In this document: piece by piece, positions 1-64,000 of the stretch
Layout: each line of letters begins with the position of its first letter
How positions within the stretch are numbered: the first letter of the stretch is position 1
Source: Catajapyx aquilonaris
Taxonomy: Eukaryota
Assembly (NCBI GenBank): GCA_000934665.2
Contig: JYFJ02000239.1
Location: 62,001 to 126,000, forward strand
Length of the DNA: 64,000 nt
Direction of reading: 5' to 3'
The notes under the pieces: model-generated
The model's database searches: none
The model's input: only the letters and a program-made list of their open reading frames with translations
What the model was told of the DNA's origin: nothing
Translations under genes and position numbers: made by a program

Positions 1-2010
1 AGCTGCATCCGCTGTAAAGGTCCACCCCCATTATTTTCGAGCAAAGGACCTCTGTTTTTTTTCCAGCATGCCCCCCAAAAAAGACCAGAATCCATCTTCA
101 TTCCCAGACATTTTTTTCCGCCTTCTTCGTCTTGTGGAAGTGCTCGACAGATCTCTGAGTATAAACCCTAATGGAGGGTGATCCCCCTGAGGAAGAAACC
201 CCCTCAAACCCTCATCTCGACGTTCCAAATCGAATTCGGACCAGGGGATCGACCCGCCTGCGCCACATCAGGTCTCGTCTACTTGTAAATCACTCCCAAA
301 ATGCACGCTTCGACTGGTGCTAACGGAGAAGAAAACAATTACCAGGGGACATCCTACTGGTCCAGCCAACAATGATTCTGTGATTTACTCGAAATAAATT
401 TTCAGACTCCTCTACACGTGTAAATTCCCAGCCTCATTGTTTCTCAAAACAAATGGAGTACCGCAATGCAGCATATTGCCTGAGACCCAACACACATTAT
501 TGGATTACAGGTACTAAATCTTGATGGGGATTAGCCCACCCCGAGTTAAACAAGTTTCCAGCATGGTTCTGGAAGCTAGAACCTTCCGCTTCCTAAGTTT
601 CACACACAAATATTTCAAGCTTTCTCACTTGGCATCAGGAAGGTGGACAAAATATGTCAACTCATTCTAGGGTTGACAGCGTGCCCGAGGTTACAAATGT
701 AAGCGTGATAACCAGGTGATAGCGCTTGTTTGACCAATGTCACTCTGATAACCTGGAAAAAGGCGCCATAAATATTATCCAGGTCGGATGCCAGCAGTTC
801 CATTGTATAAATCGCTTCTCTAGACTCTATTCACAATGATGCATTGTCCTCATCCGAAATAACGACACCGTCTCGATAAACCTAAAAAAATACTTTTTTC
901 CGAAATGAAGCCGTGCCCCTTTCTCTTCCGGCACTTAAAAAGATCTCGCCAACACACGTAGCATTGTTGCTTTGTGAGAGAAACGATGTCACCCTGAGCG
1001 AATTGCCGGTCAAGTGCAATTGTGCCCAAAATCTAATTAATACTCTGATTACCACTTCCGCTTCCCATCGCCTTTTCTTTCTAATCCTGATTTACTTTCG
1101 CAAATGAAATCCACCAGTCCCTATGCATAATCAGGGCACTTCCTTCCGCTACGAGAAAAAGTCTGACTCCAAACTTTTTCCATCATCCAAAAAAGTCAAT
1201 TAGATCAATAAGCACCTCGTAACCCTGGGTAAATCTCAGAATTTCATTACGATACGCAACAGATGGCGCCTGGTTAACTCCAGGCAATCAGTGCCATCTC
1301 TACTTTACAAAATAAGGCGACGCAGCTCTTAATAGCAATCTGAAGCTTTGACGAGTGACCAGTATATACATTTCAGTACGCAACAGTGAGAGGCCGATGC
1401 TACGGAAACTTGTCTGTCCGTGACGGCATCGATCTTGCGACGCCAATGCAGACTTCCCCATAGCATCTTTTTCGACGAAAACATTCAATTCGGCGCAAAT
1501 TAAAAGCCCACCTAAAATTTCGCACCGATCAAGAGCAAGGCCGTTCCTGAATTTAACGAGGGTCCCATAGTGACCGCAAACATGCCTCTCTCCATTTGCG
1601 GTGCTAGCACGCAACTTCCCCAGCTGATGAAGTGCGCGATAAGGTGTCTAGAGGCTGATATATATCTCGCCTCTTGACTTTTACAGATTAATAAAATATC
1701 TGTTATTGCAAAGTGTGATAATTTTACAACAATGGTGCATATCAGTCATGCCCTTCATAGATATTGCCCACTAAAAATAAATTTGCAGCAACTCCTCTCC
1801 CCAGCAATTTCTACACTTGTGGTGCCTACAGTACATTCAGCGAACTGTACAAGCCCTTAAATTATTACTGGCTCTACACTACAAGCTGCATAATAAATCG
1901 CCACCAAAATACACAGCCTCCGTAGTACGATCCATACCGCCCCCCAAAAAAATGATGCGTCGGAAATCCTCATTGGCGCATCAACAATTATCCCAATTAT
2001 TTGCACATAC

Positions 2011-2053
2011 CTGCTGGCGTCATTTTCACAGGAGTCGCAACTTTCAAAGGCAT
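2011..2053 (-). CDS. Possible first coding exon (MPLKVATPVKMTPA) of an unidentified minus-strand gene running off the left edge
   Basis: Kozak-like accatcgccATG at 2053 and strong donor CAG|gtatgt at 2011, downstream of a CpG-rich patch. I found no in-frame acceptor inside the window. Confidence 0.25.
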
Positions 2054-5000
2054 GGCGATGGTGGTGGTGGTCACAAAAAAATACTAATCTCACTAAATTA
2101 CTATCTTGCACTAAGCGTGTGCCACTGGTTAGGTGGCAGAGAAGCGTCGATGCGCGTCTGCACGCTGCGTCAGTCGGTCAGCAAGTGAACCTCTCTTCCT
2201 CTCCATGGTAAAAAGCCTCCCCCATTCCCCTCCACCCAGCCCACCCCCCCTTTCCTCCCGGGCCGGCTTCCTCCTCTTACTGCATGATAAAAAAGATACT
2301 GCGGATGCAGCACCTACACTTGCTCATTACACATGTCGACGTCACCGCAAAGATGGCAAAAATAGGTTGCGTCACGATCCAGGTGTGATAAAATATTGGG
2401 ATGTTTTGGTCCGACGCACTTGCCGGTATTGCACATGGTACCACGTGTATGCATAGGCTGTGTGGGAAATGCGTTTTTGAAAAATTCTAGCCGCTCAAAA
2501 TTGGCAAATTAATCCGATAGCTCTTGGGCGCGTTTTTATTAAAAAGGGGCTTAAGGGCTCTAAGCAGGTTTTAAAGCTGCTAATGTTCCGGTAATAATTT
2601 TGCGGAGCTTCCACCACCTGCACACTAAAACTGTGCAAACTCCATTAAAATTATGAAAGCAATCTCCCATTATTGTTAGCCAAGGAGGGCGTTTACGGTT
2701 TAATGACAAAAGGAATTGCGCAATAAAATAAAGATTAATAAATATCTCCTCTGGCACAAAATATAAGATTTTATGTGCCCTAACACAGTTTATCCTGCAT
2801 ACCTAATTAATTATGCAGGAGTCAGCAAAGAAACATACACAATGGTGCACATTAGCCCATACTCCCAGTACAAAATTGGAGTAAAGTGATATACACTGTA
2901 TTATTTTATGGATTGTTTACGTCAGCTGTATGCAACAATATTACTGGGGCTTGTGTAAATAATGCATGTAAAATACACATTGCATCTAGATGACAGCTTT
3001 AAAAACATGAATATTGGGCCCATCTGCCTATCAATGGCATATTCTATCAATACAGTGATCACTAATGTTATCTGACAGGTAAAACTCACAAGTCATGTTC
3101 ATTGGCTGGTACAGTATCTTGTAGTATATCACGTGGCGCAACTTCCGAGAATATTCTTGTATGTACTTTTTTCTATTATGTAACATATTTCATCGTATAA
3201 ACTTCATCAAAATGGGCCATGATATTAATTTGTCCTGCGCATATCAAACAATTTTGGGGGGCAAACTGATACATCTGCATACTATAACAGGTGGAAGCTA
3301 TAGGTATGAAAATAAGACGCAAATTATCTGCATGAGCACCTTGAAGCATCTTTCTGCATTTTCGTGCACATGAAAATGTAACAAGTCGACGTCCATTTTT
3401 TTCATTCAATCGCCATTGCGCAATAGCATGCAGGCGTTTTCCTCGCACGTCACCATTGTAAACCCAAACGTGCCCGACAAACCGACATTTATTCTCTCGC
3501 ACATTATCAAATGATATTTTCGTGCTCCAAGGGCAAAAGGATGCTGGTTAAAATATTCGCACACTGTCAAGGTCGCCGCACTTCATACATGCCCGGAAAT
3601 TCAACAGTAACTCACAGATACACATATCGTCACGGCACATCCGCCGTTTTGCAACCCATCGCATTAATTTGCATGCCACATTACCCCACATTTTACGACC
3701 AAAACCAACGACCTCATAAAAATCGCACCGGTTGATTTGCTGCCCTTGATTCAGGAATGTCACAATTACCATCCGACATGCGGGATAAGCGCCAAAAATT
3801 GACACCCTCGTTACACATGCCGGAGGGGTCAATCAAACGATACCCCAGCTACCTGCTTGGATCTCGTGGGTGGAAAGTGCGTCTCTTCATAAGGGTATGA
3901 CTGATGTGTCTTCCCCGCCCATCTGTATATAATCCCTGCACGTGACCACTCTCGCCCATTTAATCTCACCTCCGTCGCACCTGCTGCACTCCTTTTTTTT
4001 TTTTTTTGGTATGAATCACGGTTGCCCTCACGTGAATCTTCCACTACCTGATCGCCATTTTTTGAGGCGTGCGTTTCTCTAGCATGGGCGGTGGCTTGAT
4101 CTATTGCTCCTTATATTCTGCCAGGGTCCATTCGTCATGTCGGATTCCTTGCCCATTTCATTTGCAAAAGTGTGCGGATTTATGGACGGAGCCGATGGAT
4201 CCATTGTGCGGTTTGGGCAGGGATCATTATGCTGGACCAGTTGGCCAGAGAAAAAAGTGGGTGCTGTCACATGCCTCCTGATTACATCGGTGTATGGGTG
4301 GCACCGATTTGTGGTGCATTATGATTAAATGAGGTGGAAAATACTGATAAGATGTCCTTAACCATCACAATGGTGAATGTAACCTGGTTTGAAATATCCT
4401 ACACCATCTTTTTCGAAAGAAAAAATAAATAAATACTGTGTACCAACAATTATTGCAGCTGTGTTCTGTTGTGAATTGTTCATACATTGCCCAGAATTTG
4501 GTCAGCAATGTATTGCCCAATTTATTTCCAAGAGCCCATCAACTAATGAAAAGCGACTCTCAACACAGCTATTCCATTAGAGGAGTGGTTGCACCGCAGT
4601 TTTAAATTTAGCCTCAGTCACACCGTACATTTCCCCCGGCCTAACTAACCGCACCAGAACTTTCCTCCTTACATGATGTCCCATTCGGCATAGTTTGTGC
4701 CAGGTATATTTTAAAATATTCACGACATGCAGCACCGTGTTAAGCCAGCTCCACTGGGTGCTCGACGAAGCAAGCGCTGTGAATGCACACGGGGACACGA
4801 TGTGAAACAATACCTGCTAACCTGACCACATGCACTGATCTGTCCGATAAGAGGAGATTCGGGAATATCAGTCCCTCCCAACAAAAATGGTTAATGAAGA
4901 CACCATTGGCATGGTAAGTCACAATTTCTGTTTTTTTTTAAAATGCTTGGCGACAGTCTATCCTATTAAAGAACCCCATATCGACCTCCACAAAAATTCA

Positions 5001-8000
5001 CACACAAAAAAACACCCAACAATGTGACCCGAGTTCCCAAATACCAGCCACACGCCCTGCCATTACAACCCCCCTAACACCCAGTCTATCGTCCCTAATA
5101 CAATAAACCCCAGCCCCCTTGTGGCAAACAAAAGCTTGTTTGTGCACCCATCTCACACTAACACCCACCCAAAAAAAACCACCCTTTCAATTTGAAGAGA
5201 AACCTAAAGACCTCCAGATCCGAACTGAAGCGCAATATAAATTATCCCACCCGACCTCCAGGCTACTTGTAAAACTTAAGTACAAAAAGTATAAAAAGGA
5301 AAAAAAAGCCTTGATAAGTAAGTACTTCAAGAGAGATGGGGGGAGACTTTGTGGACCAAATCGATATAGAGCTCGCGTGCAGGATGCTTCAAACACAAGG
5401 CTGCATCATGCGGGATTGCTGCATCTGACACACCCTGTACCCTGAGGCAAGATACACCTGCGCCTCGGGTTTGCCACATGTACTTTTTTTTTGTCCTGAA
5501 GTTTCTGCACGGTTTGATGAAAGTTGTAGCTTTCCCGCAGAGTGGATGAATTTATGGCAAAAATGGCTCCCCCTTTTTTTATATGGTTGGAATTTTTGCG
5601 TGAGACCGTGTCGTATAGCATGGTGCTATTTTATGGGTATTCAGATTGTTCACCTTTGGTCACGGTTTGTTCAACTTATGGTGGTTGCTGCGTAGATAAG
5701 GGCACATATGGCAAAATATCTTCTGTTTCATGATGAAGAAGCAAATTCATGCCAAGTCACACCCATACTTTCAATACCTAATCCGGTAAGTTGATTCAAT
5801 TGTTCCGTGCCAGGCGTATAGGAAGTGGCCTCTTGTAAACAACGATGCCGTGAGTTGGAAGCTGGGAATCCTAGTCATGATCGCAAATCATCGCATCCAA
5901 CCTGGGCAGAACCTGTTATTTCCCGAACCGCAAACAAGCCGAAGAATCCCATAATGGGCAAGATTAGCGTGCAAATTCCGACCAGGTGATACGCAATATA
6001 GTGTCTGTACATTAAGGTGAAGCTGCTGCCACGAATTTAGCAGAATTTAGATCAATACTAAGGGAGAGGGTGAGTAATTCTCCCCCACGATAAGGCTTCC
6101 CTTCTAAAAGAAAAAAAAGGGGGACTTGAAGAAGGGGAAGTGGGGAAAGGGAAGAAAGTTAAGCTGACTGTGCCATATGATGATTTAAGCGAAGCAGAAA
6201 TCCGTTTTTTGGAGGGGTCCAATATAGAGAAAGTGCCATCTCCCCCTCTTCACTAAAAGACACGCTTGATTTCCACATTTGCACCTATTCATGCTTCCTT
6301 TTCTGACAAATCAATTCCGGGTAAAGAAACTAGCTGCTGTGCCGCAGTCTCGCTCAATATCTAATTTTCACCATTCAATATGTCTCCATTCATTTTCTCC
6401 CCCAGCCCATTTTCTAAGAAAGTTTCCTTACTGGAAAGGAAAAATGAGCGAATATACATTCGAAAAACGGGCCAGTTTAAAACTTTTGCCGCAACTGGCA
6501 CGGTTTCCAACTTGATTGACGATTTTTTTTTTGACAAAAAAAAAAAACATGCCCAATACCCCTGAATCGATCCGACTTCACAAATACGGGTTGCAGCTCC
6601 CATGGGCGATGTCACTGCTCCCTTAAAAAAAGGACCAAAGTTTGGTCCATGCCAAAATGACAGAAGGCCACGTGCTAGAGTATTTTTACAAACCGCAAAG
6701 GAAACTTGGAAGGAGGAAAGGCGAGAGAAAATTCCTCATCACGTCGTACCAATTATCCCCGCAATTTAAGCACCAATTCCCTTCAATTTTTACACCCACG
6801 TAATACCAACTTCCTTCCGTCTTCCCTCCAAATCCAAGGCCAATTGGGACATGCAAATTAAGGCGCTCCAGTCCAGACTAACCACTTCTTGTCCCATTAT
6901 TAATTGGTCGATAGCATATATAGCTGGCTGATAACACAGCTCAATTGGATGCTTCCGGTTTAGAAATTACGCGCAGTTTATATCCAATGCGTAAACAAGA
7001 AGCCATCAATAACTGATTAAAATATTTAATTAACATATGGGTGGGCCAAAAACAAAATTTTAAATAATGGCAGGCACCAATTTGATAGGAAATATATCAT
7101 GCAATTTCACACATAGGTAAACCGTTCCACCAAGCAACCACATGTAAAATTCCAGTTATTCAAAGCAGGATACGTTTTGCGTCGATTTTCGTGAAATGAC
7201 GCCAGCATCAACATTGTTACCACCTACTCTTCACCTGGTGACCAAACACTGCCCACGTGCACAAATTTTTAAAGAGAGTCGCACGCGCACATAGAATTCA
7301 TTGGTCAGCTGTTGCATTAATTTCGCCCATAAGGTGAGTGTGTCTTATGCCCCCCCACGCCCATTGCATCTTGCGCACTTCCTCCGTAAAAGGATGAGTG
7401 ACCACGCTAATGTCTGTAGATGCACAAAATAGAGTTTAATAAGGCAAAGTGCAGGGCGCGTCCTGACTTGATATTTATAGCAATTCAGAACTGCGCCGAT
7501 GCGGCAAAAATTGACCTGCAATCCCGGAAGAGTCATTACAAACATTGCTTGTGCTATTTCAAGGATAAGTGTCACATGTCAAATCGATACAGGCGTCTGC
7601 AAACATGGCTACGTCCATAGTTCATTTTTCATGCCGAATCAATATCAGACTACTGCATTACGCTACTGGTACATCAAAAGCTTCCGGAGTCACAGAAAAA
7701 GGAGATATTATGTGACTTGGCAAATGACATCATCATGCAGATTTTTCCTCTTTCAATATCAGGGGTTCGGATCATGGCAGCCATCCAGGGACCTGTGATT
7801 GATTGATCTTGGGCCTGCCACTGACAGGTTCCTAACTAGGAGGGCTACCTCAAGGGAAGGTACAAATCACCTCGATTCTGACCACCGGCTAGCTCCATTA
7901 GAACCATCGATTTCCCAACAAATTACTTCTGAGACTTAATTACTCCGCTTCAGTAAATCGGACCGAACCCATTTATCTTGGTGGGAAAACCAAAGTTTGT

Positions 8001-10539
8001 TTTTGAAGGTTACATAATTATGACTCAATCTGTCATGATTCACATGAAATACTGCCTACATGCTTCGATATATGTCATTCTCCGTCTGCCACCCATATGC
8101 AGATTCTGATTACTCAAGCATAGTCTTTACATATATTAATTTTCTGTTATGCATGATGCTGATGTCGCCCACAATCTGTGGGCAGCTGGCTCAAAAAATT
8201 CGACGCATGATTCCAGGTATAGCTCCTCCCATGTGATGTACTTAAAATTTCAGTGTCAAGGCTTCAACACCTCTCTCGTGGTCAAGGTCTCAAGTGAATA
8301 ATTACCACCTGTGAAAGACGTGTGAACAAGCGGATTGACTGCTTCAGTCCACAACCACTTAACAAGAGGTGTGCAGCAAGCAACAAAAATTTCACATTTT
8401 AAGAATATCCCATGGTTGCAAAATTCCATTTGCTTTTACACCGTTTTTTAAGGGCAAAGTGTCTTTGTTCAGGCACCAGGGCAACGGCCCTGAAAATTGT
8501 CGAGCTTCATTTGCTAGCGGAAGTGGCTTAAAACACCTCCTCCCTGTTTCAACAATGTCTTGCTCCAGTTCTTTCGCTTCCCATTATCTTGGTCACTTTT
8601 ACAGTTAAGATACTGGATGCAAGATTGGACTGTTTAAAAAAAAAGCTGCTGAAATAGTCGCTTGCAAAAATTGTTACGAAGAAGCTATTATAAATTTCCG
8701 GACCATTAGCATGCAAAGCCTTCATTATCCTAAGCAGTTCAGCTGTGTAAAATGGCCAAAGTGCATACAATATTTTCACAGAATATTAATTTTATGTGGA
8801 AAGTTTACTGATTCACAATGAGGTTTGTTCTGCATCAGAAAGCTTCTTGAATCTATAATAGCTAATTACCAGACGTGCAGCATTGCAGCCAACAAAATGT
8901 TTGTACAGTAATTTAATTTACAATCACTTTAAGAATGCTGAAATAGCCTGCTGCACTGAATTGAATAAAGAGCCATTAATGATGACGTACTGTTAGTTCA
9001 TTTCAATTTCATCAGCACCTCCATTTCCTCATTTCATGGGAGTAAATAGGTATTGGAAATCAACATTAACCAAAACTAGATATTGGAGGAACTCTAAAGC
9101 AAAAATATTCATATTAAATACAGTAGCTTTTGAAAGCAGTAAGATAACCTCATCTAAAGCACAAGACTGCAATCTCATTTCATCTGCTATTCCCAACATG
9201 TTTTCAGGATCGAGCTGCAGTATTTTCTCAGTATGCCAAAGCCTCGAGGGAATAGAACAGTATAATTCCGCAATCCCGATACCTGCACCAACTACAAATA
9301 CTGGCCCATTGCATTGCATTAAAAAATTAAATGCAACTGAGACATGAATAAATATTCATTCTGTAATTCAGGCTATCAGATATGAACTGCAATGCCCATT
9401 AATTTAATCTTGCTTTCTCTGCTGTCATGCCGTGACACTTGTATATCCGGCTCCATCTTACATGACATAAGTCCTTTACACAAGTATCCAAACATGACTC
9501 AATTCACATGCAAGACAAACATGGCAACACAAAACAAACTCTTGTATTATCATCGTACACTTTCACACCTGTGTTAAAATACTTGATTGGCACTTCCCAG
9601 ACCTTGCAACTGACTTCTTTGGTGCTTGAGCATTGCATCACAAGTTTGGAGGAGTGTTAAAGCTTCCTCACTCACAAGAAGATGGAGTGAGAAGTATATC
9701 CAACAATCTAATTGTCAAGTGAAGAGCTACTTCACATGGTGCAACATCTGTGTAGCAATAACTCCGATGGATATATCAATCATAATTACTGCTGTAGTGT
9801 GTGTACTCTAAAGAAATCTACAGCTCTAAGGTCAAACACTAGCCATTCCATAAGTTGCGCTGAGGTGAGTGTGTGAGAGAGAGCAAATCATATCCACCTG
9901 AATTAAACATTGTCGTATGTCAATAAATTTGAACGCCTCATATCAATGATTTTAATTGACTATAGGAGGAAGAGAGGTTTGTTATGTAACGATCCACACT
10001 AATGCTCCTTTTTTCTCTAAAAAATTGATAAATCCACAGACAAGTGGGGCATGTTCCATAATTATACTGCGTAGAGTCGGGCCAGTAATTGTTTTTTAAT
10101 GGGAAGATTTCTTGACCTATTCCATGACAAATATGCCCTACATTGGCCGGAAAATAATATTCACAAACCTTCTGCATGCAGGCTAAATGTGTCCTTCCTA
10201 CATATTTTAATATCCACATGCAGCATAATTCAAGGCAGTTTTTAAATCATTGTTCATAAGCAAATTACGGTAATTCCGCCATGTAAAATGATAAATACCA
10301 TTCAAAACAACAGCAGGTATGATCATGGTTATATTTTGGCAATTTTCGGCTAATTGTAATCTTCCATTCAGCTTCCTCAATATTCATAACGACGAGCCAT
10401 CAAGGCTTTCTGGACAAGACATGACCACTAGTGATGCAAGTCCAACATGGCCCCTCCATCTGGCATGCTCCCTTCCCCCTCAACCGGGTCTTGTCATCTA
10501 CCCCCTCCACAAAGCAAAAGGGGCTCATTCTACCTTGTT

Positions 10540-11099
10540 CTCCTGTCCACGCCGCTGCCCCTGGGCCGCCCCTGAGGTTTGGAAAAGGGCGTGGGGTGAG
10601 CCAAGCAGCCAAAAAAAAGAGGCAACAATAGAACAGAACGTTCCACAACTTGTTCCAACCACCTACTTCGAACAAAGGTCGCCAGGTGGCAGCACCGAAC
10701 AGGGGCGGGTTGGGAAGCAGCGGGGCGACAACAGTTATATTAGTTCGGAAGCGGCTATAGCTGTTATAGCTAATACACAGATTCAATCTCATGATTCAGT
10801 GTAATTGTGTAACAATGGGACAAATGAACATGTAAATGACTATTGAGATGAATCTTCATATTAGAGCTATGACAGCTCCAAACTAATAATGGCGCCCCTC
10901 TTACTGCGTATGTAACAGCTATTTGCACCAAATGGAGGCTAATATTAGTCTACAGTGTTGCCTATTTGATCACCAATGGCAACACCGATCGTTAGGAAAT
11001 TGTGTTGATTTTTATTTTTCCGCATTTTCTTTCTTTCTTTTTAAAGGGGTGTTCTGATTGGGAACTTGAGTGGCGGGCGATAGAATTTCGTCGGTCAAG
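10540..11099. promoter_or_regulatory. Promoter region upstream of CFAP74, possibly bidirectional, with a CTCF-like site at 10680-10696
   Basis: GC-rich patch with GC boxes (gggcgtgg, gggcggg), CGCCAGGTGGCAGCACC resembling the CTCF core, and a minus-strand donor-like GAA|gtaggt near 10666. Confidence 0.4.
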
Positions 11100-14000
11100 A
11101 TGGAGCCTTCACGTAGAGAGCTCAAGATGAATTCGAATGATATGCACATAATGATGGACCAGAAAAATCTGTTGGGCCTTTTGCAGTATGGAAGGAGCGA
11201 TGCGTCTGACGATGTGGCCGAGGTATTGTTGTTGCTGTAGCCTGTAGGCTACATGTGTATTAATCTAACAGAAGGTCTGAAGTAATTAAAAAAAAAAAAC
11301 TTTTATAATATTAAGCCTCAAAAGGCACTGCTGTGCTGTGCTTGTGCAATATACTGTTACACAACCTTTTAACAACACAATCATGTAATGTTATGCAGAA
11401 AAGAGAAGCTGTACGGCAGTGCGGCATCGAGATCCAAAACATGCAACTAGTGTACAATGAGATACAGGAATTGATGTGTACCCCAGAGCTGATACCGCCA
11501 CAAATGAGGCCAACAATGGAGAAGAAGTTGCAGAGCCTCACTGCCAAAATTCTGAAGAAGGTCCAGGAGGAAGAAGAGCTTGCGGCTCAACTGCGGAGTG
11601 CCGAGTAAGTTTCCTGTCTGCATTTCGTCCGAACTGTCCAAAGGCATCTCGCTCCTCAAAAAATTGTCTCCAAAAGTCTTCAGCACTGACAAGTTAGTGA
11701 GACCTTGTTTGTCTAGTTCTGCCGATTTCGCATTTCAGGGAGAGCTTCCGGCGCATGGACCTGGAGACAGTGAACACAGTCGCGGCGGTGACGCAGGAGG
11801 TCAACCGGATGGACTCCCAGTACACAGCCGTCAGAGATAAGCGTCGGGTCAGGCGCCAGGTACAAGAGAAGCACCTTCTGGACGCCTTGGAGGAGAAGAG
11901 GAAGCGAGAAGAGGAGAAAGCCAGAGAGGAGAAAGCGGCCAGAGAGGAGATGGAGAAGCACCGGATGATGTCCAAGGAAGAGGCCCAGGAGCGGGTAAAG
12001 CCCTATGTGATGAAGACTGCGAAGGAGTGGCGACGACGGAAGGAAGAAGAGGAGAAGGAGAAGGAGAGGCAGGCTCATGAGAAGATGGCTGCGGCCCTGA
12101 CGCTGAAGAAGAATGTGGAGGAGCAGAGGGCGTGTTTTGTGGGCCGGATCGCCATGAGAGCAGTGAAGGACATGGAGGAGAAGGAAAGAGTGGAGGAGGT
12201 GAAGAAAACCCTCCTGGAACAAGGGCGCAACCCGTACTATTACCTCAGGAGGCAGAAGAAGGAGAAGGAGGAGGAGGAGAAGATGCGGCTGATGGAACGC
12301 AAGCAGACAGAGAGGAAGGTGGCCATCATGAAGAAGATAATGGCCGAGGAGGAGTACGTGGAGAAACGGAAGAAGTTCGAAAACAAGATGAAACCTCGTG
12401 CGAGGCAAGCGAAGGATGAGACGCAGGAACTCATGGACTTCATAAGGGAAGAGGGGTGCTTATGGGGGGTGGATGAGGAGGAGGAGGAGGAGGAAGAGGA
12501 AGAAGAAAAAGAGGAGGAACAAGAAGAGGTAGAAGAAATAGGGGAGGAAGAAGGAGATGAAAAAGGCGACGATGAAGAAGAGAAAGAGAATGAAAGAGAG
12601 GAAGAGGAGGGAGCGGAGGAAGAAAAGAAACAGGAAGAGCAGCAGGAGAAGAATTTGGTAAATTTGGCAGAAGCAGAAACCATGTCGACTAACCAGCAGG
12701 ATTTTGGTGAGGATTCGAACGAGGGGAAAATTTCGATGATGGAAGGAGCCAGAGGATCGATAATGACCACAGTGTCTGGCACCAGGAGGAGTTCCCTGGC
12801 TGAATCGGTGCAGGTGGCACAATCTGAAGAGGACGCCCTGGGCTGGTACACTTGCGAGGACGATCGTTCGATCATATCGGCCACTAGCCTTTCCTCCAAC
12901 AGGGACTTCGACCTGAAGCAGTTATCAGACATGGACTCTATATCTGTCGACGATTTCTTCGCCGGACAGTACAAGAGAGCGAACGCGTTCGTCAGCAAAC
13001 CGTCGCACATAATCTTCGATGTAAGTGTAATCCTTATTACACCTTCAGGCCAGTTCAAATATTTTCTTGAGTCCCTGAAACTCTATGATAAATTATTACC
13101 CCCATAGACGTCATACAGTCACAAATGACAGTGGTATTTTTGCGCTTGATATTTGCTGTTGATTCGCACTTTCAGGAGTTTGAGCTGGGCGTCCCTCAGA
13201 GAAAAAGGGGCCGACTGGTCAACGTAACAATGGTGAAGCAGAACATCCGACTGAAGTCATTCCTGCTGTACCAGTCCAAGAAGAATAACAACGGCGGCAT
13301 TGAGGCTCTCTGGGACGATGATTTCATCAAGGCCAATCTGGACGTGACCCTCGAGCGTTTCCCGGGTGGCGTACCGTACGGCCTGAACGTCAACTACGTC
13401 GTCACGTTCACTCCGACGGTCCTGGAGCATCTGGTAGGCGAGCTCCAGTTCGCCTGTCAGGCTGGCACCATCACCGTTCCGATCGAGTGTTACCCTATAA
13501 GCTGCAAGCCCAAGGTGCATTCAGCCAGCGTCAAGTTCGGTACGGTTCTGGTGGGCAAAAGGGTCAACAAGGTCGTCGAAATTCTGAACGCGGGAGCCCT
13601 TGAAAGCGGGTTTACCATGGAGCTGAAAGAAGACGAACGAGATTACGACGAGGAGTGCGAAGATGAAGTGGAAGCTGAGGAAGAAGATAAGGAAGAGGAA
13701 AAGGAGGAAGATGAAACTTCGCCAAGCACAAATTTGGCAACGGAAAAAAACTGGGAGAAGTCTCCGTCGATCTATGTGACGCCGAGCAAGGTTCGGTTCG
13801 CCGAGGAAGACGAGAGAGAGCAGAAGGATGAAGATGGTGACGATGAGGAGGAAGATGAGGACGACGATGACTACCTGATGGAGGCTTACGTTGAGAGCGA
13901 GACTGAAGAAGCGGAGTTCGCGGCCAGATCCATTGTAGAGAGCGCGATAGACGCGGTGTTTAACACCTGGAGGATTTACAGCCTGATGGACAATTACGTA

Positions 14001-17000
14001 CTGCCGGGCAACGGGAGGGTGCCGATCATGCTGTGCTTCTTTCCGTCTGTTCCGGGATTTTACGACATGCGGGTGGTCTTCAAGTTTCAGGCGCCTAAGA
14101 CCAAAAAGGTAAGACAAACTCGCTGAGACAGTTAATGTACACTATTGTAGAGTGACATTGATGTGCTTCTCTCTCTCGGAGCAGGTCGTTCTCAGGATTC
14201 AAGCTAGTGCGGAAGCTGTGCCCATCTGGTTGACAAATACCGACATAAGCTTGGGAGTTTGCCTGGTTAACCATATTCATCAGGATCTGTTTGTCGTAAG
14301 AAACGACACGACTACTTCTTGTCGCGTGAAGGTTGAAGTTCCCAAAGAACTGAAAGAGTATGTGGAGGTCAATCCCAGAGACACTTACACCCAGCCTGAA
14401 TCCACTTGCGATATCTTAGTCCGACTAAAGCCAGGGTATGTAGCTTACAGTACTCCTACAACTAGTACACGTCACGTTCTGTAAGTGTCAGTATACGACG
14501 TTGAGGAAAATTTTCAGAAAAACCTTGGAAGCTGATGCTGGTGAATTCTTCAATCGGGACACTCGAATCCTAGACTTCCCCGTCAAGTTTCATCTCGGAC
14601 CGCCGTTCGAAACTTTCCCTCCATTAGTTGGCACCGTGCAGAGCGTAGTGACCGATTGCTCCATCAAGTTCAACCCAACAGAGCTCGACTTTGGGCGGTG
14701 CAGCGTCATGGAAGCCGTCACTGAGCGGCTGCACATCAAGAACCACTCCCTGGGGTTGCAGGAAATTGCTTGCACAGGTCTTCCTCCGGTAAGAAGACGG
14801 TTGTTGCTTAACCTATCAAATAATTTTAAAATAATAATGATCGCATTACCCTGAAATAATTTTGATTTCGCTCCCCGATAAGATACAGTAAATATTGTAT
14901 TCCTATTCTGATCCTTCAGCTTATACTCTCGGTGATACAAGGGTGCGGTTGCATATGTTCAGGATGATAACTGCTACTGTCTGGGAAGCGTCCTCTATTA
15001 ATTATTACCTATTTTAAATTGACATGTGAGAAGGGAACCTGTTATGAAGCACAGCAGCAGTCTTTCCATCACTAAGCTAATGATGCCTATTCTTCGCCAC
15101 ATGAAAATTCCCATGTGTGTGAAACAAACTTTCAAATTTACAGTGGATTCAACTGCAGCCAAATGACGGGGTGCTGGTGCTGCTTCCTGGAGACAACACA
15201 TTAGTCACAGTGATTGTGTGCCCAGGACCCCAGCAGCTCGGGAAGCTCACTTTCCACATAACATTCCGTTCATTGTGGGGCAAGGCGTACCGAGTCCCAG
15301 CAAGGGCGCACGTCATCTGGCCTCCTCTTCGCCTCTCGCAACAGGTAACGAGAGGAGCCTCCTTCTCACTGGAACCAAATTGGCCTCCATTAATCCTCTT
15401 TGTGTCTCGTCTCCTCCATGACCACAGCTGATACAACTGAGGCCTGCTCGACTCAACACCCCATCGCGCGCCAAAGTGGACCTCTTTGTATCCGAACCTG
15501 CCCCCAAAGTCATTAAGATTGGCAACAAACCGCCGGTACTGGTCTTCCCAAAGACTACAGGAAAGACCAAAGGTTGGTGCTACGAATTCGCCAAGGCTCC
15601 GACGCCGGACCTGATCATCGCACCTAGAGTCGGAATAATTTTTCCTGGACAGGTGAGAACGTGACGAGCTGCTCGTGATGTGCGAATATGTAGGGTTTCA
15701 GACAAATTAATTGGGCAGGAATCTAATGGTGCATAATTTTCTCTCCATTACCATAAATATTAATATGCGATAGAGATTTTACCATCTCACTTTCAAAGAG
15801 CCAACAACTATCATGGATCACTTCATTCCAACATGATGTCTGCGTAGTTTTCAGCCACTTATTCGCTTTTCAGAAAGTGCCTATAACCGTCACATTCCGT
15901 CCCCGCATCAATAAAGACAAGGTGCAGGCCACAGTGCGAGAGATAGTCAATAGAAACGAACTGCTTGAGATAGAGCGGCAGGAACGGGCTGCATTGGAAG
16001 AGGCGGCATTATCAAAAGCCAAGAAAGTACGAGTCTGATTTCAACTAATGTAATGCTTGAACATTTCTGACGTTACGCATTTTTCGAATGAACAGGCAAA
16101 ATCGGGCAAGAAAGCAAGCATTGTGACTCCCTTGACTGAGGAGGAAGAGTTGGGTCAGAAGATGGTCATTTTGGCAGAAGCGGAGGAGTATGTCATACGC
16201 AACTCGGAACCTGGCCATCACACGTACAAAATCCCGTGCTTCATGCTTCCTACAAAACAAGAGGTGGACATCGACTCTTGGAATCCGGCGTAAGTCTGAG
16301 GTCAAATGCATTGAACTGCTTGAACTGTGCATGTTTCCACTGAAATGTCTCTCATTACAGAGAGCATAATATTCTGTATTTGGGGGTCGACTGCCCGGAA
16401 GTAAAACCGGACATAATATTGAACCCGTACGGGTACAACTTGGATTTTGGGAAGGTGGCAGTCGGAGGGTGGAAGACTCTGTCCCGGAAGGTAGAGAACA
16501 TCAGCAACCAGACTTTCCCTCTGAAGACCAGTACACTGAATCCTGTCGGACCCATGTCAGTGGTAAATGCCCTTCGTGAATTGGCCCCAACCGAGACATT
16601 CAACATGCTGCTCAAGTACACACCAGAGGATAGCGTACCGGTACATATCTCCACCTTGTTTCTGTCTGATGCAGTGATGTCACTGTTCATAAAAATTAGA
16701 TATCGGCATCGTTTCGACAGTTTTTTAGTGAATTTTTTTGAAAAGGTTGTCTAAAAGCTACATTTCTGTTTCAGGCTGTGGAAGTGTTGGACATACACGG
16801 ACTTTTCACCAAAATTATCCTGAAGCTTACAGGAGAAGGAGTAAAACCCGAGTACGACCTAATTCCTCCTCCAAAGCTCCACTTTGGTTCCATCGTGCTG
16901 ACCCAATTCAAGAACATAGAGGTTCATGTAAGCGAAACTGTCAGGTCTTGTCTTGGAGCTCTTTGACTCAATTTCTTCCCTCGAATAGGTCAAGAACAAT

Positions 17001-17387
17001 TGCGATGCGGAACTGAATTTTTACGCTCGTTTCGTTGGGGCAACCCACAAGCCCCTTGATCCAGTGCCCAAGGACAAGACAGGAGGTGCCAAAGGCAAGC
17101 CGGATAACAAACCCCCACCAAAAGACGCTAAGAAAAAGGGACTCCCTGAAGAACCTCCACCTTGCCCCCCGGCTGCTGCAAACTGTAGTTTCTACGTGTC
17201 TGAACCTGAAATCATAGTTCCACCGAGGGAAGCCAAGAAATTGGTATTCACTTTCCTCCCTCGAATGATAGGCAAGCACCAAGGCATTTTCGACATTTGC
17301 TTCTTTCGGCATCAAGTTATTGCCAGCTACACTTTCGAAGGAGAAGGCGAGAAAAATGTATCGGGTGACAAAAAATCACAAAAATAA
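11100..17387 (+). CDS. CFAP74: Cilia- and flagella-associated protein 74-like (coiled-coil N-terminus plus ASH/PapD-like repeats), 13 exons, about 1556 aa
   Basis: Exons 11100-11222, 11399-11604, 11739-13020, 13176-14108, 14185-14435, 14518-14788, 15144-15344, 15428-15652, 15874-16026, 16096-16289, 16361-16640, 16775-16927, 16989-17387. All introns are GT-AG, phases join in frame, total 4671 nt. Motifs FVSKPSHIIFDEFELG, VPIWLTNTDISLGVCLVNHIHQD, ELDFGRCSVMEAV, QPNDG, LDFGKVAVG and LNPVGP match my recollection of CFAP74. AATAAA at 17409-17414. The exon 1 start is the least certain part. Confidence 0.85.
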
Positions 17388-18051
17388 CAACTCTGTGACT
17401 TACTAGAGAATAAATTATCGTTTTATTTTCGAATTGACGTGTCACTCTTTTTTTCTCTTAATAAGAAAGGTAACCTTACAGTCGCTTCCACGTTACAGAT
17501 TTGACCATCATGATCTGAACCTTTTACAGCGTTAGTGTTTTTTAGATTTTTAAAAACTGGCCTTTATTCTCGTCTTTGAGCAGATTCCTCGACGCATTCA
17601 AAACACGCTTCCATTTAAACAGTGAAAAGTGGGACACTGGAGGAGAGCAACACGCAAAGAAGATATCACATGTAGTACATAGGCCTACACTGTAGACATG
17701 ACAATGAAGCTCATGAGGAGGGGCAATGTGTAAACAGAAAACAACAAACTCATCTGTAAAAACTCCGGAAGAAAATACCTTCCATTTTGTACGCCACTTA
17801 CAGTACACAGTATTTTTTTTTTGACAGGCAGAGAAAAGTGTGCGCACATTTATTTCAGTAACCTCATCAAAGCTGGGGATATCTATCGGCATGGCGTTGC
17901 CCATTAATATATTTTTTTGACTTGAACCCAAAATCCGGCTAAAAACTGTCCCTATCACTATTCCTTCAGGTACTCTCCATGCATGGTAACTTAAGCTTGA
18001 CGTCACTTTCTTACTCCACATATGCACCGCAAGTTTAAAATATGCCGTTTG

Positions 18052-18163
18052 TCAGAAACGACGTGATGTCATCATAAGCGACGTAAATGTAACAGGCAGT
18101 GTGAGCACTACAATGACGTTAAAGTTTGAAAACTGCGCCAATTTGACGTCACGTCGTTTCTGA
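18052..18163. repeat. Inverted repeat, 20-bp arms, 72-nt spacer
   Basis: tcagaaacgacgtgatgtca (18052-18071) versus tgacgtcacgtcgtttctga (18144-18163), 19/20 match. Confidence 0.75.
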
Positions 18164-20067
18164 AAATTCCTGGAAAATTCTTTCCACCTGCTGACTAGTT
18201 TTCATGACGCCAAGATTAAGTCCAAATAGCAAGGATAGTGAACGCCACATGAATCCATAGATATGTCCCGATCAATAACGGATGGACAGCACCAGTAGTT
18301 TTACCAAACAATCTCAGAAAACTATTTTACTATAGTACAGTAACAAGAGAGCCTCTGTTGAAAGGTTGGGAGAAATATACGGCCTTTCAATACATTATAA
18401 TATATTTTTTTGCAATTCCATGTAAAGCGCATACAGGGTGAGATGTTCCGATAAATTCGACATTCCAGAACATGAAACGTGAGTTAATTTAAACGTTTAA
18501 TCGAGATTGTGTTTGAGACGTTAAATTTGTAACTATATATGACATGGCCTACAATAGAGATTATCATCTGCTTTAAATCCAAAAAATTCTTCAGTCAGAT
18601 TTAAGTACCTGGTTAAAATATGCGGGGGAGGACTTTTTATAAAATTGATCGGAACCTCGTAAAATTATCACCACGTATGATTAGCTCTCTCTCTCCTTTG
18701 ATATGGCTAAAAACTATGCTGCTTTCCGGTTTTAACCCTTCTACTACGTACATTTTATACGCTGGTAAATGAGTCTCACTTATATGGCCAAAAAATACGA
18801 TTACACGTTTGGCTTTTTTTAAATTCTTTCTTTGTAATATTTAGTGGCTCCTAATTTACCGCGTCTTACATATACAGCTTAGCAAAGGGCTGAATCCTTG
18901 ATATGAAGAAGGATGCAATAATTTACCATCCGCGTATGAAAAAGAGTACTGAAGTAAAATGGCCTTCAGGTACGTAAAAGTATCACAACATGCACGCCTA
19001 AGAAATGCTACGGCACTGCATATTCCTAAGGCTACTTCCTAGTGAGGTGTAGTAACCTGCACTACTGGCCGATTCCCGCAAAAAAACAACATAAAATACA
19101 CTGGGGAGTACTAAAATATTACAACTGAAGGGCAATGCATTCGATAAAGATGCTTTAAAATTTTGACGAACTAACAAAACTATGACATATATGGAATGAT
19201 TTTTCCCCAAATTATTTGCACTCAAGCGTCGACGATATTATTGTATAGAAAGGCCTGAAATTGTTTATAAGAGTGTTTGGGGGAGGGGGCTGTACCTGAG
19301 AAAGGACAAGCCCCATTCACACACTGGATTGTTATGTACATATACAAAAAGAGAGTGGAGTACAACTCCTTGGCAACGCAGGGAAGTTAGGTGCGAATGT
19401 GAAATGCACGACAAGTTTACGGTACATTAGAATTTAGAAAAAGAGGTGTGTAGATTGTACGATAATCCAGGATGAGCGGGGGGGAGTAACAATATTGTGC
19501 AATGTTGTCTGCAGGGGATAAAATTGGTACAAACACGCATCTCGTATGTGAGTGTCGAATATATCAAGTTGGGCAGCGCTAATTAATTTAGTACAATCAC
19601 AACGACACAATACATTCAGATTCAACCACACTCGAAAATGACAGAAATTTTAAATGAACATCTGCATAGTATGTGGGAGACACATCAGCTCAAATTCAGT
19701 TTTTCAAGAGTGTGAACCGGCACTTGCACACATAGAAAAACCTGTTAACACTGTCAAGGCGACTTTCTTTAAAGCAGCATTTTAAAACAACAAAAATCTG
19801 GGACGGACATTCTTAATAAGTTTGGCATACAAGAAACCTGTTTCAATACCGGTGCTCGATTCCCTGCAGAACAACACTGGTTTATGAAGACAACTCCTGC
19901 TACACTCCACTAAAAGGGAACACTTCAACATGGCAGTCCAAGGGAAGAAAAAAAAATTATGTCTCTGCAGTGGTCAGGAAAAAAGCCGTATGTGCAATAT
20001 GGAGTTTACATGGGCCACACTGCACATTGCATCTCCTGACCAGAGCAGAACTCGAGAGCAAAATAAA

Positions 20068-23000
20068 TCACCAGATATCAGAAACCGGTCCAGCCGGTGT
20101 ACTCGCACTGGCGTCCACACACGTGTCTTTCACCTCACACTCACTGGCCACGCTCGTATCTTTCATTTCACTGTAACCCGGTTCTTGTGCACTGTTCTCG
20201 CTGTCAGTCGACGGCTCCGATGAGGTGTTTCCGTCTTCTTTGTTGGTTGTGGTCTGTGCCGCCACCAGAGCCAACCCTCCCACCCCCACCCCCAGCACGG
20301 TCATCTCTATTGAGTCCGGAGGCGAGGATGACAGGTGGGAGGGAAAGACTCAACTGTTAAGCTCCTGTCACATGCGCGCACCTGAAGATGGACCCTCCGA
20401 CTGGACACCTGGACTCGTCTGAGGCTGTGGAGACTGCGGGGACTGCTGAGGCTGAGGCGCAGCAGGAGGAGGAGGATTAGGAGACAACTGCTGAGGGACC
20501 TTCGGAGACGGCTGTCTGGATGATCTGGTCGAGCTGCTGGTTCTGTTCCGGAGAGCCGTGTCCTCTTCGGCTTCGTGTCCGTCCCAGAGGCAGCCCAGCC
20601 CAGCGGTCAGGTCAAGGGACATCCGACCGTTGGGGATCAGGTCACCGCTCTCCACGTGTCTCTGCTGGGCCACCTGGGGAAGGAGAAGGGAGGTTCCGTA
20701 CCCACCTCTCTCGGTTAATGCTGTCAGGTCATCCATATTGGTGTTCTAAGCAAGGCAGACACTACTTGAAAGTGCTCGAGTAATAGCGTTGCTCTTTTTA
20801 TTTGTTGACATAAAGTCAGGCCACCAAAAATCTGAGTGGGTCGGTTCCAGAACGAGTTCGGTTTCGTAGTATCCGTGTAAATCACAGGTACAGTCCGTTA
20901 AACCAAAGAACGAAATGACGTCACGTTCAGCCCCGCTTCCACCCGACTCTTTCCTCCTATCATGTCCCCAATCGCTCTGCAAGCATACTACTGCGCGCAT
21001 GCTCAGAAAATACGGCTGGTGTGACGTCAGAGCTTTCTTTGGTTTAAAATTCTGTACATGACCTGTACCTCAAGGCTGCAGGTGTAGTTATGAACTAAAG
21101 TCAAAAATAGTTGTTGATTAGGCCTCATTAGGATAGTTTATATTGAGTTAGCGAATCGAGTGATAACACTATTATTCGAGCAGTTCAATTGCAACAATAC
21201 TGATTACCTTTAGTCATTGCATCATTCAAAAATTGATAAGCGGTTTACCTACAAGTAGCCATTCCCTGCATCTCATATTGGCCAATCACCAAAAATCTCC
21301 TGACTCATTCAGTTAGAAAAGCGAACGGATATTGTTCTTAAACAATATGTCATACACTGACTGGCAGTCTCCAAATTAGCAAGTAGAGGTGCAGATGCAC
21401 ATAAAGTTCTCACCACAGATCGAACATTAAGGATACAAGTCATGGTGTAAAAAGTTTGAAGCAGTGAAAAGGTAAGAGGGGTACGAGAAATAAGCCAGAA
21501 ACAATCGTGCACAGAAACGGTAAACATATGTGTCAGTCAGCATCATACTTGCAGAAGGAGGCAGGAGGAAGAATATACACCACTTAGATATAAAGAAAGA
21601 CCACAGGAGAGACACGACATTAACAAGAATACCTGGCCCAGTGCACGAGTGTGTATCCTTAATATTCGATCCACAAGCCTGCAAAGCGAATGTGTGAGTA
21701 GGCCTAGAAATTTTTTTTGGTGGTGTTAGTATTTTTTTTTTGTGGGAAAGTGTAATATATTTTTTTTAGCGGAGTGCAGAAGAAGGCGTAGGCGGTGGCA
21801 GAGGCTCGGACCGACGCCGGCGTGGGCGCACCTTCATGAAGTCATCCGAGTCCTGAAGGGCCTGCTTGGCCAGGTATCGCTCTCTTTTGATCTTCAGCTC
21901 CAGGCTTTCAGGAACATCCGGAACAAGCACATCAATCAGCCGGCAAACACCAAACACGACGTGCTGTAACGTGATATCAAAGTGACTGTCAGATACATTC
22001 TACGTACATGGGTCACCTGAAGCATAGACTGATCCCTATTGTTTTTTTCATATAAAATAACATAACACAGACTTACCTCAAAAATGATGACAAAAGCAAA
22101 GCGAATGGCTAGTAGCTTCCAGTAGAACGGAGTGTGATCTCCGTAGTTGTCTCTGAACCCTCTGTACCTGCATTCCTCTTTAAGGGTACCATTGGGAGCC
22201 CATGCCAGAGTAAAGTTAAAGTATCCTTGCAAGTCCCAATTGTACTCGTATTTGTAGAGCAACTTGGGCAGAAACTCGGAGGTAAAGGCGATTAGGAAGC
22301 CCTGTAATTAGATCAAGGGGCTTGAATCCGTCTCTTTGGAGAAGCAAAGGGTGGAGTTGACAGAAACTACTTACATTGCTGATGACCGCAATATGAGCCA
22401 GCATGTTCAGGATTTTGAACCATACGCCGATGTTTTGGGCACGTTCTGCCACGGGACGACGTGTCTCGCACACGAATTTTTGGGCATCCAGTCGAATCTC
22501 GACCCAATTGTTGAGGAGGGCGAACAATGGGGCCAGTGGAAAGGCAGCCACGAAGATGGTTATGAAGCCGAATTGCAACACTGTAAGTCGAGTCATGAGT
22601 CAGTTCGGTTGTATGAATGCAACAATATGCACAACACACAAATTGCCTCAATGCGGTATGTTACAAACATTAAATTTACCCATTTCTAGATATTCCTGAA
22701 ACAAGCCTTCATTTTCAATCAGTTGGTAGTCTTCTTCCCAGCGTGTCTTCCTCTTCTTGCCCAGTTTCACCTGCAAAAATAACAGCAACAATCAAGCAAC
22801 AAAGAATATGTGGCACTTGATTTATAAATCTATGCACACGTATCAAAACATACAGGTGCATCATATTACAGACATGACAACCGATTGTTGGCAATGGATG
22901 TCACAACCAGTATGTTCACGTCATTTCAACAGTTGTTAAGAGCAGGGCCGACGTAACAAAGTGAGCTACATACTGACGTGAAATTGCAGACGTGGATGTA

Positions 23001-26000
23001 CACCGTACACGTGATTACAAAAGTCGTCGACCCTGGTTAAAAACGTACAGTACAGTATGCTGAGATTAGGCAGAAGAAAAAAGACGCATAGTGAGGACCC
23101 AACTGAACTACGATTGAGAAAGGAAAAGAGATAAGGAAAGTAGCATTTCAACCTGATCCAGTGCAATAATGTGCGCCGCACTCACGAACTTTCTCCCAAC
23201 TAACATCCATCACAGAGTGAGAGAAACAAAAAAAAAAACACATAAGGAAAAACAAAAAGCAAAAACCATGTGAAAATTGTTCATAGGGAACGTCACAGTA
23301 AATGGACACAAATATAACGAACAAGCTGAACAGAAGACATCCGAGTACACGATTGGTTACCTGCTCTCTCTGCCACCAGTTCCTCAGCTTAAGCGAGGAG
23401 AAAAATGAGAAAAGAATAACAGCCAATTATGTCTGCCTCCTTGTTAACAAACTGGGGGGTAAACAACATAAATCGAGAAAAAGGAAAAGCTGCGGAAACT
23501 CAGTACGGGAGGAACTATCTTCGGATTTGGGAGGAAATAATATTTCTCTCTGATGGGATTTTACCTATATACGAACTTACCTTTCTCTTGTGCAACCATG
23601 CTTTCAGCTTTGGCAAGAGGATTTCCTGTGCGTTGTTGATAATTTGCTTTCCGATCATGATGACCGCCAACTGCTGAGCTAATTCGATGAGACAGCCACC
23701 TGCGCTGCACTGCAGAAGAAATAGATAATAGGATATAACCCAAGAATAGCTCAGGTTTTCAGACCAACTCTGCGCACTCCCTTTTCGACCCGTTTCCAGA
23801 AATAGGAACAAATCAAGGTTTCATTGGGTGCTCTAAATGTAATGAGACTATAGGAGTGGAGGAAAGAGGATGAGGAAGTTTCCTGCTCAAAGTCTCTTTG
23901 ACAAAAAAAAATGAATTTTGTCCAACTTCCTCGTGCTGGATCAAATATTACAGCGTGCGGTTACAGTGCGCGCTCTTGTAAATCTCGCCAGTTTTACTGT
24001 TGCAAACTTCTATCTTTTATTCAGTGGAATTATGCATGAGCTTTCTTTTCAAAGGACAGGATGCCTTCATTATAATTGACTGCCAACACCAAACTCACAT
24101 CGCTGAGTATAAACCACATCTAAAGGCAAGTCTTATACAATTCCTCGGATGCAAAGTTCAACCCAACTTTGAAACAAGAAGTTGTTCAGTGCATAAGTTG
24201 TTTCATTAGTTTTAATTTACAGGATGGCTCACCGCTCCAGTCCCTCACGATTTTAAAGCCTCACTATAGCCAGTACCTAAAGCAGAATAACACACACAAC
24301 TGACACTTACATCCTCATTCCTGAGTCCCAGAATGTGATTGTAGTGTCCAGGAAACCCCACAAATCTCCCCTTGAAGAATCCGATGTAAAATATGGAGGA
24401 ATAAAAGTTGACAAACTGGAAGATGAACACCTTGAACGTCAGATTGTCCTCGAATTCTGTTTGCGTGCGATGCATCTCTGTGGCAAAGAAGTATTTTTAA
24501 AAGACTGTTCAGAAGTTGGTATAATTATGAAACTTACCCCAGGTGGTGAGTCGATATGCTAGTTTCTCGTAAACTCGGCCCAGAGCCATAATGAGTATCA
24601 AGTTGACGACAGCACCGGACAAGTTGGCAATGGCTTGGGCTTGAGGTCTGAACGTGGCGTTTTGGAAGAGCGGAATGGACACCAAGACTCGATAAATAAT
24701 CACCGCCACAATAAAGATGATTACCAGGCTCATCTGTAAAAATCAAATCATAGGATTAGTTGCGGGGGGTAACGAACTCAATTTCCCTACAAAAATATAG
24801 ATTTATTCACAAAATCCGGTAATTCCCCGGATTATTTTTTAAACACCTGCAGTTAATTCCTTTTCTGGTTAGGGGATTGGCTCTAATCTCGGGAGGATTA
24901 TCCTGATTTATACGATTATCTGCAGCGACAGACATTAGGTCGCTTTCATGCAAATATGTTGTCACATTTCCAATCTGGGGAGATTTCAACTCGGGAGTCA
25001 TTCGGCATGCAGAAAAATCCGAGAAGCCAAAGATCGATTTATTGTTGCCCCAGGTTTCCACCACATCACCACTTTGTCCGGATGAATCATGCACGTCAAC
25101 CGGAAGGGTGCAGGCATGATTTCTGCTGCTTCTGGTCCTTGCAGGCAACAATTTCTCGATACAATGTAAGGCACAGCAAAAAAATAGGAGGTATGAAGTA
25201 AAAGGGGCGTAAGCAACAAAATCATCAAACATGAACGGTTCACACGCCATATATTGATTTAATAGCTTCTGAAAAACTTTCTTCGCGAATCAGAAGTGTC
25301 CTGTATGAGCAGTGTTGGAATCATAATGAAACGCCATGTTCTCTCTTCGTGTTGCATACGTCCCATTTTACTCTTAACTCATTTATTCTCCCCCCAAAAA
25401 AAACTCTTGGAGAATCCAGCTCTACACTGATAGATGTCCTTCTCAACGGCTGTTGCATGCATTGCCTTCGAAACCCATCACGATACAGCAAGTCCCACGG
25501 GAAGAAATAAATCAGCCTGCACAAGTGGCGGAGAGATATAGAAGTAAGATGGAGAAGGGAAAAAGAGAAGAAGGCAAGGCTAGGACCAACCATGAGAAAA
25601 ATGATTCCAATTCCGGCAGCGATCCTCTTGGTTCGTAATCCTTTCGGGAAGCTGGGCTCACGTACTCCGGTGATGGGATTGCGCTCCAGAAACGGAGCCC
25701 TAGCTGCAAATTCGGGTCTGGGCCTCTCTTCCTCTTCTTCAAAATCCAGGCAGTCCCAATGGTGTGCAAGACTGGCCGATTTCCGTTTCCAGTACTCCAA
25801 AAACGTCACCGCTAGAAAAATCGGAAAGGAAGCGGTTGAAGGGTCAAGCACGTCCGTGAAGTTGGCACCGCCAGTCGTCGGATGCCAAGAGGGGCTTCCC
25901 AGAGAAGCTCATTTCCGCACTTTGGCTCCACGAGGGGTTGGTATCAGGAATTTTTATGAGGCAGGGACTATCATTTGTCAAGGGTTTGCAGCACACTTGG

Positions 26001-29000
26001 CCCCGACTGTGCTGCATTTCTATATATCAACCATTATGTCGTATGATCAACCCACACAGCACTTCCCTTCAATAACATTTAAAAAATTATATTCAATATA
26101 TTTAAATTTAGAAAATTTCCTCTTAAAATATAAGACAATTTGTTGATTTTTGTTTGTTCACTTATCGCACTACGTTTGCAATATCACTTTTGAATATACG
26201 AAGTGAAATTCTAGAATTCGTACTTGTTTTTCCAAGCATGTCTATTACCACATTGCAACTTCCTAATTAGCAGCAAGCACCTATAGGCGCAGTTTCCTAC
26301 ATTCATCCCCTCCTATAGTGTTCTGAACACTTATCCAACCCGCGTAATCGTGGATAAAGCTTCCTAGCTCCTTGTTGCTCCAATCTTAGCCCCACTTTCC
26401 TCTTCCACCCTCGCTAAAAACTTTGGCAGACTCCAGGGGAGAAGCTAGGCGGAAAATTAACCTTAGGCTTGGGACGGGGATTTGCATAATCCTGTTGGGG
26501 GGATGCAGGAGGGTGGGATTCCTTCCGAGGAAATTGAGAGCGTCAATTTCGAGTACGCATCACCCCCACCCAAAGCACTGAAGCACTCTCCACTTCAGGC
26601 CAGAATAACACCCCAACCTTGCCTCGAGGCACTGATTGATCGCATCCTTATAATTGAAAGGAAAACCTGTGGGAAGCTTTGATAACATCTACTCACCCCA
26701 GAATGAGACGAAGATGGCGTAGAAGACGGTACCGGGGTGATCAAAAAGATAGGCGATCCTGGCATAGGCGCAGATGTCGCTGAGGTCCCAGTATCCGCAA
26801 CCAATTTCTTCGTCGCACAATGGACACATCTTGAACTTTCCTTGGCTGTTGCACACCTCTTCGGCAGGGTGGTTGAAGGCCAGGGTGGCCAGGCCGTACA
26901 GAAACACAAGAAGACCCACGATTGCAGCTGGGAGAAGCCATCCAGTGTAGAAACCTGGTTGGAAAGTTGGACAACAAAATGTCAACTTAGAAAGAAATTT
27001 ACAGGGTGGTACAAAATGAGCGGTTATAGTGTTTAAGGTTGACTTTTGGGCGTGAATTTAGTGTCAATCCGGCTGTCACGACCTGTCGCATTGGCCTCAA
27101 AACATCCTCTCAGCCCTTATGAAGCCTGTTTTATTGATGACTTTTTCCTAGTAGAAAGCCTGTCATTCAATTCCCCCAAGGCGCTGAGAAAGAACTGCAG
27201 ATATCTGAGACCTGTCAAAATACTCATCTTATAGCTTTACCTTATTTCTCCATTTATGCAATTAGGTCTCTGGAACGTCATTCCTTACTTAAATTTTATC
27301 TTTACCGCCTCGCCTAAACCAATCAAAACGTCAAAGGCAGCTTATGTATCATAATTACATTCTTGGCGTTTGACTCCGCAATAATTCACAAAGAGGCTGG
27401 CTTTTCCTCCCCTTATTATTAAAGGACTATATATGTGTGCTCATTTAGTCCTCGTTACAGCAGAAGTTGCAATTAGGCGGACAGGCCTGCAAGCGAAAAC
27501 CCGCAACAGCGACCGGAATTAAGCGTATAATTCACTCACTCACCTAGCCAGGCAAAATAAACTGCAGTCTTCTCTCCAAAATACTCCCGAATATGGTCCA
27601 GAGGCTGGTACTTGTACCACTTGCCCCATCTAGCCCAGTACTCGTACAGGACTTGCCGAGGATTCAATCCGCATTCGGTTGGGTACTGGTGGGATGTCCT
27701 TTCGTACGGACCCTGAGGAATGAACAAAGGACGTCTAAAACTCTTATCATAAAGTTGGCATTATTTGCGAGGGGCATACGCCAACATTTGTGTATATGCA
27801 ATTGAAGTGTCTTAGTTGGCTACTTATTTTGCCATTTGGCACACCCTGTAGATGTGGAGATCCTGATTTGTATGCAACCAAAGTGCTTCTCTTGTCTGCC
27901 GGAGGCGCAGCTTTTACAGGCGCTAGGTCTTCGCGAAATGCTATGGGTCGGAAAAGACTGGCTGAAAGGTTAAAGGTAAGTCAGTCCAATTTGCGAAAGT
28001 TTTCGGGGAGAAGCAAAAAAAAATGTGCCTGACTCATAAAGCGGTATACTCACAGTCATATACGAGCGCATATCGTACAATCCGATTATCTCTTTTTCTA
28101 ATCACAGTTTACGAGCATGAAACCTCCACTCCTTATTCTTGGTAATGCCCACGACCTTCTGTATAGCCATAATAACGATTCTTGTGAGGAACAGAAGCGT
28201 TGGTACTTTGACCTCTAGGCGAAAATCGCAGATTATCGCAATGATCGTTTTGTATAGTGTCGTACACAATTTTGTGATATTCCTGTATTTGTATTAACTG
28301 TCGATCCTACAGTCTATTTGGTGTCATGTTAAATGCCCATTTTAGCAATAATTAGATTTAAAGTAATTATCCATTATCAGTACACTGTGACATCAAAAAA
28401 TAATTGTGATCAGAAATTACTATAGATCCGTTCCATCATCAAAATAATAGAAAGTTTCTTTGCTATTTTCCCGGGGCAACAAAGAAACCTCTAATGGATT
28501 AATACAGCAATGTAATTACCAGATTGCTACATTAAGCGCGCTACACTGTATCAGAACTTGTATCAGCTCAAAAACAAGTTAATGCAGTGTAAATGCGCGC
28601 TTGTTGAAACATGTCAGAATTCGTCCCCCAAAATAAACCTGACAACAGCTACAGTCGTGTCACATTAAAGAGTCTATTGAGACAAATTTTGGTTTCATAT
28701 ATTCAATGCTAGAAATTCAGGTCAAGGTTTTCTACAATTTTGCTACAAAATGCCACTTTTTAATATAAAAAAATATCGAAAACCAATATAATTAATTATT
28801 AATAACTTTCCTCGAATGATTAATGCTAAGAAGGTCTTACTCCACTTTTATTAAAGCAGCCCCCCCAACAACCGGGTTTTATTAAGGCGGCTTGCAATGC
28901 AAAACCACTCTCCATTATTGCTTCGAGATAATGCATTAGCCCTGAAGCCAACCCGCACACAAAAAACCCCCAAATTCCCAGCGTGGTTTAAAACACTTGA

Positions 29001-32000
29001 AATATGTGCTTGGAAACTACTAAAGTCGCATAGCTTGACCCTCCTCTTCGTGCCTCGTTCAACAGGAAATTGCTTAGGAAGATTCAGAAAGTCTTGAGAG
29101 GAAAAATTGACGGTAATTTTTGAAGGTATTTTTTTTCTTGACACCTCTAACAGGTTGGTCCAAATTTATATATACTTCAGACGTTTCCCTGAGAATCATT
29201 ATGAACGTTACTTTAGGAAATCCAAGCTCTTGGGCTTCCAATTACAAGCTTTTCCAATACTTTTCTACGTTTCTGTTGACAACCCTTGACAAACTGGAAA
29301 CTGATGCTGAAAGCTAACACTTTCTAGCCTTTTCCGGCTGCAAAATGGCCGTGTCGTACCCGGCTCATTAATCAGTGTAAATGCACCGGAAAATGTATAT
29401 ATAAATGAGTTTGCACTTCGACACGTAATAATGCAACATCATAACAGATCGTTGAAAGTGAATTATATTATTAAATCAACACGCATCTCATTAAAAACAT
29501 GGAATAATATTGTTCGTGATGAGGTGTACTAATCACAACGCAATTGTACTGTAGCTCTGGTTTCACTCCACATTTGTGGCATCGGAGACTGTATGTATGT
29601 CCTGCGGTTATGGCTTTATCAATAAATAATATAGGAAAATGATAAATTTGCATAAAATATATGGAGTAATTACTCGCATCCACCTAATTTCACGAAGCGA
29701 CACATGGCCATAAACCGCCTGATTTATTGCATAAGTAGGCTTGGGTTTGATTATAGTGGCTTTATCGCTCTTATCGCGCGTAGGAAGGTCTAACGCAGTG
29801 CAAAAAATTACAGCTGAATTTGTGTAGAGTACGGAGTGGAGCATGTGTACGCAGGCCTTTCAGCGTAAACAAACGCCTTTCTTTGCAGCTGGCTCTAAGC
29901 GCCACAGGTTGACCTCAAGCATTTGCTATAGAATCACTGGAGAATATTTGATGAAATCTGCCTTTAATAACTACACCATTAAGTTGATTTACCATCAGAT
30001 ACAGCAGTAGCAATAATTGCTCACTTGTTGCAATTTCACAATTGAAATTAAATAAAGTACAATAACTATAATAGCTAATACTTATCATTGTTATCAATAA
30101 TAAAATAGTGCTAACTGAATGCAGCCTTTCCAAGCAAGTGGTCAAAGAGAATGCACTTTGAAGTGCGTGCTTGCAGTGAAGGTCAAGTCAACATGGATGC
30201 ATTACGGAGCCAATCGGTCACTGAAGCCCATTATGTTCACTGACAGAATCACTCGAGGAGGCCGCCTGCTGTGTTTAGAAGGTCAAAAAATCAGTGCTAT
30301 AAACTATACTGCGCACACTACGATGCCAAGTAAAGAGGTGGAGGGGGGTGCCCCATTAATTATTCGCCATTCCCCAAATACCTTGCATCCACTGCGAGTT
30401 TGTGATTGCCTGCAGCTCGATACAACACAAGGGCAGAGGATGTAGGTTTCTATGGCAAGTAATGTAGTACAAGAGGTATCACAAGCATATTATAGCCAAT
30501 GGTAAATAAATAAATAAATTTGCACCTTGTGACAAAAATTGGCTTCCACTTCATTTCAGTTTATGTCTTAAATTGAGGATCACATTTTCATTGGTGCATA
30601 TACGATTATTAATGTGCTAACAGACTGATCAGGATTACCGGTGCGTTATTATTCATCCCTCATGCGGTGTCATAAAAAACTAGTGCTAAATCTATTCATG
30701 AATCGGCTCAAAAAGTAATTGCATTATTCATTGCTCAAACCTCCATATATCGTGTTTCCATGCTCTGCCATAAATATCCTCCAGCGAAAGTCTGTTGGCG
30801 ACAAAAAAAGGACCGTTTGTCAAGCGAGAGATGATGTCTCCCAACGGGTATGTTACACCGTCACGCTCCTCTGTCATCAAAGAGGCCTTGCGGGCCTGAT
30901 TAGAAAATCGCAACACGACAAAATAATAGGCCAGGCTACCCTATTTTTCGCCCACAAAAACCGTTCGATAGTTTTGGCGGCCCCCAGGATAGTTTTCCAC
31001 CACGTTAACCTTGAGTGCAACCGAGCGCCTCTTTTCCAGCTCAATACATCAGATACAAAACTTTCTCAGGTTTTGGGGAGGTTCGCCATATCAGCCACTT
31101 CACTATGCTAAAATTACGTATTTCAAGCACAAACCCTAGAGATGAATCCGCATTTTTGCAAAAGAAAAAAAATTCAATTCTGCGCTTTCCCTCTCTCTAG
31201 GATTTATCTTCCTATTCAGCAGAGAACACAAGCACTTATCTATTCGCGGGACGTGGCGTCTGCAAAATAGGGGCTCCTTCAATAGTCTCTCTCTGGAGAT
31301 GTCTTTGTCTCGAACTGGGTCGCTCGACAACTGACCTCCCTTCCCAAAGGACCATGTTGTCGACGGGTTGCATGCAGATAAGAGCTCATCTGCTGTCAGT
31401 CAGGCGGAAAATTTTGCAGGGTGTATAGAGAGAACAATTTCATCAATCATGTTTCCATCACAGCAAAAGAGAGCTGACAATACATCAAAAACTGGGCATT
31501 TTCCCCTTTGAGTTTTTGGATGAATAATACATGTGGTTCTCCTTCAATATACGAAAAGCCAGTAATTTTTATAGATGCAAGATATTGTTGTCCAAATTCA
31601 CAGGAGTGTTGTGCACCCTTTGCATCAGAAGGATCCGGTAGTAAATGAAGCATTTACTGAGCGATGTAAAACGTCAAGTGCTGGCCGTTATCATGCAGGA
31701 TAGACCATTCTAAAGTACAAGTAGCAGATGGTGAAATGTGGATGTCTTTATTGCAAGCATCGCCTTGGAATTACAAGCCGTACGAAATCGTTCTGGATGT
31801 CCACACTAGAAAGATTGCTTCAGCAGTTTCGAATGATGAGTTTGGCCATGTCGTATAACTCGTTTTAAAGCCCTATCCAGATGACAGTCCAGAGGAAAAT
31901 GGAGAATGAGCTTAGCACAGCATGGCCCATTACTATTTTCTTCAAAATATGGCAGTAAAGTATCATTCATCTCCCGATGAATATCAATAACAATCATGCG

Positions 32001-35000
32001 CATACTAAAACTAGTAGAGTACCTCATGCAGCACTTTGCTACAATAACTGCATAACAACTAAGGTACGACTGCATACAGCTATTGTTTGGAGAACGTGTA
32101 ATTTGAGTAACATACCCTTCGAAAGTGTAACCTAGTAGCCAATAAAAACTGCGTGTTTTGATTGATATGAACATTGGCGTGACTCTCTAATTACAACCTT
32201 GCATTACATAAGCAAGAAATTACGTAATGCCAACTCACCACTATTTCATCCGCAGACTACAGAGATTAATATTATCCTTTCAACACATGGGTTTGCACTA
32301 TATTATTTTATTAAATGTCGTAGCATCCAGCATGTCCATAAATAGGGTTCAAAGCACTGGCCAAGTCCACAGTTCTGTTTTAAACACTGGTAGCTAGAGT
32401 AAAAAATTAACACCTTTTCCTTACTTCCATTATTAAACTTGAGACTTGGCCACTGCCCACCCTGTACAGTATACTACTTCTCTTGAACTACATTCAACGC
32501 TAAGCGCAGCTAATAAATGTTGATTATGTTGGCACATGACTAACAATACATACAGGGTGTTGCAAGCAAATCCTTTTAGTAACCATTAACAGTTAACTGC
32601 CTAGAATAACAGCTTAGTGAAAAAATTGCTAATTTAAAAGGAAATTTTAACTGCAACACACTGTACATATATACAAGTAGGAAAACAGATAACAAATATT
32701 GATATTTTCCTCTAATTAACTGTCGGTTGTATGAACGTGAGTTGATACAACCGGCCTTAAAACCACTGCGACTCGAGTGATCGGGCCACTTGTTTGCACC
32801 GACACAAGTCCAACGTGTTTGTCCTGTCCCGTATAATAAAGTCGCAACTCTCCCTTTAAAACGAGCAGCTTTATTCTGGAAAAGCCAAAACTCCGCCATT
32901 CCAGTGGCCCAATTTCGGAGCTAGTGTCGTCTCCAAAAGTCAGCCGCCTGCAATTTTCCGTTTTACTGCGTCGCAAAGAGCAGTCCTAGTTCTCAACCCA
33001 GGATAGAGTATGGGAAGGGTTTGGAGGAGGGTTCCTAATGGGTGCAAATGAAGGAGGAAGTTGTGTCCTGCATTTGACTCCAGAGGACACTGACGGAAAC
33101 AAACTTCCAAGGACAGTTGGAGATAGAGAGAGAAAAATGGATGGTCGATATGGGAGTGGTTCAGATTTTCGACCTGATCCCCCTCCGGGAGTTTTTGATC
33201 CCATTCATATGGTGATTTAAATACATTAAAGGTCCTACCTCAACTGATTCTGATCGAGTCCAGCAGGCTCGTGGCCACTCTGTAATAGGGGTGGGCCATA
33301 TTTCGTACAAATCTGGGAAGTTGATCGGTTTGCAAAACCGCCCCAATGTGTGAAATTGCCCCTCGAAAATTACTGTACGTGTTCGGCTACAAACCGTGCG
33401 TAGTTTCACGTATGTTCATCCCACGAGTCAGACCAGATTTCTCTCTCAATTATTTCGTTGAGGTACTTTTCCCTTTTCTCCAGTTGAAATGTAGCACTCA
33501 ACTATTTTCGGTGACGTTATAATTCAACTCGCTGAAGGGCTCAATTCTCAGTAAATTTTACAATAATTATATGTACGTAGTTTTATATCGCATTTTTCAA
33601 TGAACTATGACTCTATAAATTAGCTTTATCATAGAGAAAATACTGCCGGTGCATTGCACTGCACTGCATTAAAATAAATGGTGTAAAATTAAACCACATT
33701 AGCAAATTAAAATGATAATTATAATATAATAAATTAAACACACCATATGCATATAGGTCTATTAATTTATGACATTTGACATATTAAATATGAATTATCC
33801 ATTAATATACCGGTATCTCAACCATAAGAGCAACTTTGTGAGTGAAAATATTATGGGGAAATCGACGGAATATTTGTTTTTTAAATAAATAGATTGAATT
33901 TGCTCATTTCTTTTGCTGAATAGTAGTGGGTGCCATTTCCAGCATATACGTGTATGTAATGAAAACGACTCAAACAGAGCAGAGAACTACTCGAAATAAA
34001 TGGGAGAGATGTACTTACGTCGTGTAGAGGGAAAGCAGCGTTGTATGTGCCTTCTTCCACCAACCGGTCGATTCCAATTTCTCCCTTCTTTCTCTTCCCA
34101 AAGGCAGCCGTGGCCAAAATTTCATACACTATGCGACTCCTCTGAGTTCCGGTGAAGTAACAATCGTGGTTTTCACTCCCGAGAAACCTTCCAAGAGCAA
34201 AGAGCACAATGGGCATCTCATCTGGCCAAGTCAAACCATCCTCGACACCAAATTGCTGTATTGACATACCTGTCGATTTTGGACTTCCTAAACGGACAGG
34301 TGTAGTAGTCCAGAGGCTTGTTGGGCACTTCCTCGAACATGATATTGGGAAGCCGTAGAGACTTGAGCAGCCATTCAGACCAGTTGTTAGAAGGATTGGG
34401 ATGCGCCTGTTTTTCAAAGGGTAGTACAGAGACACGGCACGATTCAATTCCCACGAAAGCCTTGCATTATTGAACGGCTCCCGTATACAAAGCTTTCCTC
34501 TCAAAAGAGCCAGGGTTCTACGTTAGAAGTGTAAATGAAGCTTACCTGCAAAGGTGCCCTCATGTTCAGCTCCTCGGCAAAATGGCAGAGGACAGGCCAA
34601 GGTGCGTGCAGCTTTATAAAGTACAGGAGCTTTTTCCCACTCTCCACCACTTCCTGAAAAGTCGACATGGCAGGATTAAATATTTAAAAGGGGCCATTCA
34701 CACGTTTCCTGGGATTTTTGGGAGGCGATTTCATGGTCATTTGACGATTCTATTCGATGTGCACACTCTTAAATTAATGCTGCAATTTGCTGGATCTATC
34801 ACCTTTACATGCTTCAAGTTTGCCCATTAAGCCCTGTCAACAAAGCTGGTTGCCACATCCCAGCACAAATGGCGTGTCCTAACGAAGTCATGCACACCCG
34901 CAAGCAAATAAACAGTGTGTTACATTACGTACTGCGAGAACTTGGGCTCTATTATTGGCAGCATCGCCCCGAGTGTTAAAAGCATCCAGCTGAATAATTT

Positions 35001-38000
35001 TCCTCAACCAACGCTACTAATTACTACAGGGTCTAGGGACATCCTAATGTGCGAGAAAACAGAAAATGTCATTCTTTAAAAAATTGGTTCGCTGCTATTC
35101 AAAATATTTATGGCTCCAGCACCACTTCTGTTGATGCCACAAAACGACTCTCTCAGTGTATAACCAGAGTTGTCACATTCTGAGTTACTTTACCTTGCTC
35201 CAAAATGTTCGGCCCCCCCAAAAAATGACCCTCAATTTGCATTAACTGACAACGCCACGAGCATCTCCATCTACAAAGTTGTAATCCTCCTTCCCTTTCA
35301 AAATAAATGACTCGAGGACCTTTATGTCCCTGTGGTCTTAAGGATCTTCTCCGCAAAACTTGGTCATTTTGCAAACTTGAACATGTTCCAAGACACTCTT
35401 AACGCCCAAGTATTACAATTTAGAGAGTCACAAAAATGCGACAATGGAGAAGCAGACAGGCTTAAGTCTGTTTCCAAACATTTCTTTGGCAAATACCCAA
35501 CCAAGTTTGCATCTTTTGGACTGACCCATACCGAATTGTAAAAATGCAAGGTCACCTAAAAATTGAGGTCAAGTTTTACCTCCTCCATGTCGAGTCCCGC
35601 CTTCCGCAAGTTGGCCATGAAATGCTGTCTCCACTTGTCTTGCTTATCCGAGCGTTTTTCATGTGACTTGGTCGGCTTGAAGGTGGACTTGGACTTCTTG
35701 GCACTGTTTCCAACTTCTTCGTAGACCAAGACGAAGTCGATGCGACGACGTCCGTCACGAAAATAGGTGGTCCTTTCCTCCTCAGGCGAGACACGGAGGG
35801 TGATACCAACATCAGAGTCGTCATCTTGTGTCCTCTGTGGATGTTGAAAAAATTTGAATTGGTCAGAAAAATGGAACAATGAAGAGGGCGGCAACTGCAC
35901 GGTTAATTGGATAGCTTTCACATGATCAAGGCAGGCATCAAATCAGGTTTATTAACTCTGTGGCGTTAACAAAGCGTGGTCAGTACGCGGTGGGTGGTGT
36001 AATTGCACGGATTATGTCCGGTGCGTGCACTTGTTGCGATGAAATATAGCTGGCTATCTAAATATTTGATGCGGTTTTGGGTGATTTGTAAAGTCCCAGC
36101 TTTAGACATAACATGTTTACCTGCCGCTTGTCAGCAAGCGACTGAATAGGCTCTCCTCTCAATGCGCAGGTGCAGAACGGAGGCCAATCGGAAGCCTTCC
36201 ACAAACACGCAGAATATAGACTATAGGCACCAACTTGCCAAAATTAGGCAAAAAATTAGGCAAAATTGCGAAAGTGGAGAGACGCGGACCAGGCAGCGAC
36301 ATCCGACGGTGACGTGCCGAAGTAGGGCGGTGCAGAAGTAAGCGAGTCGCCACCCAGGAGGTGGCGCCCCGCGCCCGGAACGCCGGAAATGGGAATTCTG
36401 TGGAAAGGTCGGGTCGGCAGTTTTTTTTGCGTTTTTAAAATTTCCCTGGGCACTATTTCCAAAAAACAAAAGTTGATTCCAAATATATAGAACGCGGGCT
36501 AAATTTTGACACCACTCCCAATCCTGTAGGCCGTACGGTGCGGGAGGAGTTGTGGGAACAGTCGGGTATTAATAGTATAGAAAATGACTGAATGTGTTTT
36601 AAAAAATCAAACGAATAATTTTAAATCTACCAATTTTAGTGTGGAATTTTTCCATAGCAAACACTTGTTCTGTAACCATTAAGTACTTTAAAATCGTCCA
36701 GCTTAAGTACACACTGAAAGAACCGGCACTGTACAGACCAACCCGGAAAGCAAGGATTACCCCAGGATTGCAAATACCTCAACCTTTACTTTACTGTCGG
36801 ACCGAGCCTTACATCCCACCCACTCTATGGGTGTATATAAGCAGCACTTCAATTCGGTAGAAAACCTCTTTCGCCCACCCTTACCCTCAAAAAACAGATA
36901 TTTTCCCAAGCAAGGATCGACCATCTCATGTTTCATCTCGGGCTTTTAGAAACCAGTTCGGCTCCCCCAAAAAAGGAGCTCCTTTCACGCCCTGGAGTGA
37001 AACTCTTGAGCTTTTGGAGTTTGTGAAGTATCGTGTATGCAAATAGGACAGTCTCAGATATGACACGCGGGGATATGAAGATATGGTGGAAGTTATGAAG
37101 CTTTACGTAGGTGGTCATAAACGAGTGTTTTTGGATCAATACGGACAACCATTTAAAACTATGCATTATTGTGGGCATATCAGCCAGCAATTTATTTAAA
37201 GCCAGCGTAAAATTTACGTAAAAATCCGCAAACTTTGGTAGGCCCTATACATACTGTACATTGGTGGATAAAAATCTTTAAAAAACCGAGCCATTTTTAG
37301 AGCTACACTTGACATCTCCACTTTTCGTGTTGGATTCCAGCAATCGTTACGATCTGCGAATTAAGAATTAAAGTGATGAATTAAGCGTGCCTGCCAATCA
37401 CCTACAGTCTCGCTATTACAAGGCGTTTCTATTGCAGCTTCATCCATCTCCTAAAATTAGACGCGTTAAATCCAATAACTCTCGTGTCCCTAAAAAGAAA
37501 CTTCGTTTCTCAACAAAGTGCAAACATTAATCGGGGGGAAGAAGCCCATTTGCCAAAAACCAAATTTGGTAGTCGGTTCCTGTCGAAAAGTGCTCCTTCA
37601 CACGGAGGATCCATCACTTGAAATTGCGTCCAGTTCCCGACGGAGACTCAGAAATTGAGACCAGTTCCTTTTGTTGATTACACCAAAAAACCAATGTAGT
37701 GGAAAAAGAAACAACCGCGACCTCACCATACGTCTTCTTTCAAGAAACTTGTTATTGGGAAATAAATGACTTTCGCCCCAAACTTTTTTTTTTCACTGCT
37801 TTATATTACTGCCGGGAATACCAGAATCAAATAAAGTTTTCTGATGGGTGTTGAGGCGTGTGCACCACTCGCCACTGGGACAACAATGGCCAAAGCTGTG
37901 CAGAAGGGCTTTTTTTCATTGCATGGCATGTCGACTAACCGGCTGACTCCTATCGATTACCTCACCGCGAAACAGCATTGCAAGCTCGAAACTTTTCCAC

Positions 38001-41000
38001 GTACAAGATGGATACACACAAACACATGACAAATCACATGAAGCCAACTTTTAACACACAACATTGTTGGTGATAATAATTAAAAACATGGCACTGGAGT
38101 AATGCTATCAAGCCATTATAACTTGTGGGCTAATATGAAAAGGCACTTCATGCCACCGGTGTTACCTCAAGGCATAGTTAATCGCATTATTTGTAACAAA
38201 AATTGAATTAGAAAATGCATTATGCAAAAATGGACACGTCATGCTTATCCCCCATGAATATTCAGCAAAGGAAAAATTGCGGGATCCTATCACACTACGC
38301 AAACATTTTGCCACATGTGACTCATACGACCTATTTTTCTTATTCGAATATATGCATTTTGTTCACAGTATCGATTGTTGGGTGGAGTATACCTCTCAAG
38401 GCAGTAATGGACATTGCCATACTGGACGTGGCATCATCAACAAGTTTCATTGAAAAGTTTTTTGCTCAACGGCACTACTTGTGGTATTTAACAACCACCT
38501 ATAAGAAGTGCATGTTATGATTATGTGAACGAAACAAGCCCGTTTCGTTGATGGTGTGACTGACCACACCCAAAACAGAGCAAAAGGTCAAGGGCACGTT
38601 TCTTCTTACAATTTGAGGCATAATTAATAAAAATTTTGAACACGACTTTAAAGCTTCCAGTGCTTACGTTAAGTCCCACATTAGTCTAACACATGCACGT
38701 TTCACTCCTAGAAAAGCGAGTTCATATTGTACAAAAATTTGCATAAAGGTTTCTGACAAAAGGCGTTTCACCCGTCGCTGCGCTGTAGCAAACCGCCTGC
38801 CACATAAACAGATTTTCAGACACTCCAGAGTTACACACGGAAGCACACACACAAAAAAACATGAACTGTGCGGAGGGCAAAGTTTCCTGAAACCGGGTTC
38901 TATACCATTTTCATTATTCATGGATGCATGCAAAGGATCCATTTTCGGAAATAAGCTTCCACCTTTAAAACAATAATTCACTTTCACATTTCCCAATTTC
39001 CACATCTGCTATCGTATAAACACCCATCGAATTTCGCGCACATCTTGGCCTCCTATAGTAGGTCAGTGGGTCAAAAGTCAACAGAAGCGGTTGCAATTAG
39101 TGCTAAGGTGCAATTGGGTGATATCCCAGCTCTCGACATCTTATCGAACACCGCACAGCAGGTCGATAAGGACCTAACAATGTGCTGTAGAACCAGTTTT
39201 TCCCCCCCAGGTTGTTGATGCAACCAAATTACACACTCACCCCGTTAATTGTCACCTCGCAGAACAGCTTTCTGGCCTCCCGTGTTCCGACACGATACCG
39301 CGTTGTCATTGTTAAGTGACGGACGAGGAGTACTCGGCGTACCTGCACCGCTTCATTTAGAACACACCGGGTATGTACCGGTCTTGCACATACCGCTCCA
39401 AACACTGCACTTTTTTGTGTGTAGTCAAAGGGTTGTGGTGCGGGGGTGCACTTATTGATAAATCAATGGAACGCACATGTGGGCAGCGCAATGTTCGGGA
39501 CTAAACTGACAGAGAACCAACACTGTATGGCAGGAAAGGGAACGAGAGAGGGAAAAAAAGGTGGCATCAATTATGGATCCATTCTGCCCGTCTCCATTCG
39601 CCAATATCGTCAGCCATTGCCTACAGACGTCACTTTCTGAGGAACAAAAAGGCGCGTGATTTCAATATGTAAGAACCTGCACTTTTTTTCCCCCTGGCAA
39701 TGTAGCGCCATATTGCAAAATTTCAATATACGAGCAATATTGAACACATTAACTTCAATAAAAATTCTAGAAAAATCATCGGGGGACCTACAAATTTATT
39801 AAATTCGAGAAAACTGGTGTTTCTTATTTTTTTTTGTAAGTGGGGTAAAGTGGGTGAGAGGGGGTAAGGGAAAGGGAGAGATGGGTCGCCCCTTCCCCGG
39901 TTTCTCTGCCATGGTTGCAAGGGCCCAAAATCGATATCACTGCAGTATATACAGTAGGGGTCGGGTTCTGACATGCAGTAGACGGTCCGGTGTTCCTGTA
40001 CAGACACAGTACATTTTGATTAATGATAATGAGAATAAAGCTACGCACTGGGACATGCGGTAGAACCAGGTTGGCAATATCAAATTAAGAGAAACGGATC
40101 TCGAGCTCGCGTGATGTTAGTGCGAAAATGGTGGTCAGCAGAATGGGTGGCCCTCTTTAAATTTTATGTATTCCAATTGATGACGTTTCAAACGACGCAC
40201 CAGGGCTATAACTGAACGGAGCTTTAATTCTCGAATGAGCACTTTTGGACTTTATGCCTCGATTTACATGAGGAGCGGAGCCTGGGTGTACAAAAAAAAA
40301 AAAAAAGTCTTGCGCCTGCACTCAGAATGCTTATGGCTGTCCACGTTCATCAACACCCGCATCAAATATACTGCTAACGTGAAACTTCCGTATGCATTAA
40401 ACATAAAATTTACATAACATTATCATGGAATTACTAGGAGATATTTTTTACTCCACCTGCGGAAACTATCGTGGAGCATGCGACCAACGCACTTTTTTTT
40501 TGAATGTGCAGGGTAGCTGTATTTCAGGCGCAAAATTGCATTTTCTGAAATTGCAGAGCCATCTATTATTTGCTACCATTTTATTAACCTCCAGGCAATA
40601 TTGCTTTGAACTTACAAAATAACGGTACCGGAATCTGAACATTGCGACAATCAAGTTCCAATATCCAAGCCGCATTCTCTCCGGAGCTCGTCTCAAATTA
40701 CATTCTATATGAACTTGGTACAATAAACAACTCCGAGCCAGAGCTTGAAACGTGAACGCCACATTACTCCTTTTAGTTGAGCGAACAGTATACTACGTAC
40801 CATGCCTGGGAAAATTAACCACCAGAAAATGGACATTTTTTTGTGTCCTTCTGCCTGCCTGTCTGCTAAGCGCATCGTTCTGCCTAAAACCAACTTTCCA
40901 CCAGTTTGACAAATTGCAGTATAATGCTCGACCCGAGTACTAGCCAGAAGCACCGAAAGCATTGGCTGCCATTAACCAAGGACGTCCTGCGTAAATGGGA

Positions 41001-41926
41001 GCTATTCAGAGATATATTGCTGGCGACATATAACTTACATGAAAATGATGGATATATGAGTGCCATAAGCATGGTATTGCACTTATGTCGAGCCGCAATT
41101 CCTACTGTAACTTCTTTTGTGACACTATGTAGAACAGCAAAGAGCCAAGCGAACTTCAGAGGCATATTTTTACATGTAATATTGAGTGTTTGAAATTCTC
41201 TTGCAAATAAACGGCGACATTAGCCTAGAAAAATACGGTAAAACGGCGAAAGTTTGTACAACTTTTCCACGTGAAATGGGAATTGTTTAATATTCTGCAA
41301 GCGAGCCTGTAATTTTTGAGTGTATTTAGTACCCCAGCCATATATGTTTTTCCGCAGTGCAATATTCTGCCCTGGCATGATTGTAATCCCACATGGGAAC
41401 AGCCCGCATAATCAACGCTCTATATTATCCCTAGCAATTGGTCAATAAAACAGTATCGCATGTGCCATTACATAGTTTGATCTACCCTCATCTCATACCT
41501 AATCTCAATCCATGACACGCATGCAGCTTCTCCGTCATGGGAATAGTATAGCCAAAAGTGGGATGCAAATCAGATCCAGAAGTTTGGATCGGACTTGTTA
41601 AAATGAGTGGTAGCAGGTGGTTATATGGATCGTCCATCATGTAAGGCCTAAGCAATGCAGAAAAAGTTCAAGGCCTCTTTTTGCTTGAGCCGACCTCCCT
41701 CAGAATCAGATTTGCAAAGTTTCGCGTAAGACATTTTTTTTCTTCTTTTCTTTCTCCAGCAATCGATGGGTGAAAACCGCAGCAGAAAGCCACTCACCTG
41801 CAGCAGATCCTGGTGAATAAAGGTTTGTCTGTCAGCTCCCAGTGATGGGATGCTGCCGTATCCTCCTCTTCCGACTTGATCCGGTCCATTTAGCTCGTAT
41901 CTCTCGCCCTTTTCGACCTTCGCCAT
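20068..41926 (-). CDS. ANO7: Anoctamin/TMEM16 Ca2+-activated channel or scramblase, ANO7-like, 17-exon core model, about 1064 aa
   Basis: Exons in transcript order: 41926-41798, 35834-35580, 34653-34546, 34406-34270, 34187-34019, 27712-27544, 26954-26697, 25811-25591, 24733-24538, 24477-24311, 23709-23581, 22770-22680, 22580-22375, 22301-22077, 21963-21832, 20745-20382, 20306-20068. All GT-AG and in frame (3195 nt). Hallmarks: [112 protein letters not shown]. The acidic Ca2+-site residues of TM6, TM7 and TM8 are present. The family is secure; the ANO7 subfamily and the two terminal exons are less so. Confidence 0.92.
20773..21182. mobile_element. Nested inverted-repeat elements (inner 20885-21060 within outer 20773-21182)
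   Basis: Outer arms 20773-20790 and 21165-21182 match at 16/18. Inner arms of about 47 bp share gtacag, ttaaaccaaagaa, tgacgtcac and cagcc in inverted orientation. Confidence 0.6.
32343..32466. mobile_element. Small degenerate MITE in an anoctamin intron
   Basis: Ends tagggt..gcactggccaagtc and gacttggccactgcccaccctgta are imperfect inverted repeats with a perfect tggccaagtc core. Confidence 0.45.
36121..36420 (-). promoter_or_regulatory. Candidate internal promoter or alternative first exon of the anoctamin gene
   Basis: CpG-rich patch (gcgcccggaacgccggaaat, CTCF-like ccaggaggtggcgccc near 36355) followed by donor CAG|gtaaac at 36121, about 290 nt upstream of the 35834 acceptor. No in-frame ATG found. 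Confidence 0.25.
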
Positions 41927-44900
41927 TTTCGTCTCCTGTTGGGTGAATAAAAAGAAGATTCACGATAGATATTGCGGTACTTCAACCCTGTGCACAAGTC
42001 AGTATCAGGACATATCACCAAGAAGCTGGCTCGGATTGCTCAGTAAATCAGTTCAAATCAAGTGGTTCAAATGCAGAGTGTTTCCATCATTGCAACGTCG
42101 CCAACGTAGCAGGTTTTGTCAGAGGCCCATTCTAGTAATTTGCATGCATAATGCGCTGCCATATGACTACTCATCTGTGCATCAAGAGTATAAGAATGAG
42201 AACCGTCATACCCAACCAAATTGCGGGTGAGATCATAATTACACTGAAGGCTCTGAAAACGCAACCGGCTTACTGTAATGTTTGTAATAACTGTGTAACC
42301 TTAGACTGTATATTGTTTAAACGGTATTAAAATTATGTTGTCTTTGCGCTAAACTTATGTGGGCGCGTGTAGGCACAACGAAAATTAGGCCTCTTTGATG
42401 AGTAGGTCAGATACTGGACACGAAGGATAATTAGGCATATAATTGAGTCCTACCACAGTTATTCAGAGTATATAGTCCGCGGTCAACCACGCAATATTGT
42501 ACCATGACCTCCAAGCGTTACTGCAACAGCCAAATTGCTCAGTGCTCTCTATTTAAAAACCGAAGGGCGTGTGGGTAGCAAAAAACTACGCTGAACACAC
42601 CTCAAATGCAATTGTATTAACGACCACTCGCCAATACACAGTAACTGGCACAAACATGTATAGGCCTGCAGTAAATGAGCAGCAACCTCGTACAAGCAAC
42701 GAGGCAATGCACTGCACTGTACATGGGCAAATAAATATAGCATAAATTATTCATGCATTACAGCTATTTGTTTTCGTTAATTTTGTGGAAAAATTCTTCA
42801 ACACTTATGGACCATTTTTACTCATCAGGATTACCAACTGTAGAATCATTCCTGTGCTATAATCCAATAATAAGTGAATCAAAATTTCTCGCAATCCTAA
42901 AGGAATAACTGTCAAAACTGGCATGTTATTCACATCTCCTCGCCTTAAAACTTCTCGCACAAGACTGGATATTCCATTTTTCAATTTTAGTTCCATCTTC
43001 TTCTCTCTCCCTCAAGCGACAGTCCCTGTTGTGGCCCTAAAGACCATAATTACACAAGCACTGGTAAAATCTGAGGCGGAATGACAAAAACAGAAATTGT
43101 CATTTTCCATTTTTAGGAACCAGAAGACCTTAATGCGACATTTTCCCTTCAGCAAGCTGGGCATTTCGGCCACGTACTTTTCATATTTTGCACATTTGCC
43201 ATAATTTTAACCGCCCCTAGAGTTTCCGGCGCTGATGATAAAAGCGGAGTATAGAATCTGCAGATTAAAGTGCTTGCGACCATATTTCACCGGCACAAAC
43301 AACTCTGGCTATAACTTCAGAAAGAATGCTCGAATAAAAGAAGTATTTTCATATAGGTTTGGTGTATCCTCGGCCCCCTTTTTTTCCTTGAGGAGCTCTA
43401 GTTTTTCAAGGTTTTCTGGTCCGAAAACTCAATTTTCCTAACACTGCGGCCTTCTTTGACAACATTTCCGCTTGAGTAAAATCACACGTAAAACCACTTT
43501 TTTTTCTTCCCAGAGATGTCTCAGGAGAGTGTTTCTCACGAAGGAAAAAAAAGGTAGCAAGATTTCGATTCCATTCGTACGTCTTCGTTTGAGAAAAGGT
43601 GTTACATATAGCCGATCGAAATAAGCAGGGATTGCCTTTCAGAACTTACTTATTTCTGCATTGCCGGTTCTGAATTACACTTCTTAGGATGGTAAAAAAA
43701 GAGAGAGAAGGGCATATTTTCCACGTTCCTTCCTGGAACCCGTGAAAGGTTCTACTGTATTAAAACTGATGCATAAAAAGATATCCCACGAGAGGGCCAG
43801 GCACCCCATCACATTACTGTTAAAAATTGATCGGTTCATTAAATATTCATGTCTATTGGGCTTATATGCTACCAAGGGAGATCTGAAAGTTGCCAGGCTC
43901 TTGACGCAAACAGAGCCAACTTCTTTGAAATACATACACGATTTAAGTTAAACTTTTTTCATAACTCATGACAAGATCTCCACATCTGGCTTATGTCTCC
44001 TGATATCTGGTAAACAGCTGTATATCTTCTTGCATAATAATAAACGAGTTTTTGTCCGGAGTACCTAACACACTTCCATACTCTGAGACAGCTGAAACTT
44101 TGCACACTGATGCCAAACCTGCCCGTGATGGAGGGAAAAGTCAGAAAAATGCACTTGTTTGAGTCTATATATACAAAAAAATTTAGTATTTTGGTGTATG
44201 TGGGGAGAAAGGGGGTGGGGTTGTCCTGGATAGTTCCGATATACGCCACGTATGGTGGTAGCGCTTCCGACTATGCATCATAGATGGCATTGCTGAAATG
44301 GCGCGCTATGATCGAAAAATACCAAAAACTGACCCAATTTCAGGACCATGTGTGAAACAATTTCCAAGGGTGCACAACAGTGTATAAGTTGTCGTGGTCT
44401 GACAAATTCCTGTGTGAAGAACGGGTGCCCCGCTAGTATAGTATGAGCTCACTTATTACTCGAACGAGTACTGTGGATGCATGTACACCATAATGACGCT
44501 GAAACTAAACAAGGGATAATTGAATTTAACGCCTCTGTTCTCCCTCATCTACACAGAAAAGCTTCGTGTTCGAGCATCAGTTGCAACCCCCCCCCCCCCC
44601 CCTTTTTTTTTTTGAAATGTACAGGGAGTTGTTCTAATTGATTACGTGGAACAGGAAGCCATCGCCGGTGCACTGTATACACTGAGCGGACCTCATTACC
44701 AGGTTGCACGAGAAAATCCGACAAACAAGTCGGGAGGGATCAGAAGAGGTGTCGGAAATGGAGATGCTGTACAAGTGTACAGTTCCATTGAAACAATTGT
44801 CACTTCCAGCACGTAGCTCCGTTACGGCTACTGTACGAATCACTCACGATTCCTTTCACGTTTTGTGCATTATATAGATCTACAGAATTCAAGTCGTTAA

Positions 44901-47900
44901 CGAAAATTTACACTCAATCGAATTAGTTATTTACGTATGTTCGTTTATTCTACATACAGCTTAAGTTCGCTGCACACATGGGAGTGGGAAAGCGATTGAG
45001 TGCCTCCTACATAAATGAAGATCTGCTGCAGAGCCAGCCAATCATTCCTCGTAAACCCAATGTTAATCAATCATGCCCTGTTTAATATTTCACGGACTTA
45101 CTATCAGTCGACATTTACGTTGAACTGTGCACGAATTCACAGCAAATCTATCGCAATTTCAGTATAAATTGGACAACAATTCAGTGCTTAACGTGAGGCC
45201 CCAGCTTTGTCAAAAGACGGCCAATCCCAGCTTCCTGCAAAGTGCACTGGGATGTAGACCAATTGGCATAAGAATTACACATATTTACTCTCTTTATTGG
45301 CTGTAACCGGTGGTCAAACCGCCCTTGCCCAATGCCAGCCCCAGATGTGCTTTTCCAGAAAACCCGTTTTATAAGGAAAAAAAGCTGGGCTGGTTCTATT
45401 CGTTAAATGGTTCCTTCAGTTAATGGCCGAATAAAATCCTCATTCCCTTGCTCAAACCCAAGTCTTCCAAGGTAAACACTTCCCTAGTTCTCCTCAGGCC
45501 CTTAAAGGCACGTATGCAAAAGTATGCAAAGACCCAAAAAGTAATCAAGAAAAATACCCCCCCCCCCCTTTTTTTTTGAAAAGCTCAGAAAAAATGGAGG
45601 CAAGAAAATGTGGTCATTTAGATCCCAGCTCACAAGCTCTGGTGATAAAGTCTTAAAACTTTTGCGACTTCCGAGTCCCGGAAATATTACTTTTGTCCAG
45701 CGGAAATTTTAGCGTCGTTTCTCAAGACATATCGTGGTTCACGGCTGGCTGGCCTTGTGATGAACGTGATGCAGATTTTTTTTTTCCATCCGAGAGTAGA
45801 ATGCACAATTATTGGCCACATTCAAACCATCAGAAATGTGCCAAAATTCATGTCATAAAATTAAAATGAGAACTGACCTTGTTCAGACTTGATGATTGGT
45901 TTCCCTCCAGAGTCGATCTGAGAAGTAGAATAAGTGCAAGGTTAATTTTCGATACACAGAACATATCGGATATTTTGTGTCGATCCGGAAACTTCGGTTC
46001 ATCTATAGCTTTTCATCCGTCAAAAAAATGGTACTAAATCATTCCGAACGATGTGCTTCACAGTGGGTATACCATTTCGGTCCTTCCCACAAGGTACGGC
46101 TCAGAAAAAAAAATCGACCTTCACATTTCGAGTGCTTAAATTCCCACAATTGAGCCCCTGGTGGGATTGCAGATAACATTTTTCACTCCTGGCGCTATAC
46201 GAAAATAGACCGCAGGATTCGCGAATTGAAATTTTTTTTAAAGGAAATTCTCGATTCGTCTGTGGGCGCCATATTGGATTAGCTACATTGCGACAAAGAA
46301 CTCCGGTAATGGAAACAAATCGTGGTTCTAATCCTTCCAAATATTTGCCCAATCCTGCTGAAATCCGGGGGCCATTGTTCACGGTGCGAGGACAATCCAA
46401 CCATTTTTTTGGGTGGTCCCCATCGCAGAACTGGAAATCCTCTTGCCGAGTGCACTCTAGGGACTCTTAAATCACAATGAAAGCAAAAGCTTCAAACAGC
46501 TGCAAATCTTGAACACAGACACACGTACTATTTACCCAGAACTCATGGTCGAGACGTGCCCGAAATCTGGCGACTAAAACTGGACGGATTAAATTCCGGG
46601 TGTCGAAGAGACGTGCGACCAGATATGAAGTGTGTAATGATGTGCGCGACACTTGCAGCAAAGTGTCGGGGTGGTGCAAAAGATGAATGTTGTAATACGC
46701 AATTTCTGTACTGCATATTAACGACTGCCACTCTAACTTCGTTGAGGCGGTTAACCTTCATCAAGTGTTGTCTATTATCCAGCTGTCTTTTAACAGTCTC
46801 AAGGATGACATGTCCTCTTGTGACACTAGCGGTTCACGAACCTGGTTTTATCACTTTTAAAAATTATTTATTATCATAATAAAAATTTGTCTTAGTACCG
46901 ACACATTTTTTGAAACATTTGCAAACTAGCTACCGGTACCTAATTAAATTGTAATATTACATAGCACATCTTGTGTGGTCACCCCGTAAATCCTCTCTTA
47001 GAATATTGCAAAAAGTCGCGGTCGTTCCCACGGTAACCAGCAGCTGCGAAATTAGCACAAACATCCTGCAGGGAGACTTTTGCACAAAAAGAGAAGCAAA
47101 AAAAGAAAAAAAGCAGTGGCCAGTGGCCAGGGTAGGTTAATTGCAGCATCCAGAGCTATATATCCTCATTTCTGTTCCATTCCACGGCCCTCTTTCTTGC
47201 GGACAACAACTGCACAACAACTTGTCCAAAAAACCGGAGTCGTGTTACGAACAGGAGCTCGTAATGCGAGGAGATATGTAACAACATTAGGAGATTCATC
47301 ATGAGACTAGAGAGAGTGTATATGGAACTGAGAGGGAGAAATTAAAGGCACGTGATCCGCAAACCAACTTTGAGCACACAAATTGAGTTGATATTACCAG
47401 GCAAAGTTTCGTTTTGATTGGAAACTACTAATGAATTTGATAAGCCTTGATTAGTTTACATCTCGCTTGTTATTAGGGGCACGGGAGCAAAACAATTTAA
47501 ATTTTTTGTGAAGGGGATATAATTAACTGGGTTTTTCAGTCTTTTGGGAATAATTCAGTTTCTAATAAACTTTTCTACGCTTTTCTAGTTATGCAGATGA
47601 TGATTCAAATGGAGCTTAGCAGGCCTGTGAGTTCGGGGCAACTGTGTGGCACCTGCGGAAATGGTATTCTACCACAGAATTAGTAGACCATACAGTTAAT
47701 GTCTATCATTATTATATTTTACATGGAAACTGTTTTAATGCATTGTAATGCCTCTATAATTATAATTACCTCGCTGTAGGAAATTAGGTTTATAATTTCA
47801 GCATCATTTTTATTTATCCGGCGTATATACGAGTATACTTCCCCTGCAGGTCTTATACGTCACTAGACAGTAATATTATTCCTTCAGGGAATAAATGTTA

Positions 47901-50900
47901 CTCAAATGAAAATAGGAAATCATACTCAATTTAATGTACGTGCTACAGTGGAACATATTCTTCCGGCAAAAAGAAAGGAGATATTTGCCTACACCAAAAG
48001 TGCTCTAAATTAATAATTGCTCGGAATATCTGCTTATACATTTTTTATTACATCCACCAGTGGCAGAGTCGTAGTAAATGGCGATACAAAGTACTAAGGC
48101 AGATACTGTTAAAAAGAGAAAAGTAACATCCAGGTTGATATATGCGCAGCATATTATGTAAGTTACAGAGCATCATGATGTACGTTACAGTACGTTATTT
48201 AAGTTACAGAACTTCATGTAAATTACAGTATACATCATAAAAGGTGCATTAAATCATGTGCTACAGTGAACCTCCAAATAAATGATGTCTAAAGTACGGT
48301 ACTTGATGCGACTTTCATAACAGCATAACTCGCAAGAATGACTGCGCAGCACTAAATAACATTTAAAAATTTCAGTCCTTTTTTCGGTTTAAACCCCGAA
48401 TTATTCACGCCCCTTTAGACACAAAGTGTGGCACCACCCACCCAATGACGTCACAACAGAGCTATTTCGCAACAATCTGCTCCCTAAATAATGAACCGCC
48501 GCAGTACACACTTCTCTGACGAGATTAAAATGCAGCTATGCTGCATAATGCACATAAAACCAGGCAGGTACGTACGCTATACCAACACAGTCATCCCCCT
48601 TTTACGACACCAGTCTCTGAAAACCCAAAGTCTCTGAACACATGCAACGCTTCCATCCAATGTTTTAGTGATATCTTTAGCCTCCTCCGGCAGTACGCAG
48701 CTGTGTGCATAGGGGACCCCGTGTTATATCAAGATGAAAATTGTCCCACGAGACGGCTTTGAAACGACTGTCTTCCTGTGCACGTGACCACCTCACGCCA
48801 CAGTTTGCCTTTAAGGTGTATTATAACAGCGGCACGAAACATAACATCTACCAGGTAGCGGATTTATTGGCACTAAGCATCTGCCAAGTTCACAATGTTA
48901 TATTGCTGCATTGCACCTCTACACAATTTTATGCAATTACTACTTGCCAATAAAGTTGCAGTACTCTTACTGTCAGTAATCTAGAAGTGGGTTAGGTGGA
49001 CCGGACATGCCACAAAATTGTAGCTAAAAATAATATGACACGACTACAACTCCCAAGTTACGTGTGCATATCCATAGACGGATGTGATATTAAATTAAAT
49101 CCGCGTTCGTGGCATGAGCAGGGATTTTGGGAGCCCGGTTTTAATAACGCAAATCTGGTTGGGGTTGCCTGAAACGTGTGTTCGTGCAGAAAATGAAAGT
49201 CCGGGTTGCAGTTGAAGCCTTCACGTGCTTTTTTTTTTTTCCAAAGGGTTCCACCGCTTTTCCCTATCGCATTTGCGCTCCGTTACCTAATTTTCTCGCC
49301 CACATCATTTACGACATAATTCAGGTCCTATGAGTTTGGTCGCAAAAAAAAGAGGACCGAATATGAAATTAGCGGTAGCCAACGTTATATGGAGTGCTCC
49401 AGCTGGCACCATACGCACTAGTGCCCTTTGCCAATATTAAATTTCTATGCACACCCCTTCTGATGTCGAGAAGGATGGTGGAAAGTGCTGATATTGAGAT
49501 AACCTGCTCTTTCATAAGTACCGCACTATATTATCAACGCCGAAGCTGCCAATCTGCAACAGCCTTTCATCCTCCTAAGTTCACTTAGCACTGAAATAAT
49601 TTGCGGAAAAATTTTAAAAGCAGAATTTTTTTGCAGTATTGCTTATGCTGGAACATATGCCTATTTTTTGACAATTCCGTATGCGTCTGGAGGATGAAAG
49701 GACCAAATAGACATGTGCATAGAACACACCTTCAAAGAGGATAATCCTGAGGGCAATCATGTGAGCAGCAGTGAAAAGCGGATTTTTGACTCTTTGCTGT
49801 CGGTTTTGTGGGCCTTTTTTTGTGCGGGAGGTGCGGGCTGGAGGCCCAAATGAGTGGATTATACCATAATTTATCAGGGGTGTTTCATATTGGTATATGT
49901 ATACATGCCGACATGGAAAGTTGGGTGTGCACCACCTGGTCAAGTCATACAGGATCAATACACCTGCATGTAGTTGATCGTAATCAACAACGGAAAGCAC
50001 ACAGACACAATGTGTTCTTTAAATATATTGCACCCTGAAGTGTGATAAAACAGTCCTAAAGTAAAATACAAAAATCAATATGTCAAAAATGATTAAATGA
50101 ACAACCCGTGTTTCAACCTGGGGCATAAATTTATTTCGAAAAACCTTTCCCCACCCTACACTAGAAAATGTTTGACAATTTTTAATGTGTGTGTGCTCTA
50201 TGGGGATACGGTGTGGGAGTGTAATGAGCCTCATCCTGAGCACGCGAAAGGGCGTCCGCTATAGTCACGCGACCACTACATAAGTGATCAATATCAAAGT
50301 GTCATAGCACAAATTATAAATTGTTCTTTATGTAATGATTTTCAAGTGTGAACTTTCCTCCCATTTCCACTTCTTAAAAGTGTTAGGCTAAGATGAAGAA
50401 TTCTGACACTTTTTTTGCAAATTTGCACAAAATAGCTTACAAACATAATAAATAAATATTGACAGTCTCGTCCAAACGTGTACACTGTACACAGTAGTAA
50501 GTTACAGATGTAGTGTGCTTTGTATACACCTATTTCCAGACATCTCCTTAAGGTTGAATTTCCATGCCTTACTCTAAGGTTTACTCTAAGAAATCAGTTT
50601 CTGGAAGGCAACTCCAGTTGTGAAGGACCATCTATTTTGCAAGAGGGGTGGAAACATTTCAGCCAATGGAAGGGACTTTGTCTCTTTTTCTTCCTAAATG
50701 AGAATTGCGAACGTCGGTAGATATTGAGGATTGTTGCATTGCGGCAACCCCCTCCGAAACCCATCCATCAACCGAGTCTGGCAATTTCCTGAGAGCAGGT
50801 GAAAGGAGGAATGTCGCTCGATCCGGGAGACACTCACTCCAAATTATTAAAGCGGACTATAGCTCGGATTGTAAAAGCCCGGACATCGGCAATTTTCAGA

Positions 50901-51919
50901 GGGGGTTCATATTTTGATCCTATGAATAGCCCAGGATGAAATTAGCGCCCCCGCAAAAATGCGGAATGGCAAAAAGATGTACGCAGCGTGAAAGTAATTT
51001 TTAAACGGACCATTTTCCAACTGTTAGAACGTAATGAGCTCATCTGCACGGACCACCAGCTTCCACCTGGTCCAAACCCCCAGCATGCCTCATCTAACAA
51101 AAAAAAAACCTGGGCGAAATAAAAGGGGAGCAATTTGCATGCTAACTTTTAGCGGAGAACTGTGGGCGATGTTAATGGAGGTGGCAAGGCTGCAGCATCT
51201 CAATGGCCATCTTTTGCAGGCGTTATTTAACAGGAGATATGCTTCAACAATAGGGAAGCGATTTAACGAGCCGATTTAGCAGGTGTGGTACAATTTCAGG
51301 GTACTTTGCACGTTATCTGTTCCTTATTGCAAGATATAAATGTTTCCTTATTAGGTCGGTTTTCAGGTTTTTGCTATGAAAAATGCAGCTTTATTTCCCT
51401 AAGGGCATGTTTGCTGCAGACAAATATTGATATCTAAACCAATATATTTTTTTCATATAACTATGAAAGAAATGGAAATCAATGTGGAATTTGATTGCTT
51501 CAGTCAATCTCTGCTTTTGACAAAGTTATTATTTGCAATATGACTGTGAACGTGCGTCAAACCGATCTGCATATTTGCACAGTGCCATAATATGTAATAT
51601 TCTTTACATGCTATTGATTTTACCAACAACAAATCTATGGATAAACCGTACTTTGTGATCATCTGGTTCTATTAGAGGCTAGATATCCTCAACAAATCAA
51701 GGTTGAAACACATACGTCCCACAGTATATTGCATGGCCCATTATCCTTCATCCGAGTCAGCATTCTCTAACTGACGTAATAATCACTTCTGAACACGCAT
51801 CCAGTCCAATATCGCAAAAGCGTGTACACGTTACGGCTCCAACGTCCTGTATCGATTACACTTCGGACCTATACTTTCAACATATATGCATGTGCAACCT
51901 ACTTCCATTATAGGCCTAC

Positions 51920-52214
51920 CAGACACATCAAGGTTCAATTTCTACAGTAGCATATCTCCAGGATCCCTTTTGTTCCAGAGCGTCTGCATCGGCCAGATAG
52001 ATTTGGGTTCTCTCTCCCGGACATAAAAGGAGCCGATCGATAGGTCATTACCGATTCGGTATCAACTGAACCTCCCGATGGAGAGGGAAGGTCCACAAGG
52101 CTCATTGTGATGAATCTCCTGCAGCAGCATCCGACCGAAGATGGCCAAGTTCCATAGGGAATTTTAAGACCTGCCATACACGACCCTCAATTGCCCCAAA
52201 AGTTTCGTAACAAC
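51920..52214 (-). other. Candidate upstream exon of the anoctamin gene with two alternative donors (exon ends at 52052 or 51920)
   Basis: Acceptor ttgctctcag| before 52214, ATG at 52177. Donors TCG|gtaatg (52052) and CTG|gtaggc (51920) are both phase 0. They match the acceptor ttcacccaacag|GAG ACG AAA ATG at 41935, which shows that the 41.9 kb exon is internal. Confidence 0.45.
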
Positions 52215-53810
52215 CTGAGAGCAATCCTTACCAATAATATATGATTACCAAGCGCAATTTATTACTTAAGATGATTTGTAGTGTTACGTGAATGACAATG
52301 TTACGTCCATGCCATCCATTTTTCGGTCGTTTGCGCCCGACGTTTGCGGCAGATTGAAACACCGGTCCATACTGGTCATCTCGCGGATAATATTGCCCTG
52401 TTTTGGCCTCTAATTGACGTATATGATGGCTTTTCAATGGTTGACAAAGCCTGATGCTGGGACCAATCAATCGCAAACCCTGCAAGCCTCCTCATTAGCC
52501 CCGTTGAAAACTGAGCTCTCTAGCACTTTTGCTGGGTACTATCGACTGGCCTTCACCCGACAGATGTAACTGCTACGGACTATAGGACACGTCGTATGGC
52601 GTGCTTTACATGCATATATATCCGCAGATGCTCTCACGTTCAATATTAGACACAAAAAAATCTAATTTTTTTTGACCATTACGTGCCCTGCTGATCTCCT
52701 AGGTTGGGTCTAGTTTTAAACCCACGATACATCCTCTAAACCGAGTGGTATCGCTCCGGACCAATTGTAAAATCACATCCGCAGTTGGACCCATTCCAGA
52801 ACAAAAATGGGCTATCAGACAATGCCAAGCGCGGTAAATTTCCTACTGGCGCGATAGCGGACGCATAACCAATTAATATCGGTTTGTTCGGCACGTCCAA
52901 ACTTTAAGCGGGGCAGAGGAGCAAGGACAATGCTGTGCTGGAGGAAACTTTTGTTGGACCCAGCCCAACTGGGACGTGCGGGACAAAAATGCATGACACC
53001 TTGCAACAATATGGTTCACACGATTGTCTTTGTTGTAGGTTGTTGAGCACTAAACATCGACACAAACGACACCTGTGTGAACCTACCCTTTCCACGGGGA
53101 CAGTTTCGTGTGCAAAATAGGACATTTTGAGTTTGGTCGTAACTTTTTGTCCCTTCTATCACTTGACGGATATCGACGTTGCATTGTCGATAATAGAGGC
53201 CATAATGGTGGCATTTCTAACACGAGCAGGGTGAGCTTCTTCTGACCCAAACATGCCACTCTTGAATATTCTTGATTCTGGACATGTTCACGTGTTTCAC
53301 TCGCTTTAGAACAAAGTGTGCACTTGATGGGATTGAGTACTTATGTATGTCGATATGATCAGAAAAGCCAGGCGTTTCATTGCGAAGAAGGCCCGCTGCT
53401 TCATAAGTTCGGATAAGCCGCACGATAACGCCCCACAGTATTACATTACATTTGCATAATTAATAGGACATTACAACCGAACCATGCAAAAGCACGTTCA
53501 CACTTAGGATGGAACCAACAAATAAATTAATAAAAATAAGCAACAACAGTACAGTATAAGACGTATGACCTCGGCTTTTCAACTGTAGTTCACCGTTGTG
53601 TTACGCACACACGCTCGCTTTTTAACCCCCCCCCCCNCCCCCGGTGTAATTACCTACTCGCACATGCACCTACTTGCAGCAGGTAAACTCCGGCCAGGTC
53701 AATACTTCAATGAAGACCCGGCCGTCTCGCAACAATCAATATGCTCAAGTACTCTGCATATTCTTCCAAAAATTATCAATCAACCACTCGAGACACATCC
53801 AAAAACTCAC

Positions 53811-54100
53811 CTAAATTACAGTCCGTGACATGCTGACGTGTGACATGACAGCAACCCCCGACTCATCCTGGACGTCAATCCCAGCCGGCTTCCCATGGCC
53901 CCCTGAAAATTCACCCAAAAAAAACTGGTTGTAACTCCAGGGGTATTGTCCGGTTTCGGAATGAAGGCAGGTATGATACAACATGCCCATTCCCCTCGTC
54001 TACAACTACACGTCTGCCCTACAATTCCCGCCTCTGAATAGTGCCAACCACGGCGCTAGTGACGACGCTGGGGGAAAGGTGGGGGGNNNNNAAGGGGAGA
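53811..54100 (-). promoter_or_regulatory. Candidate first non-coding exon and promoter of the anoctamin gene
   Basis: Strong donor TAG|gtgagt at 53811/53810, next to a GC/CpG-richer patch with G/C runs (partly Ns) and flanked by very AT-rich DNA from about 54200. The start site is not resolved. Confidence 0.3.
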
Positions 54101-54382
54101 AAGTAGAGAAGAAATAATAACTGCGCCTGTACGCGCCTTGTGTCAGTTATATTTATATCACATTGATTAGGCCTGGTTATGTAGTCGCCTACTGATTTTA
54201 TTTAAAATGTTTTTTTAATGGCCCATATTACTATTATTATTAATAATATTGCCATATGTGAATAATTTTATGACTTATCGATAATGATGCAATTTATTGG
54301 TAATGACATATTATTGATAATCATCAAATACCTATTATGTACCTATTAATTATCATTTATAACTATGATTGTTGTTTTTATA

Positions 54383-54625
54383 CAGGGTGTTCCCAGTTCG
54401 TGGGTCGTTTATAGTTATCACTAATATTACCCAACGTAGTCATTTTGGTGTAGATTGATGTGCCCCGATCCAGGTGCCACATTACTCCCAGGTGATCGAA
54501 AATAGTAGTTTCTATAGAATATAGAATAGGGCACTTGATCATGGACGCAACCAGCTACGTCGAGCGAAATTTCACATAACTTTTGATATAACTAAAAGTA
54601 GGTATACTAAACTTGTAACATCCTG
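54383..54625. mobile_element. Tc1/mariner-type non-autonomous element (MITE)
   Basis: TA|cagggtgttcccagtt ... aacttgtaacatcctg|TA: terminal inverted repeats match at 13/16 with TA on both flanks; no ORF. Confidence 0.6.
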
Positions 54626-56005
54626 TACTGCGTAGGCTATACGCTATGAAGTGTGGGCAAGAGGATGTAAGGGAAGATAGGGCGCCGTATATCGTATGAC
54701 TCATTTATAATTTCAGATGAGGTTATTAAATTTTGAATATACAAGTAATATGACACAGTAGCAAGCTCACAAAGAAAAAAACTGACAAAGGATGAAATGC
54801 GCCACTGTCGCCATGGAAACGTTTGGCGAATTTGACAGGTGGGCAGATGGTTTCAGGTGGATTTTTTTTTTTGTTTGCAATACGACATATGCGGAAAAGG
54901 TGGCAGTTTAAGTACGGTACCTCTCACAAGTGATGCAAGTTGGGGGGCCAAACATGATTAAATGGGCCCAATTTGCAGAGGGGTGAGAGCAGCCCCAGTC
55001 ACATCCCGCAAAAGGTCACACACGGGTGATCACTGGTCCATGTGTAGGTGTTTATGTACCCACAGCCGATGATGCTGTGCACGGTCGATAAGCTGCAGCT
55101 CTCATTCTAGGTTAATGTTGAATGAATGTCCCCGGAAATCGACCAATCAAACTCTCCAATGTCCAATGCCAGAAATTGCGGGTCAAAAAGTGTCATTTGA
55201 AGGATATTCATGCTTCAAGAATTTATCGCGTGGTATGGCTCTTAGTAGACCTAGACCACCTGCTTACGTTTTCATGAAATTGACGATTCGCTAGGGATAT
55301 CGGGGGAAAAAACTAGCCTACCGACCGTGTATAATAGACACCAAGCACTGTACGGAACCATTTAGCACGTAAACGTCCTTGAGGAAGCCAGAAGTCGTTT
55401 ATTGTGCACTGTAAAGACAGACTGATAAATTATGCCAAGAGGCCACACGTGGCTTTCTGTACCAATCGTCAAAAAAAAAATAGTTTCCGTACACGTGTCA
55501 GGTACGTACATATACGGAAAAAATTGCATATTTTCCTGTTTGTTTTATCTCAATTCAAGCCACTAATTTTTGTAAATGGTAGTGTTCTAAGAATATTGTT
55601 CCTTATACTCGCAGAAAGTTGGCGTAACTGTAGTATTAATGGCATCAGTGCACAATAATTAGGTACAGACTCCAGTGCGTGCTTGATAAAACATACAGAG
55701 CCGCGACAAATATCATCATTGCGACAAGTAGGCATACTGAATTACTCCGCATCGAGCCGCACTGCAAATAACAATTACCCCTCCCACTTCACACAGCGCA
55801 AGCCAAATCCTCTAACTATACCCTTGCTGAAAGCCATGTACAAAGCCAGCCTTTAATGAGCATGGTCTTACTACTACAGTACTCTACAGTACGTGGCTAT
55901 ACCGCGATTCGGTGGAACTGGGCCACTAAGCCATGCTCCACTCCTACTGACACACTGACTACTATTATAGCACTGCGCATCCACAAAACAATAAGGTAGC
56001 CACCG

Positions 56006-56006
<1 letters not shown>

Positions 56007-56066
<60 letters not shown>
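56007..56066 (+). repeat. (AAT)20 microsatellite
   Basis: Uninterrupted AAT run of 60 bp. Confidence 0.97.
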
Positions 56067-56134
56067 TTGTGATCAGGCATAACCATTTGTTACTTAAAGA
56101 ATTGAACCCTTATAGTGGTTATACGTACTAATTA

Positions 56135-56203
56135 TATCGCTCAAAACGAGGGCGATTTTTGCATTGAAGCCAAATGCAAGTGTCTTCATCATTTTGAGCG
56201 ATA
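56135..56203. repeat. Imperfect palindrome or hairpin element
   Basis: tatcgctcaaaa ... ttttgagcgata (12-bp perfect ends) with an inner ttgcatt/aatgcaa pair. Confidence 0.65.
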
Positions 56204-59048
56204 AGTACCGTACGTGTTATTACACTACAAAATGTACACCTGATTACACGAATGGCTAATCCCTACAGAACAATGCAGGTGCTTGATGCATTACCGCTTT
56301 AATGAGCCTTAATAAGTCTTGCCACTCCATTCAGACAGTTCATACTGTTGACACTTCACAGCCCTTATTATACCAAATTCATGTATGTAAATTTTGACAT
56401 TACGATAAAAACCCCAGGTTACAATATTTGTAAAACGGACAGTTATAGTCAAGTTATTATCCCACCCACAGCGATAACCGAGTGCGATATGAAGGTAGGA
56501 AAGAAGCTGAGTTGTCATTACGAATTTGACACAAGTTACCTCGAAAATTATAGTGACATGCTTACAATATTTGAAACTATTTGACATAATAAATTCGGTA
56601 CCAGTCTTAAACCATAAAAATTCAGCGCACCTGCCTGTTTCATCCGGCAGCAGCCATGACCCCCACGGACCGTTGGGGTCTGGAGCCCTGACCTGCACTC
56701 ATGTCGCACCTTGACTGCACCTTTTTGCACCCTTCTCTCTTTCCACTAGCTCCAGTCCGGATGGCGCATGGACCAAAATATAAACCACGCCCACTTCTCC
56801 CCCACTCCGGATTAGTTATCCAGGTCTGCATTCTCCATTAGACTCTGGCTTTCCACACCGTTTCGGACCTCTCTTGGGGACGACCCTTATCAAATGGGTT
56901 ACGAATTACGGCTAATAATGCGGTGCAACCCCAACGGAATCTTTCTTTTTGCTGGGTAAAACCCTATCCTTTACTGCAGGTTTTCGCATTGCCTTTAGAG
57001 CGCGCAATGCGGCCTAGTTTGGGCCAGGGTGTAAGAGGTTGAGGGGGGTAGAGGCATCGATCCGGTGTTTTCCGGCAGATTAAGCAGGATAAGGACAGGG
57101 GTAGGTAGGTATGGGAAGGGCGGGGCTTTATCAAAAGGATGGGTAGCCATTTAGTCCAGTTTACCTAATCGGGGAGGCCCGGTTAGTCAGAGGAGACTAG
57201 TGACAGATGGACATGGTCCGACTCAAATTACGAAGAAAGTTCACTCAATGAAATACTCTAAAGAAAGAGTAACTCATTTGACAAAACTTAGCAACACTGC
57301 CTGGCTCGCCTCTCACTTGGACGTAGTACGATAAGCCACTACGAGGTGGCGCCTGCTTGCCGTTCTCCTTATTCTGGTTACATTTGAGAGGGAAACTAAT
57401 TCCATAGTCGAATTCTCATCGTGTTTCTCTTTCTTTTGATGTATATGTTGATTTGGTTTTGACCACTTCCACTAACCGGAAAAAAAATTATCAAAAAAAA
57501 AGCCTCCTTTTCAGCCTTTTCATATTTTCCCGCCCCATGGTATTGCGCAATATGGATGAAACTTGATATGCTGTGCTATGGCATACGGTGTGTACAGTTG
57601 TGATTTCTTTTCAGCAAAATCCGATGGCCGGTCTAGCAACATTTCTGCCCACTTGATTCGGAATTGCCTCTATATTTCCAGGATTTTGATTTTTTGATTG
57701 CCCCGAGGTCAAAAACAAATTTCAGACAAAATGAATGGTCATTATGAGTTACGTGTGACCTAATAAGGAACATGGAAACAACGATAAATTCCCATGGACA
57801 AAAATATCGTGTTGCATAGTGCAATCTAATAACTTCAATGGGATGGTCCGCCGATTTACCATGTAGCACTAATGTTCGCGCACAGATGGCGCACACTCCC
57901 TCTGCACACTTCTGCCACCCTCAGGTCGTGCGAGAGAGATAGCGTTACTATCACATCGGACAAATATCCGTCGGAGAGAATAAGTCTATTATAGAAATAT
58001 TTCATTTTTAAAACTGATATTGACACACCATCTGGCCGCTCACATTGTGAATTTCCATTACTCTGGATCCAGAGACACAGGATCGTAAGTTTCTTGAAAT
58101 CTCCGAGTTTACATCCAGCACCTCTGTTCCATTCCCAGCTCCAAGAGAAAGTGTGTGTGAAGTGCTGTTTGTCCATTCGATCAATGACAACGTTGAAAAG
58201 GTCGGGATTAGATTGGCTCAGGTGTAGCAAAGAGCAAGCTCTTCCCAAAGGCATTCAGGAGTCTGTGTTACTCGAACACTACTCTTTTCTGACATGTCTT
58301 ACCGTGTTGGCTTGCACAGGGGAGTAAGTTAACAATAATTCTTTCTGACAGTGGAACAGTTCGGGATATAACGCAGGGTGTTTCCGCAGGTAGGGGTGCA
58401 ATCGAGAAGAAAAGTATTAAATTTCTGGTATCGTGTCAGATGGCGAGAGGTGAGCTTTTAGTGGAGTTAGGAAAAGAGGTCAATATACAGGACAGCCTTT
58501 CGTGTGTTACAAACCGTGCAAGGAATGAATGGCAGGATGTACTGTGAAGATACCGCGAAATCTGTAAGGTCGAATTCTCGTGAAAGATTATGCACTGATG
58601 TCGTTTGGTTTTTACTGGTCATGGATTTATCTTAGAACCAGTTCATCATTGTTGCTGAAATCCTGAACAGGTGTAGTGTACATAAACTGTGATCAAAATG
58701 TGTATTATGAGTAGAGTCAGGATTTTGAGTCACTAAAAAACCCCGAAATGGGCAAGAAAACCCCCTGAAATAGGTACTTAATGAGACACGAAAAAACCTC
58801 AAATAGGCACAAAATTGTTACTTTTTCGGGAGTATATTTGATAATGTTACATAAAATAAAAAAAGCTATAATAATTTTATAGGCCTAAAGTATAAAATAT
58901 AAGGTCACAAACCAGAGCAAAACCCGAATAACAACGATAAACTGACAGGAAATCACGAAACTTGGGCAAATAAAGACCCAAAGTGCAAGCAAGTATCACT
59001 TGCTCTGGACTCTACCGCTTATAGCCAGTTTCCACTTGCACAATATGT

Positions 59049-59115
59049 TGCCAAATATTTTTCTAAATTTTCCTGTTTGGAACAATCAGAGGAAAATTTA
59101 GAAAAATATTTGGCA
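59049..59115. repeat. Perfect 26-bp inverted repeat with a 15-nt loop
   Basis: tgccaaatatttttctaaattttcct (59049-59074) and aggaaaatttagaaaaatatttggca (59090-59115). Confidence 0.9.
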
Positions 59116-61424
59116 TACGCATTATGGAAACATGATTCGTAGTATACAAGTATTACTTCAGAACGATTTTGGTCCTTTCATGAGCACAAAAAATACTCCA
59201 CAAAAAACAAACATCTCTCTGAAGGAATAGGTCCGTAATAGGCCCAAAAAGTCCCGAAAATGCTTCAAAAAGTTCAAAAACTATCCCCAAAAAGGCCAAA
59301 AGGCATGAAAAGTCGCGAAAAGTCAGAATAGGCAAAATAGTTCCCAAAACCACAAAATAGGCCATATTAGGTACTATAAAACCTACATATTCCACATCCT
59401 GCACCTATGAAACGGATAGATCTCTTCACAAAACCTCCCCAACTGCAAAGGAACTAAATAGGGAATTGACTAAAAATCACGACTCTAATTAATTATTATG
59501 AGTGGTAGTGGCTAGTGAGTGGTGCAGACTTCTGAAAAGGTTTCACAATAATTGGCTAACTATATTACGCAATAATGAGACAGGTTCAGACAGGTTACTA
59601 ATATTTTGTTTCAGTTATTACTTATTAGAAATGTGATTTTTGAATGCATCATGTGTCAGGATTCGCAAAGTGATTAGTGTTGCATATATAAACAAACTAT
59701 TTAAATATGCAGGCTTATGAATAAACATCATCATAAACCAATATAATACTCTTGTCTTGATTCATGTGAATTATTTCATATGTTTGAAGTAAGTTACATG
59801 TAAAAAGGTGGTACTTCAGAATACATTAGGCAATAACAGCAATTACAAACTGCGACTAGACTTGTGGGGATGCCACCAGTTAGGATACAAATATCAGATT
59901 GTTTACTGTTGTCCCAATAATAATATCCATTAAACATTTAAACCCGATATTTATTTGACCTGACATGATCATTATGGTTGACCCTGAAAAGTGCTCATTT
60001 TTCTGGTCCTGCTACCTTGGTATATACTCTCCACTTGACATTCAAGTTTTTGTCATTGGGTACCTCTCTTCCTATACTCTGGCACTGAGAAATATTGCCG
60101 TATGGTTGGTGAAATCAAGTAATCTCCTCCAAGCAGCAACACTATTTCCATTGTGGTTGATAACCATCCATGTACTGTCCATCACCTTCTGCCCTGCAGT
60201 AATGCTCTGAAAGCTTGTCACATGGCCAGCCATACTATTGAGAAGTGCTGCACTAGCTTTTATTGCTTCAGAACCTGTCATCCATTTGTCCATTTGATTT
60301 CACAACAAAATTAGGCACATAGAAGGAAAAAGCAATTTTTCAAGTCATTCATACACTCATTTCACAATATGGTTCCACATATTTGATCAAACAAAAACCA
60401 CAAAATTTCACATATTAATACATAAGCTATTGGAACCTCACAAACAATAGCAAAAGTAAATGAGATAATATGAATATCATAATTATGTGGAATGATGCAA
60501 TAAGGAAACTAATTTTACAAAAGAAATCTCGCCAATCAATCATGCCTTCTCTCATTTGTAAGCTACTGTATTTATCTACCAATTTCAGAGAACATTGTAG
60601 CATACACACATTTCTGAAAAAGGAGTGCACATGTGTAACAATGTTACTATGCAGAGAATGTACAGTGAAAAAAAAGGTTAAAATAAGTGCTCAAACTAAT
60701 AAGTTGGGTGAGAGATTTATTATGGAATGAAGTCTTCTCACAAATGAATACACCTCCTGCTAAAAAGAAAGACAAATATAAATTTTTAATAAGTGCATAA
60801 GTTGGAAATAAAAATACAGACTACACCATTTGCTTTTCAGAAGTCTGCAATGTACTAGCCAATATGGATATTAATGCACTGCTGCATTGTATTGTGATGT
60901 AACCGCTGTATATGGTACCCTCCAGACTAGCTTCTTCCCCACATCATAAAAATGGGTGGGTCTAGGACCTAGGTGTACACATAAGTGGTGTATCATACCA
61001 TATTTACTTTCTTATGAAGAGTTTTCATAAACCTTGTAAGACCATACAATAATTTAACGCAATTACTTGCCAGGTTGAAGGTCAATCAGATGGGGGGTCA
61101 TAGGAATTGTGCTACAATGGTTTTAAAAAACAAACTCGACAGTCCTTCATAAAGGCCATGTTCTTGAAAAATATTAATCTTAAGTTGCATATTCAATATG
61201 CAATGCAATGCAATGCATATGCAATTTCCTGATGGTATGAGCAGAGGAGTGAGAGCAAACCTTCAACGTCAAATATCACTGTATTGCTAATCCATTACTG
61301 TACCAGTATTCATAAATTACACTTTAGACTTGATTTAGAGAGAGTAACATCCCTAGGGGAAAAGAAATATTGCCAAATGGAGGAATTTTAAACTCACATT
61401 TGCATGATGATCATATGCGACTCA

Positions 61425-62371
61425 TCAGAGAGCGTCTTCTGATCGGATATACTCTCCAATGTCAGCCTGATGAAAGCAAATGATAGCCGTTGGGTCTGCG
61501 TGCCTGCAGTCTGCAGTACTTTTTGCAGCAACTCCAAATCCCTGTAAAAAAGATGCAATGAATTACCCTGGCTAATAAACCAAAACTGAACATTACCAGT
61601 GGCAGATCGTTCATGGAGTACACGATGACGCCTTGATACTTTGATGTGTTTTCAGTGATCCTGCCCAACCCTGCTTTGAGTACATGATGCCCATACAGAA
61701 ACTGCTGCTCCGCTGACGGTTTGAGCCAAATCTTGTACTACAGCGTGTACAAACAAATTGTCAAACACACGTTCATTCTCTCAGTAAGCACACCTATCAG
61801 TACCTGTGCATACGGGGCGAGGTAATTAAGGGCCGTGATGTGAAGCCGGAACTTCTTGGTCTTGGTGAATTTTCCAAAGCAAGTACCCAAGCTGATCAGG
61901 TTGTCATTGGCAATGTTAGCTCCTTGCCTCATGATGTCCTCCTTCACGTAGCAAATTCTCTCCTTGTGGAGCCGGAAGCAATACGTCCCATCCGGACGGT
62001 CTATTAGAAGCTTGATGTTCTCCCCAATGCTGCAAAAATATTAATGCTGTTAATAATATTCACTTCATTAGTCGTAACAAGGCACGATACATTTTAAGCT
62101 AATTTGTAATTGTTTCCGAAGCAATATCTGAAATAGCGTTGTAATGCTACAAGTAGTAGCATGAGGATGCATAATGATGTACATTTTTTTCTCTCTCTCG
62201 ATAATTTCAGTGCCGAACCAAACGACACACGTGGTCTATAAGTTAATGTCCGTCCACGTGTGCAATGCAAGATCGGACCATCAGCCTTGTTTTTAGCCCC
62301 GTCGACTTCACTTACTACTTGGACAGCTTCTCGAACAGGAGCTGCGTCTCCTCCTCAGTCAACGGCCTCAT
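61425..62371 (-). CDS. NIP7: 60S ribosome subunit biogenesis protein NIP7, 4 exons, 179 aa
   Basis: Exons 62371-62316, 62029-61804, 61737-61597, 61541-61425 (540 nt, GT-AG). Protein [41 protein letters not shown]...[17 protein letters not shown]...GFGVAAKST...[15 protein letters not shown] is typical NIP7. Confidence 0.97.
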
Positions 62372-62731
62372 TTTATGGCTCAGATGAACAAACTGGAGGC
62401 AAAGAAAATGAAGAAAATGCAGTCAATCACACCAAGACGGCAGCCATTGCACGCAAAATCAAGGTTACCAGATGCGCACTCACCTTGCAACATTACCCCA
62501 TAATTTTAAACTTAATTATGTCTGTAATATCTATAATAAAATGTGGAAACAATTTTAAATTATTTTAATGTTAATTCTAATGGATTTTTGGTCCGCGGTT
62601 CACGTTCCTTCTGTTGATTCATTGTGTGAAGGAACGGACCGGTCCGTTTCATCAGTTCCATTTTTAAGACAAGGAACGGCATGGCTGACTTCACATTGAA
62701 ATAAATTTCTCTTGAAATACTTCTGCTCGAA
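62372..62731. promoter_or_regulatory. Bidirectional promoter between NIP7 and ELP5
   Basis: Divergent start codons 360 bp apart. Contains a 16-bp palindrome (62633-62648) and three AAGGAACG motifs. Confidence 0.75.
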
Positions 62732-63656
62732 ATGAATCGGAACCGTTCAAAAGTGACTCTTTTAGCAGACATTGTGACTGGAGTCAAGCCTGCACAGCTA
62801 GTGCTCATTGTTGGTAAGTGTTTGCTGTCTTGTAGCCAGCTTATGACCTAATGATGTGAACTTTTCAGACAGCTTGGATTGTCCGGCACGCAGACTTTTG
62901 AAGGCATTTGTCAAGTACGCTCTGGGTGATGGCCAGGTACATGTCATGTGCTGCGGGAGGCCACCGGGTGAATGGGAAGATGCATTTGCAGGGTCCAATG
63001 TTGTCACCCATGATGCTTGGAGCGATCAACGTGGATGGAGCCAAGACGGCGAATGTATACGAGACGATGCCTGCTTGCACGACTATCTCAAAGCCAAGTG
63101 GACACCCGGGTCGACCATTGTGATTGATTCGCTGTCCACGTTTTTGCTGGCACAAGGCGTCACTGGTGTTGTGCGGAATCTTCACTCGCTGATGGGATTG
63201 GAAGGCCTGAAGAGGGTTGTGTGTGTTCTGCATGGTGATGGCCATTCGGAGGAGACCGTGGCCATGTTGCGTCACATTGCCAGCGCATCATTGGTACTGA
63301 AATGTGGTAGTGCAGATCCAAAATGCCATACTACGTACAAGGCTGCAAGTGGGGCAGTTAAAACGTCGGTGGATAACTTTACGGTGTCTGATTCGTATGA
63401 ATTGACTGTAACGCCTGTTACCGTGGCACACAAGCTAAAAGTGGAGGTACAACCAGAGGATCCAATGGCGTCGATCACTACGTTTAAGCTGACTTTGGGC
63501 GAGCGAGAGATGGAGGCACGGAAGAACCTTGTGCTTCCATATATTAAAGTGGGTGAGCAGTCAGGGAGTCAGCAGTCAGAGGCAAAGATTTATTATCAGC
63601 CAGATGATGCAGATGATTTTGACGAGGATGATCCTGATGATGACTTAGACCTGTGA
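62732..63656 (+). CDS. ELP5: Elongator complex protein 5, 2 exons, 289 aa
   Basis: Exon 1 62732-62813 (G|gtaagt), exon 2 62869-63656 (ttttcag|AC). RecA-like IVIDSLS and VCVLHGD segments, plus the ELP5-type C-terminus TTFKLTLGEREMEARKNLVLPY...IYYQPDDADDFDEDDPDDDLDL. AATAAA at 63704-63709. Confidence 0.93.
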
Positions 63657-63740
63657 TGTTTGTATCAAAGTGTAATTATTACGAGAAAGTGGCGTCCGAT
63701 AATAATAAAACAAGTTCATCACACGAGACCACTGTATATC

Positions 63741-63893
63741 TTATTCCTCCTCATTTTCCAAGTTGATGTTTGAACCAAACCTTCCATACAGCATAACCTT
63801 TAGCTCCGACATGTTTTCCTTCACCTTTGCTATCTTCTTCTCCAGCTCAAGTATGTCCTTGTTCATCTTCTCGGTCATATTCTCCACTGTTTT
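63741..63893 (-). CDS. PFDN4: Prefoldin subunit 4, last coding exon (gene continues beyond the window)
   Basis: Acceptor tgtctttcag| then KTVENMTEKMNKDILELEKKIAKVKENMSELKVMLYGRFGSNINLENEEE-stop. The LKxxLYxxFGSNINLE terminus is characteristic of PFDN4. Not in the ORF track. Confidence 0.9.
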   Translation of the reverse strand, partial: KTVENMTEKMNKDILELEKKIAKVKENMSELKVMLYGRFGSNINLENEEE

Positions 63894-64000
63894 CTGAAAG
63901 ACATAAAAGAGGAAGGTTCACATGTGCTACTATACAAAATGCAAAGGTCTCTCCAACAGTCAATGGAAACTCTCAAGCGAGTTACATTTGACGCAATCAA

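Follow-up and report, generated by a model that had tools for sequence, protein, structure and literature searches.

A predicted 27-nt cassette exon derived from an exon-end duplicate in the intron that follows the TM6 exon of an ANO7-like anoctamin gene in Catajapyx aquilonaris

The window analysed here is a stretch of 64,000 nt from Catajapyx aquilonaris (contig JYFJ02000239.1, positions 62,001 to 126,000 of the forward strand), and all coordinates are counted from its first letter. Positions 20587..35825 are occupied on the minus strand by a gene for which tblastn searches with homologues matched about 15 coding exons. Four separate exons reach the Pfam family PF04547 (Anoctamin) above the curated cut-off, with E-values from 2.7e-10 to 4.4e-33, and two exons match PF16178, the N-terminal anoctamin dimerisation domain (E = 3.2e-19 and 1.8e-13). 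The best matches of the gene are arthropod proteins named anoctamin-7-like (e.g. P0006, P0009 and P0062), and insect anoctamin-7-like homologues of 700+ aa show about 70% identity to the window by tblastn (64-72% when summed over exons). The domain hits and best matches bear out the anoctamin identity given to the gene in the first-pass annotation and, judged by its sequence, the gene belongs to the ANO7-like group of anoctamins.

The exon of interest, referred to as exon A (23581..23709, minus strand, 129 nt, 43 codons), matches the Pfam Anoctamin family with E = 2.7e-10. It encodes TM6, including the NNAQE Ca2+-binding stretch, and the cytosolic end of this helix. It was aligned to residues 625-665 of mouse TMEM16A, where NNAQE stands opposite NNLFE, so that the Ca2+-coordinating Asn/Asn/Glu stretch of TM6, whose residue roles are taken from PMC8640346, is present. 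The last ten codons of exon A (copy 1, 23581..23610, minus strand) read AAG CTG AAA GCA TGG TTG CAC AAG AGA AAG and are followed by the donor GTAAGT (23580-23575). The next exon, exon B (22680..22770, minus strand, 91 nt, of which the last 1 nt belongs to a split codon), was placed from the sequence and homologue matches. In arthropod proteins named anoctamin-7-like the exon-end motif is KLKAWWHKKQ or KMKAWWQKKQ, and the position of an intron directly after this KLKAWWxKKx motif is common to their genes.

Within the 810-nt intron that separates exons A and B, 190 nt from its start, lies a second ten-codon segment, which shares the strand of copy 1 and its phase relative to a following GT dinucleotide. 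This segment (copy 2, 23361..23390, minus strand) reads AAG CTG AGG AAC TGG TGG CAG AGA GAG CAG and is followed by GTAACC. Copies 1 and 2 are identical at 17/30 nt. The codons AAG, CTG and TGG are identical between the copies without any synonymous change, and all seven differing codons (7/7) are non-synonymous. Such a pattern is not what long-standing purifying selection typically leaves behind, although ten codons are too few for a test of it. Copy 2 has kept the family-typical WW pair and terminal Q found in most arthropod orthologues, both of which were lost from copy 1, and its peptide is identical at 7/10 positions to the KLQNWWRRRQ of three other anoctamin loci (L075, L076 and L079). 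The sequences, coordinates, phase, identity, pyrimidine tract and donor of copy 2 are all as they had been given in the first-pass annotation, which had also rightly placed the ten-codon segment directly after the Ca2+-binding stretch of TM6.

The nucleotide identity that had been offered in support of a duplication is itself not above chance. Matches of at least 17/30 to the exon-end 30-mer occur at 61 of about 128,000 window positions on both strands, i.e. 60 besides copy 2, and about 0.4 are expected in an intron of 810 nt. A local DNA alignment of exon A with the intron is likewise not significant, its score being reached by 50/300 shuffles. The proposed partial exon duplication was instead borne out at the level of the family profile, together with the matching strand and GT phase. 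A PSSM was derived from 53 unique 10-mers of homologues, with the window itself contributing none, and was used to score the 80,546 10-mers of the six-frame translated window. Copy 1 ranks first with 28.42 bits and copy 2 second with 15.84 bits, 6.3 bits above the next-best 10-mer (9.55 bits). The exact tail probability of the PSSM at 15.84 bits is 4.8e-7 per 10-mer, which corresponds to an expectation of 0.039 in the window and of 2.5e-4 in the intron, before the in-phase GT, of frequency 0.089, is counted as a further factor. In 80 related loci (389,359 10-mers), no 10-mer outside true anoctamin exons reached 15.84 bits; all matches of at least 13 bits lay in genuine anoctamin exons, and the best non-exon scores were 12.4-12.6 bits. 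The peptide likeness of copy 2 to the family is far above chance, and on this evidence copy 2 descends by genuine duplication from the ten codons that close the TM6 exon.

Copy 2 is accompanied by splice signals. A pyrimidine tract (23391..23424, minus strand) with 28/34 pyrimidines, a content equalled by only 5% of 34-nt windows in the intron, precedes a candidate acceptor AG (23388..23389, minus strand) formed by the last two bases of the AAG codon of copy 2 (ttaAG). This acceptor scores 5.63 bits with the PWM, above 8/14 real acceptors of the gene, and 29/864 decoy AGs score as high; the real acceptor at the exon start 34187 is also AAG. The sequence CTCAT (23409-23405), 19 nt upstream of the candidate acceptor, is a possible branch site, on the assumption that the consensus is YTNAY. 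The candidate donor, CAG/GTAACC (23355..23360, minus strand), scores 4.3 bits, below 12/13 real donors of the gene, and 34/864 decoy GTs score as high. By the standards of this gene the candidate acceptor is average and the candidate donor weak. Together they delimit a candidate cassette exon of 27 nt (23361..23387, minus strand), CTG AGG AAC TGG TGG CAG AGA GAG CAG or LRNWWQREQ, which keeps the frame between exon A, ending in phase 0, and exon B. The frame-preserving exon with AG, pyrimidine tract and GT described in the first-pass annotation thus exists on paper, according to the sequence and the PWM scores. The 15-kb gene however contains ten AG...GT pairs with equal or better signals, and three of these use the GTAACC donor of copy 2, so that splice signals alone are not distinctive. 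Two other acceptors, at 23451 and 23439, were rejected as partners of this donor: the resulting exons of 91 nt and 79 nt are not multiples of three. A mutually exclusive duplicate of the whole exon was also rejected, the frame upstream of copy 2, after a stop, being unlike exon A, as was a transposon or repeat origin, the intron having no other copy in the window.

The distribution of the duplicate was examined in related sequences. A second copy was found in none of 24 distant orthologous metagenome loci (77-87% identity on the highly conserved exon), eight of which hold the whole intron; these eight represent about four lineages, and five of them are near-identical and termite-like. Being absent from 24/24 orthologous loci examined, copy 2 is lineage-specific at best. 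The arthropod anoctamin-7-like proteins, which are about 70% identical along their full length and have the same intron position, differ from the predicted product in this respect: no repeat of the motif after the first was seen in 111 homologue segments inspected (proteins clustered at 90%). In the same intron of three termite-like loci (L005, L010 and L016), the sequence (K/N)IKALW(D/N)QKF was considered and rejected as a homologous microexon. It lacks both GT and AG, and its score is 4.9 bits in L005 and 12.4 bits in each of the other two; about one match at the 12.4-bit score is expected in 389,359 10-mers. An apparent second copy of 14.7 bits in locus L026 proved to be the true continuation exon, since in this lineage the intron precedes the motif. 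No relative was found in the viral contig collection. The genome contig collection yielded one contaminant-like contig, L081, which has no intron at the site and is therefore uninformative.

The reading preferred here, with a probability of roughly 0.5, is that copy 2, as a lineage-specific duplicate of an exon end, serves as a 27-nt cassette exon (23387-23361) or did so until recently. On this reading the peptide pattern, the in-phase GT and the upstream pyrimidine tract would have survived while the surroundings lost all similarity. Similarity is limited to the coding part, and the flanks on both sides show none (scores reached by 133/300 and 35/300 shuffles). In simulations of neutral decay starting from copy 1, a score of at least 15.84 bits was kept after 13 substitutions, the observed number of differences, in 3/20,000 trials. 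At 13 differences neutral decay therefore rarely keeps the score, which argues for constraint on the peptide. A more specific version, in which the 27-nt exon arose in this lineage by copying the TM6 exon end only, has been kept by selection and, when included, provides through its in-register motif repeat a natural length switch from the Ca2+-binding gating helix to the basic cluster ahead of TM7, is put forward tentatively and is given somewhat less than an even chance.

The main rival is that copy 2 is an unspliced relic, or pseudo-exon, an explanation that falls short of even odds but has to be weighed seriously. Some 30-36 nt, running from the exon end into the start of the intron, would have been copied 190 nt downstream and would since have drifted neutrally, the pyrimidine tract and the usable AG being incidental; the copy could have arisen through duplication on a small scale, templated or in tandem, with a later insertion separating the two segments. 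The absence of a second copy from the 24 distant loci, the weakness of the donor for this gene, the abundance in the gene of pseudo-exons of equal signal strength and the lack of synonymous differences in the conserved codons are all consistent with such a relic. The simulated decay is also less severe if the starting point was closer to the family consensus: an ancestor reading KLKAWWQKKQ needs only about 5-9 changes to become copy 2, so that a very short duplication could conceivably have left copy 2 as a young relic under neutral drift, and with 6-8 substitutions from a consensus-like ancestor the score would be retained in 1.5-7.9% of cases even when decay is simulated from the lower-scoring copy 1 (7.9% at six substitutions, 1.5% at eight). 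Against it, a relic requires the ends of the duplication to have been sharp and to coincide exactly with the coding segment, since no similarity of the flanks is left; a larger duplication, if young enough for the peptide to be retained, should still show similarity in its flanks. It also leaves to chance the rich pyrimidine tract, the in-phase GT and the lack of indels, and retention of the score is very rare if all 13 differences accumulated neutrally from copy 1.

Two further explanations fare much worse. The first is a swap, in which the end of exon A would be replaced rather than extended. The first-pass annotation had held that a true swap would require a non-canonical donor, which is not strictly so: the only GT in the tail of exon A, in GCATG/GTTGCA, would end this exon at 23597 and could be joined to the acceptor CTGAG/GAAC, giving a 22-nt exon (23382-23361). 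The outcome is in frame, with 16 nt lost and 22 nt gained and with NWWQREQ replacing LHKRK, and a similarly weak real donor, ATG/GTTGGT at 25591, is used in the gene. Both sites are nevertheless very poor, at -4.86 bits for the donor (509/864 decoy GTs as good) and -6.83 bits for the acceptor (579/864 decoy AGs as good), far below every real site but one, and the first AG after the tract (AAG), 5 nt upstream of the swap acceptor, should win; the swap is accordingly regarded as very improbable. Weakest of all and already disfavoured is a chance resemblance, whereby an unrelated purine-rich intronic stretch, picked by eye out of a very large scan and no closer to exon A in nucleotides than many other window positions, would happen to translate like the family motif, an explanation that the PSSM tail, the gap to the next 10-mer and the related loci leave with hardly any credit.

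If the predicted cassette exon is used, splicing from 23581 to 23387 and from 23361 to 22770 would include the 27 nt. Since the final codon of exon A encodes Lys, inclusion would restore the motif in full, and nine residues would be added to the product as a second helix segment, basic and aromatic in character, placed after the Ca2+-binding end of TM6 and before the basic cluster that precedes TM7. Such an insert may lengthen or re-register the cytosolic extension of the gating helix, and the coupling of Ca2+ or lipid (PIP2-type) binding to gating would be expected to shift in the isoform that bears it. TM6 is described as the helix that controls gating in TMEM16 channels and scramblases, with regulatory sites at its cytosolic end and in the following linker in TMEM16A (PMC8640346, PMC8835819). 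Those reported include a PIP2 site where TM6 ends on the cytosolic side (K682/R683/K684), the position of the gating mutation P654A (PMC8640346) and, in the third intracellular loop, S673, which is regulatory (PMC8835819).

Tandem exon duplication is a documented source of alternative exons, including unannotated intronic duplicates (Ivanov and Pervouchine 2022, PMC9013439). The present case resembles those described there in that a coding segment recurs in the neighbouring intron, with strand and phase unchanged and with splice signals of its own. It differs from them in that only the last ten codons were copied rather than a whole exon, and in that inclusion of the candidate would add a second motif instead of replacing the first, as a mutually exclusive choice would. 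Another point of comparison is provided by the short alternative segments of vertebrate TMEM16A/B, namely segment c (EAVK, four residues) and segments b and d (PMC8835819). Like them, the candidate is a very short in-frame cytosolic segment, of a kind that tunes Ca2+ sensitivity. The vertebrate segments listed in the splice-variant section of PMC8835819 sit however in the N-terminus, in the first intracellular loop (TM2-TM3) or in the C-terminus, with none listed after TM6, and they are not copies of neighbouring sequence, unlike copy 2, whose host is an invertebrate ANO7-like gene. A literature search pairing anoctamin with microexon found no paper.

Should copy 2 be a relic only, it would be an ordinary by-product of local duplication, of use mainly as a warning for gene annotation. 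Should the predicted exon be real, it would add a splice site beyond the N-terminus, TM2-TM3 loop and C-terminus covered by the splice-variant section of PMC8835819, and, among all TMEM16 proteins, it would be the first site of alternative splicing to be described in the linker between TM6 and TM7. The nine motif-repeating residues of such an isoform would offer a ready-made probe of how the length and register of this helix couple Ca2+ binding to gating.

An intronic copy of the end of the TM6 exon lies in an ANO7-like anoctamin gene (minus strand, ~35825 to 20587). About 15 coding exons of this gene match arthropod proteins named anoctamin-7 or anoctamin-7-like by their source, among which orthopteran, cockroach, mayfly and hemipteran proteins match best; added up over the exons, the identity is 64-72%. 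Taken by itself, this hit list suggests an arthropod source, probably a hexapod. The Pfam families Anoctamin (PF04547) and Anoct_dimer (PF16178) were matched by single exons above the curated cut-offs. One database homologue, P0001 (1720 aa), appears to be a gene model that joins two anoctamin paralogues, and its second half is 32-63% identical to the same window exons. A multi-exon plus-strand gene (11701-17384) with CFAP74 Ig-like domains (PF24771, PF24770, PF24798) and an ASH domain converges on the anoctamin gene's 3' end, and the pronounced skew in GC and AT at 12-14 kb is due to the acidic-rich exon of this plus-strand gene. An open frame at 62847-63653 (plus) matches the Elongator subunit Iki1 (PF10483, E = 6.3e-13).

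The TM6 exon (exon A, 23709-23581, minus; 129 nt, 43 codons, ending in phase 0) has no identical protein in the collection searched. Its alignment with residues 625-665 of mouse TMEM16A places NNAQE over NNLFE and P-K-L-K over P-K-M-K, which bears out the first-pass annotation in setting the segment next to TM6. The relevant passages of two papers describe TM6 as the TMEM16 gating helix, with Ca2+ bound via these Asn and Glu residues, gating shifted by P654A, a PIP2 site (K682/R683/K684) where TM6 ends on the cytosolic side, and S673 as a regulatory residue of the third intracellular loop (PMC8640346, PMC8835819). The alignment and these sites together indicate that the ten duplicated residues continue TM6 into the cytosol. 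An insert would enter seven residues upstream of the basic cluster KKRK, itself located before WEEDY.

Exon A ends in CCA AAG CTG AAA GCA TGG TTG CAC AAG AGA AAG, followed by the donor GTAAGT. The counterpart of its last ten codons (copy 1, 23610-23581, minus) is found 190 nt into the intron as AAG CTG AGG AAC TGG TGG CAG AGA GAG CAG, followed by GTAACC (copy 2, 23390-23361, minus); read on the minus strand, all sequence statements of the first-pass annotation proved correct. Pyrimidines make up 28 of the 34 nt directly upstream of copy 2, a content that 5% of intron windows match. With the AG of copy 2's own AAG codon (23389-23388) as acceptor, a candidate 27-nt exon (23387-23361, minus; LRNWWQREQ) keeps the frame between exon A and the next coding exon, exon B (22770-22680, minus).

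The identity of 17/30 bases between the two copies had been counted correctly but is not more than chance at the nucleotide level. At least 17/30 is reached against the exon-end 30-mer at 61 of ~128,000 window positions (both strands), ~0.4 such matches are expected in an 810-nt intron, and the local alignment of exon A with the whole intron scored 11.0 versus 9.7 ± 1.4 for shuffles, 50 of 300 of which reached it. At the protein-family level, the resemblance is far above chance and statistically solid. A position matrix of the ten residues at the motif site was built from 111 homologues (53 unique 10-mers, none from the window), and every stop-free 10-mer in the six frames of the window was scored (n=80,546). 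Copy 1 reached 28.42 bits and copy 2 15.84 bits, a score at or above which the expected number of 10-mers is 0.039 for the entire window and 2.5e-4 for this intron, with the need for a GT directly after the 10-mer (GT frequency 0.089) not yet counted. Across 80 related loci from metagenomes, amounting to 317,568 nt and 389,359 10-mers, all matches of at least 13 bits were genuine anoctamin exons, and the top scores outside exons were 12.4 and 12.6 bits. Copy 2 has the WW and final Q of most arthropod orthologues (KLKAWWHKKQ, KMKAWWQKKQ), lost from copy 1 of this species (WL and final K instead), and shares 7/10 residues with KLQNWWRRRQ, present at other anoctamin loci (L075, L076, L079). The matrix statistics and these family residues thus show that copy 2 is truly related to the exon end.

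Crude splice matrices were derived from the 13 donors and 14 acceptors of this gene itself, real sites being scored leave-one-out. The candidate acceptor CATTTTTCTCCTCGCTTAAG/CTG scored 5.63 bits, above 8/14 real acceptors, and was equalled by 29/864 decoy AGs; real acceptors have CAG in 12/14 cases and AAG is unusual, yet one of them (exon start 34187) is AAG. The candidate donor CAG/GTAACC scored 4.3 bits, below 12/13 real donors, and was equalled by 34/864 decoy GTs. Within the 15-kb gene, ten AG...GT pairs spaced by 6-100 nt have signals as strong or stronger, three of them with the candidate donor itself. The signals make splicing of the candidate exon possible and are no argument for it alone. 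Among the 13 donors, ATG/GTTGGT at 25591 (minus), apparently used by the constitutive exon ending GIIFLM, is by far the lowest (-3.1 bits leave-one-out). A second pyrimidine-rich tract with AG is present in the intron of copy 2 (ttag at 23201-23200, minus), with a good-looking donor, TTC/GTGAGT, 14 nt further on; the 14-nt exon so delimited (23199-23186, minus) would shift the frame and may therefore be a poison pseudo-exon.

The favoured reading, to which we give a probability of about one half, is that copy 2 provides a 27-nt cassette exon, in use now or recently. It is favoured because the similarity is sharply confined to the coding part, family residues are retained despite high nucleotide divergence, the in-phase GT is intact, and tract and AG sit where the frame is preserved. 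The similarity does not extend beyond the ten codons: the 190 nt that follow copy 1 and the 261 nt that follow copy 2 are unlike each other, as are the stretches preceding the copies (flank scores reached by 133/300 and 35/300 shuffles), and no further copy of the intron was found within the window. A whole-exon mutually exclusive duplicate was rejected, the frame upstream of copy 2 following a stop and offering no exon-A-like reading. The main rival, given only slightly less weight, is that a very short duplication left a relic that is not spliced. Such a relic could be neutral only if what was copied measured ~30-36 nt from the outset and is fairly young. When random substitutions were applied to copy 1 in 20,000 trials of neutral decay, at least 15.84 bits were kept in 3 trials at 13 substitutions (the observed number), in 0.3% at 10, 1.5% at 8 and 7.9% at 6; a large duplication with unrecognisable flanks therefore cannot have kept the peptide neutrally. 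No synonymous change is seen between the copies: three codons are identical and the other seven all differ non-synonymously. This pattern would speak against long selection, although a sample of ten codons is too small to carry weight. An in-frame swap (23597>23382), which would use the only GT in the exon tail, is very unlikely, its two sites scoring -4.9 and -6.8 bits. Chance resemblance is the least credible explanation, given a probability of 4.8e-7 per 10-mer for the score of copy 2 (exact score distribution) and a next best window 10-mer at only 9.55 bits.

The metagenome contig scan yielded 24 orthologous loci, none of them from a close relative; over exon A they are 77-87% identical. 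The next exon is present in 8 (L005, L006, L010, L011, L014, L016, L017, L018), in which the whole intron is thus covered; five of these are near-identical and termite-like. The intron is absent at this site in 2/24 (L002, L007), and in 14/24 the sequence ends, or the next exon is not seen, within 178-10,000 nt. A second family-like 10-mer with adjoining GT was found in 0/24 loci (8 covering the whole intron) and a second motif after the first in 0/111 homologue segments. Copy 2 is therefore probably not an old, arthropod-wide exon, and from these comparisons it appears lineage-specific or younger. The best score of the 24 loci belonged to (K/N)IKALW(D/N)QKF (12.4 bits in L010 and L016, 4.9 in L005), rejected as a second copy since it lacks splice signals and such a match can be expected by chance. 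The homologous intron begins with GC, not GT (CAG/GCAAGT), conserved across termite-like L005, L009, L010, L012, L016, L017 and L018, and read-through of this intron may explain odd residues (QAST...) in the homologues P0057 and P0072. Intron position around the motif varies by lineage: arthropod-like loci (L001-L024) have it after the motif, and non-arthropod-like ones (L026, L044-L052, L058, L063-L064, L075, L076, L079) just before KLK, with none after the motif. The after-motif intron is missing in L002, L007 and the contaminant-like L081.

Tandem exon duplications, as treated in part of PMC9013439, seed alternative exons, unannotated intronic copies included. Copy 2 belongs there in kind, but unlike the cases in that part it comprises an exon end only, and its outcome would be insertion, not substitution. 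No report of an anoctamin microexon was found in the literature, and the literature matches listed held nothing on alternative splicing at this site in TMEM16, TM6 or ANO7. The splice-variant section of PMC8835819 gives alternative TMEM16 segments at the N-terminus, the TM2-TM3 loop and the C-terminus, and none after TM6, where the candidate exon would sit. The microexon interpretation of copy 2 is plausible. Exon A has Lys as its last residue, so that including the candidate exon would restore the complete motif. The nine added residues, two and a half turns if they form a helix, would come to lie after the Ca2+-binding end of TM6 and ahead of the basic cluster that precedes TM7, where they may affect gating or lipid coupling.
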